From NCBI RefSeq assembly GCF_020741345.1, contig NZ_DYZD01000060.1:78-64077 (forward strand): a stretch of DNA of 64,000 bases, in the 5' to 3' direction. The notes under the pieces were generated by a model. That model was not told the origin of the DNA, ran no database searches, and worked only from the letters and a program-made list of their open reading frames with translations. Shown here one piece after another: positions 1 through 64,000 of this stretch; positions within the stretch are counted from its first letter, which is position 1; every line of letters begins with the position of its first letter. Source of the stretch: Nocardiopsis listeri. GTDB lineage: Bacteria > Actinomycetota > Actinomycetes > Streptosporangiales > Streptosporangiaceae. The position numbers and the translations under genes are program-made.

Positions 1-431
1 CGTTTCGCAAGACGGCCCTGGCCGAGGACGAGCTGATCACCGCGATCCTGCTCCCCCACGCCACCGGGCCGCAGCAGTTCTCCAAGATCGGTACCCGCAA
101 CGCCATGGTCATCGCCGTGACCTCCTTCTCCCTGGCATTGGACACCGACAACCGGAAGGTGGGCACGGGGGTGGGCTCGGCCGGGCCGACTCCGCTGCGC
201 GCCGAGGCCGCAGAGGAGTTCTTGGAGGCCGAGTTCGACTGGGAGGACGGTCGTCCCCTGGCCGAGTCCGTGGTGCGTCGCTTCGGCGATCTGGTGGCCG
301 CGGCCGCCCGTCCCATCGACGACCAGCGCGGCAGCGCCGACTACCGCAAGCACGCCCTGTCGGTCATGGCTCGCCGTGCCCTGAGCTGGTCCGTCACCGA
401 CTACCGGAAGGAGTCCTCACGATGCGCGTGA
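1..431 (+). CDS. Xanthine dehydrogenase FAD-binding subunit, C-terminal part (5' truncated by window edge)
   Basis: Frame from position 3 is open: FRKTALAEDELITAILLP...FSKIGTRNAMVIA...VGSAGPTPLRA...PIDDQRGSADYRKH (CO dehydrogenase flavoprotein C-terminal pattern). Stop overlaps the start of the 2Fe-2S subunit. Confidence 0.9.
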   Translation, partial: FRKTALAEDELITAILLPHATGPQQFSKIGTRNAMVIAVTSFSLALDTDNRKVGTGVGSAGPTPLRAEAAEEFLEAEFDWEDGRPLAESVVRRFGDLVAAAARPIDDQRGSADYRKHALSVMARRALSWSVTDYRKESSRCA

Positions 432-937
432 ATTTCAAGGTCAACGGTGAGGACGTCACCGCCGACAACGTCTGGCCGGGCGAGAGTCTGTTGTACGTAC
501 TGCGGGAGCGCCTGGGCCTACCCGGCAGCAAGAACGCCTGTGAGCAGGGTGAATGCGGGTCGTGCACGGTCTACTTCGACGGTGTGACCGCGTGTTCGTG
601 CATGATCGCCGCAGGGCAGGCCGAGGGCCGCGAGGTCGGCACCGTGGAGGGCCTGGCCAAGGAGCCGGGCAAGGGCGGTGACCGTACCCTGGGCGATGTT
701 CAGGAGGCGTTCGTGGAGGCGGGCGCCGTGCAGTGCGGCTTTTGCACCCCCGGCCTGCTGGTGCAGACCGACGACCTGCTGGAGCGCACGGTGGGCGCCG
801 GTAAGGACGCCCCGGCCGACGCCGAGATCCGTGAGGCCCTGGCCGGCAACCTGTGCCGTTGCACCGGGTACGAGAAGATCATCGACGCGGTGCACCTGGC
901 CGCCGAGCGCCGCGCCGAGGCCGGGAGCGCCTCATGA
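422..937 (+). CDS. Xanthine dehydrogenase (2Fe-2S)-binding subunit
   Basis: Two Fe-S motifs: GSKNACEQGECGSCT...C and QCGFCTPG...NLCRCTGY. Confidence 0.95.
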   Translation: MRVNFKVNGEDVTADNVWPGESLLYVLRERLGLPGSKNACEQGECGSCTVYFDGVTACSCMIAAGQAEGREVGTVEGLAKEPGKGGDRTLGDVQEAFVEAGAVQCGFCTPGLLVQTDDLLERTVGAGKDAPADAEIREALAGNLCRCTGYEKIIDAVHLAAERRAEAGSAS

Positions 938-2292
938 GCAAGGTCATCGTGATCGAGGGCGCCCACGTGGTGACGGTGGACGGCCCCGAGTACGCCGACG
1001 GTCACGTCGTGGTGCGCGACGGGCGTATCGCCGCGGTGGGCGCGGGCCCCGCCCCCACCGTGGAGGGTGACTTCGAGCGGATCGACGGCCGAGGATGCCT
1101 GGTCACCCCCGGTCTGGTCAACACGCACAACCACCTCTACCAGTGGGCGACGCAGGGCCTGTTCGCCGACGGCACCCTCTTCGAGTGGTTGGTGGGTTCC
1201 TACGAGATCTGGCACCGTCTGGACGCCGAGGTGGTGTCGGGGACGACGTCGGCCGGGCTGGCGCACCTGGCGCTGTCGGGCTGCACGACCGCATCGGACC
1301 ACCACTACATCTACCCGGCCGGGCGCGGCGACATCGTGGCCGCCGAGGTCGAGGCCGCCCGTGAGGTGGGCATTCGTCTGGACCTGGCGCGCGGTTCGAT
1401 GGATCGCGGCCACAGCCAGGGCGGTCTTCCCCCGGACAGTGTCGTGGAGTCCCTGGAGGGGGCCCTGTCGGGTACCGCCGCGGCGATCGACACCCACCAT
1501 GACGCCTCCTTCGACTCCATGACCCGGATCGCGGTGGCCCCCTGCTCCCCGTTCTCGGTCTCTCGGGAGTTGATGGTCGACGCCGCGACGTTGGCCCGCC
1601 ACAAGGGGGTGCGGCTGCACACCCACCTGGCCGAGACCCTCGACGAGGAGGAGAAGTGCCTGGCCGAGTTCGGGTGCACCCCCGTGGAGTACGCCGAGAA
1701 GCTGGGCTGGCTGGGCGATGACGTGTGGTTCGCGCACGCGGTGCACCTGTCGGACTCCGCGATCGGTCGGATCGCGGCCACCGGTACCGGTGTGGCACAC
1801 TGCCCCACCTCCAACGCCCGCCTGGGCGCGGGCATCTGCCGGGTGACCGAACTGCTCGAGGCCGGCGCCAAGGTCGGTCTGGGCGTGGACGGCCCGGCCT
1901 CCAGCGAGCTGACCTCGATGGCCGGCGAGATGCACCAGGCTTTGTTGATGGCGCGGGCGCGCAAGGGCCCGCAGGCTCTCACCGCCCGACAGTCCCTGGA
2001 GATGGCCACGCTGGGTGGCGCCCGGGTGTTGGGCCGCGACCGCGAACTGGGGTCGTTGTCGGTGGGCAAGCTCGCCGACCTGGCCCTGTGGCGGGTGGAC
2101 GGGTTCGGCCACGACGTCATCGACGACCCGGTGGTGGCGATGGTGTTCGGCCCCACGCCGCCCCTGGAGCGCCTGCTCGTCGGCGGTGACACCGTCGTCG
2201 ACCACGGCGAAATGCGCACTTTGTCGGCCCAGACCGCCGCCGCGCGCGGCCGCGCCGCACACCGGAGTCTGACCCAGGAGGTGAGCCGCTGA
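934..2292 (+). CDS. 8-oxoguanine deaminase-like amidohydrolase (452 aa)
   Basis: Start at ATGA overlap (MSKVIVIEG). Metal-binding motifs NTHNHLYQW, LHTHLAET, AHAVH, GVDG. Lies inside the XDH operon. Confidence 0.85.
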   Translation: MSKVIVIEGAHVVTVDGPEYADGHVVVRDGRIAAVGAGPAPTVEGDFERIDGRGCLVTPGLVNTHNHLYQWATQGLFADGTLFEWLVGSYEIWHRLDAEVVSGTTSAGLAHLALSGCTTASDHHYIYPAGRGDIVAAEVEAAREVGIRLDLARGSMDRGHSQGGLPPDSVVESLEGALSGTAAAIDTHHDASFDSMTRIAVAPCSPFSVSRELMVDAATLARHKGVRLHTHLAETLDEEEKCLAEFGCTPVEYAEKLGWLGDDVWFAHAVHLSDSAIGRIAATGTGVAHCPTSNARLGAGICRVTELLEAGAKVGLGVDGPASSELTSMAGEMHQALLMARARKGPQALTARQSLEMATLGGARVLGRDRELGSLSVGKLADLALWRVDGFGHDVIDDPVVAMVFGPTPPLERLLVGGDTVVDHGEMRTLSAQTAAARGRAAHRSLTQEVSR

Positions 2293-4724
2293 TGGCGGCG
2301 ACGACCCGTACCGTCACGGACCTTTCCAGCACGACCAAGGACGGCGTGGGCGCCAGCCCGCGCCGCCCGGACGGCACGCTGAAGGTGACCGGCGAATTCG
2401 CCTACTCGTCGGACATGTGGATGGAGGACATGTTGTGGGGCGCCACCCTGCGCAGCCCCCACCCGCACGCGAGGATCCTCGGCATCGACATCACCGAGGC
2501 GCTCAAGGTGCCCGGTGTGCAGGCGGTGCTGACCCACGAGGACGTCCCCGGCGCCAAGCGCTACGGCCTGGAACACCAGGACCAGCCGGTGCTGGCCTTC
2601 GACAAGGTGCGATACAAGGGCGAGTCGGTGGCGATCGTAGCCGCCGATCATCCCGAGACCGCCCGGCGGGCGATGGAGCGCATCAAGGTCGAGTACGAGG
2701 TGCTGGCCCCGGTGAGCGACTCCCGGCGCGCGGCCCTGGATCCCGACTATCCGCTGGTGCACGACAAGGGTGAGCTGCCCGAGCACCCCGAGATCAACCA
2801 GAGCGGCAACCGGCTGCGCTACCAGCCCATCCGCACCGGTTCGTTCGTGGACGTGGCCGGCTCCAAGGAGGGTCAGGAGAAGACCCTGGAGCGGCTGCGC
2901 GCCGAGGCCGACGCCGTGGTGGCCACCGAGTACGAGGTGGGCATGCAGGACCAGGCGTTCCTGGGTCCGGAGTCGGGCCTGGCGGTCCCGGCCGAGGACG
3001 GCGGGGTGGACCTGTACGTGGCCACCCAGTGGCTGCACGTGGACCAGCGTCAGATCGCGCCGGCCCTGGGACTGTCCCAGGACAAGGTGCGGTTGACCCT
3101 GGCGGGCGTGGGCGGCGCGTTCGGAGCCCGTGAGGACCTGTCGATGCAGATCCACGCGTGCATGCTGGCGCTGCACACCGGCAAGCCGGTCAAGTTCGTC
3201 TACAACCGGGAGGAGTCCTTCTACGGACACGTGCACCGCCACCCGGCCAAGATGCGTTACGAGCACGGCGCCAAGGCGGACGGCACCCTGTTGTACGCCA
3301 CCTTGGAGATCATCGTGGACGGCGGCGCGTACGCGTCGGCCACCCCCGCGGTGGTGGGTGTGGCCTCCTCCCTGGGCATCGGCCCCTATGAGGTGCCGAA
3401 CGTGCTGGTGGACGCCTACGGGGTCTACACCACGAACCCGCCGTGCGGGGCGATGCGCGGCTTCGGCGCGGTGCAGGCCTGCTTCGGCTACGAGTCGCAG
3501 ATGGACAAGCTCGCGGAGAAGCTGGGCATGCACCCGGTGGACCTTCGGCTCAAGAACGCCATGTCGCAGGGCTCCCGGATCATCACCGGCCAGGAGATCG
3601 ACATGCCTCTGCCCATGGCGGAGATGTTGGAGCGATGCCGTGACCTGCCGATGCCGGTGGAGCGCACCGAGCTGGATGATCCCACCGACCAGCGCACCCT
3701 GCCCGGCGGCGTGGCCGGAACCACCCGCGGCGAGGGGGTGGTGCGCGGCGTGGGCTACGGGGTGGGTCTCAAGAACCTGTGCTTCTCCGAGGGCTTCGAC
3801 GACTACTCCACCGCCCGTGTCCGCTTGGAGGTGGTCAACGGCGAACCGGTGGTGCTGGTGCACACGGCGGCCGCGGAGGTCGGCCAGGGGCTGGTGACCG
3901 TCAAGGGCCAGATCGCCCGCACCGAACTGGGTGTGGAGAAGGTCGTCATCGCACCCTCCGACACCCAGGTGGGATCGGCCGGTTCCTCGTCGGCCTCGCG
4001 TCAGTCGTACATGACCGGAGGCGCGGTGCGCACGGCGTGCGCGTCGGTGCGCGCAGAGGTGTTCGAACTGGCCCGGAGCAAGGGTCTGGTGCCGGCCGGG
4101 GCCGAGGACACCGAGTTGGCGTTGGACGGCGGCAAGATCGTCTCCGCCACCGACGGTGTGCTGGTGTCGCTGGCCGACCTCCTCGGAGAGTCCGCCCAGG
4201 GCGGCAAGGTCGTGGAGCACACCCGCGAGTACCACCACCGGCCCACCGAGATGATCGACCCGGAGCTGGGGCAGGGCGACTCGCACAACCAGTTCGGCAT
4301 GTGCGTGCACCGCGCCGTGGTGGACGTCGACGTGGAGCTGGGTCTGGTGAAGGTCGTGGCCCTGGACGCGGTCCAGGACGTGGGCAAGATCCTGCACCCA
4401 CAGCAGCTGGCCGGTCAGATCCAGGGTGGCTCCGCCCAGGGTCTGGGGTTGGCGCTGATGGAGGAGATCCAGGTCAAGGACAGCGAGATCCGCAACCCGT
4501 CCTTCACCGACTACCTCATCCCGACCATCCTCGACACCCCGCCGATGCGCATCGACGTGCTGGAGCGCCCCGACCCGCACGCTCCGTACGGGCTGCGGGG
4601 TGCGGGCGAGCCGCCGACGCTGTCGTCCACCCCGGCGATCGTCGCCGCGGTGCGCGACGCGACCAGGCGTCCGCTCACCCACGCGCCGGTGCGTCCGGAG
4701 GACATCGTCGGCATCGACCTGTAG
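2292..4724 (+). CDS. pucD: Xanthine dehydrogenase molybdopterin-binding subunit
   Basis: KVTGEFAYSSD, LRSPHPHARI, GVGGAFG, AMRGFG, QIQGGSAQGLG, GLRGAGE (catalytic Glu) motifs; 810 aa. Confidence 0.93.
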   Translation: MAATTRTVTDLSSTTKDGVGASPRRPDGTLKVTGEFAYSSDMWMEDMLWGATLRSPHPHARILGIDITEALKVPGVQAVLTHEDVPGAKRYGLEHQDQPVLAFDKVRYKGESVAIVAADHPETARRAMERIKVEYEVLAPVSDSRRAALDPDYPLVHDKGELPEHPEINQSGNRLRYQPIRTGSFVDVAGSKEGQEKTLERLRAEADAVVATEYEVGMQDQAFLGPESGLAVPAEDGGVDLYVATQWLHVDQRQIAPALGLSQDKVRLTLAGVGGAFGAREDLSMQIHACMLALHTGKPVKFVYNREESFYGHVHRHPAKMRYEHGAKADGTLLYATLEIIVDGGAYASATPAVVGVASSLGIGPYEVPNVLVDAYGVYTTNPPCGAMRGFGAVQACFGYESQMDKLAEKLGMHPVDLRLKNAMSQGSRIITGQEIDMPLPMAEMLERCRDLPMPVERTELDDPTDQRTLPGGVAGTTRGEGVVRGVGYGVGLKNLCFSEGFDDYSTARVRLEVVNGEPVVLVHTAAAEVGQGLVTVKGQIARTELGVEKVVIAPSDTQVGSAGSSSASRQSYMTGGAVRTACASVRAEVFELARSKGLVPAGAEDTELALDGGKIVSATDGVLVSLADLLGESAQGGKVVEHTREYHHRPTEMIDPELGQGDSHNQFGMCVHRAVVDVDVELGLVKVVALDAVQDVGKILHPQQLAGQIQGGSAQGLGLALMEEIQVKDSEIRNPSFTDYLIPTILDTPPMRIDVLERPDPHAPYGLRGAGEPPTLSSTPAIVAAVRDATRRPLTHAPVRPEDIVGIDL

Positions 4725-4949
4725 GTCGCCCGGAGTGCCGTGAGGCATCCATCGAATCGGGAGGGGCGGCGTCCCCGTCGCCCCTCCCCTCCAAGACCCG
4801 CCCGCCCCGGACTCGGCCGACGCCCTCGGTCCCGGGGTGGGCGGCCGGAGGGACAACGCCGTCCCACCGTGCCCGAATACGACTACACAGAGTAGTCAAC
4901 CCCCCTTAAAACACGGCTAGTCCGTGCTCATATCCCTCCAGGAGGGGAC

Positions 4950-6392
4950 ATGACCCGACTCGACGACTCCGGAGCGCGTTCCGCAGAGCGCTCCGCAACG
5001 GATCGATCCTGGCTCGACCGCTTCTTCCTCGTCAGCGAACGGGGGTCGACCTTCGGTCAGGAGGTCCGCGGAGGACTGACGACGTTCATGGCGATGGCCT
5101 ACATCATCGTCCTGAACCCGCTCATCCTCAGCGGCGTCACCGACGTGAACGGTGACCAGCTCTCGGCCGGCCAGCTGACCACCATGACCGCCCTGGCAGC
5201 CGGGCTGGTCACCATCATGATGGGCGTGGTGGGCCGCGCCCCCATCGCCTGCGCCGCGGCCCTCGGCGTGATGGCGGTGGTCGCCTACCAGGCGGCGCCC
5301 GTGATGGCCTGGCCTGAGGTGATGGGCCTGGTCGTGTGGCAGGGCATCGCCATCATCCTCATGGTCCTCACCGGGGTGCGCACCGCGGTGATGAACGCGC
5401 TGCCGCACAACCTCAAGCTCGCCATCGGCGTGGGTATCGGCCTGTTCGTGTCCCTGATCGGTCTGGCCAACGTCGGCTTCGTCAGTGCCGGTGACGGCGA
5501 CAGCCTCCTGCAGATCGGCGCCGCGGGCGGCGGTGGATACCTGAACGGATGGCCGATCCTGGTGTTCGTGGCCGGTCTGATCCTGGCCTCGGTGCTGCTG
5601 GCCCGCCGGGTCCCCGGTGCGATCTTCTACGGGATCATCGGCGCCACCGTCCTCGCGGTGGTCCTGCACCACGTGCTGGGCCTGGACCCCGAGTCCTGGG
5701 GCGGCGGCGTGCCCGAAGCGCCCGCCGGCCCGTTCGCGGCGCCCGACTTCGGGTTGCTGTTCCAGGTGGACCTGTTCGGCGCCTGGAGCACGGCCGGGCC
5801 GACCACCGCCGGGGTCATCCTGTTCACCCTGGTGTTGGCCGGGTTCTTCGACGCCCTGGGCACCATCCTCGCCATCGGCACCAAGGCCAACATCGCCGAC
5901 GAGAACGGGCAGATGCCGCGGGTCAACCAGATCCTCATCACCGACGGCGCCGGCGCTGTGGCCGGTGGCCTGACCAGTTCCTCGGCGACGTTGGTGTTCG
6001 TGGAGTCCACCGTGGGGGTGAGCGAGGGGGCGCGCACCGGTCTGGCCAGCATCGTCACCGGGCTGTTCTTCCTCAGCGCGATCTTCTTCGCCCCGGTCTT
6101 CGGCATGGTGCCGGCCGAGGCGGCCTCGGTGGCGATGGTGCTGGTGGGCGCCATGATGATGATGCACGTGGGGCAGATCGCCTGGAACGACTTCTCGGTG
6201 GCCATCCCCGCGTTCCTGACGATCGTGATGATGCCGTTCGCCTACGACATCGCCAGCGGGATCGGGATCGGGATCATCGCGTACACGGTGATCAAGTCCG
6301 GTCAGGGTCGCTTCCGCGAGGTCGGTTGGCTGATGTGGATCCTGACCGCGGTGTTCTCCTTCCACTTCGCCATGCACGCGATGGGCCTGTAG
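4950..6392 (+). CDS. NCS2/AzgA-family purine permease
   Basis: EVRGGLTTFMAMAYIIVLNP, FFDALGT, ESTVGVSEGARTGL motifs; many hydrophobic segments; RBS GGAGGGG. Confidence 0.92.
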   Translation: MTRLDDSGARSAERSATDRSWLDRFFLVSERGSTFGQEVRGGLTTFMAMAYIIVLNPLILSGVTDVNGDQLSAGQLTTMTALAAGLVTIMMGVVGRAPIACAAALGVMAVVAYQAAPVMAWPEVMGLVVWQGIAIILMVLTGVRTAVMNALPHNLKLAIGVGIGLFVSLIGLANVGFVSAGDGDSLLQIGAAGGGGYLNGWPILVFVAGLILASVLLARRVPGAIFYGIIGATVLAVVLHHVLGLDPESWGGGVPEAPAGPFAAPDFGLLFQVDLFGAWSTAGPTTAGVILFTLVLAGFFDALGTILAIGTKANIADENGQMPRVNQILITDGAGAVAGGLTSSSATLVFVESTVGVSEGARTGLASIVTGLFFLSAIFFAPVFGMVPAEAASVAMVLVGAMMMMHVGQIAWNDFSVAIPAFLTIVMMPFAYDIASGIGIGIIAYTVIKSGQGRFREVGWLMWILTAVFSFHFAMHAMGL

Positions 6393-6407
6393 GGAGCTCC
6401 GCTCGTC

Positions 6408-6436
6408 CGTGGCCGGGGCTTCGCGCCCCGGCCACG
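6408..6436. terminator. Hairpin between convergent genes (probable bidirectional terminator)
   Basis: 12-bp perfect stem CGTGGCCGGGGC/GCCCCGGCCACG with 5-nt loop. Confidence 0.7.
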
Positions 6437-6462
6437 AGTGTGTTCGGAGGTGGGCCGCGGGC

Positions 6463-7668
6463 TCAGGGGGCGGCCGTGGCCAGGCAGCGGTCCAAAGCGC
6501 CGCGCAGGGCCACGTCGCGCGGGTCGTTCCAGATCCGCAGACCCATCCGGTTGGGAACGTAGCCGTAGCCGGTGCCGGTGGCCGGGTCGGCGAAGCCGAA
6601 GGAGCCGCCGGCCCCCGGGCTGCCGTAGGCGCGGTGGTCGGTGCCGAACCGCCATTCGGGGAAGGGTTTCCACAGCCCTGACGAGTATCGGGTGCGGACC
6701 TTGAGGTTGATGTCGCGTTCCCCCCCGGAGGGCGGTGCGGGCTGTTCCTCCAGGGCCCGCAGGCTTTCGTCGCGCACGCCCAGTATCGGCGCGCCCTGTG
6801 CGAACTCGCCGTAGAGCGCGGCCAGCGAGCGGGCGGTGGCGAAGCCGTTGCCGTGCGGCAGTTCCACCGAACGGTAGGCGGGGCCGGCGAGTTGGTCGGC
6901 GGTGCGCAGCGGTGGGTTGGCGAAGGTGCGCGCGGCGATGCTCCAGGGCAGGCAGCGCGCGAGTACGTGGCCGAGGGGGACGGCGGTGGGGTCGGCGACC
7001 AGGTCGCGCCAGGACCCTCCGGTCAGGCGGGCCAACCGTTCCTCGCCGATCCGCGCGGGAAGTCCCACGTACAGGTCCAGGCCCAGGGGGCCCGCGAGTT
7101 CCTCCGCCAGGTACGCGCCGACGGTGCGCCCGTCCACCCGGCGTAGCAGCTCGTTGACGTAGAGGCCGATGGTGACGCTGTGGTAGCCGTGTCGCGTGCC
7201 GGGCCTCCAGGCGGGTGCCTGGTCGGCCAGGGCCCGGGCGAGCCGGTCGTGGTCGGCCAGCAGGTCGGGGGTGAGTTCGGTGTCCAGGTAGGGCAGACCT
7301 GCCCGGTGGGAGAGCAGTTCGCCGACGGTGACGTGTCCCTTGCCGTGACGGGCGAAATCGGGCCAGTAGTGGGCCATCGGTCGGTCGTACTCGAACAGGC
7401 CCCGTGAGTGGGCGTGCGCCAGGACCAGGGAGGTCACGCCCTTGGTGGCCGAGAAGACGAGGGTGAGGGTGTCGGACTCCCAGGGGGCCCCGGTCTCGGG
7501 GTCGCGCGTTCCCGCCCACAGGTCGACCACCGGGCGGCCGGCGTGGTGGACGGCCACGGCGGCGCCGGTCTCCTCGTGTTCGGCGAAGTTGTTCCGGAAG
7601 GCCTCGCGGACCGGCTCGAAACCGGACTCGACCCAGCCGTGGATACGAGGGGGCGGGGTGAGGTGCAT
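6463..7668 (-). CDS. Serine hydrolase, beta-lactamase/EstB family (401 aa)
   Basis: Likely start MHLTPPPRIHG. SxxK motif FSATKG, LLSHRAGL, HGYH, GAGGSFGFADP. Confidence 0.88.
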   Translation of the reverse strand: MHLTPPPRIHGWVESGFEPVREAFRNNFAEHEETGAAVAVHHAGRPVVDLWAGTRDPETGAPWESDTLTLVFSATKGVTSLVLAHAHSRGLFEYDRPMAHYWPDFARHGKGHVTVGELLSHRAGLPYLDTELTPDLLADHDRLARALADQAPAWRPGTRHGYHSVTIGLYVNELLRRVDGRTVGAYLAEELAGPLGLDLYVGLPARIGEERLARLTGGSWRDLVADPTAVPLGHVLARCLPWSIAARTFANPPLRTADQLAGPAYRSVELPHGNGFATARSLAALYGEFAQGAPILGVRDESLRALEEQPAPPSGGERDINLKVRTRYSSGLWKPFPEWRFGTDHRAYGSPGAGGSFGFADPATGTGYGYVPNRMGLRIWNDPRDVALRGALDRCLATAAP

Positions 7669-7798
7669 GAAGGGTTTCCTCGAGAGGGGGATGACGTGTA
7701 CTTTCGTCGCCCGCCACAGTATGCGAAGCCCGAGCCGGCTACACGGTCGAACCGAGCACCGGGACGGGCTCGGGCCGGCGTTTCGGACGGAAAAGCCT

Positions 7799-7841
7799 TT
7801 GACAGTGGAGGAAACCGCCACCTAAGTTGACAGTGACAACT
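7799..7841 (+). promoter_or_regulatory. Housekeeping-type promoter (TTGACA-N18-TAAGTT) with overlapping palindromic operator
   Basis: TTGACA 7799-7804, TAAGTT 7823-7828. Inverted repeat AGTTGACA-G-TGACAACT at 7825-7841 lies 25 bp before the ATG. Confidence 0.6.
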
Positions 7842-7865
7842 TTCGTCTGCCCGGGAAGTCGCCCC

Positions 7866-10478
7866 ATGGACACCACCGTCAACGGCGCCCCCACGCCCAC
7901 CCCCGACGAACCCGAGGTCAACGCCGCCGAGCACCTGCGCGACACGCTCGGCCTGACCGGCACCAAGATCGCCTGCGGAAGCGGGGTGTGCGGTGCCTGC
8001 ACCATCCTGGTCGACGGCTCCCCCACCGCCTCCTGTCTGCTTCCCGGCGCCCATCTGGCCGGACGTTCGGTCACCACCGTGGAAGGACTGGGCGGCGACC
8101 ACCCCGTTCAGCGCGCCTTCGCCGCGCACGACGGCCTCCAGTGCGGCTACTGCACCCCCGGCTTCGTGGTGGAGGCCTCCGTGTTCGTGGACGCCTGGCG
8201 GGCCGAGCACGGCGACACGGCACCGGACCGTGAGGCGATCGCCGACGCCTTGGCCGGACACCTGTGTCGGTGCGGGGCCTACGAGGGGATCTTCGCCGCC
8301 GTGGCCGCCGCCTGCGCCGGTGAGTTCGACACCGACCCCGTCGAGGCGCCGCCGCGCGCGGACGCCCCGGCCAAGGTGACCGGACGCGCCCGTTTCAGCG
8401 GTGACCACGCCCCGCCGGGCACCTGGACCGGGGTGATCGTACGCTCCACGGTGCCGCACGCCCGGGTCCTGAAAGTGCACCCCGCCCCCGACGGCGACGG
8501 CGGTCAGGCTCCCCTGGTGGACCTGTTGGGCGAGGACCGCACCGTCCGCCACGTGGGAAGGGCGATCGCCGCCGTGGCCGCGCCCACCCGTGCCGAGGCC
8601 CGTCGGCTGGCCGCGGCCGTACGGGTGGACCTGGAGCCGTTGCCCTCGGTGACCACCGTCGACGCCGCCCGCGCGCCAGAGGCACCACTGGTGTACCCGA
8701 CCAGGACCGAGCGCGCCTCGGCGCCCTCATACGGCGAGGCGCCCACCCCCGGCGCGCCCTGGAACGGCAACGTGCGCGGGCCGGGGGTGCTGAGCTGGCG
8801 CGGCCCCACGGCCGTGTCCCGCCTGCGCGCCGCCCGGCTGCGTGAGGACCCCTTGCTGGTGGCCCAGGAGTACACCACCGCCACCCAGGTGCACTCCCCC
8901 TTGGAACCGCACGTGAGCGTGGCCTCCTGGGAGAACGGGCACCTGCACCTGCACGTGTCCACCCAGGCGTTGAGCAAGATGACCGCCAAGGTCGCCGACC
9001 GTTGGGACCTGCCCCGGGAGCGGGTGCACGTGGTGACCGAGTACGTGGGCGGCGGGTTCGGCGCCAAGGGCGCCTTGTCCCCGGACACGGTGGCCGCGGT
9101 GGAACTGGCCCGGCTGGTGGGCGCCCCGGTGCGGGTGTCGTTGGAGCGCTCCGAGGAACTCGTCGACGCCGGCCATCGACCCGGCAACCGCACTCGCGTG
9201 GCACTGCTGGCCGACTCCAAGGGCGACCTGCGGGCGCTGGCCATGGACTCGGTGGGCGACGGCGGGGTGTCCGTCGGTTCCAACGTCGCCACCCTGGCCG
9301 CGCTGATGTACGGGCGTTCGCCCCGACGGGTCCGCGACTTCGACGTGGTCACCAACCGGCCCCCGGGCGCGCCCATGCGCGGACCCGGCGGCCCGCCGAT
9401 GGCGTGGGCGCTGGAGCAGGCCGTGGACACCATGGCGCTGCGGCTGGGTGAGGACCCGCTGTCGCTGCGGCGACGGTGGGACGGCAACCCCAAGCGTCGG
9501 GCACTGTACGAACGGGTGGCTCAGCTGCGGCTGTGGCGGGACCGTCCTCGCGGTGAGCGCACCGGCCGGTTCCGACGCGGCGTCGGGTTGGCCGCCGCGG
9601 GCTGGCCCTACCTGCTGGGACCGCAGGCGCAGGTGGAACTGACCGTGCGCGGCGGTGACCTGGTGGTGCGTTCGAGCACCCAGGACATCGGCACGGGCAT
9701 CCGAACGGTGTTGGGCGACGTGGTCGCCGAGCGGCTGGGGATCGGCGCCGACGGCCTGACCGTGGAGATCGGGCACGGGTCCTCGGTGCACGGCACCGGC
9801 TCCTTCGGCAGCCGCACCACCACCTCGATGGGACCGGCCGCGGCCGACGCCGCCGACCGGTTGCGCGATGCCCTTCGCGAGCACTCCCCCGCCGTGCCGG
9901 CGTCGGGCCCCATCCCCGAGCACACCTTCAAGGAGGCCCTGTCCCAGGCCGAGGGGCTGCGGGTGGTGGGCGAACGCGGCCTGGACCGTTGGGGGCGACT
10001 CACCCCGAACATGGCCGGCGACCTGGCGGTGGGGCGCGGGATGAGCGGGGCCGTACACGTGATGGAGGTGGAGGTGGACACCCTGCTGGGCAGGGTGCGC
10101 CCCACCCGGTGCTGGGCGGGGATCGCCGCCGGGCGCGTCTACAACGAACGCATGGCCCGCAACCAGTGCGAGGGCGCCGTCGTCCAGGGCGTGGGCTACG
10201 CGCTGTTCGAGGAGCGGCGCGACGACCCGCGCACAGGGGTGGTGCTCTCCGACGACCTGGAGGAGTACCGGCTGCCCGGCATGGGCGACGTTCCCGAGAC
10301 CGAGGTGTACTTCCACCAGGAGGGTTTCGAGCACGTGCCCGGCGGCGGGATCGGACTCGGCGAGGTGTCGGTGGTGGGGGTGGCCGCCGCGCTCGGCAAC
10401 GCCGTCTTCGACGCCACCGGCGTCCGCCACCACGACCTGCCCCTGCGACCGGACCGACTGATCGGAGCGACGCGATGA
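7866..10478 (+). CDS. Molybdopterin oxidoreductase, fused 2x[2Fe-2S] + Mo-binding domains (PaoA+PaoC-like, 870 aa)
   Basis: GTKIACGSGVCGAC...C and QCGYC...LCRCGAY at the N-terminus, then AKVTGRARF, GGGFGAKG, PMRGPG, QCEGAVVQGVGYAL, GIGLGE. Confidence 0.88.
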   Translation: MDTTVNGAPTPTPDEPEVNAAEHLRDTLGLTGTKIACGSGVCGACTILVDGSPTASCLLPGAHLAGRSVTTVEGLGGDHPVQRAFAAHDGLQCGYCTPGFVVEASVFVDAWRAEHGDTAPDREAIADALAGHLCRCGAYEGIFAAVAAACAGEFDTDPVEAPPRADAPAKVTGRARFSGDHAPPGTWTGVIVRSTVPHARVLKVHPAPDGDGGQAPLVDLLGEDRTVRHVGRAIAAVAAPTRAEARRLAAAVRVDLEPLPSVTTVDAARAPEAPLVYPTRTERASAPSYGEAPTPGAPWNGNVRGPGVLSWRGPTAVSRLRAARLREDPLLVAQEYTTATQVHSPLEPHVSVASWENGHLHLHVSTQALSKMTAKVADRWDLPRERVHVVTEYVGGGFGAKGALSPDTVAAVELARLVGAPVRVSLERSEELVDAGHRPGNRTRVALLADSKGDLRALAMDSVGDGGVSVGSNVATLAALMYGRSPRRVRDFDVVTNRPPGAPMRGPGGPPMAWALEQAVDTMALRLGEDPLSLRRRWDGNPKRRALYERVAQLRLWRDRPRGERTGRFRRGVGLAAAGWPYLLGPQAQVELTVRGGDLVVRSSTQDIGTGIRTVLGDVVAERLGIGADGLTVEIGHGSSVHGTGSFGSRTTTSMGPAAADAADRLRDALREHSPAVPASGPIPEHTFKEALSQAEGLRVVGERGLDRWGRLTPNMAGDLAVGRGMSGAVHVMEVEVDTLLGRVRPTRCWAGIAAGRVYNERMARNQCEGAVVQGVGYALFEERRDDPRTGVVLSDDLEEYRLPGMGDVPETEVYFHQEGFEHVPGGGIGLGEVSVVGVAAALGNAVFDATGVRHHDLPLRPDRLIGATR

Positions 10479-11461
10479 CCGTGACCCGACCCACGAGTGT
10501 GGCCGAGGTGTCGGCGGACCTGGCCAGGCGGGGGGTACGCCCGCGCGCCGGGGGCACCGACCTGACCTCCTGCCTGGAGGCGGGGGTGATCGCCCCGGGA
10601 CCGCTGGTGGATCTGCTGGGGGTGTCCGGCCTGGACGAGGTGGGCTGGAACGCCGACGGTTCGGCCCGGGTGGGCGCGATGACCACCGTCGCCGCGTTGG
10701 GAGCCGACCCCGCTCTGGCCACGGCCTATCCGGCGCTGGCAGCCACCGCCCGGGCCCTGGCCACCCCGCAGATCCGGGGCACCGCCACCGTGGGCGGCAA
10801 CCTGCTCCAGCGCAATCGTTGCGCCTACCTGCGCAACCCGGCCTTCGACTGCTTCCAGACCGGCGGGGACTCCTGCCCGGCCCGGGAGGGCGACCACCTG
10901 CGCGGGGTGGTGATCGACCAGGGACCGTGCGTGGCCCCGCACCCGTCGACGTTGGCGGTGGCGCTGCTCGCCTACGAGGCGAGCGTGCGCCTGGAGGGCG
11001 GACCGGTCTCCGAAATGGCGATCGTCGACCTGTACGAGGGCACCGACCCCACACGTGACCACACGTTGGGTCCGGGCGCGTTGTTGACGGATGTGTCCTT
11101 GCCGGTCCCGTCCCCGGGTGAGCGCTCCGCCCACCGAAGGGCGACCGGGCGTTCCAGGGCGGAGTGGCCGCTGGTGGAGGTGGTCGTCCGATTGGAGTGC
11201 GCCGACGGGGGCCGCGGCCCGGTGCGAAGGGCCGCGGTGGCGGTGGGCGCGGTGGCGCGCACCCCCTTGCGGCTACCCGAGGTGGAGAGCGCCTTGGTGG
11301 ATGCGGCACCCGGTGGGAACGTGTCCGGTCGGGTGGAGGAGGCGTTGAGCGCCCTGGCCGATCGGTGTTCCCCCCTGCCCGCCACCGGGTACAAGGTCCC
11401 CTTGCTCCAGGGCGCGGTCCGTGATGCGATCGAGGCGGCCCTGGGGGTACCGAGCCGGTGA
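10475..11461 (+). CDS. FAD-binding subunit of molybdo-oxidoreductase (PaoB/YagS-like) with [4Fe-4S] Cys insert (328 aa)
   Basis: ATGA overlap. AGGTDL, ATPQIRGTATVGGNLLQRNRC motifs; Cys insert RC...DC...SC...PCVAPHPS. Confidence 0.88.
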   Translation: MTVTRPTSVAEVSADLARRGVRPRAGGTDLTSCLEAGVIAPGPLVDLLGVSGLDEVGWNADGSARVGAMTTVAALGADPALATAYPALAATARALATPQIRGTATVGGNLLQRNRCAYLRNPAFDCFQTGGDSCPAREGDHLRGVVIDQGPCVAPHPSTLAVALLAYEASVRLEGGPVSEMAIVDLYEGTDPTRDHTLGPGALLTDVSLPVPSPGERSAHRRATGRSRAEWPLVEVVVRLECADGGRGPVRRAAVAVGAVARTPLRLPEVESALVDAAPGGNVSGRVEEALSALADRCSPLPATGYKVPLLQGAVRDAIEAALGVPSR

Positions 11462-11548
11462 CACGGGTTCGGGCCCCTCAAGGGACCACCTTCGGGTGGG
11501 CCGCCGTGGCGTGGCGGCCCACCCGATTCTTCGCCCGTCGGTGTCGGT

Positions 11549-12499
11549 TCAGCCGCGCAGGTGCGCCTGGTGGGCGAGTTCGCGGCACAGCACCGCGAAG
11601 TCCAGCCCTTGGGCCGCGGCCGCCATCGGGAAGGTGGACGTCTCGGTCAGGCCCGGGGCGACGTTGGTCTCCAAGAAGACGACCTCGCCGTCCGGGGCGA
11701 CCATGAGGTCGGTGCGCGACAGGTCGCGAAGGCCCAGGGTGCGGTGCGCGGTCAGCGCCACCTCGGTGGCGGCGGCCAGCACCGACCCGTCCAGACGGGC
11801 CGGGCAGAAGAACTCGGTGCGGCCGGCGGTGTAGCGGGCCGCGTAGTCGTAGACCCCGCCGTCGGGGACGATCTCCACCGGGGGCAGGGCCACGGGCCCC
11901 TCACCGGTGTCCAGGACGCCCACGGCCAGTTCGGTGCCCTGGACCTGCTCCTCGACCAGAGCGGAGTCGCTATAGGCGAAGCAGGACATCAGCGCGGTGG
12001 ACAGGTCCTTGACCGAGGCCACGGGGGTGGCGCCGAACGCCGAACCGCCACGGTCGGGCTTGACGAACAGCGGCAGCCCGAGTCGTTCGACGAGTTTGTC
12101 CAGGAGCGCGGGTGCGCCCAGGTCGTGGAAGGCGGACTTGGGCAGGGTGGCGCCACGCGGAACCCGAACGCCCTTCTCGGCCAGCAGGGCCTTGGCCGCG
12201 GGCTTGGCGTAGGCGAGCCGACAGGCCTGGGGGCGGGCGCCCACGTAGGGCACCCCGGCCAGTTCCAGGACCTCGCGGATCGCGCCGTCCTCACCGGCGG
12301 AGCCGTGCAGGACGGGAAAGACCACCTGGGGCGGGTCGTCGGCCAGGCGCTGGAGAAGCCCGGAGCCGACGTCGGCGACCTGCACTTCGACGTCGAGTCG
12401 GCGTAGGGCCTCGGCCACGCTGCGGCCGGATTGGACGCTCACCTCGTGTTCGGGGGACAGTCCCCCGGCGAGGACGAGGACCCGGTCAAGGTCGGCCAC
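11549..12499 (-). CDS. ddl: D-alanine--D-alanine ligase family ATP-grasp protein (316 aa; alternative start 12529)
   Basis: GGLSPEHEVS, FPVLHGSAGEDG, FVKP..GGSAFG, YDYAARY, SRTD, ETNVAPG. GTG start follows AAGGAGG. Confidence 0.88.
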   Translation of the reverse strand: MADLDRVLVLAGGLSPEHEVSVQSGRSVAEALRRLDVEVQVADVGSGLLQRLADDPPQVVFPVLHGSAGEDGAIREVLELAGVPYVGARPQACRLAYAKPAAKALLAEKGVRVPRGATLPKSAFHDLGAPALLDKLVERLGLPLFVKPDRGGSAFGATPVASVKDLSTALMSCFAYSDSALVEEQVQGTELAVGVLDTGEGPVALPPVEIVPDGGVYDYAARYTAGRTEFFCPARLDGSVLAAATEVALTAHRTLGLRDLSRTDLMVAPDGEVVFLETNVAPGLTETSTFPMAAAAQGLDFAVLCRELAHQAHLRG

Positions 12500-12554
12500 G
12501 GCGCGGACCTCCTTCTGTGCTGCTGTCATGGTGGCTGGTTCCCCTAACGGGTGG

Positions 12555-13877
12555 TCAGGGAAGGTCGGGGGTGGGTGCCTGGCTGCCCTCGGTGGGCGTG
12601 GCCATGGCGGGCCCGAACGTGTCACGCAGGTCCATCTCGCCCTCGATGGCTCCGACGAGCCTGCGTACGCCCTCCCGGATCTGTTCGGGTGTGGGGTAGC
12701 AAAAGCTCAACCGCATGCTGTCACGACCGCGACCGTCGGCGAAGAAGCCGGTGCCGGGAACGTAGGCGACACGGTGATTGACCGCGCGCGGCAGCATCGC
12801 CTTGGCGTCGATGCCCTCGGGAAGGGTGGCCCAGACGAAGAACCCGCCCTCGGGCCGGGTCCAGGTACAGCCGTCCGGCATCATCGTGTTGAGCGCGCCG
12901 AGCAGGGCGTCGCGCCGCTCGCCGTACATGCTGTTGAACGTCTTGATCTGCTCGCGCCAGGGGAAGGTGTTGAGGTAGCGGCGCACCACGAGCTGGTTGA
13001 ACGTGGAGTGGCTGAGCATCGCCGACTCCGCCGCCAGCACGAGTTTGGCGCGCACCGCCGAGGGCGCCAGGGCCCAGCCGATGCGCAGGCCCGGCGAGAG
13101 CGTCTTGGACAGCGACCCCAGGTAGATGACGTTGCCCTCGCCCTGCGAGTACAGGGTGGGCTGTGGTTCGCCGTCGTAGCGGAGCAGACCGTAGGGGTTG
13201 TCCTCGACGATCAGGACGTCGTGGCGCTCGCAGACCTCCATCACCCGTGCGCGGCGCTCGGCGGACATGGTGATGCCGGCGGGGTTCTGGAAGTTGGGGA
13301 TCGTGTAGAAGAACTTGACGGTGCGACCGGCCTTGGCCGCCTCGGTGAGGGCGCGGTCGAGTTCGTCGGCGTCGACGCCCTCGTCGTCCATGCTCACGTG
13401 GCGGATGTCGGCCTGGAACGCGGCGAAGGTGTTGATCGCGGTGACGTAGGTGGGCGCCTCGGTCAACACGATGTCGCCGGGGTCGACGAAGACGCGGGTG
13501 ATCAGGTCCAGGGCCTGCTGGGATCCGACGGTGACGATGACGTCGTCGGGGACGGACCGGACCCCTTCCAAGGTCATGTAGTCGCAGATCTGCTCGCGCA
13601 GGACGGGGTCGCCCTGGGCGGAGCCGTACTGCAGGGCGGCGGCGCCCTCCTCGGAGATCACGTCCTTGGCCAGGTCGCCGATCTGGTCGAGCGGCAGGGC
13701 GGCGACGTTGGGCATGCCGCCCGCAAGGGAGACGATCTCGGGGCGGGACGCGACGGCGAAGAGTGCCCTGACCTCCGATGCGACCATGCCCTGTGCTCGA
13801 TGTGCGTAGCGGCCGACGTGCGGGTCGATACGCGAGCCCTGTTGGCCGGGCTGCTGCTCTCGGTGGTCAGCGGACAC
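12555..13877 (-). CDS. PLP-dependent aminotransferase class I/II (LysN/ARO8-like)
   Basis: ISLAGGMP, LQYGSAQG, YTIPNFQNPAG, IVEDNPYG, GSLSKTLSPGLRIGW (PLP Lys). Confidence 0.92.
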   Translation of the reverse strand: MSADHREQQPGQQGSRIDPHVGRYAHRAQGMVASEVRALFAVASRPEIVSLAGGMPNVAALPLDQIGDLAKDVISEEGAAALQYGSAQGDPVLREQICDYMTLEGVRSVPDDVIVTVGSQQALDLITRVFVDPGDIVLTEAPTYVTAINTFAAFQADIRHVSMDDEGVDADELDRALTEAAKAGRTVKFFYTIPNFQNPAGITMSAERRARVMEVCERHDVLIVEDNPYGLLRYDGEPQPTLYSQGEGNVIYLGSLSKTLSPGLRIGWALAPSAVRAKLVLAAESAMLSHSTFNQLVVRRYLNTFPWREQIKTFNSMYGERRDALLGALNTMMPDGCTWTRPEGGFFVWATLPEGIDAKAMLPRAVNHRVAYVPGTGFFADGRGRDSMRLSFCYPTPEQIREGVRRLVGAIEGEMDLRDTFGPAMATPTEGSQAPTPDLP

Positions 13878-14338
13878 GGTCCACCTCCGAAGGAAGGACG
13901 GTCTTGTGGGGTCTGCCGGGTCGTTCCGGGAGATCTTCGTTGATTCCTGGTTCGACGCCGCGCGGGTCCCCTTGGTTCACGCGAGGCCACCGGTGACGGC
14001 CGGGCCGCGGGTGGCTTTCGGTGAGTCGGTCGGGTCATGTTGAACCGTGGAACACGGTTCGGGAAATATCCGGAAGTCTAGCCCAGCGGTCGTGCGGGCA
14101 CCCCCCATCAGGGTGTTCCTGTGCTCTGACGCACATGGTCGCGGGCGTTCGAGCGCCGCGTCGGTGACGGTACCCGGGTAGGCGATCCGACTCACACGCG
14201 AATGACCAGAACATGACGCACTTTTCACCCCTGCCACCCGAGTCGGACATGGGTGCTTTCTGGGTTTTCGAGGACATTGGTGCGGTGGGCCATCGCTCCC
14301 GGTGAGACGGGTGCGCCACCCGAGAACCGGAGGAGACC

Positions 14339-14959
14339 ATGGGCGTCCGCTCGACCACCATCAGCATCTCCGCGACGCTGCTGCTGTGCGGCGCGCTGAC
14401 CTCGTGCACCGACCCCGCACCCACCGAACAGGAGATCGACGCCGAGCGACTGGAACTGGCTCGGGCCGCCGACGCCCTGTCGGCTTCGGTGCTGCGACCG
14501 GGCGTCGAACGCGCCTTCGCCCGCAAGGGCCATCCCGTCGACGGCACGCTCACCTGCGCCTCCCCCGCGGCCACCGGGGAACCGGAGGCCTCCGGCTCCC
14601 CGTCCCCCTCGTCCGGGCCGACACGGGACGAGCAGGACACGGTCACCGCCGACGGTGTCCGGAGCGGGACCGCAGACGAGGACGAGGAACCCGTCAGCGG
14701 CGGTCTGGAGGTGGTCTGCGAGGGGTCGGACCGTGACGGGGCCGCGTTGCGTTTCGAGGGCCGACTCTCGTCCGAGGCCCTGGCCGAACGCACCGCGGGC
14801 GACGACAGTCTGCCCGGCTCCTTCACCGGGGCCGTCGACGGCGAGGAGGTGTTCACGATGGACTGCTTCCAGTGCGCGCCGCAGGAACCGCAAGAGGACG
14901 AGTCGGAGTCGGACGAACTCGCCGGCGAAGAGGAACCCGCCGCCCCCGGGACCGGGTGA
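14339..14959 (+). CDS. Putative lipoprotein of unknown function
   Basis: RBS GGAGGAG; lipobox-like LLLCGALTSC; acidic low-complexity segments. Confidence 0.7.
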   Translation: MGVRSTTISISATLLLCGALTSCTDPAPTEQEIDAERLELARAADALSASVLRPGVERAFARKGHPVDGTLTCASPAATGEPEASGSPSPSSGPTRDEQDTVTADGVRSGTADEDEEPVSGGLEVVCEGSDRDGAALRFEGRLSSEALAERTAGDDSLPGSFTGAVDGEEVFTMDCFQCAPQEPQEDESESDELAGEEEPAAPGTG

Positions 14960-15226
14960 AGACTCGATGGCGGTGCGGCCCGGTAACTCACACGACGGTC
15001 CAGGCCGCACCGCATCGTACGCGCTCGCTCCCGGAGGATTCCCCCGAACCTCCTGTGGAGCACTCCCCAAAAACGCGTCCGTCCTTGCCCCCGTAACCCC
15101 CCTCAAGGTCCGCAGGACACGGACGCGCCCCGCACCGGTGAACCCCTCCGTGCCCTCTCTTGCCCGAAGGTCTCCACCGGTGGGCGGGCCGCGCACCTCC
15201 AAGTTGATCTCATCGGCCCGCACTCG

Positions 15227-15247
15227 GCAACGGTTGCAACAGGTTGC
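15227..15247. promoter_or_regulatory. Overlapping GCAAC/GTTGC inverted-repeat array just past the 3' end of the GAF regulator
   Basis: GCAACGGTTGCAACAGGTTGC, 8 bp from the stop codon at 15255. Confidence 0.45.
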
Positions 15248-15254
15248 GGGCCAA

Positions 15255-16607
15255 TCACCCAGGGTGACCACACGACGACGCGTCCGGACGTCGGGTCGTC
15301 TCGCCCCGGCCGGTCGAACAGGGGTGTCCCCCATCGCGATCCAAAAGTGCCCGCACCCCCGGTGCCAACGAATCGGGGAGCAGGTTCACCGAGGTCTGTG
15401 AACCGATCACCCGAACCGTGACCTCGTCCGCGAAGCGGTAGGGGCGACTCTCGATCACTCCGCCCAGGTTGCGCCTGATCCTGGACAGTTCCGCGCGCAC
15501 GGTGACCACGTGGGCGTCGGCGCCGAACACGTCCTTGGACAACTCGGCGCCCGAACGCCCCGCCCGGTGCACCGCCAACAGGAGCAGGAGTTCGGTGTGG
15601 CGCGGGGTCAGGTTGTGCACCCACTCTCCGCTCGGGCCGGCCACCGTCACCGTGGACGCCCCGGGTTTGCGCAGGTCCAGGGTGACCGAGGTGGAACCGG
15701 CCCGTTCCCCGGGGCGCGGGCGGATGAGCCAACCGCCCGGCAGGGGTTCCAGACCGCACTCCCCCAGGGCGGGGATCCAGGCCGTGCCGCTCTCGCAGTG
15801 CTTGGGCAACAACACCCGGCGGACCGGTTCCATGTGCACCGCGGCGGCGGTCCAGCCGCTGTCGTCCACCACCAGGGCGGGTCGGGTCAGCCCGGCCAAC
15901 AGGGGCGCGGCCACCGAGCGCAACCGTTCCAGGTGGGTGTGGTGCAACCCTTGCAGGTGCGCCTGGGCCAGTTGGGCGACCGCGTTGACCAGGGCCAGGG
16001 TGGAGGGGTGGATGGTGGACACCGGACCGGTGACGTCGATGGCGCCCAGCAGTCGCCCGTCCCGGGGGTCGTACACGGGGGCGCAGGCGCAGGTGAGGGT
16101 GTGCAGGTTGCGCACGAAGTGTTCGGCGGAGTAGACCTGCACGGGGCGACCGACCACCAGCGCGGTGCCGATGGCGTTGGTGCCTATGCTGCCCTCGTTC
16201 CAGAAGGAACCCTCCACCAGCCCGACCCGGTCACCGACCGAGCGCATCCTATGGGACCCCTCGCGCCAGAGCACCTGCCCCGAGGAGTCGGTGACCAGCA
16301 TGATGTGGTCGGCCTGGTCGGCCACCGAGACCAGGGAACGACGGATGAGCGGCATCACCTCGGCGATGGGCGAGGCGTCCCGTTGGCGTTGGAGTTCGTC
16401 CAGGCGGGCCACCCGTGGCGGGGGTCCGCAATCGGGATCGATGCCGAATCCACGCATACGTTCCCAGGAGTCCTCGATCACCGGACGCAACGGCGCGGGC
16501 GTTGGGCGCCCTGCGAGCAGCGCGTCGTGGGATCGGCGGAGCAGGTCGGCGTGCTCGCGCGCGTCCACCCCGGAGGGTAGCGCCGTGTCCAGCGATGGAA
16601 ACGTCAT
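15255..16607 (-). CDS. GAF-domain transcriptional regulator with C-terminal HTH (AcoR-like N-terminus)
   Basis: RPVIEDSWER, WNEGSIGTNAIGTAL, AEHF, CACAPVYDP..G.LLGAIDVTG, C-terminal LTPRHTELLLLL...VRAELSRIR. Alternative start 16616. Confidence 0.85.
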   Translation of the reverse strand: MTFPSLDTALPSGVDAREHADLLRRSHDALLAGRPTPAPLRPVIEDSWERMRGFGIDPDCGPPPRVARLDELQRQRDASPIAEVMPLIRRSLVSVADQADHIMLVTDSSGQVLWREGSHRMRSVGDRVGLVEGSFWNEGSIGTNAIGTALVVGRPVQVYSAEHFVRNLHTLTCACAPVYDPRDGRLLGAIDVTGPVSTIHPSTLALVNAVAQLAQAHLQGLHHTHLERLRSVAAPLLAGLTRPALVVDDSGWTAAAVHMEPVRRVLLPKHCESGTAWIPALGECGLEPLPGGWLIRPRPGERAGSTSVTLDLRKPGASTVTVAGPSGEWVHNLTPRHTELLLLLAVHRAGRSGAELSKDVFGADAHVVTVRAELSRIRRNLGGVIESRPYRFADEVTVRVIGSQTSVNLLPDSLAPGVRALLDRDGGHPCSTGRGETTRRPDASSCGHPG

Positions 16608-17096
16608 GTGGGTCATCGGGGCACGTTCCCCCGCCCGGAAGACGGGAGGACTCGCCCCTTCCTCCTTCTACGTGGCCAGGCCCCGAAAGACCGGGGTTCG
16701 AGTTAGGCGTCAGTTTCCTGGTTCGACTGCGGCGGGGCCGAGAGAACCGGGAGAGTCCCTTGTTTCGGAAGTCATTTCGGTTCGATCCTTCCGTTTCCTG
16801 CTCGAATTATCCTTGGGTCATACCGAACACGCTCGTGCGGGTTTTCCGGGGTAGTGCCCTGGTTCGAGCCACTGGTGGGGGTTTCGGCACGGGGGTGTGC
16901 AGGTCATACGGATGGGGGTCGAAACGGATAACATCCCCAGATTCGAAGCAACTCACGAAACGTCGACGAAAATGGCCGGATGCGGCCAAACGGCGAGTCC
17001 CTAATTCCCCCTGTTCTTCGCCCGTTCACACAGGTGAGCCGGGTTATCGCGGGTTTTCGGTCGGGTACCCGCACGTGCATCGGCCCGTGCGGGGTC

Positions 17097-18671
17097 TCAT
17101 GAAGGTTCCTGTGCATCACAAGGACGGCGGGTGAGGGCGAACCACAGACGCATGCGCTGTTCGGGATCGGCCAGGTCCACGCCCAGGTCCCGTTCGATCC
17201 GCCCGATCCGGTAGCGGACGCTGTTGCGGTGCACGCCGAGGTCGGTGGCGGCCCGATCCCAGTTACCGTGCCTGGCCAGCCAGGTGTGCAGGGTCGCGCG
17301 AAGGGTGTGCGCGGCCGAGGTTGCCTCGTCCAACGGGCCGAGGATGTCCCGGGCGCCCCGGCCGGCGCCGCCGGGGTCGATGAGCGCGTCGAAGGGGTCG
17401 GTGGCCGGCGACCACAGCCGTGGTTCGTCCACGGCGCGGGCGCGCACCAACAGAGCGGCGGCCCGGCGATCGGCGGCGGGCAGGTCGTCGGGCGTGGTGG
17501 CCTCGCTCAGGGCGCCGATCCACCCATGGGAGCGCAGGAGCTCGAGGTGGTCGTGATGGGCCTGTTCCCCCCGGTCGGCGAGGACCGCGCGCACGACACC
17601 GCCGCCTTCCTCGGAGCCGGGGGCCAGATCGCTCAGGTGGGTGCCCAAGGGCAGGGCCGCGGCGGCGGTGCGGTGCCCTCGGGAGGCGGGCACCGCCCGC
17701 AGGACCCGGTATCCGTCCTCGCGGGCGCCGCCCGGGGTTGCGGCGCGAGGCTCGGGGGTGCGGGTGTCGGTGAGTTCGGTCAGGGCCGCGATGGCGCGGG
17801 GGTTCAGTTCACCGTCCAACAGCAGCGCGGTGAGCGGCAGGCCGGGAGCGGGCGGCTCCTCGCCCTCGGCGCGCAGCAGCAGATCGAGCAGGGCTGTGGC
17901 GGTGCGCAACACCTCCCTGTCGGTGATGCCCAGGGGTTCGGGGCGGCCCACCAGGACCACGCCCTGATGTTCGGGCGGGGTGCCCACGGTGTGCAGGAAG
18001 ACCTCGTCGGGACCGCTGTCGGCCTTGGCGCTGCGCGGCCCCGTGGGGGAGGTGAGTTTGGTGATCAGGGTGCGCAGTTCGGGATCGAGGTCGGTCGGCG
18101 CCCCCACGGTGCGCCGCACTCGCGCGTCGGGGTCGGCGGGGACGAGGGCGACCCAGGCTCCGAGTGCGTCGGCCAGCACCGCGGGCAGCCGTTCGACTGG
18201 GGTGGGCGCGGTGACGGCGCGGGCCAGGGCCTGGTGGGACTCGCCCAGACGACGCAGGTCGCGCAGGTGGCGCTCCTCCAGTTCCTCCCCCACGGCGCGG
18301 CTGACCGCGGCGAAGGGAGAGTTCTGCGGCACCTCCAACAGCGCAAGACCCTGCAGCCGACACTGTTCGACGAGGTCGGCGGGGACGGTCTGGTGTACGG
18401 GCGCCACTCCGAAGCCGAGGGCCCCGACCCCCGCGCGCACCAGTGAGGCCACGTAGGTGCGCACCTCCTGGGTGTCGGTGGGCAGGTTGGCCCCGGAGGT
18501 GAGGAGGAGTTCTCCGCCACGCAGGTAGTCGGCGGCCACGACGAGTTCGCTCGCCACCGCCCAGGTGATCGGCGGGTCACCGACCTCGACCACCGTGGTC
18601 AGGCCCAGATCGCGGCGGGCCACCACCACGCTCAAGGGCACGTGGTGGGCGTCGATCCCCTTCTTCGCCAT
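17097..18671 (-). CDS. PucR-family transcriptional regulator (524 aa)
   Basis: N-terminal WAVASEL...DYLRGGELLLTSG (PucR ligand domain); C-terminal WLARHGNWDRAATDLGVHRNSVRYRI HTH. Confidence 0.9.
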   Translation of the reverse strand: MAKKGIDAHHVPLSVVVARRDLGLTTVVEVGDPPITWAVASELVVAADYLRGGELLLTSGANLPTDTQEVRTYVASLVRAGVGALGFGVAPVHQTVPADLVEQCRLQGLALLEVPQNSPFAAVSRAVGEELEERHLRDLRRLGESHQALARAVTAPTPVERLPAVLADALGAWVALVPADPDARVRRTVGAPTDLDPELRTLITKLTSPTGPRSAKADSGPDEVFLHTVGTPPEHQGVVLVGRPEPLGITDREVLRTATALLDLLLRAEGEEPPAPGLPLTALLLDGELNPRAIAALTELTDTRTPEPRAATPGGAREDGYRVLRAVPASRGHRTAAAALPLGTHLSDLAPGSEEGGGVVRAVLADRGEQAHHDHLELLRSHGWIGALSEATTPDDLPAADRRAAALLVRARAVDEPRLWSPATDPFDALIDPGGAGRGARDILGPLDEATSAAHTLRATLHTWLARHGNWDRAATDLGVHRNSVRYRIGRIERDLGVDLADPEQRMRLWFALTRRPCDAQEPS

Positions 18672-18758
18672 GTTCCTCGTCCCCCTCGTTCCCCGGCCCG
18701 TCCGAGCCGATCCCCGTGTCCTGGACATGACGTACACGAGGACGCCTTCCGATCCGAC

Positions 18759-18773
18759 TGGACGATTCATCCA
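18759..18773. promoter_or_regulatory. Near-palindrome in PucR/symporter divergent region (candidate PucR site)
   Basis: TGGACGA-T-TCATCCA, one mismatch. Confidence 0.4.
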
Positions 18774-18925
18774 AAGTCAACCGAGGAGTGGTGCGGTTCG
18801 GCCACTGGAGTGGAGCCTACCGACTACCTACGCTGACCGAAGCGATGTGACCTGCGTCAACATCCCCATGGCCCGACCCTGCGCACCACCCCTGCCCCCC
18901 GAACCACTCCCCGCAAAGGAGCTTC

Positions 18926-20440
18926 ATGCTCATCGACACCGCGGTGATCGCCGCCTACCTCCTGGGCATGGTCGGCCTGGGCTGGTGGGGCATGCGCCGC
19001 GCCAAGAGCAAGTCCGACTACCTGGTCGCCGGCCGCCGCCTGGGCCCGCTGATGTACGCGGGCACCATGGCCGCCGTGGTCCTGGGCGGCGCCTCCACCG
19101 TCGGCGGGATCGGCCTTGGCTACACCTACGGGATCTCCGGAGCCTGGCTGGTCGTGGCCATCGGTGTCGGCATCCTGGCCCTGCACCTGTTCTTCGCCGA
19201 GCGCATCTCGCGGCTGAGGGTCTTCACCGTCTCCGAGATGCTGGACCTGCGCTACGGCGGGGACTCCCGAATCGTGTCGGCCCTGGTCATGTGGGGTTAC
19301 ACCTTCGTTCTGACGGTGCCCTCGACCCTGGCCTTCTCCACCATCTTCAGCGGTCTGTTCGAACTGCCGCGCGTGGTCGCGATCATCCTGGGCGGCTCCA
19401 TCGTGGTGCTGTACTCCACGATGGGCGGCATGTGGTCGGTGACGATGACCGACATGGCCCAGTTCGCGATCAAGACGATCGGGCTCCTGTTCATCCTGAC
19501 CCCGGTGGCGGTGTGGTCGGCCGGCGGTTTCTCCGGGATGCGCGAGTCGTTGGACCCCTCCTACTTCGACCCCACCGCCATCGGCGGGCAGACCGTACTC
19601 ACCTACTTCGTCATCTACTCGCTGGGCCTGCTCATCGGCCAGGACATCTGGCAGCGCGTCTTCACCGGCCGCGACGACAAGGTCGCCAAGGTGGGCGGCA
19701 TCGGCGCGGGCGTGTACTGCCTGATCTACGGCGTGTGCGGCGCGCTCATCGGCACGGCCGCCGCGGTGATGTTCCCGAACCTGGCCGACCCCGACCACTC
19801 CTTCACCCTCATGGTGGAGGCGACCCTGCCCACGGGTGTGGCCGGCCTGGTCCTGGCCGCCGCCCTGTCCGCGGTGATGTCCACCGCCAGCGGCGCCCTC
19901 ATCGCCTGCTCCACGGTGACCTCCACCGACCTGTGGCCGCGTGTGCGCGCCCTGTTCGGCGCGAAGAGGTCCGCGGAGGGCGACCAGGACGGTGACGAGG
20001 TGGCCGCCGGCCGGGTGTTCACGCTGCTCCTGGGGGTGGCGAGCATCTGCGTGGCGTTGGCCGTGGACAACGTGGTCGCCGCGCTCACGCTGGCCTACAA
20101 CATCCTGGTCGGCGGCCTGCTCGTCGCGATCCTCGGTGGCCTGGTATGGCGTCGGGGAACCCGCGTGGGCGCCCTGGCCTCGATGCTGGCCGGTTCCGTG
20201 GCCGTCATCGTGACCATGGCGATCACCGGACTGCTCGCCAACGAACCCATCTACGTGGGGCTGGGCACCGCGCTGGTGGTCTACGTGGCCGTCAGCCTGC
20301 TCACCCCGCCCACCGACCCCGCGGTACTGGAGCTGTGGCAGCGCCGTCTGCGCGGCCAGGACATCGGCTCCGAGACCGCGACGGAAACCGACGAGGACGC
20401 CACAAGCGTCGCGTCCACCGACCCGCCCCGGGACCGCTGA
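18926..20440 (+). CDS. Sodium:solute symporter family protein
   Basis: RBS AAGGAG; [41 protein letters not shown]; about 13 TM-like segments. Confidence 0.93.
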
Positions 20441-20477
20441 CACCCACCACGGAACCGACGACACAGGAATGGATCAA

Positions 20478-21437
20478 ATGAACGCACCGATCGGACCCAC
20501 CGACTCCAGCCTCGTACCGCGTTTCGCCGGCCCGGCGACCTTCGCCCGGCTGCCCCGCATCGACCAGGTGGAACGGGCCGACATCGCCGTGATCGGGGTG
20601 CCCTTCGACACCGGTGTCTCCTACCGTCCCGGGGCCCGTTTCGGCCCCTCGGCGATCCGTGAGGCCAGCCGGCTGCTGCGTCCCTACAACCCCGGCCTGG
20701 ACGTGTCCCCATTCGAGCGCCTCCAGGTGGTGGACGGTGGCGACATCGCGGTGAACCCGTACTCGGTCGGGGACGCCGTGGAGACCCTGGACCAGGGCGC
20801 CTCCGAGTTCGTGCGCGCCGGGACCCGCCTGGTGACCCTGGGCGGCGACCACACGATCGCGCTGCCCCTGCTCAGGTCCCTGTACCGCGTGCACGGCCCG
20901 ATCGCCATGCTGCACTTCGACGCCCACCTGGACACCTGGGACACCTACTTCGGTGAGCCCTACACGCACGGCACCCCGTTCCGACGCGCGGTGGAGGAGG
21001 GCATCCTCGACACCGAGGCGATCGCCCACGTGGGCACCCGTGGCCCCCTGTACGGCAAGCGCGACCTGGAGGACGACCGTCGCTTCGGGTTCGGCATCGT
21101 CACCGCCGCCGACGTGCTGCGCAAGGGCGTGGACGAGATCGCCGACGCGCTGCGTCAGCGCATCGGGAACCGGCCGCTGTACGTGTCGGTGGACATCGAC
21201 GTCCTGGACCCGGCGCACGCCCCGGGCACCGGCACCCCGGAGGCCGGCGGGATCACGAGCAGGGAGCTGCTGGAGATCCTGCGCGGGTTGGCCGACCTGA
21301 ACCTGGTGGGCGCCGACGTGGTGGAGGTCGCCCCGGCCTACGACCACGCCCAGATCACCTCCACCGCTGCCTCGCACGTGGCCTACGACCTGGTGAGCCT
21401 GCTGGCCCTGAACCACCAGCGCAAGACGGAGGCCTGA
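20478..21437 (+). CDS. speB: Agmatinase/guanidinobutyrase-type ureohydrolase
   Basis: [48 protein letters not shown] Mn-binding motifs. Start 20478 fits the RBS; alternative 20469. Substrate not determinable from sequence. Confidence 0.9.
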
Positions 21438-21441
21438 TCAC

Positions 21442-23082
21442 ATGGGTGGGAGCGCGCCGCGCAACGGTGGCGACCTGGTCACCGAGACCCTGACCGCGTT
21501 GGGGTCCCGGGTGTGCTTCGGCATCCCCGGCCAGCACGCGCTGGGGCTGTTCGACGCGCTGCGTCGAGCCCCCGGGCTGCGGTTCGTGTCGGCCAGGGTG
21601 GAGAACAACGCGGCCTTCGCCGCGGACGGGCACGCCCGGGCCACCGGTGAGGTCACCCCGTTGTTGGTCTCCACCGGGCCCGGCGCGCTGCTCACCCTGG
21701 CCTCGTTGCAGGAGTCCCGGGCGGCCTCGGCTCCGGTGCTGGTGATCAGCGGCCAGGTGCCGCGGGCGGGGCTGGGCGGTGGCCGCCACGGCTACCTGCA
21801 CGAGCTGCCCGAACAGGCGGCCTCCTTCGACAACGTCACCAAGTCGACGTTCACGGTCCGGCACGCCTCGCAGATTCCCTCGGCGCTGGTCGAGGCCTGG
21901 CGGACCGCCGCCCGGGCGCCCGCCGGCCCGGTGCTGGTGGAGATCCCGCAGGACGTGCTGCTGGAACCGACCGTCGTGCCTCCGGTGAGGGACGTGTCCG
22001 CTGCACCGACCCCGCTGGTTCCGCGCGCGGAGGTGGTGGACGAGGCGGTCCGCCTGTTGGACGGGGCGCGACGTCCGGTGGTGCTGGCCGGTGGCGGCGT
22101 GAGCCGTGCGGGCGGCCGGAAGGCGCTGCTGGAGCTGGCCGAGGCCCTTCGGGCACCGGTGGCCACCACCTTCGGCGGCAAGGACGCCTTCCCTTGGGAC
22201 CATCCGCTCTCGCTGCGGTCGTGGATCGAGGACCGGTACACCACCGCGTATCTGGAGGAGGCCGACGTGCTCCTGGTGGTGGGTTCGGGGCTGGGCGAGT
22301 TGTCCAGTAACTACCACACCATGGCGCCGCGAGGACGGGTGGTGCAGGTGGAGGCCGACCTCGGCAAGCTGGAGTCCAACGTTGCGGCGCTGGGGATCCA
22401 CGGCGACGCGGCCACGACCCTGGCGGCACTGGCCGCGAAGGTGCGGCCCCGCGTGAAGGATCCGGAGGTCGAGGCCGAGGTCGCCCGGGTTCTGGCCAGT
22501 GTGGCCGAACGGCTGGCCGGGCAGGATCTGGCCGCCGAACAGACCGTTCTGGCGGCGGTGCGCGCGGCACTCCCCGATGACGCTCCGAGCTTTTGGGACA
22601 TGACCGTGTTGGCGTACTGGGCGTGGTCGGCGTGGGACCCGCGCGAGGGCGCGATGCACTCGGCGCAGGGCTCCGGTGGACTCGGCTACGGGTTCCCCGC
22701 CGCGCTGGGCGCCGCCTCGACCGGAAGGGGTCCGGTGCTGGCGGTCTCCGGTGACGGCGGCGCCATGTACTCGATCGCGGAGCTGGCCACCGCGCGCCAG
22801 CACGACCTGGACGTGACGTGGTTGATCGTCGACGACGGCGGCTACGGGATCCTGCGCGAGTACATGGAGGGCGCCTTCGGGGAGGCCACCCACACGGAGC
22901 TGACCCGACCCGACTTCGTGGCCCTGGCCGCCTCGTTCGGGGTGCCCGCGACCCTCACCTCACCGGAGACGGTGAAGGTCGATCTGGCCGCCGCGCTGGC
23001 CGTCCCGGGACCGAGCGTGGTGGTGCTTCCCATGCACGTGAACATGTTCGCCCCCACCCACCTGGACGACCCCATGCCCTGA
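21442..23082 (+). CDS. Thiamine-diphosphate-dependent enzyme (acetolactate synthase-like/AruI-like decarboxylase)
   Basis: FGIPGQH, ARVENNAAFAADG (catalytic Glu), STGPG, GLGYGFPAALGA, SGDGGAMY. Confidence 0.88.
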   Translation: MGGSAPRNGGDLVTETLTALGSRVCFGIPGQHALGLFDALRRAPGLRFVSARVENNAAFAADGHARATGEVTPLLVSTGPGALLTLASLQESRAASAPVLVISGQVPRAGLGGGRHGYLHELPEQAASFDNVTKSTFTVRHASQIPSALVEAWRTAARAPAGPVLVEIPQDVLLEPTVVPPVRDVSAAPTPLVPRAEVVDEAVRLLDGARRPVVLAGGGVSRAGGRKALLELAEALRAPVATTFGGKDAFPWDHPLSLRSWIEDRYTTAYLEEADVLLVVGSGLGELSSNYHTMAPRGRVVQVEADLGKLESNVAALGIHGDAATTLAALAAKVRPRVKDPEVEAEVARVLASVAERLAGQDLAAEQTVLAAVRAALPDDAPSFWDMTVLAYWAWSAWDPREGAMHSAQGSGGLGYGFPAALGAASTGRGPVLAVSGDGGAMYSIAELATARQHDLDVTWLIVDDGGYGILREYMEGAFGEATHTELTRPDFVALAASFGVPATLTSPETVKVDLAAALAVPGPSVVVLPMHVNMFAPTHLDDPMP

Positions 23083-23100
23083 CCAGGACCCGGGTCAGGT

Positions 23101-23258
23101 CCCGAACATCCGCCGTCCGCACCGGACGGTCGACCCGCCCTCGGGGCACGCGTCAACGGCGCCGCGTGCCCCGAGGACACCCGAACATCCGAGTCCCCGA
23201 TGGGACACCGGTGTTCCGTTCCCGAGACGGCACGCGTCGACGACGCCGCGCGCCCGTC
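23101..23258 (+). repeat. Tandem duplicated structured element (two ~78-nt units)
   Basis: CCCGAACATCCG at 23101 and 23180; small GTCC..GGAC hairpins at 23113-23129 and 23193-23206; 27-nt core GGCACGCGTCRACGRCGCCGCGYGCCC at 23145-23171 and 23229-23255. Confidence 0.75.
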
Positions 23259-23319
23259 CCTGCTCGTTGAATCCCCGCTCCTTTCATCCCTCAGCAGTGC
23301 AGCCCTCAGGAGTACAGCC

Positions 23320-24825
23320 GTGTCCCAGTCCCGACCCGCCCCCGTGACGGTGGTGGAGACCCACGGGGTCGCACCGATCCCGGTCTCCGACCAGTCCTCA
23401 CGCCCCTTCGACCTGTTCCGTCTCACCTTCGGCGGCGCCAACACCTTCGCCACGATCATCCTGGGCACCCTGCCCATCGCCTACGGTCTGGGGTTCGCCG
23501 CGGCGGCCGCCGCCACCGTGGTCGGTGTGGTGCTCGGGGCGCTCATCCTCTCCCCCATGGCACTGTTCGGTCCCCGGACGCGCACCAACAACGCCGTCTC
23601 CTCCGGAGCGCACTTCGGCGTGGTGGGGCGTGCCCTGGGCTCCCTGCTGTCGTTGCTCACCGCCGTCACGTTCTTCTCGATCTCGGTGTGGGTGAGCGGT
23701 GACGCCATCGTCGGCGCCGCGCACCGGCTGGGGTTGCCCGGCGGCGACGCGCTGCGCGCGGTCTCCTACGGTGTGATCGCCGTGGCGGTGTTCGTGGTGT
23801 GCGTGTACGGCTACCAGTTCATGTTGCTCATCAACAAGATCGCCGTGGTGGCCGGCAGCGCCCTGATGTTGCTGGGCTTCGTGGCCTATGGGGGCGCGTT
23901 CGACCCCTCCTTCGCCGGCAGCGGCGACCACATCCTGGGCGGATTCTGGCCCACCTGGGTGCTGGCCGTGCTGACGGTGATGGCCAACCCGGTCTCCTTC
24001 GGCGGGTTCCTGGGCGACTGGTCGCGTTACATCCCGGCCACGACCTCCACCCGCCGACAGTTGGTGGCCCCGTTCATGGCCCAGCTGTGCACCCTGCTGC
24101 CGTTCGGGTTCGGGCTGTTCACCGCCACCCTGGTCGCCGACCCCGACCGCTACGTGTCCGGGCTGGCCGCCGTCTCCCCCTTCTGGTACGCGCTTCCGCT
24201 GCTGTTGGTGGCGCTGGTGGGGGGACTGTCCACCGGCACCACGGCGCTGTACGGCACCGGGCTGGACTTCTCCTCGCTGGTCCCTCGCCTGAACCGGGTA
24301 CAGGGCACCGTCGTGGTGGGTTTCCTGGCCCTGGCGCTGGTGTTCGTGGGCACGTTCCTGTTCGACTTCGTCGAAACGATCAACGCCTTCGCGATCCTCA
24401 TCGTCCTGCTCACCTCCCCCTGGATGGTGATCATGATGCTGGGCTACGTGTTCCGGCGCGGCCACTACCTGGTCGAGGACCTACAGGTGTTCAACGAGGG
24501 ACGCCGGGGCGGCAGGTACTGGTTCCGCTCGGGCGTCAACTGGCGCGCGATGACCGCGTGGCTGCTGTCCGCTCTGGCCGCCCTGCTGTTCGCCAACACC
24601 CCGCTGTTGGTCGGCCCGTTGGGGAACCTGGCCGCCGGCATCGACATCAGCCTTCCGGTGGCGCTGGCGACCGCCGCGATCGTCTACCCCACGGCGCTGT
24701 TCCTCTTCCCCGAACCGCGCTCGGTGTTCGGCCCCAAGGGCCCGCGCCTGGTGCCGGCACGCGAGGACAGCGAACCGGCCCCCGCAGCCACCACCGAGGA
24801 CGCGCCGACCATCGCGGCGCACTGA
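23320..24825 (+). CDS. NCS1/purine-cytosine permease family protein (501 aa)
   Basis: GTG start after CAGGAG; VETHGVAPIP, FGGANTF, GAHFGVVGR, DWSRYIP, LYGTGLD motifs. Confidence 0.88.
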   Translation: MSQSRPAPVTVVETHGVAPIPVSDQSSRPFDLFRLTFGGANTFATIILGTLPIAYGLGFAAAAAATVVGVVLGALILSPMALFGPRTRTNNAVSSGAHFGVVGRALGSLLSLLTAVTFFSISVWVSGDAIVGAAHRLGLPGGDALRAVSYGVIAVAVFVVCVYGYQFMLLINKIAVVAGSALMLLGFVAYGGAFDPSFAGSGDHILGGFWPTWVLAVLTVMANPVSFGGFLGDWSRYIPATTSTRRQLVAPFMAQLCTLLPFGFGLFTATLVADPDRYVSGLAAVSPFWYALPLLLVALVGGLSTGTTALYGTGLDFSSLVPRLNRVQGTVVVGFLALALVFVGTFLFDFVETINAFAILIVLLTSPWMVIMMLGYVFRRGHYLVEDLQVFNEGRRGGRYWFRSGVNWRAMTAWLLSALAALLFANTPLLVGPLGNLAAGIDISLPVALATAAIVYPTALFLFPEPRSVFGPKGPRLVPAREDSEPAPAATTEDAPTIAAH

Positions 24826-24856
24826 GACCACCCACGACTTCGATCGAAGGACCACC

Positions 24857-26290
24857 ATGAGCAGCCACGATCCCCTGTACAGCCTGGTCGACGGTGAGCC
24901 CCTGCACCCCAGGGGCGGGGCGACCCTGGACCTGGTCGACCCCGTCACCGGACAGGTGACCGGCCGGGCCGGGGTCTGCGGCCCCGCCGAGGTGGAGTCC
25001 GCCATGGACTCCGCGGCCCGCGCCTTCCGGTCCTGGCGCCGAGCCACACCCGCGCAGCGCCAGGACGCCCTGCTGGCGATCGCCGACGCCCTGGTCGAAC
25101 ACGCCGAGGAGTTCGCCGACGCCGAGTGCCGCGAGACCGGCAAGCCGCGCGCGTCGTTCCTGGACGAGGAGATCCCGTTCTGCGTGGACACCCTGCGATT
25201 CTTCGCCGGGTCAGCCCGACACCTGGAGGGCAAGGCCGCGGCCGAGTACGCCACCGATCGCACCTCCTGGATCCGCCGCGAACCGGTGGGCGTGTGCGTG
25301 GGCATCACTCCGTGGAACTACCCGCTGATGATGGCGGTGTGGAAGATCGGCCCGGCGCTGGCCGCGGGCAACACGGTGGTGCTCAAGCCCGCCGAGTCCA
25401 CCCCGAGCACCACGGTCCTGCTCGCCGAGATCGCCGCACGGGCGCTCCCCGCCGGTGTGGTCAACGCGGTGGTGGGCGACCGTGACACCGGCCGCCTGTT
25501 GGTGGAGCACCCGGCCACGCGCCTGGTGTCGGTCACCGGTTCGACCAGGGCGGGGGCACAGGTGGCCAAGGCGGCCGCCGACGACATCAAGCGCGTGCAC
25601 CTGGAGCTCGGCGGCAACGCCCCGGCGGTGGTCTTCGACGACGCCGACGTGGCCGGCGCCGCGGCCGGTGTGGTCGCGGGCGGTTTCCTCAACGCCGGAC
25701 AGGACTGCACCGCCGCCACCCGGGTCATCGTCCAGGAGGGGGTGCACGACGAGTTCGTCGCCGAGCTGACCCGTCTGGCGTCGGCGCAGGTCACCGGCCT
25801 GCCCTCGGACCAGGAGAGCGACTTCGGGCCGCTCAACAACGCCGACCAGTTCGCCCGGGTCACCGGGCTCTTGGAACGCCTGCCCGCGCACGCCAGGGTG
25901 GAGACGGGCGGACATCGGGTGGGCGAGGCCGGGTTCTTCCTCGCGCCCACCGTGGTCTCCGCTCTGCGCGCCGATGACGAGATCGTGCTGGAGGAGGTGT
26001 TCGGCCCGGTGGTGACCGTGCAGCGCTTCGCGGACGAGAGCGAGGCGGTCGAACTGGCCAACGGGGTCGAGCAGGGACTCGCCTCGTCGGTGTGGACCCG
26101 TGACCACGCGCGGGCGATGCGGGTCTGCGCCGAGCTGGACTTCGGCGCGGTGTGGCTCAACACCCACGGCGACCTGCTCTCGGAGATGCCGCACGGGGGC
26201 TTCAAGCGGTCCGGGTACGGCAAGGACCTGTCGGCCTACAGCCTGGAGGACTACACCCGCGTCAAGCACGTGATGAGCGCCCTGGACTGA
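24857..26290 (+). CDS. Aldehyde dehydrogenase (aminobutyraldehyde/guanidinobutyraldehyde dehydrogenase-like)
   Basis: ITPWNYP, VLKPAE, TGSTRAG, LELGGNAP, NAGQDCTA (catalytic Cys), EEVFGPV, HGGFKRSGYG. Confidence 0.92.
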   Translation: MSSHDPLYSLVDGEPLHPRGGATLDLVDPVTGQVTGRAGVCGPAEVESAMDSAARAFRSWRRATPAQRQDALLAIADALVEHAEEFADAECRETGKPRASFLDEEIPFCVDTLRFFAGSARHLEGKAAAEYATDRTSWIRREPVGVCVGITPWNYPLMMAVWKIGPALAAGNTVVLKPAESTPSTTVLLAEIAARALPAGVVNAVVGDRDTGRLLVEHPATRLVSVTGSTRAGAQVAKAAADDIKRVHLELGGNAPAVVFDDADVAGAAAGVVAGGFLNAGQDCTAATRVIVQEGVHDEFVAELTRLASAQVTGLPSDQESDFGPLNNADQFARVTGLLERLPAHARVETGGHRVGEAGFFLAPTVVSALRADDEIVLEEVFGPVVTVQRFADESEAVELANGVEQGLASSVWTRDHARAMRVCAELDFGAVWLNTHGDLLSEMPHGGFKRSGYGKDLSAYSLEDYTRVKHVMSALD

Positions 26291-26336
26291 CGCCGTTCGT
26301 GGACCGCCGCGCGCGGACCCGCCCAGGGGCCTTCCT

Positions 26337-26957
26337 CTAGACCCTGGCGGGTCCGCGTGTGCGCAGGTGGGACCAGGTGAGCTCGGCGACGTGTCCGGCC
26401 ATCGTGTCGGGGGTCTCGTCCGGGTGGTCCAGGAGCCAGTCCGCGAAGGCGTCGGCGGTGCTCACCGCCACCCGGGCCAACAGTTGGGCGTCGCGGACGT
26501 CCATGTCGCCGTAGTCGTCGCGGGTGCAGGCGGTGATGAGATCGGCCATCTCCGCGGTGACACGGTCGCGCATACGGGCGGTCTCGGCCTCGAAGGGCCG
26601 CCCCTGCGCGGCGGCGCGCCGGTAGAGCACGGTCCAGCTCTCGCGGTTGTCGACCACGAACGCGAAGAAGGCGCGCATGCCACGGCGCAGCGGGTCGTCG
26701 TCGATGGGACTGGGTGCGTGCACGGCGCTACGGATGGCCTCGATGAGGCGTTCCATCTCCCGGCGCACGCAGGCGGTGAAAATACCCTCCTTGGAACCCA
26801 GGTAGTGGTACGCGGTGGGTTTGGAGGTCCCGGCGGCCGTCGCGATCTCCTCCACGCTGACGGTGTGGTAGTCGCCCCGGGAGAACGCGGAAACGGCGGC
26901 GTCGATCAGCTGTTGTTCCCTGACCCCGCGCGGGAGCCTGCGTTGTTTGGTCTTCAC
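26337..26957 (-). CDS. TetR/AcrR-family regulator
   Basis: RREQQLIDAAV-like N-terminal helix, SVEEIATAAGTSKPTAYHYLGSKEG HTH. Start estimated at GTG 26957. Confidence 0.85.
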   Translation of the reverse strand: MKTKQRRLPRGVREQQLIDAAVSAFSRGDYHTVSVEEIATAAGTSKPTAYHYLGSKEGIFTACVRREMERLIEAIRSAVHAPSPIDDDPLRRGMRAFFAFVVDNRESWTVLYRRAAAQGRPFEAETARMRDRVTAEMADLITACTRDDYGDMDVRDAQLLARVAVSTADAFADWLLDHPDETPDTMAGHVAELTWSHLRTRGPARV

Positions 26958-27168
26958 GTGAACCGACCCTAACGGGATCGGTGGAGGTGGCCAGGGGAGA
27001 CCGTGGGCGTGGCGGGCCGCCCGAGCCGGGACCGGTCGGCCTCGCGCGTGTGACCTGTGGGGCCGCGGCCGCATTGAATCCCGGGGGTGGCGCATCCCAC
27101 ATTCCGAGACGTTCGAGTGGGCGGATTCCGCACGGACGTGCGCGGAACCCGCCTCTTTCGTTCGGCCG

Positions 27169-28005
27169 TCAGGAAGGGGAGTCGCGCAGTTCCAGGGTGC
27201 AGCACTTGGCGCCGCCCCCGGCCTTGCGGAGTTCGTCGAGTTCGATCGGATGGACCGTGTATCCCAGGGACCGGAGCCTCTCGGCGAGCGCGGTGGCCTC
27301 GGCGGCGATGACCACGTTGCGGCCGTCACCGACGGCGTTCAGGCCCAGGACGGCCGCGTCCTCCTCGGTGGCCAGGAGCGCGTCGGGGTACAGGGCGCGC
27401 AGCACCCGACGGCTGCCCTCGGAGAACGCGCCCGGGTAGTAGGCGATCCGCTGTCCCGACAGGGCGAACAGCGCGGTGTCCAGGTGGTAGAAGCGCGGGT
27501 CGACCAGTTGCAGGGTGACGACCGGGCGATCCAGGAGTCGTTCTGCCTCCTGGTGGGCGGCGGCCTCGGTGCGAAAACCCGTGGCGGCCAGGATGACGTC
27601 GTCCAGGGTGATGAAGTCGCCCTCACCCTCGTTGACGTGTTTGGGTTCGTTGGTCTCGACGTAGCCGGCCTTGCGGAACCAGTCGAGGTAGGCGGGCCCT
27701 TCGGGGGTGCGTTCGGCGCTGGCGAACCGGGCCCCGTAGACCCGACCGTCCACGACCAGGCCACCGTTGGCGGCGAAGACCATGTCGGGCAGGCCTTCGA
27801 TGGGGGCTATCTCGCTCACGCGGTGCCCCAGGGACAGGTAGAGGTCGCGGAGCCCTTCCCACTGCCGAACGGCGCGGTCGCGGTCCACGCCCAAGGCGGG
27901 ATTCATCCAGGGGTTGATCGCGTATTCCACCGCGAAGTAGGTGGGACGGCACATCAAATAGTGCCGGGGCGCCGCCACCGGCGCCGGGTCTGCGGGTCGA
28001 GCCAT
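27169..28005 (-). CDS. ddaH: Dimethylargininase (DDAH)/amidinotransferase superfamily
   Basis: HYLMCRP..F.VEYAINPWM, LPDMVFAAN, EGEGD, FYHLDT, GGGAKCCTLE (catalytic Cys). Confidence 0.88.
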   Translation of the reverse strand: MARPADPAPVAAPRHYLMCRPTYFAVEYAINPWMNPALGVDRDRAVRQWEGLRDLYLSLGHRVSEIAPIEGLPDMVFAANGGLVVDGRVYGARFASAERTPEGPAYLDWFRKAGYVETNEPKHVNEGEGDFITLDDVILAATGFRTEAAAHQEAERLLDRPVVTLQLVDPRFYHLDTALFALSGQRIAYYPGAFSEGSRRVLRALYPDALLATEEDAAVLGLNAVGDGRNVVIAAEATALAERLRSLGYTVHPIELDELRKAGGGAKCCTLELRDSPS

Positions 28006-28044
28006 GGAACCTCCCCATCGAGGTGCCCCGGAGGCCGAACGGCC

Positions 28045-28077
28045 CGCGGTGGTTCAGGCCTTTACCACCGCGTTTTT
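28045..28077 (+). terminator. Intrinsic-terminator-like hairpin inside the DDAH/ADH divergent region
   Basis: 9-bp stem CGCGGTGGT/ACCACCGCG followed by TTTTT. Confidence 0.45.
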
Positions 28078-28267
28078 CCGGGCGGACATTCGTTGGATAC
28101 CCATACCGGGAGGGCGTCAATATCGACCTTTCCGCGAACGACTCGAAAACGGAAGGTTCCAACGCGCCCCGCCCCTCGCGATCCCGTTCGAGGACGCCCC
28201 CGACCAACAGACCGACCGGCCGGTATTGTTAGGGTCGCGCCAGTTCCCTGATTGGAGTACCCCCATC

Positions 28268-29362
28268 ATGAGCACGACCGTCAAGGCAGCCGTCTTCCAC
28301 GAGACCGGTGCACCCCCGAAGATCCGTTCCCTGGTCCTGCCCACCCCCGGCCCCGGGCAGGTACTGGTACGCCTGGCGGCGGCGGGTGTGTGTCACTCCG
28401 ACCTGTCCCTGTCCAACGGCACCCTGGCCCAGTCCTGGCCCGCCGTCCTGGGCCACGAGGGCGCCGGCACCGTCGAGGAGGTCGGCCCCGAAGTCGAACA
28501 TCTGACGCCCGGCCAACAGGTCGTCCTGAACTGGGCGCCCGCCTGTCGAGAGTGCTGGTTCTGCCTCCAGGGGGAGCCCTACCTGTGCGAACACGCCCTG
28601 GACGGCACCCTGACCCCCTACGCCGAACTGACCGACGGCACCCCCGTCTACGCCGGCTTGAGCACGGGCGCCTTCGCCGAGGCCACCGTCGTCTCGGCCA
28701 AGGCCGTGATCCCGCTGCCCGATGGGATCGACCCGGCGGTCGGGGCCGTGCTGGGATGTGCGGTGGTCACCGGATGGGGCGCCGTCAACAACGCCGCCCG
28801 ACTGCGCGAGGGGCAGTCCGCGGTGGTCCTGGGCTTGGGCGGGGTCGGTCTGTCCGTGCTCCAGGCGGCCCGGGTGGCCGGGGCCGGCCCTCTGATCGCG
28901 GTGGACGTCTCCCCCGACAAGGAGGAGTTGGCCCGCTCTTTGGGCGCCACCGACTTCCTGGTCGCCGACGGAAGCACCCACAAGGCCGTGCGGGGGCTGA
29001 CCGGCGGGCGCGGCGCCGACCACGCCTTCGAGGTGGTGGGCAAGGCCCAGGTGGTGCGCACGGCCTGGAACAGTGTGCGCCGGGGCGGAACCGTGACCGT
29101 GGTGGGCCTCGGCTCGGCCAAGGACGAGGTGTCCTTCAACGCCCTGGAACTGTTCCACCAGGGCCGTACCGTGCAGGGATGCGTGTACGGCTCCAGCGAC
29201 CCGGACCGGGACATCCCGCTGCTGGCCGAATCGGTGCGCTCCGGCGATCTGCGCCTGTCGGCGATGGTCACCGACGAGATCCCCCTGGAGGGTGTTCCCG
29301 AGGCCTTCGAACGCATGGGTCAGGGCAGGGGCGGGCGGTCACTGGTGCGGTTCGGGGCTTGA
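28268..29362 (+). CDS. Zinc-dependent alcohol dehydrogenase (class III-like, 364 aa)
   Basis: GVCHSD, GHEG, CRECWFC...C structural Zn site, GCAVVTG, GLGGVG. Confidence 0.92.
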   Translation: MSTTVKAAVFHETGAPPKIRSLVLPTPGPGQVLVRLAAAGVCHSDLSLSNGTLAQSWPAVLGHEGAGTVEEVGPEVEHLTPGQQVVLNWAPACRECWFCLQGEPYLCEHALDGTLTPYAELTDGTPVYAGLSTGAFAEATVVSAKAVIPLPDGIDPAVGAVLGCAVVTGWGAVNNAARLREGQSAVVLGLGGVGLSVLQAARVAGAGPLIAVDVSPDKEELARSLGATDFLVADGSTHKAVRGLTGGRGADHAFEVVGKAQVVRTAWNSVRRGGTVTVVGLGSAKDEVSFNALELFHQGRTVQGCVYGSSDPDRDIPLLAESVRSGDLRLSAMVTDEIPLEGVPEAFERMGQGRGGRSLVRFGA

Positions 29363-29368
29363 GAAGAG

Positions 29369-29413
29369 CGTTCGGGGGCCGTGGTGTCGGACGGACACCA
29401 CGGCCCCCGAACG
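29369..29413. terminator. Long hairpin between convergent ADH and DhaKL genes
   Basis: 20-bp perfect stem CGTTCGGGGGCCGTGGTGTC/GACACCACGGCCCCCGAACG; second hairpin at about 29419-29457. Confidence 0.75.
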
Positions 29414-29461
29414 GGGGCGTCCCCATGGGGGTCCCCTCACGGCACACCATGGGGACCCGTC

Positions 29462-31171
29462 TCAGGACAGGACGTCGCGCAGTTCCTCCAGGAACCGCAG
29501 GAGGGCCACCGAACCGGGGTCGCGCTCACCGGCCCCGCGCTCACCCACCCAGGCCGCACGACCCCTGGCCGACGTCAGTCCGCTGGTCTCCTCCACGGCG
29601 CGCCCGGCCGCGGAGGCCGCGTCCCGCGCGGCCGCCCTCGGGTCCTGTGCGCCGCTCAAGGCCTCCTCCACCGACAGCAGCCCGTCCACGAACGTCTTGT
29701 CGCCGGGCTCGGCGCCGCCTCGCTCCCGCACCCTGCGGGACACCGCGGCCGTGAGACGCGCGGCGTCACGGACCGAGATGGAGTCGGATTCCTCGCACTC
29801 GGCGGCCGCGGCGAGCAGGCCCGCGCCGGTCAAGGCCGCGAACGTGGAGGGATTGGCCGCCGCGAACGCCGTCGCCGCGGCGCGCAGCACGTCGGCGTGG
29901 TGCGCGTCCTCGGGCAGCGTCAGCAGCACCTCACGAACGGCCGACGCGCCCGAGGAGACCGTGATCCCCAGGTCACCGTCGCCGAGCCGCGAGTCCAGCA
30001 GGCGCAGTTCCTCCGCGTGGGAGGGCATGCGCTCCATGGCGGCGATCAGGGTGGTGCGCAGCGCGCTGACCGAACCGGTTCGGCGCACGGCGGGGGCCGC
30101 GCCCGCGCCCGACTCCGCACCCGGCGCACCCGCCTCTTCGGTACGCGCGCTCGGCGCGGGCGTGTTGCCCTGCCCGAAGAACGGGGACGCCGCCGGGGCG
30201 TCGATCAGTTCGGCCAGTTCGTCGTCGAGCAGCAGCACGGAAACCGAGGCACCCGCCATCTCCAGGCTCGTCGCGAACTCGCCGATGTAGCGCCGATGGA
30301 TGACCACACCGCGCTCCCCCAGCACCTGGTGGACCCGGCGGTAGATCAGGTAGAGCTCCTCCAGCGGGGTGGAGCCCAGTCCGTTCACCAGGACCACGAC
30401 CCGGTCCCCCGCCTCGGGGTCCAGTTCGCCGAGGATCTCGGTGAGGAAGCGGTCGGTGATCTGGTCGGCGGTCTCCAACGGGCCCCGGTGGCTTCCGGGT
30501 TCGCCGTGGATACCGATCCCGACCTCCATCTCCCCCTCGTCGAGGGTGAAGGTGGGTTCACCGGCGGCGGGCAGGATGGTGGGCGACAGGCCCACGCCCA
30601 TCGTGCGGGTGGCGTCCACGGTGCGCTGGGCCACCGACCGCACCTTCTCCAAATCGTCGCCGCGTTCGGCGGCGGCACCCGCCGTCTTGTAGGCGAAGAA
30701 CAACCCGGCCACCCCGCGCCTGGTCGCTTCCTTGCCACGGGGGGCGGAGAGCACGTCGTCGGTGCCCAGTACGGTCGCCGTCTCGATCCCCTCCGCCGCG
30801 ACGACGTCCCCGGCCAGGTCGAAGTTGTAGACGTCGCCGCCGTAGTTGCCGTACAGGTACAGCACACCGGCCCCGCCGTGGCTCGCACGCGTGGCGGCGG
30901 CGATCTGTTCTGCGGACGGGGAGGAGAAGACGTTGCCCACGGCCACCCCGGTGGCCAGGCCCTGTCCCACGTAGCCGAGGAACAAGGGGAGGTGACCGGA
31001 GCCACCCCCCGTCACGATGCCGACGCGTCCCCGGACGGGCGCGTCGGCGCGCACCAGCGCCCTGCGGTCGGCGGTCGCCGCGCGCAGCCGGTCGGGGTGC
31101 GCCATGAGCAGCGACTCGGTGACCTCGTCGACGAAGTCCTCGGGCCGGTTGATGATCTTCTTCAGCGCCAT
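29462..31171 (-). CDS. Dihydroxyacetone/triose kinase family, DhaK-DhaL fusion
   Basis: GGGSGHLP, GNVFSSP, GNYGGD, GIGIHGEPG (DhaK); LDSRLGDGDLG, PGDKTFVD, ARGRA (DhaL). Confidence 0.9.
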   Translation of the reverse strand: MALKKIINRPEDFVDEVTESLLMAHPDRLRAATADRRALVRADAPVRGRVGIVTGGGSGHLPLFLGYVGQGLATGVAVGNVFSSPSAEQIAAATRASHGGAGVLYLYGNYGGDVYNFDLAGDVVAAEGIETATVLGTDDVLSAPRGKEATRRGVAGLFFAYKTAGAAAERGDDLEKVRSVAQRTVDATRTMGVGLSPTILPAAGEPTFTLDEGEMEVGIGIHGEPGSHRGPLETADQITDRFLTEILGELDPEAGDRVVVLVNGLGSTPLEELYLIYRRVHQVLGERGVVIHRRYIGEFATSLEMAGASVSVLLLDDELAELIDAPAASPFFGQGNTPAPSARTEEAGAPGAESGAGAAPAVRRTGSVSALRTTLIAAMERMPSHAEELRLLDSRLGDGDLGITVSSGASAVREVLLTLPEDAHHADVLRAAATAFAAANPSTFAALTGAGLLAAAAECEESDSISVRDAARLTAAVSRRVRERGGAEPGDKTFVDGLLSVEEALSGAQDPRAAARDAASAAGRAVEETSGLTSARGRAAWVGERGAGERDPGSVALLRFLEELRDVLS

Positions 31172-31208
31172 GAGCGCTCACACACCTCTCGCACTAGCAC
31201 CGTCGGGT

Positions 31209-32078
31209 TCAGGCCAGGGACCGCGCGGTCTCCTTCAGGACCTCCAGGTCGGCCTCGGAGACGGCGTCACCGCACACGCGGGCGGGTCCGGCGGAGATCC
31301 CCTGCACCTCCAGGCCCGCCTTCAGGTGCGGGATGCTGCCGCTCTTGACCGCCGCCACAGCACGCTCCACCAGGGGCTGCGCGGCGCGCACGCCCTCGGT
31401 GTCACCGCTGTTGAGGGCGTCGCGAAGCGCCACGAACGGCTGGGGGAAGACGGAGGAGACGCCCGAGACCACACCCAGACCGCCCGCGCGCACGAACTCC
31501 TCGAAGGCGATGTCGTTGCCGGACAGGACGTCGAACCCTTCGGGGGCCTGCGCGAGGTAGGCGGCCACCGACTCGTCGCTCTCACCGCTGATCTTCACGC
31601 CGCGAACGCCGACGTCGCGCAGACGCCGCAGCACCGAGGGCTCGGCCGGGGTGGTGGAACGTGCCCGGAACAGGTAGGCGTGCACCTCGGCGTCGCCGGC
31701 CGCCGCCACCAGACGCTCGTAGTAGCGCACCATCGCATCCTCGGGAGAGGGCAGGAAGTAGGGGGTGATGGCGGCGAGCCGGGTCGCCCCGGCGGCCACG
31801 GAGGCGCGGACCAGGGACTCGGCCTGACGAGGCGCCGCCGCGCCGACGTGGGCGTAGACCCCCTCGGGTCCGAAGACGTCCAGGGCCAGGCGGATGACCT
31901 CGATGCGCTCGGTGTCGTCGAGGGCGGTGAACTCGCCGGTGGTGCCGGCGACGAACACACCGTCGACACCGCGGTCGCGGACCGCGGTGAACAGCGCCGT
32001 CGCGCTGCCCGGGTCGAGGGCCTCGTCACGGGCGAACGGGGTGGGAAGGGCGGTGATCACCTTCGCGTGGACGGACAT
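31209..32078 (-). CDS. DHDPS/N-acetylneuraminate lyase family aldolase or dehydratase (289 aa)
   Basis: TALPTPF, AGTTGEF, AHVGA, ITPYF, GVKISG (Schiff-base Lys), GVVSGVSSVFP. Confidence 0.85.
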   Translation of the reverse strand: MSVHAKVITALPTPFARDEALDPGSATALFTAVRDRGVDGVFVAGTTGEFTALDDTERIEVIRLALDVFGPEGVYAHVGAAAPRQAESLVRASVAAGATRLAAITPYFLPSPEDAMVRYYERLVAAAGDAEVHAYLFRARSTTPAEPSVLRRLRDVGVRGVKISGESDESVAAYLAQAPEGFDVLSGNDIAFEEFVRAGGLGVVSGVSSVFPQPFVALRDALNSGDTEGVRAAQPLVERAVAAVKSGSIPHLKAGLEVQGISAGPARVCGDAVSEADLEVLKETARSLA

Positions 32079-32128
32079 GGGTGTTTCTCCTCGGGTGGGA
32101 AGGGGCGGGAAGGGTGGCCGCCGCCGGG

Positions 32129-33640
32129 TCAGGACGTTGGAGTGGTGGCGCTCTCGGCGGAGCGGGCACGGCGTGCGCGCCAGGCGTTGCGGATCGGCGG
32201 CACGATGAGGGCGAGCGCGCTCACGGCCAGCAGACCGAGGGCGATGGGGCTGGTCAGGATGTTCGCCGGCCCGCCGATCTCCAGGGCTCGGCGAAGGTTG
32301 CCCTCGGCCAGACCACCGAGGATCAGGCCCAGGACGACCGGGCCGGGAGGGATGCCGAAGCGCTTCAGGAACAGACCGATGACACCGAAGACGAGCATCA
32401 CGGCCACGTCGAAGACACTGTTGTTCACGGCGTAGGTGCCGACCATGCAGAACACGAGGATGACGGCCCACAGGAAATGCTGCGGCAGTTCCAGGAGCTT
32501 GGCCACTCCCCGCATGCGCAGGACGCTGATCACGAGCGCGACGATGGTCGCGATGACCATGATCCCGGCGATGCTGTAGACGAGGTCGGGCTGGTTGGAG
32601 AACAGGGACGGGCCCGGTTGGATGCCCCAGACCACCATGGAGCCGATCATCACGGCCATCACGGAGTCGCCGGGCAGGCCCAGGGCCAGGGTCGTGGTGA
32701 CCGAACCGCCCAGGGTGGAGTTGGACGAGGTGTCCGCGGCGGTGATGCCCTCCAGCGAGCCCTTACCGAACTCCTCGGGTCGCTTGGAGAGCCGGCGTGC
32801 CTGATCCCAGCCGAGGATGCCGGCGATGTCGCCGCCGGTGGCGGGCACGATGCCGACCACGCCGCCCACGCCGCTGCCGATGGCCAACGGCTTGAGCATG
32901 GTGCGCCAGTCCCGACGGGTGGGGAACCAGCGACCGAAGTCCTTGATCGGTTCCACCCCGCGGCCCTTGCGGTGCACGAGGATCTGGTTCATCACCTCGG
33001 CGATGCCGAAGAGTCCGATGATCGCTGCGATGAAGGGAATGCCGTCGGAGAGTTCGGACGCACCGAAGGTGAACCGAGGCGTACCGGTGATGGGGTCGCG
33101 GCCCACGGTGGCCAGGAGCAGACCGAATCCGCCCGCGATGAGGCCCTTGACGATCCGCCCGCCGGACACACCGATCATCATCGTCAGACCGAACACGACC
33201 AGCGCGAACATCTCGGCGGGGCCGAAGTTCAGGGCCAGCCTGGACAGCGGGATCGCGGCGACCATGAGCAGGACGATGCCCACGAGCGTTCCCCACGCCG
33301 AGGCGAAGGCGGACGAGGTCAGCGCCAGTCCCGCCTGGCCCTTGCGGGCCATGGCGTAGCCGTCGAAGGTGGTGGCGATGGACGCCGGGGTGCCAGGGGT
33401 GTTGATGAGGATCGCCGGCACCCGGTCGCCGAAGTTCGCCGACACGTAGATCGTCAGCAGGACCGCCAGGCCCGGAAGCGGATCCAGCGAGAGCGTGAAA
33501 CCACTGGCCAGGGCGACGGCCATGGTGGCGGTCACACCGGGGAAGGCGCCGACGAGCATGCCCAGCAGGGCGCCCGCGGCGATGCACAGCAGGACCAAGG
33601 GGTCCAGGAGGGCGCTGAAGCCCTCGACGATCGGACTCAT
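32129..33640 (-). CDS. tctA: Tripartite tricarboxylate transporter large membrane subunit
   Basis: LLGMLVGAFPG, ILINTPGTPAS, TTFDGY, GIVPATGG, TSSNSTLGG, LGLPGDS. Confidence 0.92.
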   Translation of the reverse strand: MSPIVEGFSALLDPLVLLCIAAGALLGMLVGAFPGVTATMAVALASGFTLSLDPLPGLAVLLTIYVSANFGDRVPAILINTPGTPASIATTFDGYAMARKGQAGLALTSSAFASAWGTLVGIVLLMVAAIPLSRLALNFGPAEMFALVVFGLTMMIGVSGGRIVKGLIAGGFGLLLATVGRDPITGTPRFTFGASELSDGIPFIAAIIGLFGIAEVMNQILVHRKGRGVEPIKDFGRWFPTRRDWRTMLKPLAIGSGVGGVVGIVPATGGDIAGILGWDQARRLSKRPEEFGKGSLEGITAADTSSNSTLGGSVTTTLALGLPGDSVMAVMIGSMVVWGIQPGPSLFSNQPDLVYSIAGIMVIATIVALVISVLRMRGVAKLLELPQHFLWAVILVFCMVGTYAVNNSVFDVAVMLVFGVIGLFLKRFGIPPGPVVLGLILGGLAEGNLRRALEIGGPANILTSPIALGLLAVSALALIVPPIRNAWRARRARSAESATTPTS

Positions 33641-34140
33641 AGTGGCACTCTCAGGAGGACGCCGAACAGAAGGTAGAGAATCGCGGTCACGGCGACCGGG
33701 AAGAGGATCAACGCCTTCCACCCGCGGCCGCCGCCCAACCAGGTCAGGGCGATGAACAGCGCCAACGTGGAGACCCGGAAGTCGATGAAGTACCAAAGGA
33801 CGCCGTAGCCCACGATCGAGGCGAGCATCGCGGTGAGTCGCCACGCACCCTGGCGGGTGGCCTCTTCGGGCACGTCCTCCTCCACCGTGACGGTCGGGCG
33901 GAACAGCACCCCCGCGGCCAGGCACACGCTCAGCAGCAGGATGAATACGGCCAACAGCTCCGGCCACCATCGCGGGCTGAACTGGGTGAGGCGGGCCCCC
34001 TCCGGGATCTGCGAGGCGAGGACGAAGGCGACCACGGCGAAGGCCGCGGCGGCCAGGGCGGGAAGCAGGTCCCGCAGTCTGCGTCCCGGACGCGCCGTGC
34101 TCGTGGCGGGCGCGTCCGGGTTCGTGGTCGTGTCACTCAC
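33637..34140 (-). CDS. tctB: Tripartite tricarboxylate transporter small membrane subunit
   Basis: Four TM-like helices, FSPRWWP, C-terminal LFGVLLRVPL; overlaps tctA by 4 nt. Confidence 0.85.
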   Translation of the reverse strand: MSDTTTNPDAPATSTARPGRRLRDLLPALAAAAFAVVAFVLASQIPEGARLTQFSPRWWPELLAVFILLLSVCLAAGVLFRPTVTVEEDVPEEATRQGAWRLTAMLASIVGYGVLWYFIDFRVSTLALFIALTWLGGGRGWKALILFPVAVTAILYLLFGVLLRVPL

Positions 34141-34145
34141 GGGGC

Positions 34146-35117
34146 TCAGTCCTGGCCTTCGAGCAGCTCGCCGAAGCGGGCGTACTCCTCGTCGACGAAC
34201 TCGGCGAACTCGTCCGAGGGCACGTTGACGGGGATGTTGCCCGAGTCGGTGATGATCGTCTGGAACTCCTCGGAGGAGGCCCCCTCGGCGAACGCCTCCT
34301 CCAGCGTGGAACGGACCCCGTCGGGCAGGCCGGTCGGCGCGCCGATGCCGCCCCAGCCACCGATCACGATGTCCACGCCCTGTTCGGTGGCGGTCTGCAC
34401 GTCGGGCAGCGACTCGGAGGGCTCGGCGTCGAAGACGGCCAGGACACGGAGTTGGTCGTCGGCGTGCGCCGGAGCGGTCTCGGAGATGCCCGCGACCACG
34501 GCGTCGACCTGACCGCCGACGGCGGCCGTGACGGCGGGGGCGCCGCCGTCGAAGGGCACCGGCTGGAACTCGGTGTCGGTGACCCGGCCCAGCTCGGTGG
34601 TGGCGGCCTCCCAGATGGAACCCGCGCCCGAGTTGGACACCGCGATGGAGCCGGGCTCGGAGCGAGCGGCCTCGACCAGGTCCTCCAGGGTCTGGTAGGG
34701 GCTGTCCTCGGGGACGGCGATGGTGGCGGGGACCGACACCATCTGGCCGATGAGGTCGTAGTCGGCCGGGTCGACCTCGTAGCCCTGGTAACCGAGCATG
34801 ACGCTCTCGACCGGCAGGTAGCCGATGGTGTAACCGTCGGCCGACTTTCCGGCGAGGTTCTCCAGGCCTACGGACCCGGCGCCGCCGCTGCGGTTCTCCA
34901 CGACGATGCTCTGCCCCAGGGTGTTCTCCATTTCGGAGGCCAGGGTGCGGGCCGCGAGGTCGGAGGCGCCTCCGGCCTCGTAGGGCACGACGAGGGTGAG
35001 TTCCTGGCTGGGGTAGTCCGAGGCGTCCTCGTTGACGCCGCCCCGGTCGGCGCAGCCGGCGGTGAGAGCGGTGATCGCCAGTGCGGCCGCGGACAAGCGG
35101 AAGGTGGTGGAACGCAT
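34146..35117 (-). CDS. tctC: Tripartite tricarboxylate transporter substrate-binding lipoprotein (323 aa)
   Basis: Lipobox ALTAGC; YPSQELTLVVPYEAGGASD, ENRSGGAG, PFDGGAPAVTA. Confidence 0.92.
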   Translation of the reverse strand: MRSTTFRLSAAALAITALTAGCADRGGVNEDASDYPSQELTLVVPYEAGGASDLAARTLASEMENTLGQSIVVENRSGGAGSVGLENLAGKSADGYTIGYLPVESVMLGYQGYEVDPADYDLIGQMVSVPATIAVPEDSPYQTLEDLVEAARSEPGSIAVSNSGAGSIWEAATTELGRVTDTEFQPVPFDGGAPAVTAAVGGQVDAVVAGISETAPAHADDQLRVLAVFDAEPSESLPDVQTATEQGVDIVIGGWGGIGAPTGLPDGVRSTLEEAFAEGASSEEFQTIITDSGNIPVNVPSDEFAEFVDEEYARFGELLEGQD

Positions 35118-35204
35118 GGTGTTCTCCGATTTCGGTGGAACCGGCTCCCTGGAAGGGTCGCGGAACATGGGCCGAGGGTCTTCGGGACGGGCCGTCCCGT
35201 GGGA

Positions 35205-35873
35205 TCAGTTGGACGTGGGCTGTGTGTAAGGGGCCCTGAGCCGGAGCCTGGCGTTGTCCAGGTGGCCGCGGAGCTCGTCGAAGACGGCGTCGGGCTCACC
35301 GGACTCGATCAGGTCGGCGAGGATCTCGTGCGCGCGGACGGAGGGGCCCAGGTCCTCGTAGCGCTCGTTGGAGGCCAGCAGGAGCACCTCGATGGTGGGC
35401 CGGTACTGCGCCCACACGTCGGCGAGGCGCCGGTGTCCGGCGACGTCGTAGAAGACCGAGTGGAAGTGCACGTCGGCGGCGGTGAAGGCGTCGGGATCCC
35501 GGTCCTCTCGGGCCTTGCGCATCCGCTCCAGGGGAGCGCGCAGGCCGTCGGTGAGCCTGTCCCGGTCCTTGTTCAGCCCGATCTCCAAGGCGAGCCGTTC
35601 GAGGGATCCGCGCAGCGAGAAGAGTTCGTCGATGTCGTCCCCGCCCAGGCCCACGACGGTGGCGCTGCGGCGGTTGGTGTCGATGAGCCCCTCGGAGGCG
35701 AGGATCTTGAGGGCGTCGCGGATGGGTCCGCGACTCAGGTCGAACTGCTCGGCCAGGTGGCCCTCGACCAGTGACGCACCGGGAGCGTAGCGCCCGGTGA
35801 TGATCAGGCGCCGGAGTTCTCCGGCGACCTTCTCGCCGAGTGCCCGTTGCTTGATGGGCAGGATCTCCGACAT
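35205..35873 (-). CDS. GntR-family (FadR/FCD) regulator
   Basis: LRRLIITGRYAPGASL.E..LAEQFDLSRGPIRDAL wHTH; ADVHFH, AHEIL in FCD domain. Confidence 0.92.
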   Translation of the reverse strand: MSEILPIKQRALGEKVAGELRRLIITGRYAPGASLVEGHLAEQFDLSRGPIRDALKILASEGLIDTNRRSATVVGLGGDDIDELFSLRGSLERLALEIGLNKDRDRLTDGLRAPLERMRKAREDRDPDAFTAADVHFHSVFYDVAGHRRLADVWAQYRPTIEVLLLASNERYEDLGPSVRAHEILADLIESGEPDAVFDELRGHLDNARLRLRAPYTQPTSN

Positions 35874-35884
35874 GTCGTCCTTTC

Positions 35885-35906
35885 GGTTAACTGTTAACGG
35901 TTAACC
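35885..35906. promoter_or_regulatory. Candidate GntR operator: triple GTTAAC near-palindrome
   Basis: GGTTAACTGTTAACGGTTAACC immediately upstream of the gntR RBS; very AT-rich for this genome. Confidence 0.65.
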
Positions 35907-36211
35907 AGATTGGATCACGGTGTGACGTGTGTCAACTGTCGACCCATAACGTGTTCCATGCGCCCGATGCCCGATTCCACGGAAACCCTTGCGCCACCGG
36001 ACCTCCGGACTCCTCGCGGACCGAAAAAACAGATGGAGCACCTGACCCCGGATAATCCCGGAGGGCGACCATTCCAACACCCAGAGCCACGAACAGGTGT
36101 CCGCGGGATGAACGCAGGGAGCCCACCGGGTGCCCTCACCGCCGGGTGCGCTCTCGGGTGTTCACCCTTCTCGCGGATTCACGCCGTGCGCTCACGCCCG
36201 GTGACGGCCGG

Positions 36212-36230
36212 TTTGTCACCACCTGACAAA
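36212..36230. promoter_or_regulatory. Perfect 7-5-7 inverted repeat upstream of FAD dehydrogenase
   Basis: TTTGTCA-CCACC-TGACAAA. Confidence 0.5.
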
Positions 36231-36324
36231 GGATGTGGTGCCCGGCGCACACGCCCCTTGCCGTTGGACCCGGGCCGGTGCACAGTCTTCATCACCACGT
36301 ACCAGGACCGGCGAGGAGTCACCC

Positions 36325-37983
36325 ATGAGCACCGACCAGACCGACGCGATCGTCGTCGGGGCAGGGCTGGCCGGACTGGCCGCGGCCGCCGAGCTGGCCG
36401 ACGCGGGCAAGCGGGTGATCCTGCTGGACCAGGAACCCGAACAGTCCCTGGGCGGCCAGGCGTTCTGGTCCTTCGGCGGGTTGTTCTTCGTGGACTCCCC
36501 CGAACAGCGCCGCATGGGCGTGAAGGACTCCAAGGAGCTCGCGCTCCAGGACTGGATGGGCACCGCCGACTTCGACCGGCCCGAGGACGCCTGGCCGCGC
36601 AGGTGGGCCGAGGCCTACGTCGACTTCGCCGCCGGGGAGAAGTACTCGTGGCTGCGTCGACAGGGTCTGAAGATCTTCCCCGTCGTGGGCTGGGCCGAAC
36701 GCGGCGGGTACCTGGCCAACGGGCACGGCAACTCGGTACCCCGGTTCCACATCACGTGGGGCACCGGCCCCGGCGTGGTCGCCCCCTTCGAGCGCCGGGT
36801 GCGCGCCGCCGCCGAGAAGGGCCTGGTGGAGCTGCGATTCCGCCACCGGGTGGACGAACTGGTCGTGACCAACGGGACGGTCACCGGGGTGCGTGGCACG
36901 GTGCTGGCGCCCAGCGACGTCGAACGCGGACGCCCCAGCAACCGGGACGCCGTGGGCGAGTTCGAGGTGGGCGCCCAGGCGATCGTCGTCACCGCCGGCG
37001 GGATCGGCGCCGACCACGACCTGGTCCGACAGAACTGGCCCGAGCGCCTGGGCAAGGCCCCCGAGCACATGCTGTCGGGGGTGCCCGCCCACGTGGACGG
37101 GAGAATGCTCGGCATCACCGAGAAGGCCGGCGGTGAGATCATCAACCGCGACCGGATGTGGCACTACACCGAGGGAATCAAGAACTGGGACCCGATCTGG
37201 GACAAGCACGGCATCCGCATCCTGCCCGGCCCCTCCTCGCTGTGGCTGGACGCGACCGGCAAGCGGCTGCCCGCGCCCTACCTACCCGGGTTCGACACCC
37301 TGGGGACCTTGGACCACATCATGAGGAGCGGCCACGAGTACACGTGGTTCGTGCTCTCCCAGAAGATCATCGAGAAGGAGTTCGGTCTGTCGGGGTCGGA
37401 GCAGAACCCCGACCTGACCGGCAAGGACCTCAAGCTGGTGCTGCAACGGGTCCTGCCGGGCGCCCCTGGCCCGGTGGAGGCGTTCAAGCAGAACGGTGCC
37501 GACTTCGTGGTCGCCGACAAGCTTCCCGAGCTGATCCGCAAGATGAAGGAGGTCGCCGGCGACGACGTGCTCGACGCCGGCACGGTGACCCGCGAGGTGG
37601 TGGCCCGCGACCGCGAGATGGTCAACACCTTCACCAAGGACCTACAGGTCATGGCGATCCACAGCGCTCGCAACTACCGAGGTGACAAGCTCGCACGGGT
37701 GGCGACCCCGCACCAGATCCTGGACCCGAAGGCGGGCCCGCTGATCGCCGTGCGACTGCACATCCTCACCCGCAAGACCCTGGGCGGCCTGCACACCGAC
37801 CTGGACGCCCGCGTGCTGCGCGCCGACGGCACCCCGCTTCCGGGGGTGTACGCGGCCGGCGAGGTCGCCGGGTTCGGCGGCGGTGGCGTGCACGGCTACC
37901 GGTCCCTGGAGGGCACCTTCCTGGGCGGCTGCATCTTCTCCGGCCGCACGGCCGGAAGGGCCGCCGCGGCGGCGCTGGGCTAG
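36325..37983 (+). CDS. FAD-binding dehydrogenase (KsdD-like/COG3573-type, 552 aa)
   Basis: IVVGAGLAG, LGGQAFWSFGGLF, PRFHITWGTGPG, LTRKTLGGL, YAAGEVAGFGGGG, LEGTFLGGC. Confidence 0.9.
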   Translation: MSTDQTDAIVVGAGLAGLAAAAELADAGKRVILLDQEPEQSLGGQAFWSFGGLFFVDSPEQRRMGVKDSKELALQDWMGTADFDRPEDAWPRRWAEAYVDFAAGEKYSWLRRQGLKIFPVVGWAERGGYLANGHGNSVPRFHITWGTGPGVVAPFERRVRAAAEKGLVELRFRHRVDELVVTNGTVTGVRGTVLAPSDVERGRPSNRDAVGEFEVGAQAIVVTAGGIGADHDLVRQNWPERLGKAPEHMLSGVPAHVDGRMLGITEKAGGEIINRDRMWHYTEGIKNWDPIWDKHGIRILPGPSSLWLDATGKRLPAPYLPGFDTLGTLDHIMRSGHEYTWFVLSQKIIEKEFGLSGSEQNPDLTGKDLKLVLQRVLPGAPGPVEAFKQNGADFVVADKLPELIRKMKEVAGDDVLDAGTVTREVVARDREMVNTFTKDLQVMAIHSARNYRGDKLARVATPHQILDPKAGPLIAVRLHILTRKTLGGLHTDLDARVLRADGTPLPGVYAAGEVAGFGGGGVHGYRSLEGTFLGGCIFSGRTAGRAAAAALG

Positions 37984-37993
37984 GCACGACGCG

Positions 37994-38039
37994 GAAGGGG
38001 GTGGGACCGGCACCGGCCGGTCCCACCCCCTTCTTTTTT
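37994..38039 (+). terminator. Rho-independent terminator
   Basis: 17-bp stem GAAGGGGGTGGGACCGG/CCGGTCCCACCCCCTTC followed by TTTTTT. Confidence 0.9.
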
Positions 38040-38151
38040 GGTCGATATCAAGAGCCGAATGATGTGGGTTCTTATTCGCGAATTTCGCCATTTCCACCTC
38101 ACGCTCCCCAGAACTCCGCAACGTTGGTCTCCATGCGATCAAGGAGGCATT

Positions 38152-38811
38152 ATGAGTGTCATGACTATCGGCAAGACGGACCCGGAACCGGCACCGCTCA
38201 CCGTGGAGGATCTGCGAAGGATTCCGGACGACGGGCGGCGCTACGAGCTGGTCGACGGGAGGCTTGACGCGTCCCCCGCCCCCGTCAGCTTCCACACACT
38301 GGCCACCGCACGTCTTACCGCCCACCTCAGCAACTGCGCCCCGTCTGGACTTCTGATCATGGACGGTCCAGGGGTCATTCTCAATGCGGAACGTACGCGT
38401 TACCGAGTCCCGGACTTGGCCGTGATTCGTAGCGAGGATTTCCAGATGCCCTACACGACCACACCTCCGCTGCTGGCGGTGGAGGTGGTCTCACCCGAGA
38501 GCGTGTTCCGTGATCACTACACGAAACGGCAGGAGTACGCCGCCTTCGGCATTCCTTCGTACTGGGTCCTCACTCCCGATCCCGACAAGCCGAGCATCAT
38601 CGAACTGCGGTTGAAGGACGGTGAGTACACGGAGGTGGCCCCGGTGTTCGGTGAGGACGTCCTGGACACCGAACAGCCCTTCCCGGTACGGGTCGTACCG
38701 CAGTGGCTCCTGCGCTTGGACGGTGACTGGCGTCAACACGTTGGTGGACCGAAGGAGGCGGAGGATGCGAAGACGGCGCAGGAAACGGAGAAGCCGGAGA
38801 GCGGCTTGTAG
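38152..38811 (+). CDS. Uma2-family (PD-(D/E)xK-like) endonuclease (219 aa)
   Basis: RBS AAGGAGG; RYELVDG, P...[30 protein letters not shown]. Confidence 0.88.
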
Positions 38812-38828
38812 CCCCCGCCACGTCGACG

Positions 38829-38862
38829 CGAAGCCGGGTGTCCCCTCGGGCACCCGGCTTCG
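38829..38862. terminator. Hairpin between convergent Uma2 and RHH genes
   Basis: 12-bp stem CGAAGCCGGGTG/CACCCGGCTTCG. Confidence 0.7.
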
Positions 38863-39111
38863 TCATGCCCGCTCCGGCCCCTCCTCGGGCCTCGCTTCGG
38901 GTTCCTCGGAGGCGGCCTTGGACTTTCGCGGTCTGCCGCGACGCGGGATGTCCCTCGCCTCCTTGGGCATGCGACCCGCGTCGTCCAACGCACGACGGAG
39001 CAGGAACTCGATCTGGGCGTTGGTGCTGCGCAGCTCCTGCCCGGCCCAACGCGCGAGCGCGTCGTGGACGGCGGGATCGAGCCGCAGCAGCACCTTCTTG
39101 CGCTCGGACAA
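38863..39111 (-). CDS. Small Arc/ribbon-helix-helix-like DNA-binding protein
   Basis: [39 protein letters not shown] (beta-alpha-alpha pattern); 16 bp downstream of the SPFH gene. Confidence 0.8.
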
Positions 39112-39127
39112 GGCACCTCACCCGGAT

Positions 39128-40036
39128 TTACTGGTACAGGGTCCCGGTGTTGACGACGGGGCTGGCGGGGCGGTCGGAGCACAGCACCACGAGCAGGTTG
39201 CTGACCATGGCGGCCTTGCGCTCCTCGTCCAGGTCCACCACGTCCTCGTCGGCCAGGCGTTCCAGGGCGCGGTCCACGAGGCTGACCGCGCCCTCGACGA
39301 TCTCGGCGCGGGCGGCGATCATCGCACTGGCCTGCTGACGCTGGAGCATGGCCTGAGCGATCTCCGGCGCGTAGGCCAGGTGGGTGAACCGGGACTCCAC
39401 GATCTTCACACCCGCGGCGTCCACGCGTTCTGCGACCTCCTTGGACAGCTGCTCGGTGATGGCGTCGGCACTGTCGCGCAGGGAGGTGCCGTCGCCGTCT
39501 CCGTAGGAGTCGTAGGGGTACTTGCCGGCGATGTGGCGCACGGCCGCCTCGGTCTGGGTGGAGACGAATTGGATGAAGTCGTCGACCTCGAAGGAGGCGC
39601 GGGCGGTGTCCTCGACCTGCCAGACCACGACGGCGGCGATCTCGATGGGACTGCCGGAGGCGTCGTTGACCTTCATGACGGAGGTCTCGTGGTTACGGAT
39701 CCGGGTGGAGATCGCGTTGCGCACGGTGAGCGGGTTGACCCAGCGCAGGCCGTCGGTGCGGATGGTACCGACGTAGCGGCCGAAGAACTGCACGACCTGG
39801 GCCTCGTTGGGGGCGACCATGGTCAGCCCGAAGGACAGGACGGCGCCGATCAGCGCCAAGGCCACGCCGATCGCGATGAGGAACATGGGCAGCTCGAGCA
39901 GCGGCAGCAGGGCGATACCGACGCCGCTCAGGAGGAGGACCATCGCGACCACGAACATGGGGATCCCGCCGTACCCGAAGGCGGCGCGTTCGCGGTACTG
40001 GGGTGTGGGTCTGGTGACGCCGGGGGTCTCGCTCAT
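39128..40036 (-). CDS. SPFH/band-7 domain membrane protein
   Basis: Two N-terminal TM helices; [50 protein letters not shown]. Confidence 0.9.
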
Positions 40037-40061
40037 CTCGGTTCCTTCCTTGGGTGATGAC

Positions 40062-40085
40062 TGGAGTATAGCATTGTGATATCAC
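40062..40085 (-). promoter_or_regulatory. Extended -10 promoter for the SPFH operon with adjacent palindrome
   Basis: Minus strand TGcTATACT (about 40073-40065); perfect palindrome GTGATATCAC at 40076-40085. Confidence 0.55.
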
Positions 40086-40139
40086 TTTTAATGGCAAGTC
40101 CGCCCCGGCGGCCCCCGACCGAGAGGAGACGTCCACGCC

Positions 40140-40637
40140 ATGAGCAACGACGCTCTGCGCCTGCGACCGCCCAACCACCGAGTGGACCGTCGAGCCGTGG
40201 GGTGGTGGACGACCCAGGCCCTGTCCGTGACGGTCGTCCTCACCGCCATCCCCGTCGTGCCCGCGCTGATCTGGGAGCCCGTGCGGTTCTGGTTCCTCGT
40301 CGCGGCCGGGGTCGTGGGCGGGATCGGATTGCTGATCACCCTGGTGATGCCGCAGTGGCGCTACCGCGTCCACCGTTGGGAGATCACCGACACCGCCGTG
40401 TACACCTCCAGCGGTTGGCTGTGGCAGGAATGGCGGGTCGCGCCGATGTCTCGCATCCAGACCGTGGACACCGCGCGCGGACCGCTGCAGAGGGCCTTCG
40501 GGCTGTCCAGCGTGACCGTGACGACGGCCTCCGCCGCCGGGCCCATCGAGATCAGCGGGCTCGACCACACCCTCGCCACCGAAGTGGCCGACCAACTCAC
40601 CGACAGCACCGAAGCGGTTCCGGGGGACGCGACATGA
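40140..40637 (+). CDS. YdbS-like membrane protein, bacterial PH domain
   Basis: Two TM helices, then WRYRVHRWE, RIQTVDTARGPLQRAFGL.SVTVTTA. Confidence 0.85.
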   Translation: MSNDALRLRPPNHRVDRRAVGWWTTQALSVTVVLTAIPVVPALIWEPVRFWFLVAAGVVGGIGLLITLVMPQWRYRVHRWEITDTAVYTSSGWLWQEWRVAPMSRIQTVDTARGPLQRAFGLSSVTVTTASAAGPIEISGLDHTLATEVADQLTDSTEAVPGDAT

Positions 40638-42451
40638 CCTCCCACGACGACCACCGTCCAGAAGAGCCCGTCCCGAACGTCGCGCGCCCCGAAGCCGACC
40701 CGACCACGGCGGACCAGCACGCGCCGGACCCGAGCCCACCAGGGCAGGACGCCCCCGCCGAGACCGGCGAACCGACCGGGGACTGGCCGGGGCTGAGCCC
40801 CCTTTCGGTGTGGGCCGACACGGCGATCGTGGCGCTGTTCATGGTCCCCACCGCCATCGTCGCCACCGTCGTCCTGGTCGTGGCCGACCAGCCGCTGTGG
40901 GCGTTGCTGCCACTGCCGGCCACCGGCGCGTTCATCGCCCTGATGACCTTCCTGGACATGCTGCGGCTGCGCGCGGTGCGCTATCGGGTCACCGCCGACC
41001 GCATGGAGATGCGTTCGGGCATCATCGCCAAGGCCTACCGCTCCATCCCGCGTGAACGTGTGCGCAGTGTGGACGTGGCCGCCCCGATCTACGTGCGGGT
41101 CTTCGGCCTGTGCACGGTGACCGTGGGCACCGGTGAGAAGGTCGGATCCGGCGCCGACCAGCTGAAGTTGGAGTTCGTCACCGCCGAGCAGGGCGAACGG
41201 TTGCGCCGCGAGCTGCTACGGCGGGCCGGGAGCGCCGGTACCTCCCGAGCCCCTGAGGAGGGGGAGGACGAGCCGGTCGACGAGGACGGCACCGAGCTGG
41301 CCCGGCTGGATCCGCGCTGGTTCGCCTACGCGCCCGCCACCACCGCCACCTTCGGTATCGGTCTCGGTGTCATCGCCGCCCTCCTCGGCGCCAACGCCCA
41401 GTCGGGCGGGCACGGGTGGGCGTGGATCTCCGAACAGGCGGGGTTGCCCGGTTCGCAGCAGATGGCCGACTTCGTGATGTCCCGTCTGTTGCTCGTGGTT
41501 CCCCTGTTCTTGGTGGGTCTTCTGCTGTCCGGTGTGGTCATCCTGTTGTTGGCCGCGGTGGAGACCTGGTGGAACTATCGCCTGACCCGGGAGTCCGACG
41601 GCACGGTGCGGTTGCGCCGGGGCCTGCTGACCAGTGTCTCCCTGTCGGTGGAGGGCCGCCGCCTGAACGGTGTGGTCCTGCACGAGCCCTTCGTGCTGCG
41701 CTCGGTGCGCGGGGCGAGCATCCAGGCGGTCGCGACCGGGCTGGAGGGCGGCGACGACAAGAAGACCAGTGCCAAGAGCCGGTTGTCCCCGGCCATGCCC
41801 CGCTCTCGGGCCCGTGCCCTGGGCGCGGCGCTGATGCGCCAGGAGCGGTCCCCGTTGGACGTTCCGTTGGCCACGCATCCCAGGGCCGCGCTGCGCCGCC
41901 GGTTCACCCGGGCGACCTTCGTGACCCTGGCGGGGGTGGCGCTGGCCGGTGGACTGGCGTGGCTGCACATGGTCGCCACCGAGAGTTGGTGGGAACTGGC
42001 GCGCACGATCGAGGAGCACGTCATCCCGATCCCGCTGGTGGTCGAGAGCGTGGAGGCCACCCCCGGGTGGGGCTGGTTCTCGCTCGCGATCGTGCTGGGC
42101 GTGCTCGCGTTCTGGTACGCGGTGGGTTCCTACCGAGGCCTGGGGCACGGTCTGCACCCCGAGTACCTGGTGCTGCGCAAGGGCATGGGTGTGCGGGACA
42201 CGGTCACCCTGGAGCGGTCGGCGGTGATCGGCTGGCGGATCACCCGCTCGCCCTTCCAGCGCAGGTTGGGGCTGGCCGACGTGTCGGCGACCACGGCCGC
42301 GGGCGCCGGAATGTACTCCGCCCTGGACGTGGGGATGGGGCAGGGGCTGGCCTGGGCGGACGAGGCGGTTCCGGAACTGCTCGCGCCCTTCCTGGAACGC
42401 CCCGAGGCCAACGGGGAGACCGAGGGTTCACGCCCCACGCTGCTTCCCTGA
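40634..42451 (+). CDS. YdbT-like membrane protein with three bacterial PH domains (605 aa)
   Basis: ATGA overlap; repeated units RYRV...RSIPRERVRSVD, RGLLTSVSLS..RLNGV, LERSAVIGW...PFQRRLGLA separated by TM pairs. Confidence 0.85.
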   Translation: MTSHDDHRPEEPVPNVARPEADPTTADQHAPDPSPPGQDAPAETGEPTGDWPGLSPLSVWADTAIVALFMVPTAIVATVVLVVADQPLWALLPLPATGAFIALMTFLDMLRLRAVRYRVTADRMEMRSGIIAKAYRSIPRERVRSVDVAAPIYVRVFGLCTVTVGTGEKVGSGADQLKLEFVTAEQGERLRRELLRRAGSAGTSRAPEEGEDEPVDEDGTELARLDPRWFAYAPATTATFGIGLGVIAALLGANAQSGGHGWAWISEQAGLPGSQQMADFVMSRLLLVVPLFLVGLLLSGVVILLLAAVETWWNYRLTRESDGTVRLRRGLLTSVSLSVEGRRLNGVVLHEPFVLRSVRGASIQAVATGLEGGDDKKTSAKSRLSPAMPRSRARALGAALMRQERSPLDVPLATHPRAALRRRFTRATFVTLAGVALAGGLAWLHMVATESWWELARTIEEHVIPIPLVVESVEATPGWGWFSLAIVLGVLAFWYAVGSYRGLGHGLHPEYLVLRKGMGVRDTVTLERSAVIGWRITRSPFQRRLGLADVSATTAAGAGMYSALDVGMGQGLAWADEAVPELLAPFLERPEANGETEGSRPTLLP

Positions 42452-42503
42452 GCGGGCGACAGCGGCGTTGAAGGCCGGGTCCGAGTGTGCGAACGAAGTG
42501 AAT

Positions 42504-42556
42504 GAGGCCCCGTGCCGGGCGCCCGGCTTCCCCGCGGGCGCCCGGCACGGGGCCTC
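42504..42556. terminator. Long hairpin between convergent ydbT-like and STAS genes
   Basis: 22-bp perfect stem GAGGCCCCGTGCCGGGCGCCCG/CGGGCGCCCGGCACGGGGCCTC. Confidence 0.75.
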
Positions 42557-42578
42557 TTCGTCCACCGGGTCGCGAAGG

Positions 42579-42992
42579 TCAGGAGACGGGGTTGTCCCTG
42601 AAGGGAGGACCGTCGGCGCACAACCCGCTGGTGTGGGTCAGCGCCATCTCCACGATCGGATAGATGTCGAACAGGCGCCGCATGCCCAGGGCTTCCAGGA
42701 CCCGTTCGGCGATGGAGGACGGCTCGGCCAAGACCATGTGCGCGCCCCGCGCCTTGAGGGCCCGATGGACGGCGACCAGGGCGCGCACGCCACTGGCGTC
42801 GAAGAATCCGAGCCCGGACATGTCCACGACCAGGCAGTTGCAACGGGAGGTCTCGACCGCGTCGAGAAGACGTTCACGCAGCCGATCGGCGGTGGCCAGG
42901 TCCACTTCTCCGTGGACGCGCACCACCGTCACCCCCGTACAGGAGATACGTTCCCGGGCCGAGAACGGTACATCCTTCGCCACTCGGGCCAC
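42579..42992 (-). CDS. STAS-domain anti-sigma factor antagonist
   Basis: VVRVHGEVDLATADRL, LVVDMSGLGFFDASGVRAL, VERVL-like helix, FDIYP. Confidence 0.85.
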   Translation of the reverse strand: MARVAKDVPFSARERISCTGVTVVRVHGEVDLATADRLRERLLDAVETSRCNCLVVDMSGLGFFDASGVRALVAVHRALKARGAHMVLAEPSSIAERVLEALGMRRLFDIYPIVEMALTHTSGLCADGPPFRDNPVS

Positions 42993-43392
42993 CTCTCACC
43001 GGACGTAACCTTTCCACTACGCAACCGCGTACGAGATCGTAACCTCTCCAGAGAGGTTGCGGGAGGCTTTTGATGAGAAAACCCCCCGAAATCTCGCCGA
43101 TGTGGCTCCGCGGGCAGTTCGGTCTCACCTCACCGCGTGTTCGCCTGACCCTTCCGCCCCGGGCCACGCTCCACAGAGCCCCCACAGATCTCTCTCGGAC
43201 ACTCCCGAAGACGGACCCGCACCGTGCTTTCCCGCCTCCCGTGCGGTAAAAGCGGTACTTGGACGCCCGCGTGAGGCCGGTGCTCCCGAACCCCTCGGGG
43301 CGCGGGAGGATGACCGCATCGAGGGACACGACCAGAGCGAAGGGAGGGAGCGGCCCATCGACCGTCCCGAGCGGACGACGGCCGCGCACCCC

Positions 43393-43929
43393 ATGACCGA
43401 AACCGCCGACACCCAGCCCGGCTGGTTCTCCTCCGAGGAGTTGGAGAATGTCCGTGGCCGTATGCCCGTGCTCTACGTCCAGGCGGTACCCGTCCGAGTC
43501 GACGAGAGCGGCGAGGTGACACACGTGGGCCTGCTCATGCGGGCCGGCTCGGACGGAAGCTTCAACCGCTCGGTGGTCTCGGGCCGGGTGCTGTACCACG
43601 AACGGGTGCGCGACGCGCTCCTGCGCCACCTGGAGAAGGACCTGGGTCCGGTGGCCCTGCCCCGCATCCCCAGCTCCCCACAGCCGTTCACGGTCGCCGA
43701 GTACTTCCCCACCCCCGGGATCACCCCGTTCCACGACCCCCGCCAGCACGCGGTGGCCATGGCCTACGTCGTTCCGGTGAGCGGTGACTGCCAGCCCCGC
43801 CAGGACGCTCTGGACCTGGTGTGGTTCACCCCGGACGAGGCCACCGGCCCTCAGGTGCGCGAGGAGATGCAGGGTGGCCAGGGTGTCCTGGTCCGCCAGG
43901 CCCTGGCCTTCGTCGGGCACGCCCCCTGA
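43393..43929 (+). CDS. Nudix-like protein (DUF4916-type)
   Basis: RMPVLYVQAVPVR, VSGRVLYHERVRDALLRHLEKDLG, EYFP, HDPRQHAV, CQPRQDAL. Confidence 0.8.
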   Translation: MTETADTQPGWFSSEELENVRGRMPVLYVQAVPVRVDESGEVTHVGLLMRAGSDGSFNRSVVSGRVLYHERVRDALLRHLEKDLGPVALPRIPSSPQPFTVAEYFPTPGITPFHDPRQHAVAMAYVVPVSGDCQPRQDALDLVWFTPDEATGPQVREEMQGGQGVLVRQALAFVGHAP

Positions 43930-43935
43930 CGCTTC

Positions 43936-43964
43936 GCGGGGCCGCCGAAGACCGGCGGCCCCGC
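43936..43964 (+). terminator. Hairpin after Nudix gene
   Basis: 12-bp stem GCGGGGCCGCCG/CGGCGGCCCCGC. Confidence 0.55.
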
Positions 43965-44035
43965 CCCTTCCCGGCCTCCACCGGGCCCTATGCTTCCGAA
44001 GACGCACCCGGCACACCAGGAGGAGGACGGCGCGG

Positions 44036-44593
44036 ATGGTTCCCGAACGGGTCGACCAGGCGGCACGGCGCGAGGAGATCCGCTCCTCGGCGATCCGGGT
44101 GCTGTCCCGTGAGGGCTTCGCCGTCACCAAGGGCGAGGACAGGGCCGCCGAGGTCGCACTCATGGCCGAACGCACCGATCGCCTGTCGCAAAGTGCACTC
44201 CAACCGCACCGCCCCGCGGTGGAGCGGCTGACCGGACTGCTGCGATCGACCGTGGAGCTGTGGGCCGAACAGCCCGACCTCGCCCGGGTCCTGACCGACC
44301 TGTGGGCGGCCGAACGCACCCCGGCCCCGGCCGGTACCCCGGACATGACCGCCGTATACCGCACCCACCGGGCCGTGGTCATCGAACTGCTGCGCGAAGG
44401 CGTTCGGGAGGGCGACCTGCGCCCCGGCGCGGGCCCGGCCGAGGCGGCCGTGCTCATCGGCGCCATCGAGGGTTGCCTGGTGCAGTGGCTCATCGATCCG
44501 TCGGTGCCCTTGACGGAACTCTCCACCCCGATCATCGGGGCGTGCCTGTCCGATCTGCGCGACGATCGGGCGCGGGGCCCCGGTTCGGCATAA
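44036..44593 (+). pseudogene. TetR-family regulator with apparent in-frame loss of the HTH recognition helix (185 aa)
   Basis: RREEIRSSAIRVLSREGF (helix 1) and TKGEDRAAEVA (helix 2-like) run directly into the ligand domain; the usual G.S.G.LY.YF.SK segment is absent. C-terminal TetR_C-like region intact. Confidence 0.6.
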
Positions 44594-44603
44594 GCTGGAG
44601 TCC

Positions 44604-45293
44604 ATGCTCGACTCCCTCGTGGCCGACGTCCTCGCCATGGTTCCCCCGACCGACGGGGAGAACGCCCGCCGTATCGTGCTCGGGTTGGCCGGTGCCCCGG
44701 CCGCGGGCAAGTCCACCCTGGCCCGTTACCTGGTGCACGTGGTGAACGAGACCCTGGGTGCGGGTACCGCCGGCTACCTGCCCATGGACGGCTACCACTT
44801 GTCCAACGCACAGCTCGAACGGCTGGGCAGGAGCGACCGCAAGGGCGCCCCCGACACCTTCGACGTCCACGGCTACCTGGCGATGCTGCGCCGGTTGCCG
44901 GTGGAGACCGACCGCCCGGTCTACGTGCCCGACTACGACCGTCGGCTGCACGAGCCGGTCGCCGCACGCCACGTGATCGAACCGCACACCCGCCTGGTGG
45001 TGACCGAGGGCAACTACCTGGCCTCCGACCATGCCCCCTGGGACCAGGTACGGGGGCTGTTGGCCGAACTCTGGTACGTGGAGGCCACCGACCTGGTGCG
45101 CGAGCGCCGACTGCACCGACGACAAAGGGCCGGCGGCGCCGGCGCGAGCGCCGCCCGGGAGTGGGTGGAGCGCAGCGACCGGCCCAACGGCGAGCTGGTG
45201 AAGCGTTTCCGGGACAACTGCACCCGGGTGGTCCGGGTCGGCGGGGTGCCGCGGATCCGTTCGGGGCAGCACTCCCCCACCCGCCGCCGTTGA
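44604..45293 (+). CDS. P-loop nucleoside/nucleotide kinase (uridine/pantothenate kinase-like, YggC/FrcK type)
   Basis: GAPAAGKST, LPMDGYHL, KGAPDTFD, VTEGNYL. Confidence 0.85.
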   Translation: MLDSLVADVLAMVPPTDGENARRIVLGLAGAPAAGKSTLARYLVHVVNETLGAGTAGYLPMDGYHLSNAQLERLGRSDRKGAPDTFDVHGYLAMLRRLPVETDRPVYVPDYDRRLHEPVAARHVIEPHTRLVVTEGNYLASDHAPWDQVRGLLAELWYVEATDLVRERRLHRRQRAGGAGASAAREWVERSDRPNGELVKRFRDNCTRVVRVGGVPRIRSGQHSPTRRR

Positions 45294-45305
45294 CGCTGCG
45301 CCCCA

Positions 45306-46541
45306 TCAAGCGGTCAGGGCCGCGGCCCGCGCGCGGTGACGGCGTTGGAAACGACGTCCCGACCAGCGCACCAGCCTCAGGTACAGGTCGGGCCGGGCCT
45401 GTCCACCACGCAATCCGCCGTAGGCGCCGGCCACGATGAACTCCTTGTACAGGGCGGCCGTGCGGCCGGTGAGCACGAAGCCCGTGGGGGTGTCGTCGCC
45501 GCGCACGAACTGGACGAGTCCGTCGCGTCGGCCCAGACTCACGCACTGGAACAGGTAGCCGAAGCCCGGCCCTTGGTGGGTCCGCCCGGTACCGCGGGCG
45601 ACGCTCCCACCGAGGGCGTCGGCGATCGTGTCGGCGGCGCTCCACCCCATGGGCAGACCCATCGCGCAGGACATGCGCAGTTCCCGGCCGTCCACCGCCC
45701 GGGCGTGCGCGGCGTCGCCCACCACGAGGATCTCCGGGTGGGACACCGAGCGTTGGTCCGCGTCCACCAGGGCGCGTCCGGCCTCGTCGACGCTCGGCCC
45801 GGCCGTCGTCAGGGGGCCGCAGACATCGAAACCGGTGTTCCACACCACCACGTCGGCGTCCACACGACCACCGTCGGCCAGGTCGAGCCCGGCGGTGTCC
45901 ACTTCGATCACCCCGGTGTGTTCTCGTACGGTCACCCCGAGACGGTCCAGGACCCGGCGCAGGTGGGCGCGACCGCGGTCACCGACCCCGGTGCCGATCC
46001 GCCCCCTGGTGATGAGTTCGACCCGCAGGTCGGGGTGGTTCTCTGCGAATTCGGTGGCCACTTCCACACCTGTCAGACCGCCGCCGACCACGGCCAGGGT
46101 GCGCGGTGGGTTCCGGCGGACGTGGTCGGCCAGTCGGCGGGCCGCGGTGAGCGAGGCGGTGTTGTACGTGTGTTCGGCGGCCCCGGGTACGGGCGCGGGC
46201 GCGGCGTCACTGCCCAGGGCGTAGACGAGCGTGTCGTAGCGCAGCTCGCGCCGTTCCCCTTCGGTGTGGACTTCGACGGTTCGAGCGTCGGCGTCCAGAT
46301 TCCGGACCCTGCCCAGGACCAGGTCGATCCCGGTGCCGTCGAGGGATTCGGTGAGGGGGTGGACCCCCACCTCCCGACCGGCGGCGACCTGGTGCAGGCG
46401 GACGCGTTCGACGAAGTCGGGGACGGCGTTGACCAGGGTGACGCGCAGGTCGAGGGAGCGTTCGCGGGCGTGGTGGGCGGCGCGTCCGGCGGCGGCGAGT
46501 CCGGAGTAGCCGGCGCCGAGCACCAGCAGTTCGTGTGCCAT
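45306..46541 (-). CDS. NAD(P)/FAD-dependent oxidoreductase (NDH-2-like, 411 aa)
   Basis: VLGAGYSG, FVERVRLHQ, YDTLVYALGS, VVGGGLTGVE, VVGDAA, RMSCA, CVSLGR. Confidence 0.9.
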   Translation of the reverse strand: MAHELLVLGAGYSGLAAAGRAAHHARERSLDLRVTLVNAVPDFVERVRLHQVAAGREVGVHPLTESLDGTGIDLVLGRVRNLDADARTVEVHTEGERRELRYDTLVYALGSDAAPAPVPGAAEHTYNTASLTAARRLADHVRRNPPRTLAVVGGGLTGVEVATEFAENHPDLRVELITRGRIGTGVGDRGRAHLRRVLDRLGVTVREHTGVIEVDTAGLDLADGGRVDADVVVWNTGFDVCGPLTTAGPSVDEAGRALVDADQRSVSHPEILVVGDAAHARAVDGRELRMSCAMGLPMGWSAADTIADALGGSVARGTGRTHQGPGFGYLFQCVSLGRRDGLVQFVRGDDTPTGFVLTGRTAALYKEFIVAGAYGGLRGGQARPDLYLRLVRWSGRRFQRRHRARAAALTA

Positions 46542-46581
46542 GGGATCCTCCTCGGCTTGGAGAGCTGGTTTCCATCCACAT

Positions 46582-46609
46582 GACGAGACGGGCACCGGCG
46601 GGCGTGACA
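46582..46609 (-). promoter_or_regulatory. Candidate ECF41/SigJ-type promoter
   Basis: Minus strand TGTCACG-N17-CGTC about 40 bp upstream of the ATG; reported ECF41 consensus is TGTCACA-N16-CGTC. Confidence 0.45.
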
Positions 46610-46798
46610 TCATGCCGAGTGGCCCTGATCACCAACGACGCGAGAAGCCCGAGGTGGCAGGGGTTGTCGCATTCAGACCACACGCCCCGACATGGACACC
46701 GGCCCCCACATGCCCACATGGTGAGACAAATGTTCCACATAGTGTCCACGGGGACTAATATCCAGCCATCAACCCGCACTGACCTGGAAAGAAGTCAC

Positions 46799-48160
46799 AT
46801 GACGGACGTCTCCGCAGGGAAACCGTCGCCGCAACGGCCACCGGCCGAGTCGGCGCAACCCCCGACCAACCCCAAGCGGAAGGTCCTCACGGCGAGCCTC
46901 GTGGGCACGTCCATCGAGTTCTACGACTTCTACGTCTACGCGACCGCCGCGGTCCTGGTCTTTCCCTACCTGTTCTTCCCCGAGGGCGACATGATGGCGG
47001 CCCGCCTGCAGTCGCTGGCGACCTTCGCCATCGCCTTCGTGGCCCGCCCCATCGGCTCCTGGCTCTTCGGGCACTTCGGCGACCGCATCGGCCGCAAGAC
47101 CACCCTCGTGGCCTCCCTGCTGACCATGGGCATCGCGACCGTGGCGATCGGCCTGCTGCCCACCTACGCACAGATCGGTGTGGCCGCGCCCCTGCTGCTG
47201 GCGCTGTGCCGATTCGGTCAGGGGCTGGGACTGGGCGGAGAGTGGGGCGGTGCGGCGCTGTTGGCCACCGAGAACGCCCCCGCCGGCAAACGCGGCTTCT
47301 ACGGCACGTTCCCCCAGATGGGCGCGCCGATCGGGTTCTTCCTGGCCAACGGGGTCTTCCTCATCCTGAGCCAGACCATGAGCGACGAGACGTTCCTGGC
47401 CTACGGCTGGCGGATCCCCTTCCTGATCTCCACCGTGCTGATCGTCATCGGCCTGTGGGTGCGCCTGACCCTGCACGAGACCCCGGCCTTCGCCAAGATC
47501 GTCGCCTCCGGTGAGCGCGTCAAGACCCCCATCGTCGAGGTGTTCCGCAGCAACTGGCCGGCCGTTGTCATCGGAACGCTGATCATGCTGGCCACCTACG
47601 TGTTGTTCTACCTGATGACGGTGTTCTCGCTGGGCTTCGGCACCGACCCGGACACCGGCCTGGGATACGAGCGTTCGCAGTTCCTGGTGTTCCTGCTCAT
47701 CGGTGTGGTGTTCTTCGGGATCTTCACCCCGATCTCGGGTCTGCTGGCCGACCGCTTCGGCCGCAAGCCCACCCTGGTCACGGTCACCGTCGCCATCATC
47801 GCGTTCGGCTTCGCCATGGGCCCGCTGCTGGGCGGTGGTGGCACCTTCGGCGTGATGGCCTTCCTGATCATCGGGCTGTCCCTGATGGGTCTGACCTTCG
47901 GCCCCATGGCCGCGGTCCTGCCCGAGCTGTTCCCGACCAAGGTGCGCTACACCGGCGCCTCGGCCGCCTACAATCTGGCCAGCCTGCTGGGCGCCTCCTT
48001 CGCGCCCTACATCGCGACCTGGCTGGCCGGCACCTTCGGTCTGGCGTGGGTCGGCGGTTACCTGGTCCTGGTCGGGTGCATCACGCTGGGCGCCCTGCTG
48101 GTCGGCAAGGAGACCAGCGACGCCGACCTGGACGAGATCTCCGCGAAGGTCACCCGGTAG
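46799..48160 (+). CDS. MFS transporter, metabolite:H+ symporter (ShiA/YhjE-like, 453 aa)
   Basis: ASLVGTSIEFYDFYVY, FVARPIG, GHFGDRIGRK, QGLGLGGEWGGA, ETPAF, LPELFPTKVRYTG. Confidence 0.93.
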   Translation: MTDVSAGKPSPQRPPAESAQPPTNPKRKVLTASLVGTSIEFYDFYVYATAAVLVFPYLFFPEGDMMAARLQSLATFAIAFVARPIGSWLFGHFGDRIGRKTTLVASLLTMGIATVAIGLLPTYAQIGVAAPLLLALCRFGQGLGLGGEWGGAALLATENAPAGKRGFYGTFPQMGAPIGFFLANGVFLILSQTMSDETFLAYGWRIPFLISTVLIVIGLWVRLTLHETPAFAKIVASGERVKTPIVEVFRSNWPAVVIGTLIMLATYVLFYLMTVFSLGFGTDPDTGLGYERSQFLVFLLIGVVFFGIFTPISGLLADRFGRKPTLVTVTVAIIAFGFAMGPLLGGGGTFGVMAFLIIGLSLMGLTFGPMAAVLPELFPTKVRYTGASAAYNLASLLGASFAPYIATWLAGTFGLAWVGGYLVLVGCITLGALLVGKETSDADLDEISAKVTR

Positions 48161-48191
48161 GCCCTCGAAGACCCCCACTCCCCCACCCCTC

Positions 48192-48228
48192 AGCGGGCCG
48201 GGCGGCGTCGCCGCCCGGCCCGCTTCTT
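48192..48228 (+). terminator. Rho-independent terminator
   Basis: 15-bp stem AGCGGGCCGGGCGGC/GCCGCCCGGCCCGCT followed by TCTT. Confidence 0.7.
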
Positions 48229-48362
48229 CGTGGCTCAGGTTCGGGCGGGCCCCTTGAAACACCCGGTTCGGCGGGCCCCGCGTCCCCGAGTACCGTTCCG
48301 TCAACGGTGGTCGACTCCCGAGCGTCCAACCCACGACCCATCCGCCCCGTCGGAAGAGCCCG

Positions 48363-49709
48363 ATGAAGTACCGAACCCCCCTCCCTCCACTGCTGACCTT
48401 CCTCCTGCTCGCCGTCGTCGGTTGCGGCAACACCATCACCGACCTGTCCGAGGCCGCCCCCACCCGGAGCGAGGACGGACCCGCCATCGACGACACCGGC
48501 GGACTTCCCGTCCTGCCCGTCCACGGATACCGGGGTGGTGGTTTCGCCGGCGAACCGTACGTCGGGGTCCTGCTCGGAGGTGAGGGCGGCCTCGACCCCG
48601 AACGCTCGGTGGTCCTCACCCGCTCCGAGCTGGGACTGTCCGAGGAGCAGGAACACCTACTGGTCATGGACAGCGGCGACCTGGACGGCGATGGCCACAC
48701 CGACCTCATCGTCGACGCCCAGGACGGCGGTCACGTCGTCTGGGGCGGCCCGGAGGGCCCCGTCGGCCCCGCGGTCCCCCTGCCCTGGCTCTCGGTGGAC
48801 CACCCCTCGGGCATGAGCGCGATCTCCCTGGCCGTGGGCGACATGAACGGCGACGGCGAAACCGACGTCGCGGTCCTGGACGGCCTCATGGGCTCCTCCA
48901 TGTACGAGTGGGAGAGCGCCTTCCACCTCGGCCCCTTCGACCGTGAGGGCGTACCCGCCGCCACCGACGACCTGCCGCTGCCCGAAGACGCCCACGACGC
49001 GACGATCAGGGCGTTCGACGCCGACGGCGACACCTACGAGGACCTGCTGCTGGTCCGCGGCTCCGACGAGTCGCCCGTACGACACGTGGTGCTGCGTTCG
49101 GGCCCGGACGGCCCCGCACAGGAGATCGTGGGCGACACCGCGCCAGGGCATGAACACGTGCCCGCCGACGTCGACGGCGACGGCGTGAGCGACCTGCTCG
49201 TCGGGGTGAGCGGGATCCCCAACAACGAGCCCGGCCACGACCACGAACCGCGCTCCGGGTACGTGGACGCCTACCTCGGTGACCAGGGATACCTGGACGC
49301 CGACCCGGTACGCATCGACCGTGACACCGAGGGTGTGCCCGGCACGGCCGAGGACGGCGACGGGTTCGGCAACGGGTTGCTGGTGGGCGACGTCGACGGC
49401 GACGGTGTCGACGACGTGGTCGCCATGACCGGACCGTTCTTCGGCCACTCGGAGGCCACCCTGCTCCGAGGCGGGGCCGAGGGGCCGACCGGTGAGGGCG
49501 CGCTCACCGTACGGGTGCCCTCCTCGGACCTGGGAAACCTGCGCCACCACACCTTGGCCGACTACGACGGTGACGGGCACGCCGACCTGGTACTGAGCAC
49601 CGCCGAGCCGTCCATCTATCGTGAGGCCGACGCGTACGCGGTGTTCCTGGGCGGCCCCGACGGATTCGCCGCCGAACCGGACACGGTCTTCACCAACGAG
49701 GGGCTTTGA
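48363..49709 (+). CDS. FG-GAP/VCBS-repeat lipoprotein (predicted Ca-binding beta-propeller)
   Basis: Lipobox LAVVGC; six DxDGD-type repeats (GDLDGDG, GDMNGDG, FDADGD, ADVDGDG, GDVDGDG, ADYDGDG). Confidence 0.85.
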   Translation: MKYRTPLPPLLTFLLLAVVGCGNTITDLSEAAPTRSEDGPAIDDTGGLPVLPVHGYRGGGFAGEPYVGVLLGGEGGLDPERSVVLTRSELGLSEEQEHLLVMDSGDLDGDGHTDLIVDAQDGGHVVWGGPEGPVGPAVPLPWLSVDHPSGMSAISLAVGDMNGDGETDVAVLDGLMGSSMYEWESAFHLGPFDREGVPAATDDLPLPEDAHDATIRAFDADGDTYEDLLLVRGSDESPVRHVVLRSGPDGPAQEIVGDTAPGHEHVPADVDGDGVSDLLVGVSGIPNNEPGHDHEPRSGYVDAYLGDQGYLDADPVRIDRDTEGVPGTAEDGDGFGNGLLVGDVDGDGVDDVVAMTGPFFGHSEATLLRGGAEGPTGEGALTVRVPSSDLGNLRHHTLADYDGDGHADLVLSTAEPSIYREADAYAVFLGGPDGFAAEPDTVFTNEGL

Positions 49710-49764
49710 AGCGAGCGGGCGCACCGGCGCGGGGCCGGTGCCCCGAGGGCTCGGGCCGGTTCGG

Positions 49765-50365
49765 GCTGTGGCCGGGTGGCTGATCCTCAACGGCGGCTCT
49801 GACGCCCCGATCACCACCGCCAAGCGTCGGATCGGCAGGCTCCTGACCGGCGCGATGCACCACATCCAGGGCCCGGAGGAGGGCGGTCTCGCGCCGCTGA
49901 TCAAGCACGCCCATGACGACCAGTGGTACGAGGTCGTGGTCATGGCCGCCGGGCACGCCCCCGTCCAGCGCGAGGAACCGGTCACCGGACTACTGGAACG
50001 CGTGAGTACGTGGACCAGGTTCGGTGTACCTGACCGATCTGGCCGGGGCGACCGACCCCACCGTCGAGGTCGCCGGATCCTGGCGCCGTGAGGTCATCGG
50101 GGCCGAGACTCTCGGTCCCGGTTCTCGAGTGGTTCACGAACGTCCACCCGAATTGTTCAGAAATTCTCAATGGAAGAGGCCACAACCGTCTCGGCAGGGT
50201 CGGGCCAACGGTCGACGGAGCACTGTCCGGGCGGGGTTCGTGGAGACGGGCAACGCGGCCGATACCACTGTGAACGATGGCCTGAAGACCCCTTTGCGGA
50301 AGGGCCTTCGGCACTTGCGCGCGACGGAGCGGCAGCTCCGGAAAGCGGCAGGTCAGGATGGGTGA
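49765..50365 (+). pseudogene. Degenerate remnant of an actinobacterial NACHT-domain NTPase (internal fragments only)
   Basis: AGWLILNGGSD...IGRLL...GLAPLIKHAHDDQWYEVVVMAAGHA...LLER resembles the post-NACHT region (AHDDQWEDVxRMAVxHA) recalled from Streptomyces-type NACHT proteins; a second frame gives DLAGATDPTV...REVIG. No start, no P-loop. Confidence 0.5.
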
Positions 50366-50464
50366 CTTGGCGCACGTCGTAGTTCGTGGGGGCGAGTCGA
50401 ACCCGTACAGATCGCCCATAGACTCGGTTGTGGAACCTCGGACAGCAGCCGGAAAAGAGTCCCC

Positions 50465-52237
50465 ATGAGCGAGACGGTCGGCGACCACTTCGATCCTCAC
50501 GAACACGACCGGCTGTCCCTGCCCCAGGTTCGGCTGGACGACCTGCTCGACGAGGTCCGGTCCCGGTTGACCGAGATCTCCCGCAAGCAGGAGCGCATCC
50601 ACACCCTCCTGGAAGCCGTCATCTCCATCGGTGAGGGTCTCGAACTGGACCCCCTCCTGCTACGAATCGCCGAGACCGCGACCCGGCTGGTCAACGCCCG
50701 CTACGGGGCTCTGGGCGTGATCGGCCCCGACGGGAACATGAGTCGCTTCATCCCGGTGGGCCTGGAACCCCACGAGATCTCCTGCATCGACCACTGGCCC
50801 AGGGGCGAGGGCATCCTCGGACTGCTCATCAAGGAACCCCAGCCGTTGCGGCTCAAAGAGGTGAGCGACCACCCCGAATCGCGTGGGTTCCCCGAAGGGC
50901 ACCCGCCGATGCACACCTTTTTGGGTGTGCCGATCCGCATCCGCGACAAGGTGTTCGGCAACCTCTACATGACCGACAAGCACGACGGCACGGAGTTCAC
51001 CGGCGACGACGAACTCCTGATGCGCGCCCTGGCGACGGCCGCCGGCACCGCGATCGAGAACGCCCAGCTGTTCGCCCAGACCCAGAGCCGTGAGACCTGG
51101 CTGGACGCCTCCGGGCAGATCACCACCCGGTTGCTGTCCGGGGCGGCGCCCGAGGAGGTACTGCGCCTGGTGGCGCGCCGGGCCCGGGTGATGGCGCACT
51201 CCGACATCGCGATCATCGCCATGCCCGGCGAGGACCCCGAGACCCTCACGGTGCGGGTGTGGGACGGTCCCGAGGACCAGTGCGAATCCCTGGCGGCGGG
51301 GGCGCGCGGGGCGACCCTGACCCGGGCCGAGGACACTTTGTTGGGCCGGGTCTACCTGAGCGGCACCCCGTTGCAGACGAACGTGTCCGAGTTCGAGCAC
51401 CTCGGGGTCGGTTTCCTCACCCGGATGGGGGTCGGCCCCGTGCTGGTGCTGCCGTTCGGTCCGCCCGACGGGGCCCGGGGCGTGCTGGTGTTGGCCCGTG
51501 ACCGCGGTCGGGAGGACTTCCAGGGCAGCTGGTTGAACATGCTGTCGTCGTTCGCGAACCAGGCGGCGGTCGCCCTGGAGTTGGCCGAGGCCCGTCTGGA
51601 CTCGGAACGGTTGAGCGTGTTGGAGGACCGGGACCGGATCGCCCGCGACCTGCACGACACGGTCATCCAACGGCTGTACGCCACCGCCATCACGTTGATG
51701 GGCACGGTGCGGCGGATCGACGACGCGACCTCCGCCAAACGGGTGCAGGGCGCGGTGGACGACCTGGACGACACCATCCGACAGATCCGGTCGACCATCT
51801 TCGCCCTGCAGAGTTCGGCCGAGGACGACTCCTCGTGGTTGCGCTCCCGGGTACTGGAGTTGGTCAACACCGCCGCGGAGACGTTGGGCTTCGCGCCCAG
51901 ACTGCTCACCCAGGGGCCGGTGGACAACGCCGTGGACGAACGGGTGGGCGAGCACCTGGTTCCGGTGCTGCGTGAGCTGCTGTCCAACGTGGCCCGGCAC
52001 TCGGGGGCGACCACGGTGGACGTGGAGCTGTCGGTGGACAACGGTGAGGTGGTGTTGCGGGTCTCCGACAACGGCCGTGGCATCCCCGAGGGGTCGGCGC
52101 GCAGCGGTCTGCGCAACCTGGCCTCGCGCGCCGAGGAACTGGGCGGTGCGATGGCGGTGGCCTCCGGTCCCGGCGAGGGCACGGTGGTGGAGTGGTCCGC
52201 GCCCGTCCAGCGTGAGGAACAGACCCTGGGGGGTTGA
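50465..52237 (+). CDS. GAF-GAF sensor histidine kinase, DosS/DevS-like
   Basis: ARYGALGVI, GEGILG, GFPEGHPPMHTFLGVP (heme-ligand His position), RIARDLHDTVIQRL H-box, ELLSNVARHS, DNGRG, GLRNL. Confidence 0.92.
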   Translation: MSETVGDHFDPHEHDRLSLPQVRLDDLLDEVRSRLTEISRKQERIHTLLEAVISIGEGLELDPLLLRIAETATRLVNARYGALGVIGPDGNMSRFIPVGLEPHEISCIDHWPRGEGILGLLIKEPQPLRLKEVSDHPESRGFPEGHPPMHTFLGVPIRIRDKVFGNLYMTDKHDGTEFTGDDELLMRALATAAGTAIENAQLFAQTQSRETWLDASGQITTRLLSGAAPEEVLRLVARRARVMAHSDIAIIAMPGEDPETLTVRVWDGPEDQCESLAAGARGATLTRAEDTLLGRVYLSGTPLQTNVSEFEHLGVGFLTRMGVGPVLVLPFGPPDGARGVLVLARDRGREDFQGSWLNMLSSFANQAAVALELAEARLDSERLSVLEDRDRIARDLHDTVIQRLYATAITLMGTVRRIDDATSAKRVQGAVDDLDDTIRQIRSTIFALQSSAEDDSSWLRSRVLELVNTAAETLGFAPRLLTQGPVDNAVDERVGEHLVPVLRELLSNVARHSGATTVDVELSVDNGEVVLRVSDNGRGIPEGSARSGLRNLASRAEELGGAMAVASGPGEGTVVEWSAPVQREEQTLGG

Positions 52238-52294
52238 TCGGGTCCGGGGGCGGAGCCGACGCGTTCCCGGGCACCGACGCCTCGACGGCCCTGA

Positions 52295-52348
52295 GAACGA
52301 GAGGGAGCCGGGCCGCCCCTTTCGGGGTGGCCCGGCTCCCTCTCGTTC
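52295..52348. terminator. Long hairpin between convergent kinase and regulator genes
   Basis: 25-bp stem (one G-U) GAACGAGAGGGAGCCGGGCCGCCCC/GGGGTGGCCCGGCTCCCTCTCGTTC with TTTC loop. Confidence 0.8.
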
Positions 52349-52356
52349 CGCGCGGA

Positions 52357-53013
52357 TCAGGCGGTCTGGTCCATGGACAGGCGCACCGCGTAGGCGGCCG
52401 CCTGGGTACGGCGGGCCATGCCGAGCTTGGCCAGGACACGGGACACGTAGTTCTTCACGGTCTTCTCCGCCAGGTACATCCTGGCGCCGATCTCCCGGTT
52501 GGTGAGTCCCTCACCGATGAGCTCCAGGACACGGCGCTCCTGTTCGGTGAGCTCGCTGAGCGGGTCCTTGCGGCCGGCCTCGTCGCGCAGTCGCTTGAGC
52601 ATGCGCGCGGTCGACTCCGGGTCCAGCAGGGACCGCCCCTGGGCGACCGTGCGAACGGCGCCGACGAGGTCGGTTCCGTGGATCTGCTTGAGGATGTAGC
52701 CGGAGGCACCCGCCATGACCGCCCCGTAGAGGGCCTCATCGTCGGAGTAGGACGTGAGCATGAGCATGTGGGTGTCGGGGAGCATCGACCGGATCTCCCG
52801 GCAGACGGTGACACCGTCGCCATCGGGGAGTCGAACGTCGAGTACGACCACGTCGGGTCGGAGCGCGGGCACCCTGGCCAGGGCCTGCGCGGCGGTGCCG
52901 GCCTCGCCGACCACCTCGATGCCCTCCTCGTCGTCGAGGAGTGACCCCACGCCTCTCCGGACGATCTCGTGGTCGTCGACCAGGAACACCCGGATCGATC
53001 TGTCGCCGCCCAT
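52357..53013 (-). CDS. DosR/DevR-like NarL-family response regulator (218 aa)
   Basis: IRVFLVDDHEIVRRG, VVLDVRLPDG, LMLTSYSDDEAL, GASGYILK, LTEQERRVL..IGEGLTNREIG..MYLAEKTVKNYVS. Confidence 0.93.
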   Translation of the reverse strand: MGGDRSIRVFLVDDHEIVRRGVGSLLDDEEGIEVVGEAGTAAQALARVPALRPDVVVLDVRLPDGDGVTVCREIRSMLPDTHMLMLTSYSDDEALYGAVMAGASGYILKQIHGTDLVGAVRTVAQGRSLLDPESTARMLKRLRDEAGRKDPLSELTEQERRVLELIGEGLTNREIGARMYLAEKTVKNYVSRVLAKLGMARRTQAAAYAVRLSMDQTA

Positions 53014-53188
53014 CAGGTGCGCACCTCCATAGCACTGGTGACCCGAGGCGGCGGTGCCGCCTTGGGTTGTGGGCTTTTCACCGTCCGTTGTGGTGCACCG
53101 TCGGGCGGTTCCCAGCCGTGTGTTCGCCCTCGGCCCGAGAGCTCGGACCAGGCGTGACCACCCTATCCGGGGGCGTCCGTCACCAGAG

Positions 53189-53279
53189 GGGGCGAACGTC
53201 CCTTTCTGTTTGAGGCCTGTGTCCCGACGGGTAGTGCGCGAAGGAGGACCTTCGCCGTGGATCAGGGGGATCCCGGCCC
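53189..53279. promoter_or_regulatory. Cluster of candidate DosR/DevR boxes
   Basis: 14-bp cores: GGGGC-GAAC-GTCCC (53189), GAGGC-CTGT-GTCCC (53212), AGGAC-CTTC-GCCGT (53245), GGGGA-TCCC-GGCCC (53266). M. tuberculosis core is GGGAC-TWWA-GTCCC. Confidence 0.55.
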
Positions 53280-53354
53280 CTTTTCCGGTGTTCGTGGACA
53301 GGCGACGATGAAGAGGGCGGGTATATACGGAAGGCATCGGATTTCGGGGGGCTT

Positions 53355-53930
53355 GTGATGGTTGGAACAAGCGATGCCGGGGCGTCCGCGAGCGGGCGGG
53401 GTGGTTCGGTCACGGGACCCGGATCGCCACCGGAACAACGCACGGCGTCGGAGGAGTTCGCGGGCACCGAACGTCTGCAGGAGGGCGAGCGGCGGTCACT
53501 GGGCGCGGACCTGGCCACCGGAGGTCAGGTCTCGTTCACCACCCTGGAGCGTCAGACCTGCCTGAACCTGTTGGCCACACGGGACATCGGGCGGGTGGCC
53601 TTCACCATCGACGGGGACGCCGCACCGACGGTGCTGCCCGTCAACTACTCGCTGGTCAACGACACGATCGTGTTCCGCTCGACGTTGGCGGGCACCATCA
53701 TGCGTTACGCGCGCGGGTACGCGGCCTTCCAGGTCGACCACCTCGACGAGGAACGTCGTGAGGGGTGGAGCGTGCTGTGTTCGGGGCGTTGTCGTTGGGT
53801 TCGTGACGATGGGGAGCTGGAACGCATCCCGCAGGGCCGTATGCCGCAGCCATGGGCGGCCGGTCCGCGGGACCAGGTCCTGAAGATCGTCCCGGCCCGG
53901 ATCAGCGGTCGAGAGATCCACCGCTCCTGA
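53355..53930 (+). CDS. Pyridoxamine 5'-phosphate oxidase-like FMN-binding protein (Rv3129-type)
   Basis: CLNLLATRDIGRVAF, PTVLPVNY, IVFRS, AFQVD, GWSVL..G, PWAAGPRD, ISGR. Confidence 0.85.
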   Translation: MMVGTSDAGASASGRGGSVTGPGSPPEQRTASEEFAGTERLQEGERRSLGADLATGGQVSFTTLERQTCLNLLATRDIGRVAFTIDGDAAPTVLPVNYSLVNDTIVFRSTLAGTIMRYARGYAAFQVDHLDEERREGWSVLCSGRCRWVRDDGELERIPQGRMPQPWAAGPRDQVLKIVPARISGREIHRS

Positions 53931-54179
53931 TCCTCCGAACACGCACGTGGGCCGGGTGTCCGGTTCCGGACGGATCCGACCACCCGGCCTCTTTGTTCGT
54001 TCTGTCGGCTTTCCGGGTATCGATGGCGGCATGGGAGTGCAAAGCCGGTTCCCACCGCGGTGCGCCCCCCTGCCACGGGGGCGCGGCGCGGAGACCATGC
54101 CGGCATGTGCCATCGACCGGTTCGTTCCTCTTCGACCCCCGGCCCTCGCCGCCGCCCCACCGTGCCCGGGGCCGTCGTG

Positions 54180-56438
54180 ATGAGGTCGACCTGGCGACGC
54201 GTGGCCCTGGGCGCGGGTGCGGCCGGTGTCGCGACGTTGTGCACCGTCTCCGGCGCCGCGGTGCCCGAACACGCCACCGCGCTGAACACACCCCTCTCGG
54301 CGGCGCCGCTGGAGCGCCCCCCGAAGACCTCGCGGGACGGGTTCGCCGTCGAGGTGCTGTCCTCTCGGCCCGACACCGTCATGGGCGACACCGTGCTGGT
54401 TCGGGTGACGCCGCCCCGCCCCCACCAACCCCACCGGGTGCGGCTGGAAGCGGATGGCGAGGACGTCACCGAGGAGCTGGGGCGGGTGCATCTGCCCGGG
54501 GTGGGCCCGGTGTTGGAGGGGACGGTGTCCGACCTGTCCGAGGGGGCCAACTCCCTGGTGGCCTCCGTCGAGGCCACTGAGGAGGAGACGGCGCGGGACG
54601 GTGGCACCGCACCCGAGCCGGTGGAACTGACCGTGACCGCCCACCCGCTGTCGGGACCGGTGTTCTCCGGACCGCACCAGGAACCGTTCGTGTGCCGGAC
54701 CGAGGACTTCGCCCTGGCCTGGGGTGGGACGTTGGGCGCCGCCCTGGACGAGGACTGCTCGGCGACCACCCGCGTGGGATACGTGTACCGGTCCACCGAC
54801 GGGGAGTTCAAGGCGTTGCCGGAGCTGGACCGGTTGCCGTCCGACGTGGCCACCACGACCACCTCCACCGGGGCGGAGGTGCCCTACACGGTGCGGGTGG
54901 AGACGGGGACGGCCAATCGTTCCGTGTACGAGACGGCCATGCTGCACGATCCCCGCGACCCCGAACCCGACCCGTGGGCCTCCCCCGAGGGCTGGAACCG
55001 GCGCCTGGTGTACAAGTTCGGCGGCGGCTGTCCCGGGGGTTGGTACACACAGGGCGACCACACCGCCGGGGTGGTGGACCACGGCATGCTCTCCCGGGGG
55101 TACGCGGTGGCCTCGGCGTCCTTGAACGTGTTCGGCAACAACTGCAACGATCTCCTCGCCGCCGAGACCATGGCGGCCACCAAGGAGCGCTTCGTCCTCG
55201 CCTACGGGTCCCCCGACCACACCCTGGGTTGGGGATCCTCCGGGGGTTCGTACCAGGCCCACCAGATCGCCGACAACCAGCCCGGTCTGTTGGACGGGAT
55301 CCTGGTCTCGCAGAGCTATCCGGACGTGGGTTTTGCGACCACTCCGGCGGCGACCGACGCCCTGTTGCTGCGTTCCTACGCCGAGAGGCATCCCGAGGCG
55401 CTCACCGCCGAGCAGGTGGGCGCGGTCTCCGGGTTCGGTGGCCCGGAGGGTGTGGAGGCGATGGCCGGGGCCGCGTCCCGGATCGATCCACGGGGTGTGT
55501 GCCCGGACGCGCTGCCCGAGTCCGAGCGCTACCACCCCGAGGGCGAACCCGACGGGGCACGCTGCGACCTGTACTCGCACACCGTGAACGTCTACGGGAC
55601 CGGCCCCGGCACCGGACCACCCCGGCGGCCGTTGGACAACGTCGGCGTCCAGTACGGCCTGTCGGCGCTGATGGCCGGGGACATCGACGTGGACGCCTTC
55701 CTACACCTGAACGAGCACATCGGGGGGCTCGACCCGGACGGACGGGTGGTGACCGAACGTACCGAGGGCGACCCGGAGGCCATCGCGGCGGCCTACGACA
55801 GCGGCCGGTTGTTGTACGGGGGCGGCGGGCTGGCCGACATCCCCGTGGTGGACCACCGTCCCTACCAGGACGACGCACCGGGCGGCGACATCCACATGCG
55901 CTACCACTCCTTCTCCACCCGGGAACGGTTGGTCCAGGCCAACGGCACCGACGCCAACCACGTGATGCTGGTCGAGCCGCACCGGGCGGGGGTCTTCGAC
56001 TCGCAAAGCCCGGTCGCCGGGCGCGCCCTGGTGGAACTGGACTCCTGGGTGAGCTCGGCCGCCCACGACGCGCGGGTGCGCCCGCGCTCCACCGCCATCG
56101 AGCGGGTGGAGCGGACCCGTCCGGAGTGGCTGACCGATTCCTGTTGGATCGAGGGAGAACGTGTGGTCTCACCTCAACTGCCCCTACCCGCCGGCCAGGG
56201 CGACCGGTGCGCGGACGCGTTCCCCGTGCACGGTTCGCCTCGGACGGTGGCGGGCGGCCCTCTCGCTTCGGACGTGGTCAAGTGCCGGCTCACCCCTTTC
56301 GACGAGGGCGGGCATCCGGCGGAGTTCGACGCCGAGCAGGCCGAGCGTGCCGGGGAGGTCTTCGCGGCGGGGGTGTGCGACTGGTCGGTTCCGGGGGTGG
56401 ATCAGCGACCGCCGAAGGGGCCCTGGCAGTTCTTCTGA
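54180..56438 (+). CDS. Secreted DUF6351-like protein (tannase-like alpha/beta hydrolase, 752 aa)
   Basis: Signal peptide MRSTWRRVALGAGAAGV...; EVLSSRPDTV, HPLSGPVFSGPHQEPF, WNRRLVYKFGGGC, GSSGGSYQ (nucleophile elbow), DNVGVQYGL, DIHMRYHSF. Confidence 0.75.
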   Translation: MRSTWRRVALGAGAAGVATLCTVSGAAVPEHATALNTPLSAAPLERPPKTSRDGFAVEVLSSRPDTVMGDTVLVRVTPPRPHQPHRVRLEADGEDVTEELGRVHLPGVGPVLEGTVSDLSEGANSLVASVEATEEETARDGGTAPEPVELTVTAHPLSGPVFSGPHQEPFVCRTEDFALAWGGTLGAALDEDCSATTRVGYVYRSTDGEFKALPELDRLPSDVATTTTSTGAEVPYTVRVETGTANRSVYETAMLHDPRDPEPDPWASPEGWNRRLVYKFGGGCPGGWYTQGDHTAGVVDHGMLSRGYAVASASLNVFGNNCNDLLAAETMAATKERFVLAYGSPDHTLGWGSSGGSYQAHQIADNQPGLLDGILVSQSYPDVGFATTPAATDALLLRSYAERHPEALTAEQVGAVSGFGGPEGVEAMAGAASRIDPRGVCPDALPESERYHPEGEPDGARCDLYSHTVNVYGTGPGTGPPRRPLDNVGVQYGLSALMAGDIDVDAFLHLNEHIGGLDPDGRVVTERTEGDPEAIAAAYDSGRLLYGGGGLADIPVVDHRPYQDDAPGGDIHMRYHSFSTRERLVQANGTDANHVMLVEPHRAGVFDSQSPVAGRALVELDSWVSSAAHDARVRPRSTAIERVERTRPEWLTDSCWIEGERVVSPQLPLPAGQGDRCADAFPVHGSPRTVAGGPLASDVVKCRLTPFDEGGHPAEFDAEQAERAGEVFAAGVCDWSVPGVDQRPPKGPWQFF

Positions 56439-56537
56439 GCGTGACCACGACCGTGACCTGGGCCGGGGCAACCGGCCGGGGCTTGGGCGCGTCCTAGCCG
56501 GTGTATCGCTCCCTTCCCTTCTGTCCCCGGAGCCCCC

Positions 56538-57308
56538 TTGTCCGACATCCCCCGGGCCGTGATCCCGTTCGTGCTCGACCGTGTCGCCGCCGAGGCGGCC
56601 CTGTCCCGTTGGGTCGAAGGGCTGTGGTTCGTGCCCCGCGGGATCCGGCGTCCGGGCGCCTTCGAGAACCTGCGCCCGGTGTTCGTTCCCTACCGGGTGT
56701 TCGAGGCCGACACCGTCTCCCACTACGAGGGGTGGCACGGAGAGCACCACTGGGTGGAGCGGGGCGTCCATGACGCCGACGGACGACCGGACCTGACCGG
56801 TTCGCACGAGACGCGGGAGACCTCCTGGCGTCGAGTACGGGGCACGTTGGAACGCCACTACGGTGACGTGGTGGTGTGCGCGGCCACTCGACCCGAGGGG
56901 GCCGACAGGCTGGACTCCTGGCTGTTGAACAAGGTCGTGGCCCACACACCCGAGGCGGTCCAGGGGGTCGAGGTCGCCGCGGTGGACGCCTCCGCAGAGG
57001 CCGGGTGGGAGCGGGCCGAACAGGTGATGCGCCGGTCCATCGAGTGGGCGTGCGCCGAGGAGATCGGCGGGGACGAACAGCGGGTGGAGACGGTGGAGAC
57101 CACACTGTCGAACCCGGTCCACACCCTGGCCTTGATGCCGGTCTGGGCGGCCTCCTACCGGTTCCGGGGCCGGGAGTGGCCGGTGGTGGTGAACGGACGC
57201 ACCGGGCGCGTGGAGGGCCAGCACCCCTACAGCAGGGTCAGGCTCGCGGCGGCCTTCGCGGGGCTGGTCGCGCTGGCGGAGCTGACCAGACAGGTGTTCT
57301 TCGGCTGA
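56538..57308 (+). CDS. Conserved hypothetical protein, possibly N-terminally truncated (family often mis-annotated as PriA/TFIIB Zn-ribbon protein)
   Basis: VIPF..D...A...L.RW...LWF.P, FVPY, IGGDEQR, LMPVWAASY, VVNGRTGRVEG..PYS, C-terminal TM helix. No N-terminal CxxC ribbons; only a weak TTG start. Confidence 0.65.
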   Translation: MSDIPRAVIPFVLDRVAAEAALSRWVEGLWFVPRGIRRPGAFENLRPVFVPYRVFEADTVSHYEGWHGEHHWVERGVHDADGRPDLTGSHETRETSWRRVRGTLERHYGDVVVCAATRPEGADRLDSWLLNKVVAHTPEAVQGVEVAAVDASAEAGWERAEQVMRRSIEWACAEEIGGDEQRVETVETTLSNPVHTLALMPVWAASYRFRGREWPVVVNGRTGRVEGQHPYSRVRLAAAFAGLVALAELTRQVFFG

Positions 57309-57338
57309 GGCACGGGACCGGACGGATGACCGTGGAGG

Positions 57339-57893
57339 TCAGTCCGCGGGGCGATGCAGGACGAAGATGCCACCGTAGGCGGGCTGGTCGAGGCGCTCGT
57401 CGTCGGTGGCCACGTACTCGTCCAGGACGGCCACGATGCGCCGGTCCAGTTCCTGGATCTGGTCGTCGCTCAGGTGTAGGACGAAGCGGGCGTAGGTGCG
57501 CAGCGACTCGGGTCCGGCCTGGGCGAGTTCCTCCTGAAACGCCTGAACCGGTGCGCCGCGCACGACGGGTTCCTCCTGCGCGAGCGGACCGTCCAGCCAC
57601 CAGGTCACGGCGGTGGCCCGGTAGGGCTTCTCCAGGGCGCCCCCGCTGCCGGTGCGGACCGGAGCCGCCACCAGGAGTCCCGCCTCCACCAGCCGCCGGA
57701 CGTGGTAGAGGACCGTGCCGGGTGAGGTCTCCAAGCGGTCGGCGAGCTCCTTGTTGGTGAGTTCGCGCAATCGGCACTCGCGGAGGATGCGCAGGCGCAG
57801 GGGATGCCCGAGGGCCTTGGCCTCCTGAGCGGTGGCGGGGCGGCGCTTCCCGGGCTCGGATGCGGGGGGCGGGGTCGGCTCCGACTCACTCAT
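57339..57893 (-). CDS. ArsR-family winged-helix regulator
   Basis: KALGHPLRLRIL, LTNKELADRLETSPGTVLYHVRRLVEAGLL, EKPYRAT. Confidence 0.88.
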   Translation of the reverse strand: MSESEPTPPPASEPGKRRPATAQEAKALGHPLRLRILRECRLRELTNKELADRLETSPGTVLYHVRRLVEAGLLVAAPVRTGSGGALEKPYRATAVTWWLDGPLAQEEPVVRGAPVQAFQEELAQAGPESLRTYARFVLHLSDDQIQELDRRIVAVLDEYVATDDERLDQPAYGGIFVLHRPAD

Positions 57894-57910
57894 GTGGACA
57901 ACGCTAGTGG

Positions 57911-57952
57911 ATCGATAGACTCAAGCCAATCGATTGAGTTTGATCAATCGAT
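57911..57952. promoter_or_regulatory. Operator array in ArsR/MFS divergent region
   Basis: ATCGAT at 57911, 57929, 57947 (exact 18-bp period); perfect ATCGATTGA-N6-TCAATCGAT at 57929-57952. Confidence 0.7.
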
Positions 57953-57968
57953 CTGTCATCGTCGATTC

Positions 57969-59264
57969 ATGGCCGAGAACGACGGGAACACGCCCTCCAC
58001 CCCTCCGTCCGGCACCACCGCACCCGCCCCCGGACCACTGGGCGGCCCCTTCTGGCGTCTGTGGACCTCCTCGGGACTGTCCAACCTCGCCGACGGCGCA
58101 CTCAAGGCCGCCCTGCCCCTGGTGGCCCTGCGCCTGACCGACTCCCCCGTGCTCATCGCCGGTGTGGCCACCGCGTCGACCCTGCCCTGGCTGCTGTGCG
58201 CCCTGCCCGCCGGCGCGCTGGCCGACCGGTTCGATCGTCGCCTGGCCATGGTCGGCGCCAACGTCGTGCGCGTCATCCTGCTGCTGGTCCTGGCGCTCTG
58301 TCTGACCCTGGGGTTCGGTTCGATCTGGCTGCTGTACGCGGTCGCCTTCGCCATCGGCGTCACCGAGACCCTCTACGACACCTCCGCCCAGTCGATCCTC
58401 CCGCAGGTCGTACCTCGCAGCAGTCTGTCACGGGCCAACGGCCGCCTGTACGCGGCCGAACTGACCGGACAGGAGTTCATCGGCCCACCACTCGGCAGCG
58501 CCCTGGTGGCGGCAGGTGTCGCCCTGGCCTTCCTCACTCCGGCAGGACTGTGGGCCGCCGCCGTGGGGATGCTGTTGCTGGTCAAGGGCCGTTTCCGGGT
58601 GAAGAGGACCGGGCCGTCCACCACCCTGCGCTCCGAGATCGCCGAGGGGGTGCGGTTCCTGTGGGCCAACCGGCTGCTGCGCCGGTTCGCGCTCATGGTC
58701 GGGGCGGCCAACTTCGCCTCCCAGGCGGCCTTCTCGGTGTTCGTGCTCTACGCGGTGGGCGCCGGTTCGTACCTGGGTCTGCACGAGGCCGCCTTCGGCC
58801 TGCTGCTGATCTCGACCGCGGTGGGCAGCCTGATCGGATCCTTCCTGGTCGAGCGGATCGAACGGTGGTGTGGTCGCACCCGGGCCCTGCGCGTCTCCGT
58901 GATCGGGTTCGCCCTGCTGGTGGGGGTCCCCGGGCTGAGCACGAACCTGTGGGTGGTGACGGTGGGCCTGGGCGCGGGCGGGGCCGCCATCATGGTCTGG
59001 AACGTGATCGTGGTGTCGCTGCGCCAGCGCCTGACCCCCGACCGCCTGCTGGGCCGGGTGAACAGCGTTTTCCGTCTGCTGGCCTGGGGGACCATGCCGC
59101 TGGGCGCGATCACGGGCGGGGTGTTGGCCTCCCTCATCGGGCTCAGGCCGATGTACCTGCTGCTCGGCGGATCGATGTTGCTGATGTTGCTGCCGTTGAT
59201 CCGCCTGAGCGACGCGCGGTTCGACGCCGCCGAAGCGGAGGTCGTCGACCGGGAGGCCCGCTGA
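57969..59264 (+). CDS. MFS exporter (DHA3/EntS-like, 431 aa)
   Basis: FWRLWTSSGLSNLADG, PWLL..LPAGALADRFDRR, LSRANGRL, LRQRLTPDRLLGRVNS. Confidence 0.9.
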   Translation: MAENDGNTPSTPPSGTTAPAPGPLGGPFWRLWTSSGLSNLADGALKAALPLVALRLTDSPVLIAGVATASTLPWLLCALPAGALADRFDRRLAMVGANVVRVILLLVLALCLTLGFGSIWLLYAVAFAIGVTETLYDTSAQSILPQVVPRSSLSRANGRLYAAELTGQEFIGPPLGSALVAAGVALAFLTPAGLWAAAVGMLLLVKGRFRVKRTGPSTTLRSEIAEGVRFLWANRLLRRFALMVGAANFASQAAFSVFVLYAVGAGSYLGLHEAAFGLLLISTAVGSLIGSFLVERIERWCGRTRALRVSVIGFALLVGVPGLSTNLWVVTVGLGAGGAAIMVWNVIVVSLRQRLTPDRLLGRVNSVFRLLAWGTMPLGAITGGVLASLIGLRPMYLLLGGSMLLMLLPLIRLSDARFDAAEAEVVDREAR

Positions 59265-59307
59265 ATCCGATGGACCCGCGCTCGCCCTCACCGCCAGGAT
59301 GGGGCGC

Positions 59308-60108
59308 ATGAGTTCCACCGAACCCGCTCCGGACGACGTCGAGGTGCTCGAGGGCGGCAACGTGGCCGAGAGCGTGCTGCGTGTGGGCGCCACGGTGCGC
59401 AAACCGTGGTCGCCCTCCTCCCCCGCCGTCACCGCACTCCTGCGTCACCTGAACCGGCACGGCTATCCGGCCGCACCCGTCGCGCACGGGCGCCACCCCG
59501 AGGGTTCCCAGTGCCTGGAGTACGTGCCCGGCACCCTGGCCGACCGGATGGCGCCGATGTCCACGGCCGGGTTGCGGAGGGTGGGTGCGCTGATCCGACG
59601 CCTGCACGACCTCACCGCCGACTTCCGGCCACCGAGAGAACCCGTGTGGGGGTCGGTCTTCCCAGCGGAGGAGGGCGAGGTGATCTGCCACTACGACCTG
59701 GCCCCGTGGAACCTGGTCGTGTGCGACGAGGCCGCGCAGGGACCGGAGCCGCGCTGGTGCTTCATCGACTGGGACGGTGCCGCCCCGGGCACGCGGATGG
59801 GCGATCTGGGCTACGCGGCGCACGGGTTCGCGCCCCTGCACCCGGGAGGCGACCCCGACACCGACGGCCGGCGCCTGCTGGCGCTGGCAGACGGATACGG
59901 CTGCGACCCCGAACAGCGTGCACGGCTGCCCCGGGCGGCGCTGCACCGGGTGCGCGGCATGTTCGAACTGTTGGAGGAGGGCGCGCGGAGCGGCACGCAG
60001 CCCTGGGCACGGTTGCACGCCGAGGGCCACGCCGACCACTGGGGCCCGGCCGCCGACCACATCGAACGTCACGCGGACCTGTGGGCGCGGATGCTCACCG
60101 CGTCCTGA
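59308..60108 (+). CDS. Aminoglycoside-phosphotransferase-like kinase
   Basis: LEGGN...VLRVGATVRKP, LLRHL, CHYDLAPWN (catalytic loop), FIDWD. Alternative start 59299. Confidence 0.82.
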   Translation: MSSTEPAPDDVEVLEGGNVAESVLRVGATVRKPWSPSSPAVTALLRHLNRHGYPAAPVAHGRHPEGSQCLEYVPGTLADRMAPMSTAGLRRVGALIRRLHDLTADFRPPREPVWGSVFPAEEGEVICHYDLAPWNLVVCDEAAQGPEPRWCFIDWDGAAPGTRMGDLGYAAHGFAPLHPGGDPDTDGRRLLALADGYGCDPEQRARLPRAALHRVRGMFELLEEGARSGTQPWARLHAEGHADHWGPAADHIERHADLWARMLTAS

Positions 60109-60817
60109 CCGCCTCTCGGTCGGGGCGGGTCCAGACGAAGGCGGCCGAGATGGGGTGACCGCGGAACCTCTCCCACTTGGGCTTGGCCGCCACCCAGTCG
60201 TCGTCCACCACGGCCTCCTCCAGCGCCGCCAGTCGCCATCCGGCGGCCAGGGCTGCGCGCACGTGGTCGCCGATGTGGTGGACGTGCGTGGTGATGGCGA
60301 CGTCCTCACCGGAGGCGTCGGTGAAGTGGGTGGGCATTCCGGAGACCATCATGAACTGCGGATGGTAGGCGACCAGGACGAAGTGCCCTCCGGGTCGGGT
60401 GAGCCGCCACGCCTCGGCGTAGAGCGGTTCGAGCCCGGGCAGGTGCTCGTCGATGAGCGAGGCGATGGCCAGGTCGTAGGAGCCACCGGGTAGTCCACTG
60501 GCCCGCACGTCGCCTCGGGTCAGGGTGGTGTGGGCGCCGCGCTTCTCGGCCAGCGCGAGCATTCCGGCGCTCAGGTCCACACCGTCCACGTGCGAGACCC
60601 CGCGTTCTCGGAGCCAGGCGCCGGTGCGCCCGGTTCCACATCCCAGGTCGACGGCGCGGTCGACCGTGGCCCGGTCGGGGACGGTGAGCCCGTCGAGCAG
60701 GTCCAGATCCATCGCGTCCAGGACGGAGTCCTCGTAGGTGGTGGACCAGCCGTCGTAGCCGGTGGCCACGTCCACGATGCGGTAGTGGCGGGTGTCGAAG
60801 GTGGAGAAGTCGGCCAT
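60095..60817 (-). CDS. Class I SAM-dependent methyltransferase
   Basis: VDLGCGTG, GVDLSAGML, GDV, YDLAIASLIDEH, LTRPGG. Confidence 0.9.
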   Translation of the reverse strand: MADFSTFDTRHYRIVDVATGYDGWSTTYEDSVLDAMDLDLLDGLTVPDRATVDRAVDLGCGTGRTGAWLRERGVSHVDGVDLSAGMLALAEKRGAHTTLTRGDVRASGLPGGSYDLAIASLIDEHLPGLEPLYAEAWRLTRPGGHFVLVAYHPQFMMVSGMPTHFTDASGEDVAITTHVHHIGDHVRAALAAGWRLAALEEAVVDDDWVAAKPKWERFRGHPISAAFVWTRPDREAVRTR

Positions 60818-61262
60818 GGCGACGAGTATCCCGTGTTCGGGGCGGGTACGGCCACCCGTTTTCCGGAGTATGGCCCTTGCGGAAAATGCGTTGCCCGCGC
60901 GGATGGCCCTCCCCTACCGTGGGCGTCATGGCAGCATTCCACGCGATCTTCCAGGGTCCGCAGGCCTGGCCCGCGGACGCCTGCGCACGACTCCGGTCCG
61001 CTCAGCCGGCCCCGTAGCCGAACCCCTCTGAGCGCACCGCCGTTCCCGCGTCCTCATCGGCGCGACGTCGGCGGTGCCGGGTTCGTCCTTCGTCGCACCC
61101 GCGTCTTCGCCGGTCCGGTCTCAGCCGACGCCCCTTTTCCCTTTCGGGCGGTCGGCCGGCGGACCCTGTCCCTTTTCTGACGCGCCCTGGCCGGGCGTGG
61201 GTCCCGTCGTGCCGTTCGCGCCCTCATCGGCCACCCCCGGTGGCGGAACGGACCACGCACGC

Positions 61263-61427
61263 ATGGCACGCGCCAGGAACAACGACCGTCGACGTCTGTC
61301 CCAGAACTTCCTCGCCGATCCGGCGACCGCCCGTTGGGTGGTGCGCACCGCGCGAGTGGGACCCGAGGACGTCTCGGCCTTGGGATCCGTCCCGATCGAC
61401 GTGAACCGAACCGGGGGCGTCCCGTGA
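61263..61427 (+). pseudogene. erm: 5' remnant of Erm-type 23S rRNA adenine-N6 methyltransferase
   Basis: MARARNNDRRRLSQNFLADPATARWVVRTARVGPED matches the Erm N-terminus (LSQNFL). Similarity ends at about 61372, just before the expected LEVGxGxG SAM motif, followed by a stop. Confidence 0.75.
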
Positions 61428-61562
61428 ACGGCCGGGGCTCCCCCTCACAGCGGTCGGTCGGGCCACGTCGGTGACGGCGGCGAAGACCACGAGTGGGGGC
61501 GCGGGTGGCACCGGCGTGAAAACCCGTTGTCGGGAGAGTCTTGGCTCCGATAGACCGGCGCC

Positions 61563-62480
61563 ATGGATCTGACACGCGTACCCCCTCTCCTGGACCTCGA
61601 CACCGCCCGCGCCACCCTCGCGCGAAGGCTGTCCACCCTGCACGAACGCACCTTCGACCTTCCCGAGGACGCGGTGGTCGAGTCGGTCCCGGCCCGAGAG
61701 GGAGCGTGTGAGGGCACGTGGATCAGCACGAGTGACGCCCCCGCTCGGGCCGGAGCGATCCTGTACCTGCACGGCGGCGGGTTCCACCACCGCATGCCCG
61801 ACCTGATGAACCTGTTCGCCTCGCACGTGTCCCGGGCCACCGGCCTGCCGGTGTTCGTGGCGCACTACCGCCTGGCGCCCGCGCACACCTTCCCCGCGCC
61901 CCTGCACGACGCGGTCGCCGCCTACCGCTGCCTGCTGGACCAGGGGGTGCCCGCGGGACGGGTGGTGGTGCTCAGCGAGTCGTCCGGGGGCACCCTGGCC
62001 CTGTCGATGCTGCTCGAACTGAAGGCCGCGGGTGTGTCTTTGCCGGCCTCGGTGATCTCCTATTCCCCGCCCACCGACCTGACCCTGTCCAGCCCGTCGG
62101 TGGACACCAACACCGCGCACGACCCGGGCGTGGATCGCGAGATGCTCACCGCGCTGATCGGCGGTTACCTGGACGGCGCACGCCCCGACCAGGCCCCGCA
62201 GTCCCCCCTGTTCGGCGACCTGACCGGGCTGCCGCCCCTGCTGTTGGCCGTGGGTGAGGACGAGGCCCTGCTGGACGACACCCTGCGTCTGGCCAAGGCC
62301 GCCGACGAAGCCGGCGGCCCGGTGACCGTGCGGGTGTACGAGGCCATGTCGCACGCCTTCCAGGCCGCCGTCATCGACCGGACCGAGGACCCCACCGGGC
62401 AGATGGTGTTGGAGCACCTGGCCGAGTGGGTGCGGGCCTCGCTACCGCGAACGGTCGGAACGGGCGGGTCGGACACGTAG
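61563..62480 (+). CDS. Alpha/beta hydrolase, HSL family esterase
   Basis: LYLHGGGF, HYRLAP, SESSGG nucleophile elbow, LPPLLLAVGEDEALLDD, AMSHAF. Confidence 0.87.
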   Translation: MDLTRVPPLLDLDTARATLARRLSTLHERTFDLPEDAVVESVPAREGACEGTWISTSDAPARAGAILYLHGGGFHHRMPDLMNLFASHVSRATGLPVFVAHYRLAPAHTFPAPLHDAVAAYRCLLDQGVPAGRVVVLSESSGGTLALSMLLELKAAGVSLPASVISYSPPTDLTLSSPSVDTNTAHDPGVDREMLTALIGGYLDGARPDQAPQSPLFGDLTGLPPLLLAVGEDEALLDDTLRLAKAADEAGGPVTVRVYEAMSHAFQAAVIDRTEDPTGQMVLEHLAEWVRASLPRTVGTGGSDT

Positions 62481-64000
62481 GACGGCGAAGGACTCGCCCG
62501 GCACCTCGACGCGGGCGCCTTCGACCCTCGTGTGTCCGGTGGCCAGCAACGGTTCCCCCGGTGGGGCGTCCAACTCGACCCCGGCCTTCTCGGCGGACAG
62601 GTTGCACACCAGACGCAGGGACCCTCGGTGCAGGACGAGCACCCGACCGTCCTCACTCGCGGTGACCTCGAAGCGGTCCAGGCGCGGGTCCGCCGCCTCG
62701 GGTTCGGCGCGGCGCAGGGCGATGAGCGCCCGGTAGGCCTCCAGGACCGACGCCCCTGGTTCGCGTTCGGGCTCGGACCAGTCCAGGACGGCACTCTCGC
62801 GGGTGGCCGGGTCCATGGGGTCGGGGATGTCCTCCTCGGCCCACCCCAGGGCGGCGAACTCGCGGCGGCGCCCGGCGCGCACCCCCTCGGCCAGGTCCGG
62901 ATCGGTGAAGGACGCGAAGAACGGCCAGGGGGTGGTGGCGCCCCACTCCTCTCCCATGAAGATCATCGGGGTGTAGGGCGACAACAACACCAGCGCGGCA
63001 CCGCAGGTGAGCAGACCGGGCGAGAGGCGTTCGCCCTTGCGGTCGCCACGGGCGCGGTTGCCGATCTGGTCGTGGGTGGACAGGTAACCCAGGAACCGGC
63101 TGCCGGGGACGCGGTGGGTGTCGACCGGGGCACCATGGCTTCGTCCTCGGAAGGAGGAGGGCCCTCCCTGGTGTCGGAACACGTTCCGCAGCACGTCGGC
63201 GAGCACCCGGGGGCCGGCGAAGTCGGCGTAGTAGCCGTGGGTCTCCCCCGTGAGCGCCACGTGCAGGGCGTGGTGCAGGTCGTCGGACCACTGGGCGGTC
63301 ATACCCGGTCCACCGGCCTCACGGGCCAGGACGGTGCGCGGGTCGTTGCGGTCGGACTCCGCGATCAGGGACAGGGGGCGGCCGAGCCCGGTGGCCAGGG
63401 CCTCGACGGCGTCGGAGAGTTCGACCAGGATCGGCACGGCGCGGTCGTCCCTCATCGCGTGCACCGCGTCCAGGCGCAACCCGTCCAGGTGGTAGTGGCG
63501 CAGCCAGTCCAGGGCGCCCTCGACGACCAGGTCGCGGACGGGGTCGGAGTGGGGGCCGTCCAGGTTCAGGGAGGGCCCCCAGGCGTTCTCACCGAGGAAG
63601 TAGGGGCCGAAGCGCGGCAGGTAGGCGCCGGAGGGGCCCAGGTGGTTGTAGACCACGTCGAGCAGCACGGCGAGGCCGCGTCGATGGCAGGCGTCGACGA
63701 ACCCCTTGAGGGCGTCGGGCCCGCCGTAGGGTTGGTGGACCGCGGACCACAGGACCCCGTCGTAACCCCAGCCGTGGGCGCCGTCGAAGGCGTTGAGCGG
63801 CATGAGTTCGACGTGGGTGACGCCGAGCCCGACCAGGTGGTCGAGGTGGTCGATGGCGCCGGTGAGGGTGCCTTCGGGGGTGAAGGTGCCCACGTGGAGT
63901 TCGTAGATCACGGCCCCGGCGAGGGGGCGTCCGGTCCAGCCCCCGTCGGCCCACACGTGGGCGTCGTGGTCGTAGACGCGGGTGGGGGCGTGGACGCCCT
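62442..64000 (-). CDS. treZ: Malto-oligosyltrehalose trehalohydrolase, GH13 (5' truncated by window edge)
   Basis: IYELHVGTFT, WGYDG, DVVYNH.GP.G, DGLRLDAVH, LIAESD, THDQIGNRARG, PMIFMGEEWGA. Frame stays open to the window end; 3' end overlaps the hydrolase by 39 bp. Confidence 0.95.
   Translation of the reverse strand, partial: GVHAPTRVYDHDAHVWADGGWTGRPLAGAVIYELHVGTFTPEGTLTGAIDHLDHLVGLGVTHVELMPLNAFDGAHGWGYDGVLWSAVHQPYGGPDALKGFVDACHRRGLAVLLDVVYNHLGPSGAYLPRFGPYFLGENAWGPSLNLDGPHSDPVRDLVVEGALDWLRHYHLDGLRLDAVHAMRDDRAVPILVELSDAVEALATGLGRPLSLIAESDRNDPRTVLAREAGGPGMTAQWSDDLHHALHVALTGETHGYYADFAGPRVLADVLRNVFRHQGGPSSFRGRSHGAPVDTHRVPGSRFLGYLSTHDQIGNRARGDRKGERLSPGLLTCGAALVLLSPYTPMIFMGEEWGATTPWPFFASFTDPDLAEGVRAGRRREFAALGWAEEDIPDPMDPATRESAVLDWSEPEREPGASVLEAYRALIALRRAEPEAADPRLDRFEVTASEDGRVLVLHRGSLRLVCNLSAEKAGVELDAPPGEPLLATGHTRVEGARVEVPGESFAVLRVRPARSDRSR

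Follow-up and report, generated by a model that had tools for sequence, protein, structure and literature searches.

We favour, with moderate confidence, a reading in which positions 17097-26290 of the window form one PucR-controlled operon for degrading arginine-derived guanidino compounds by the lower half of a Pseudomonas-type pathway. The window is a 64,000-nt stretch of Nocardiopsis listeri contig NZ_DYZD01000060.1 (GCF_020741345.1), and all coordinates are those of the window. In Pseudomonas aeruginosa the arginine transaminase / D-arginine dehydrogenase pathway has AruI, KauB and GbuA as its lower half. The Nocardiopsis operon seems to draw on other lineages of the same superfamilies, namely ThDP 2-oxo-acid decarboxylases, aldehyde dehydrogenases and arginase-fold guanidino-acid hydrolases, and the same end products, GABA and urea, are expected.

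The scheme we propose runs as follows. A sodium:solute symporter (SSS) would take up 5-guanidino-2-oxopentanoate (2-oxoarginine) or its precursor, the ThDP enzyme would decarboxylate 2-oxoarginine to 4-guanidinobutanal, a PatD-type aldehyde dehydrogenase (ALDH) would oxidise this to 4-guanidinobutanoate, and the ureohydrolase (UH) would split that into GABA and urea. An NCS1 permease, apparently a lineage-specific addition that has a leader of its own, could import the guanidino acid directly. Assimilation would be finished by a GABA transaminase and a urease encoded elsewhere in the genome, where GabT (596 bits) and urease alpha (863 bits) are found.

Gene content and the conserved core

Pfam and NCBIfam profile matches identify each of the nine genes in 17097-29362, and they are the nine that a preliminary description had listed: PucR, SSS, ureohydrolase, ThDP enzyme, NCS1, ALDH, TetR, DDAH and Zn-ADH. 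The features are these:

17097-18770, minus strand: probable activator of the PucR family, transcribed divergently from the operon (PF07905, PF13556)
18771-18925, no strand: divergent PucR/SSS control region, 155 nt, assigned by position only
18926-20440, plus strand: sodium:solute symporter, SSS (PF00474)
20469-21437, plus strand: arginase-fold ureohydrolase, UH (PF00491, 329 bits)
21442-23082, plus strand: three-domain ThDP-dependent enzyme, acetolactate-synthase superfamily (PF02776, PF00205, PF02775)
23083-23319, plus strand: spacer ahead of the NCS1 gene, 237 nt, with strong hairpins (sequence, folds)
23320-24825, plus strand: NCS1-family permease (PF02133)
24857-26290, plus strand: NAD(P)-dependent aldehyde dehydrogenase, PatD/aminobutyraldehyde dehydrogenase subfamily (PF00171, NF010000)
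26337-26957, minus strand: TetR-family regulator, downstream of DDAH (PF00440, PF21943)
27169-28005, minus strand: DDAH, Mtb type (NF045659)
28045-28072, no strand: imperfect palindrome between DDAH and ADH, 28 nt, candidate TetR operator (repeat search)
28268-29362, plus strand: Zn-dependent class-III-like alcohol dehydrogenase (ADH), divergent from DDAH (PF08240, PF00107)

Three start codons were revised. NCS1 starts at GTG 23320, which AGGAG precedes, and the opening of its reading frame at 23200 was set aside; ADH starts at ATG 28268 with GGAG ahead of it; GTG 26957 is the most likely start of TetR and gives a gene of 26337-26957. The flanking genes encode a GAF-domain protein upstream and a DhaK/L kinase downstream. 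The preliminary description saw no entry transaminase or oxidase inside the cluster. We agree, and the flanks of 17097-29362 hold none either. Nor is a keto-acid-making entry enzyme clustered at any of the loci examined.

Conservation was counted over 80 loci with an orthologue of the ThDP enzyme from several actinobacterial orders. They span Nocardiopsaceae, Pseudonocardiales, Kitasatosporales, Micrococcales, Propionibacteriales and one Acidimicrobiia MAG. SSS accompanies the ThDP gene at 68 of the 80, UH at 65 and ALDH, downstream, at 59; a PucR-like gene lies divergent and upstream at 65. With the SSS-UH-ThDP-ALDH core turning up at 59-68 of these 80 loci, its arrangement is not due to chance. 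The conserved unit is PucR / SSS, UH, ThDP enzyme, ALDH. Of 301 Actinomycetes genomes sampled, 79 have a UH orthologue. Public records name the core genes only 'agmatinase' and 'thiamine enzyme'. A PucR-like gene also adjoins a stand-alone UH orthologue (L181). Neither a sigma-70-like promoter nor an inverted repeat was detected in the 155-nt PucR/SSS region.

The three enzymes

UH appears to be a guanidino-acid hydrolase and not an agmatinase. Its metal motifs, EVAP among them, are intact. Its best solved relatives are guanidino-acid hydrolases throughout: GbuA (3NIO) at 276 bits, then PAH at 266 and GpuA at 257, with the agmatinases (225 and 210 bits, SpeB being the latter) and GdmH (174) lower. 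R71 of UH, in LLRPYN, aligns with R72 of GbuA and W68 of E. coli SpeB. The GbuA residue is an Arg of the neighbouring subunit for which a role in holding the carboxylate of the substrate has been proposed (PMC9772407), and Trp68 of SpeB has been proposed to bind the amine of agmatine (PMC8125230). All complete actinobacterial UH orthologues that we aligned share this Arg, HGTPFRRA and a loop B of GbuA length. P. aeruginosa GbuA has the same Arg cap and FRRA motif.

The suggestion that the 'agmatinase' may be a guanidinobutyrase gains from the R72-type Arg, FRRA, loop B and the PDB ranks, to the extent that a guanidino-acid hydrolase is likely. In the phylogeny proposed as a check, UH forms its own clade, but the tree leaves a trichotomy that includes SpeB and does not place the clade as sister to GbuA. 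By identity UH stands as close to SpeB (43%) as to GbuA (41-46%). We infer an enzyme of the 4-guanidinobutyrase type; the sequence does not tell the chain length of its guanidino acid, C4 as against C3 or C5.

Public annotation equates UH with E. coli SpeB, and PGAP calls its orthologues 'speB agmatinase'. On that reading UH would release putrescine and urea from agmatine, ALDH would turn 4-aminobutanal into GABA, and the ThDP enzyme would do something unrelated. The window does share with E. coli SpeB and PatD (YdcW) an arginase fold whose binuclear-metal site is intact and an ALDH of the PatD subfamily, whose aminobutyraldehyde dehydrogenase model it passes and whose structures match it best. 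UH also passes the agmatinase models NF002564 (323 against a cut-off of 302 bits) and TIGR01230 (235 against 174). However, GbuA in its genuine context passes TIGR01230 too, so these NCBI models do not discriminate. Where agmatinases carry the amine-binding Trp or Glu, UH has an invariant Arg like that of GbuA, and its loops A and B are longer than those of SpeB and follow GbuA/GpuA. E. coli SpeB is biosynthetic, adjoins speA and lacks a ThDP partner. The cluster has no putrescine aminotransferase or oxidase, and an E. coli SpeA query returned only one weak 26% partial match from the whole genome. The agmatine route would also leave the tight coupling of UH to the ThDP gene (a 4-nt gap, together at 65 of 80 loci) without a reason. 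We consider it very unlikely.

We give almost no credence to a biosynthetic pair like CeaS (ThDP) and the amidinohydrolase PAH of clavulanate, in which the ThDP enzyme would carry out a condensation of a guanidino compound and UH would later take off the amidino group. Among solved structures PAH ranks second in similarity to UH, and S. clavuligerus likewise has a ThDP enzyme in one cluster with Pah1, an 'agmatinase'. But at E<1e-30 the ThDP enzyme has 48 PDB matches, none of them a carboxyethylarginine synthase, the Arg cap missing from Pah1 is present in UH, and instead of a beta-lactam synthetase or other biosynthetic gene the locus has two importers, an ALDH and a regulator of catabolic type.

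The ThDP enzyme of the proposed catabolic operon has the cofactor Glu and a GDG...DD motif. It shares with AruI a superclade supported at 99%, with IlvB/IlvI (ALS), PoxB and PRK08199 outside, and the GYG motif after the Mg site is common to it and that superclade. We reject it as an AruI orthologue. Its clade stands apart, on a long branch (1.42), with relations inside the superclade poorly fixed by the tree; the enzyme is only 31-34% identical to AruI; and it scores 313 bits on the AruI model NF005712, where the cut-off is 500 and the genome's own IlvB reaches 310. Its best model is the uncharacterised PRK08266, below cut-off. It is presumably a 2-oxo-acid decarboxylase acting on 5-guanidino-2-oxopentanoate, but because the clade is separate and long-branched we can only infer that step.

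ALDH, with its LELGG Glu and GQDC Cys, passes NF010000 (649.5 against 615 bits) and best matches gamma-aminobutyraldehyde dehydrogenase (6C43/1WNB). This model fits a cationic omega-substituted aldehyde, and the enzyme is probably a 4-guanidinobutanal dehydrogenase.

Carriers and the Pseudomonas clusters

Clusters of the form gbuR-gbuA-[NCS1]-SSS-aruI-[ALDH] occur in Pseudomonas sp. LRF_L74, Phytopseudomonas flavescens, P. argentinensis and Ectopseudomonas oleovorans; we know of no papers on them. Their AruI scores 864 bits on NF005712. The window SSS is 50-52% identical to the SSS between gbuA and aruI (next-best paralogue 29-30%), and the window NCS1 is 57-58% identical to the one adjoining gbuA (next-best 27%). 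By these identities both carriers are specific orthologues of those in the Pseudomonas clusters, which supports the route from 2-oxoarginine through 4-guanidinobutyrate to GABA and urea. The same five gene families come together there, also without an entry enzyme in the cluster, but the gene order differs, the regulator is of LysR type, AruI and GbuA are genuine, and the ALDH beside aruI belongs to another subfamily (36% identity to the PatD-type enzyme here).

SSS stays with the ThDP gene at five loci that lack UH (L027, L051, L058, L063, L080), all of whose genomes encode a UH orthologue elsewhere. It probably imports the ThDP enzyme's substrate or a precursor. NCS1 is found at only 4-5 of the 80 ThDP loci and is paired with UH, in the absence of the ThDP gene, at L189, L190 and L192 and in Pseudomonas (L117, L118); it probably imports the substrate of UH. 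The 237-nt spacer before it has no Rfam match. One of its hairpins has a G-C-closed ACGA tetraloop, and an ACGR hairpin also lies upstream of NCS1 at L003, L189 and L190.

The AruI/KauB/GbuA-like route first proposed for this DNA is thus partly supported: the three enzymes and the two carriers have their counterparts together in the Pseudomonas gbuA-NCS1-SSS-aruI-ALDH clusters, but the ThDP enzyme is no AruI orthologue. Compared with P. aeruginosa, the window also differs in having a PucR-type regulator in place of LysR-type GbuR and in gathering all its genes into one operon with the carriers, with no equivalent of AruH or DauA nearby.

The same logic could serve another guanidino substrate, which we judge unlikely. 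The operon might convert 6-guanidino-2-oxohexanoate (from homoarginine) to 5-guanidinovalerate, or a C3 analogue to 3-guanidinopropionate, or have a broad range that includes taurocyamine, in which case an amino acid other than GABA would be set free. UH is about as near to GpuA and PAH as to GbuA and has its own clade, the ThDP clade is distinct from AruI, and the presence of two different carriers points to more than a single substrate. A human GbuA homologue prefers taurocyamine and takes several guanidino acids (PMC9772407). Against this, the carriers are orthologous to those of gbuA-aruI clusters, and ALDH passes a 4-aminobutyraldehyde dehydrogenase subfamily model. In Actinomadura (L185), moreover, a UH orthologue (64% identity) is followed 24 nt on by a genuine GABA transaminase (NF004714, 769 against 639 bits).

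The TetR-DDAH-ADH neighbour

The preliminary description treated the cluster as integrated, with DDAH adding a methylarginine branch, and the comparison does not bear this out. We think it improbable that TetR, DDAH and ADH supply methylarginine-derived products to the core. Both parts act on guanidino groups of arginine derivatives, 10 Nocardiopsis loci show the adjacency whether or not NCS1 is present, and rocD, the usual partner of DDAH, is missing here, as had been remarked. But the adjacency is confined to those 10 of the 80 loci, and DDAH is next to the core at none of the 70 outside Nocardiopsis. Citrulline, its product, is a substrate of no core enzyme. Encoded on the other strand, the module has a TetR and a candidate operator of its own, and DDAH orthologues elsewhere have conserved partners: of 12 loci, 8 have RocD and 9 a protein of ~150 aa. 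Since DDAH is elsewhere paired with rocD, 26337-29362 is probably an independent TetR-controlled module, TetR-DDAH plus a divergent Zn-ADH, that is a mere neighbour of the core in Nocardiopsis.

DDAH passes the Mtb-type dimethylargininase equivalog NF045659 (404 against 300 bits), has the catalytic-Cys region in its C-terminal GGGAKCC, and has orthologues in 29 of 121 sampled Actinomycetes. In this it resembles the Mycobacterium tuberculosis-type DDAH that goes with RocD and a small regulator, but TetR and the divergent Zn-ADH here replace rocD and the ~150-aa neighbour. ADH does not reach the cut-off of either the mycothiol-dependent formaldehyde dehydrogenase model or the NDMA-dependent ADH model. 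The candidate operator at 28045-28072 has two 14-nt arms, 86% complementary, with no spacer between them.

The gene set and its conservation

Every gene named in the preliminary description is present by Pfam and NCBIfam searches. The window has a G+C content of about 70% and is part of contig C60 in a Nocardiopsis draft genome of 5.5 Mb, and the nearest public loci are those of Nocardiopsis sp. JB363 and N. listeri. For three genes a likelier start was chosen from in-frame start codons and domain positions.

Genes of the core operon (17097-26290) and of the DDAH side (26337-29362), assigned with Pfam and NCBIfam.
17097-18770, minus strand, PucR-type regulator
18926-20440, plus strand, SSS symporter
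20469-21437, plus strand, ureohydrolase (UH), arginase fold (PF00491, 329 bits)
21442-23082, plus strand, thiamine-dependent (ThDP) enzyme
likelier start GTG 23320, plus strand, NCS1 permease
24857-26290, plus strand, aldehyde dehydrogenase (ALDH)
likelier start GTG 26957, minus strand, TetR regulator
27169-28005, minus strand, DDAH
likelier start ATG 28268, plus strand, Zn-ADH, divergent from DDAH

A GAF-domain protein and a DhaK/L kinase flank the cluster, and the earlier remark that no entry transaminase or oxidase is clustered here holds for these flanks as well. A promoter and terminator scan gave nothing above shuffled sequence, and no inverted repeat was found in the PucR-SSS spacer.

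The core operon is kept well outside Nocardiopsis. We compared 80 public loci carrying ThDP orthologues at 62-93% identity, from Nocardiopsaceae, Pseudonocardiales, Kitasatosporales, Micrococcales, Propionibacteriales, Actinomadura and one Acidimicrobiia MAG. The SSS gene lies upstream of the ThDP gene in 68 of the 80, the UH gene immediately upstream in 65, and the ALDH gene downstream in 59; a divergent PucR-like gene is found at 65. NCS1 is present at 4-5 of these loci and DDAH at 10, all of them in Nocardiopsis. No transaminase or oxidase is among the recurring genes of the flanks, which are Lentzea-specific neighbours (methyltransferase, DUF4383, M50B peptidase, anti-sigma). Of 301 Actinomycetes genomes sampled, 79 have a UH orthologue (at least 55% identity), and these span 40 of 150 genera. 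In one large-genome genus all 14 genomes have one, and the UH-ThDP pair is found there again, mostly with SSS; the pair is common among Actinomycetes. Unpublished genomes enter three tallies (G182 and G187 for UH, G173 for DDAH, G028 and G158 for the PRK08266 model), but no analysed locus and no specific claim depends on them. In the literature searched, the actinobacterial cluster is not described.

The set is also present on a 55-kb plasmid of Arthrobacter sp. NicSoilB11 (NZ_AP024658.1, locus L166; L-numbers denote compared loci), where SSS is divergent from an XRE-cupin gene and the pair is annotated 'speB agmatinase' and 'TPP-binding protein'. There a UH-ThDP-MarR-MFS-ABC block forms a large inverted duplication (18280-43221). 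The ThDP, MarR and MFS copies are identical as proteins, and the second UH copy is apparently frame-shifted and unannotated. Two diverged UH copies (3461-4417 and 6988-7983) occur in an Acidimicrobiaceae MAG (L073), and Streptomyces sp. NPDC096012 (L182) has a second UH-ThDP pair away from its SSS-ThDP-ALDH locus.

What the enzymes would do

In PGAP annotation the first gene of the pair is called 'agmatinase (speB), spermidine biosynthetic process' and the second 'thiamine pyrophosphate-binding protein'. We believe the first label is probably wrong and that the UH more likely hydrolyses guanidino acids than agmatine. In favor of the label, the UH scores above the NCBIfam agmatinase cut-offs (NF002564, 323 against 302 bits; TIGR01230, 235 against 174). 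This says nothing about agmatine, since the GbuA (guanidinobutyrase) of a Pseudomonas gbuA-aruI cluster also passes TIGR01230 (215 bits; 298 on NF002564). Percent identity was discarded as a discriminator because the UH is 41-46% identical to GbuA and 43% to SpeB (46% to Pah1).

Two specificity markers come from the literature. R72 of GbuA (R105 of human AGMAT) is an arginine with which the neighbouring subunit covers the pocket, and its proposed role is to bind the acidic head group (PMC9772407). E. coli SpeB has Trp68 at this position, proposed to hold the amine of agmatine, and other putative agmatinases have Glu there (PMC8125230). The window UH aligns R71 ('LLRPYN') with both GbuA R72 and SpeB W68, and this arginine is invariant among the 11 complete actinobacterial orthologues in our alignment. 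So is 'HGTPFRRA', which reads TFRRA in GbuA, PFRRA in GpuA and MFYTA in SpeB, and all 11 have a loop B of GbuA length that is missing from SpeB. The UH has neither an aromatic or acidic residue at the W68 position nor the short SpeB-type loops A and B. Its binuclear Mn-site motifs are all intact (GGDH 125, DAHLD 151, SVDIDVLDP 240, EVAP 286).

Structure matches of the window UH.
3NIO, P. aeruginosa guanidinobutyrase GbuA, 276 bits
1GQ6, proclavaminate amidinohydrolase (PAH), 266 bits
3NIP, guanidinopropionase GpuA, 257 bits
4DZ4, Burkholderia agmatinase, 225 bits
7LOL, E. coli SpeB agmatinase, 210 bits
7ESR, guanidine hydrolase GdmH, 174 bits

The preliminary description had suggested that the 'agmatinase' may be a guanidinobutyrase. 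The arginine cap, the FRRA motif, loop B and the top structure match speak for a hydrolase of guanidino acids. In a quick maximum-likelihood tree with few characterised references (GbuA orthologues, Pah1 and E. coli SpeB), the window clade, SpeB and the GbuA clade form a trichotomy.

Two other functions were considered. A guanidine hydrolase was rejected because the GdmH structures (174 and 165 bits) fall well under GbuA; no HypA/B-like (Ni-insertion) genes were seen in the cluster. Biosynthesis of the CeaS/PAH kind was dropped after the PDB comparisons of the UH and the ThDP enzyme, and carboxyethylarginine synthase is absent from the 48 PDB matches of the latter at E<1e-30. The Nocardiopsis genome has a single other arginase-fold gene, a distant one, and an E. 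coli SpeA query found a weak partial match in this genome and nothing else.

GABA is the product to which one locus points. In an Actinomadura MAG (DASYNF010000236-related; L185, 1456-3935) a GABA transaminase gene whose product passes both GabT models (NF004714, 769 bits) begins 24 nt behind the UH orthologue. This genome has an SSS-ThDP pair at another site.

The ThDP enzyme has its catalytic parts, the activating Glu in 'RVENN' and the Mg-binding 'GDGGAMY...LIVDDGGYG'. It fails its two top NCBIfam models, PRK08266 (351 against 571 bits) and AruI, the Pseudomonas 2-oxoarginine decarboxylase (NF005712, 313.5 against 500), on which genuine AruI scores 849-864 bits. These scores are generic because the genome's own IlvB scores alike (338 on PRK08266, 310.6 on NF005712), so we set them aside as proof of AruI identity. 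Most actinobacterial PRK08266 matches score about 340-375 bits, as ordinary ALS cross-matches do.

A tree was built from the window enzyme and its actinobacterial relatives, AruI, one true PRK08266 member, and paralogues from both this genome and Pseudomonas. Nine rows make up the window clade (100% support), which shares a superclade of 99% support with AruI, PRK08266 and further clades from actinobacteria; this superclade leaves out IlvB/IlvI (ALS), PRK08199, PoxB and PRK08273. The window clade has a long stem (1.42) and is not placed as the sister of AruI, to which the actinobacterial sequences of L160 and L162 are nearer; relations within the superclade lack resolution. The case for a decarboxylase is thus one of superclade membership and context, not orthology, and we infer that function in this sense. 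The context is the UH upstream and the ALDH downstream at most of the 80 loci, and carriers orthologous to those of the gbuA-aruI clusters.

On NF010000, the model of the aminobutyraldehyde dehydrogenase subfamily, the ALDH scores above the cut-off (649.5 against 615 bits), and it fails the strict equivalog TIGR03374 (507 against 909). Its catalytic residues are present (LELGG 249, GQDC 287-290), its top structure matches are of the PatD/YdcW type, and it is 36% identical to the ALDH next to aruI in Pseudomonas. Genes for urease alpha (863 bits) and GabT (596 bits) lie at other sites of the genome, so the products of the UH route could be assimilated.

We favor the following scheme, and think a route specific to 2-oxoarginine (5-guanidino-2-oxopentanoate) somewhat better than an even bet. 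A PucR-type activator would turn on SSS-UH-ThDP-(NCS1)-ALDH. SSS would bring in 2-oxoarginine, or a precursor made into it by an unlinked oxidase or transaminase, the ThDP enzyme would decarboxylate it to 4-guanidinobutanal, and the ALDH would oxidise this to 4-guanidinobutyrate, for which NCS1 may be a direct second entry. The UH would then release urea and GABA, and GabT/SSADH with urease, a step for which the genes are present, would complete the breakdown. The operon would work like the AruI-KauB-GbuA segment of Pseudomonas without being orthologous to it: the ThDP enzyme fails the AruI cut-off, the UH clade stands in a trichotomy with SpeB and the GbuA clade, and the ALDH and regulator are of other types.

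Carriers and the NCS1 leader

In P. aeruginosa, transporter genes and a 'probable decarboxylase' gene likely lie behind gbuA (PA1421). A scan for a GbuA-specific peptide gave 51 proteobacterial loci. Several genomes of the Pseudomonas group have gbuA, then a transporter gene, then a ThDP gene that passes the AruI model (849-864 bits). The order is gbuR-gbuA-NCS1-SSS-aruI-ALDH in Pseudomonas sp. LRF_L74 and Phytopseudomonas flavescens, with the same five families as in the window, and gbuA-SSS-aruI in P. argentinensis and E. oleovorans. In P. indica (L084), Ectopseudomonas mendocina (L090) and P. yangonensis (L086) a Gate-domain protein takes the place of SSS between gbuA and aruI, which looks like a non-homologous carrier replacement. 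This Gate ('nucleoside recognition') membrane protein is about 470 aa long.

The window SSS is 50-52% and the window NCS1 57-58% identical to the carriers of these clusters. The next-best SSS and NCS1 paralogues in the same Pseudomonas genomes reach 27-30%, and no close paralogue of either was found in the window genome. For these reasons we regard the carriers as specific orthologues that, in two phyla, belong with clusters for guanidinobutyrase and 2-oxoarginine decarboxylase.

The broken-up loci suggest a division of labor. Three Nocardiopsaceae genomes (L189, L190, L192), with a divergent PucR gene, have NCS1 behind a UH gene without ThDP, as do P. luteola and P. typographi (L117, L118). 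SSS stands with ThDP, often with ALDH, at five loci without UH (L027, L051, L058, L063, L080), and all five genomes have one UH orthologue elsewhere. NCS1 would therefore import the substrate of the UH, and SSS that of the ThDP/ALDH pair. Among these stand-alone UH genes, that of L185 precedes the GABA transaminase gene described above, that of L182 is followed by a second ThDP gene, and that of L181 is divergent from a PucR gene.

The NCS1 leader (23083-23319) contains strong hairpins, which we compared in the window, L003, L005, L015, L189 and L190. One has a G-C-closed ACGA/ACGG tetraloop ('CG ACGR CG') and recurs 5' of NCS1 in L003, L189 and L190, whether the preceding gene is ThDP or UH. 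The second hairpin has a six-base AACGGC loop in place of the ACGR tetraloop; the conserved loop reads 'CAACGGCG', and its stem covaries in Marinactinospora (L015). Guanidine-II (mini-ykkC, RF01068) is defined by two G-C-closed ACGR tetraloop hairpins, and the leader has one. Rfam gave no leader match at E<=1 and no riboswitch in window positions 16500-30000, nor any in the Pseudomonas loci L144 and L146 or in L015.

Two features of the LRF_L74 locus (L144) stand apart. A FAD oxidoreductase beside the cluster was rejected as part of it, because the other Pseudomonas loci do not conserve it and the window genome has no homologue. A partial match to NrsZ, a nitrogen-regulated sRNA, lies at 4109-4223, a few kb from gbuA-aruI and below the gathering score (49 bits).

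A bolder version of the argument joins three claims. SSS would be the first known importer dedicated to 2-oxoarginine and NCS1 the first dedicated to 4-guanidinobutyrate, both kept across Actinomycetota and Pseudomonadota; a guanidine-II-like ACGR-hairpin RNA would gate NCS1 by sensing a guanidino compound and not free guanidine; and the 'SpeB agmatinase' of Streptomyces-like genomes would make no putrescine. Taken together we think it unlikely that these hold. 

If the scheme favored above is right, the PGAP label wrongly suggests that many actinomycetes make putrescine through arginine decarboxylase and agmatinase, and it masks a way for soil actinobacteria to draw nitrogen from keto and guanidino acids that derive from arginine. 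Testable candidate functions would also be gained for two carrier families without a known guanidino substrate and for an uncharacterised ThDP subfamily. To a specialist this is useful rather than surprising, because the biochemistry is already known from Pseudomonas. The main value lies in correcting the widespread 'agmatinase/speB' annotation and in a source of candidate guanidino-compound carriers.

The DDAH genes

The preliminary description treated DDAH as an integrated methylarginine branch of the cluster, and this we do not uphold. DDAH adjoins the core operon in Nocardiopsis only, where some species have about 1.3 kb extra between DDAH and ADH, and elsewhere it is mostly found with rocD. 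That rocD is its usual neighbour, and is missing here, was rightly noted: an ornithine-oxo-acid transaminase gene adjoins DDAH in 8 of 12 loci (TIGR01885, 496-503 against 378 bits). Here the TetR gene follows DDAH, with the Zn-ADH opposite across a spacer. We read TetR-DDAH-ADH as an independent module. The enzyme itself passes the equivalog for Mtb-type dimethylargininase (NF045659, 404.2 against 300 bits), and 29 of the 121 Actinomycetes genomes in the sample have an orthologue.

The DDAH-ADH spacer contains a 28-nt imperfect palindrome at 28045-28072 (CGCGGTGGTTCAGG / CCTTTACCACCGCG), which may serve the neighbouring TetR regulator as its operator. Since rocD is so regular a partner of DDAH, one may ask whether these 'DDAH' enzymes supply a route that forms ornithine. 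A protein of about 150 aa, for which NCBIfam gave no match at E<=1e-20, is encoded beside DDAH in 9 of the 12 loci (L169-L180).

Follow-up and report, generated by a model that had tools for sequence, protein, structure and literature searches.

Guanidine-II riboswitches bind guanidinium, and the ACGR tetraloops of their two hairpins kiss upon ligand binding. In these riboswitches, the G-C pair that closes the loop engages the ligand through a cation-pi contact and stacking and is strictly conserved without covariation (PMC10351892). The RNA targets of ANTAR-domain regulators are dual stem-loops with a linker of 2 to 25 nt, and their hexanucleotide loops carry A at position 1 and G at position 4 (PMC8164766). 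NCS1-like importers, in turn, go together with ureohydrolase clusters for guanidino substrates (PMC11271267). Here, we describe a hairpin element in the leader of an NCS1-family permease gene of Nocardiopsis, within a 64,000-nt stretch of DNA that was analyzed as a whole (the window). A first-pass annotation of the window had singled the element out as a candidate guanidine-II-like or new riboswitch and had named a duplicated intergenic repeat as its fallback. We find that the element is a lineage-specific member of the broad class of leader stem-loops and is not in Rfam.

RESULTS

Organization of the permease leader

The permease gene belongs to a cluster that encodes a PucR-type regulator, an SSF symporter, an arginase-family enzyme, a ThDP enzyme, the NCS1 permease and an aldehyde dehydrogenase, a gene content that fits the catabolism of a guanidino acid. 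The product of the ThDP enzyme gene, which lies directly upstream of the permease gene, is probably a 2-oxo-acid decarboxylase in the guanidino-acid route. A Pfam scan of the nine ORFs at 17097-29362 revealed DNA-binding regulators of the PucR and TetR types and one ORF without a match, and no gene for an RNA-binding regulator was evident among them. Between the ThDP enzyme and permease genes lie two units of ~79 nt (about 80 nt), each arranged in the order 12-mer, small hairpin, GC-rich hairpin. The features of the locus are as follows.

21442..23082, + strand: upstream gene, ThDP-dependent enzyme with three TPP_enzyme domains (Pfam, ORF list)
23083..23319, + strand: leader of the NCS1 permease gene, intergenic, 237 nt, housing both repeat units
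23101..23112, + strand: first copy of the 12-mer CCCGAACATCCG, which opens unit 1 and is not conserved in the nearest relatives
23113..23129, + strand: small hairpin of unit 1, CCGTCCG-CAC-CGGACGG, kept only in the closest clade (G028, G072, G007)
23139..23176, + strand: hairpin 1, with a perfect 14-bp stem, a 1x1 U.C mismatch, a C-G pair and the hexaloop AACGGC (23155-23160)
23180..23191, + strand: second copy of the 12-mer CCCGAACATCCG, which opens unit 2
23193..23206, + strand: small hairpin of unit 2, GTCCC-CGAT-GGGAC, of other sequence and at the equal position in its unit
23226..23258, + strand: hairpin 2, with an imperfect stem (A.C and U.C mismatches) and the apex G-ACGA-C (loop 23240-23243)
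23308..23312, + strand: Shine-Dalgarno sequence of the permease gene, AGGAG, ~50 nt 3' of hairpin 2 and kept in orthologues
23320..24825, + strand: NCS1-family permease gene with a GTG start (Pfam; orthologue alignments begin at residues 2-5)

The 12-mers, small hairpins and 27-nt cores described in the first-pass annotation were all recovered at their positions. The two cores (23145-23171 and 23229-23255) are 89% identical, hairpins 1 and 2 are separated by 52 nt that contain another hairpin, and the sequences that trail the hairpins are CCCGAGGACACCC and CGUCCCUGCUCG. Hairpin 1 retains the ancestral apex, which can also be read as an A.C mismatch closing ACGG (23156-23159), while in hairpin 2, ACGA is closed by a G-C pair and a C-G pair, followed by the U.C mismatch; the apices and mismatches are thus as previously described. 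The prefix UUCCGUUCC identifies hairpin 2 as the positional orthologue of the single hairpin of another Nocardiopsis-group genome (G018), and its apex, GACGAC, is common to G028 and G072.

The distance of 62 nt between hairpin 2 and the permease start, also given in the first-pass annotation, was borne out by orthologue alignments, which concur with the GTG at 23320 preceded by AGGAG. Read from an in-frame ATG at 23200, the permease ORF would measure 541 aa and hairpin 2 would fall inside the coding sequence. We rejected this ATG because the extension is not conserved in relatives and took GTG 23320, preceded by the Shine-Dalgarno sequence, as the start. Automated gene calling could place the start at the ATG in error.

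Two further observations concern the wider locus. The end of the leader (23235-23319) is C-rich and G-poor, with 38 C and 21 G (~2-fold), and the last 85 nt before the NCS1 start show the same bias in 16 of the 16 orthologues examined, hairpin-less ones included (L037-L050, L075-L077); in the adjoining coding DNA, C and G are about equal. This tract resembles a Rho-utilization (rut) tract, with a recurring CAUCCCC-like word, and the SSF symporter leader is also C-rich. In the divergent PucR/SSF-symporter promoter region, positions 18854-18867 read GCGTCAACATCCCC, in which GCGTCAAC (the hairpin core's 5' half) occurs together with AACATCC, a word of the 12-mer at the head of each unit; this likeness may be due to chance.

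Distribution of the hairpin among Nocardiopsis and relatives

We located the orthologous permease loci in 51 Nocardiopsis species genomes and a family-level sample, read their upstream regions, and used two covariance models of the element (R1 and R2). The core hairpin lies just 5' of the orthologous permease gene in about 17 species, which belong to Nocardiopsis and two or three sister genera. In the 51 Nocardiopsis genomes, every strong model match was located upstream of an NCS1 orthologue or its remnant, and the element was found only at this locus within the genus. The suggestion of a genuine, structured element that accompanies the NCS1 permease in a guanidino cluster was upheld. The element is under selection and exceeds chance, as the same place is occupied in some 17 species by a hairpin with a covarying stem. 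Its common form is one hairpin with the core CGCG-Y-C-R-ACG-N-C-G-N-CGCG and an outer stem that is variable yet complementary. The distance from the hairpin to the permease start ranges from 45 to 160 nt across species, the spacers are not conserved, and the gene upstream is either the ThDP enzyme gene or an arginase-family gene. In the sister genera represented by G420 and G483, the hairpin is present with covarying stems, and in the sister genus of G243, as well as in two metagenome contigs, the stem is kept with the apex AGUGCC; other metagenome orthologues added no further forms.

Tandem hairpins occur only in the window genome and in G028 (two each) and in G072 (three), while about 12 other species have a single one. 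The permease of the window is 95% identical to those of its nearest relatives, N. sp. JB363 and N. listeri. As most species have a single hairpin and two or three are seen only in one clade, the tandem arrangement is a recent duplication. The duplicated-repeat fallback of the first-pass annotation was hence right about the duplication and wrong about its substance, because the duplicated unit is a conserved functional hairpin.

No hairpin is present in the orthologous leaders of G013, G036, G066, G462 and N. endophytica. It is also missing in Amycolatopsis, Saccharomonospora, Sciscionella and others, whose permeases are 55 to 73% identical and directly follow the neighboring gene; judged from translated 3' ends, this neighbor in Amycolatopsis-type loci is apparently an aldehyde dehydrogenase or arginase-family gene. 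As at least four Nocardiopsis-group leaders and every Amycolatopsis-type orthologue lack it, the hairpin is dispensable.

A class-level sample of 400 genomes yielded nothing credible outside the genus, the one match being weak (38 bits; L074). In the family-level sample of 400 genomes, we found two real leaders (G420 and G483) and one probable copy (G653), and the remaining matches were false positives in coding regions, such as one encoding ERVNGAALGE in a possible hydantoinase-type ORF (a name based solely on its translated peptide). Among relatives of G483, the sole addition was a terminator-like hairpin downstream of pckG in another genus (L208), whose 12-nt apex is identical. The G653 copy (L192; G653:C1:3053586-3053625), in another genus of the family, is a hairpin with the G483-type core CGCGCCAACGGCGUCGCG and a C.U mismatch, ~100 nt after a class I/II aminotransferase gene; no permease gene lies within 600 nt, and the hairpin may be the relic of a rearranged cluster.

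In three genomes, the hairpin persists beside a truncated, interrupted or decayed permease gene (G007, L066; G008, L057; G022, L067), with a fusion to the 3' part of the permease gene in G007 and unrelated sequence past ~10 codons in G008. In N. listeri (G028; L039 / L105), an in-frame TGA is found about nine codons past the conserved permease GTG (…CCCGCCTGAGTGACGGTG), and the 3' end of the ThDP enzyme gene is broken by a stop codon and a ~40-nt insert that is also present in G007. These disruptions in G028 could represent incipient decay of the locus or sequence errors.

Copy number and motif specificity

A whole-genome DNA search (BLAST-type) of the 5.5-Mb draft assembly (477 contigs) returned only the locus itself and the internal self-match of the palindrome. 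No second intergenic copy was detected in a genome-wide hairpin scan anchored on the apex C-R-ACGR-C-G, whose three other long-stem matches were a palindrome at a putative TetR-type gene, a terminator-like hairpin and a coding-region match. The check for dispersed copies thus came out in favor of a single-copy element, and we rejected a REP-like repeat, as the DNA, covariance-model and apex-anchored scans agreed on one locus per genome.

The 12-nt apex GTCRACGRCGCC has 25 near-matches within the window and is common in high-GC DNA because it matches favored codons. The covariance models likewise match coding regions in other genera, where GAG CGC GTC AAC GGC GCC GCG CTC encodes ERVNGAAL. These near-matches and coding-region look-alikes indicate that the information content of the motif is modest in high-GC DNA and that the model E-values are optimistic.

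The palindrome found by the apex scan lies on contig C100 (+ strand, ~6360-6405), where GGTGCACTCAGTG-CAACGACG-CACTGAGTGCACC forms a perfect 13-bp palindrome immediately at the start of a gene in divergent orientation that, from its position and sequence, resembles a TetR-type regulator. It is probably the operator of this putative TetR-type gene, and we regard the C-A-ACGA-C-G center that it shares with the hairpin as a coincidence.

Conservation and covariation of the hairpin

Stem statistics were computed for 19 aligned copies with a model of a 17-bp stem and a tetraloop. In this alignment, 78.6% of the cells are paired and 12 of the 17 pairs change on both sides. The covariation score was 0.345, compared with 0.125 in shuffles; none of 500 shuffles reached 0.345, and every slid register scored lower. 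The ACGR motif stressed in the first-pass annotation is kept in orthologues (ACG in 19 of 19 aligned copies; fourth base G in 15, A in 3 and C in 1), the exception being the AGUGCC apex of G243 and the two metagenome contigs. The closing position is A.C in 14 of the 19 copies, with G-C restricted to hairpin 2, its two orthologues, G015 and G020, and the second pair under the loop is C-G, not G-C. In an apex-anchored ungapped profile of 12 species, pairwise identity was 0.97 at the apex, 0.6 in the mid-stem and ~0.30, the random level, in the flanks, which cannot be aligned. This pattern indicates sequence-specific constraint on the apex and structural constraint on the lower stem. The stems, of 13 to 17 bp, have folding energies of -17 to -37 kcal/mol, which argues for a constitutive rather than a switchable structure.

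Several pairings involving the loop were considered and rejected. Pairing of the loop sequence ACGGC with GCCGU at the GUG start holds in Nocardiopsis and fails in G420, G483 and G014, and we took it to be a coincidence. CCGUU, 5' of hairpin 2, could pair with the hairpin 1 loop in the closest clade only and is sterically impossible in the single-hairpin G018. Reading of the loop CGN as an arginine codon by a tRNA in a T-box-like manner, suggested by the occurrence of CGG, CGA and CGC, found neither a T-box match nor a conserved downstream platform. A conserved alternative fold that would mask the Shine-Dalgarno sequence was likewise not found, the downstream structures varying between species.

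The strand indicators (15 G.U against 11 A.C; mean dG difference, -0.4 kcal/mol) leave room for a double-stranded DNA operator of a transcription factor, for example, the PucR- or TetR-type regulator of the cluster, in which the extended palindrome would be incidental. Such an operator would benefit from these wobble statistics, which do not tell the strands apart, from the dyad arms of the core (CGCGTC-N6-GCCGCG), from the comparable long palindrome with the center CAACGACG at the start of the putative TetR-type gene elsewhere in the genome, and from the GCGTCAAC sequence shared with the PucR-SSF promoter region. However, it is the asymmetric center that is most conserved, and the outer arms vary yet stay complementary; a conserved center with covarying arms is the signature of a folded strand and not of the half-sites of a dimeric operator. 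The site also lies within an operon, 45 to 160 nt 5' of the start codon, and shows no promoter-like pattern. We therefore consider an operator to be very unlikely.

Comparison with guanidine-II riboswitches

We found no match to the guanidine-II model (mini-ykkC; RF01068) in the region, the genome or any orthologous leader, contrary to one of the identities suggested in the first-pass annotation. At E ≤ 10, none was present in 22900-23500, and at E ≤ 0.001, none was present in the whole genome or in the NCS1-leader loci of the 51 Nocardiopsis genomes. Rfam searches of the region (E ≤ 10), the window (gathering score) and three control loci revealed no guanidine-I, -II, -III or -IV riboswitch, T-box or other family at the locus. 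The gathering threshold of RF01068 is 32 bits, and the positive control, from another Nocardiopsis species (G009), scored 39.6 bits. That sequence (L098; G009:C15:149678-149722, minus strand) is a canonical guanidine-II riboswitch, with GGGACGACCC and GGGACGGCCC hairpins (GGGACGRCCC) and a 14-nt linker.

The G009 riboswitch is situated ~25 nt 5' of a GTG-initiated gene for a polytopic membrane protein resembling a cation antiporter. Seven more species in the Nocardiopsis search had sub-threshold RF01068 matches of ~30 to 32 bits.

The element at the permease locus is not a guanidine-II riboswitch, as judged from four tested features. The guanidine-II reading did not survive the lack of an Rfam match, a closing pair that is mostly A.C, a tandem arrangement in only three species, long static stems and a distant Shine-Dalgarno sequence. 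We also weighed a guanidine-II-like switch limited to the tandem clade, in which the ACGG and ACGA loops would kiss via CG upon binding of guanidine or a guanidino ligand and alter permease expression. The two ACGR loops of the window genome, G028 and G072 would suit such a switch, as would the invariant ACG with a variable fourth position, as in guanidine-II, the G-C closing pair of unit 2 and the presence in a cluster that handles guanidino compounds, the company that NCS1-like importers are known to keep. Yet RF01068 finds no match here or in the orthologous leaders while reaching 39.6 bits in G009, the closing pair is A.C in hairpin 1 and in 14 of the 19 copies, and about 12 species have one hairpin with no partner ACGR loop nearby. 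Moreover, 52 nt and a hairpin lie between the stems, against ~14 nt in the RF01068 consensus, and the Shine-Dalgarno sequence is ~50 nt beyond hairpin 2. A kissing switch of this kind is accordingly very unlikely.

There is, finally, a slim chance that the duplicated ACGG hairpin, one copy of which gained a G-C closing pair, may kiss in a ligand-dependent manner and so constitute a nascent guanidine-II-like sensor of a guanidino importer. If this were true, a sensor would have been caught at birth, governing an importer of guanidino compounds rather than a guanidine exporter or carboxylase.

Possible passive and sequence-specific roles of the hairpin

The main rival to the explanation that we prefer is a passive hairpin, acting either as an intercistronic attenuator or leaky terminator or as a barrier to exonucleases (RNase J, PNPase). 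It would set the permease-to-enzyme ratio with neither ligand nor factor, and tandem copies would merely strengthen the effect. In its favor, the long GC-rich stem with a loop of 4 to 6 nt is like the terminator-type hairpins found after unrelated genes (L063, L064 and L068; L208 after pckG), the structure is very stable and sits in mid-operon, in the window genome just past a stop codon, and it is dispensable in several species. An intrinsic (Rho-independent) terminator is not apparent, however, as the hairpins have no U-tract and neither a terminator-pattern match nor a terminator-like site was found in 22700-23500. The position of the hairpin also speaks for a link to the permease. In G018, a mere ~45 nt lie between it and the start codon, too little for a downstream promoter, which means that transcription has to pass through the hairpin. 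In G014 and G020, the upstream stop codon is 250 to 300 nt away and the permease start 107 to 160 nt, indicating that the hairpin tracks the downstream gene. Above all, pure structure does not explain an apex identity of 0.97 amid flanks at the random level. Passive attenuation or stabilization thus accounts for the stem and not for the apex, and we judge it to be unlikely, although it deserves serious consideration.

Recognition of the apex raises the question of ANTAR-domain regulators, whose RNA-binding member would be encoded elsewhere in the genome and would use the hexaloop as its target. The loop AACGGC carries A1 and G4, and the AGUGCC variant of G243 and the two metagenome contigs keeps exactly these two bases. 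The genome contains three PF03861 genes (contigs C122, C102 and C276), and such systems often control nitrogen-source genes. Most species, on the other hand, have a lone hairpin, and the 52 nt between the tandem copies exceed the linker range of 2 to 25 nt; no consistent second hexaloop hairpin is seen in the leaders. Loop position 1 is G in unit 2 and in two species with a single hairpin, and the G1 loops GACGAC and GACGGC (5 of 19 copies) can close to a tetraloop. No ANTAR gene is located on the contig of the window, and we found no Nocardiopsis entry in the published actinobacterial ANTAR tables in text form. An ANTAR target is consequently a distinctly unlikely identity for this hairpin.

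DISCUSSION

We tentatively favor the view that a trans-acting factor recognizes the apical loop of this lineage-specific leader stem-loop by its sequence and thereby controls expression of the permease. Ancestrally, the leader holds one hairpin, in which the loop (A/G)ACG(G/A)C tops a C-G pair, in most cases a pyrimidine-pyrimidine mismatch, and a long GC-rich stem; in the window species and its two closest relatives, this hairpin has been duplicated to two or three tandem copies. The stem is much too stable for switching, and in the proposed mechanism the hairpin would serve as a static docking site. The proposed factor, for which an RNA-binding regulatory protein is the most plausible candidate, would read the apical loop and upper stem and, once bound, determine read-through, decay or translation of the permease mRNA. 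Additional hairpins would provide further binding sites.

Several observations lead us to this view, among them the single locus per genome, the linkage to the permease, the covarying stem and its constitutive stability. The conservation of the apex, at 0.97 against ~0.30 in the flanks, is a constraint that a terminator or stabilizer would not need, and it points to recognition by something. The spacing to the start codon varies from 45 to 160 nt, which favors an output that tolerates differences in distance (read-through, Rho access or decay and stability, for example) over direct masking of the Shine-Dalgarno sequence. We infer that the element acts as an RNA of the + strand, the strand being assumed from gene direction, and that a factor binds it and thereby affects expression. 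Several findings weigh against docking: no RNA-binding regulator is evident among the nine ORFs of the cluster, the strand indicators do not separate the strands, and the hairpin is dispensable. The modest information in the motif, its coding-region matches and the terminator-like pckG hairpin with an identical 12-nt apex count against docking as well.

If the hairpin is a regulatory docking site, it would represent an undescribed post-transcriptional control point for the uptake of guanidino compounds in Nocardiopsis. The motif involved is small, a 40-nt hairpin with an invariant ACG loop. A note of caution applies to annotation, in that a pair of ACGR-capped hairpins in a guanidine-related context is insufficient to call a guanidine-II riboswitch, and in high-GC genomes sequences of the ACGR-capped type also arise from codon usage. 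The change from one copy to two or three within a young clade shows a route by which tandem hairpin architectures originate.

Of the systems described, guanidine-II (RF01068) shares with this element ACGR caps with a self-complementary CG, an invariant ACG and a variable fourth base and, in the window genome, tandem hairpins before a transporter gene in a guanidino context. It differs in its stems, which are 5 to 8 bp long, whereas those described here are static and of 13 to 17 bp, in a linker of ~14 nt in the model consensus, compared with 52 structured nt, and in a G-C closing pair where ours is mostly A.C, with no covariance-model match. Furthermore, the ancestral and commonest state of our element is one hairpin, its Shine-Dalgarno sequence follows ~50 nt past hairpin 2 instead of lying at or next to P2 as in the translational expression platform of guanidine-II, and it is confined to one genus and its neighbors. 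ANTAR-target RNAs resemble those of its copies that have the loop AACGGC in presenting A1 and G4 within a hexaloop; they also resemble the element in their location, the leaders of transport or nitrogen genes of Actinobacteria, and in the recognition of a static loop by a protein, which for our element is a proposal. They differ in that our hairpin is mostly single, has much longer stems and in some cases G1, and has no linked ANTAR gene. REP and BIME palindromes are similarly imperfect, GC-rich, tandem and intergenic, but the present element occupies one locus per genome and forms no dispersed family. The intercistronic stabilizers, attenuators and U-tract-less terminator-like hairpins of actinobacteria are alike in their long GC-rich stems between operon genes and their variable copy number. 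In contrast to these, the element described here has an apex that is 0.97 identical across genera, and it is tied to the downstream gene and not to the upstream stop codon.
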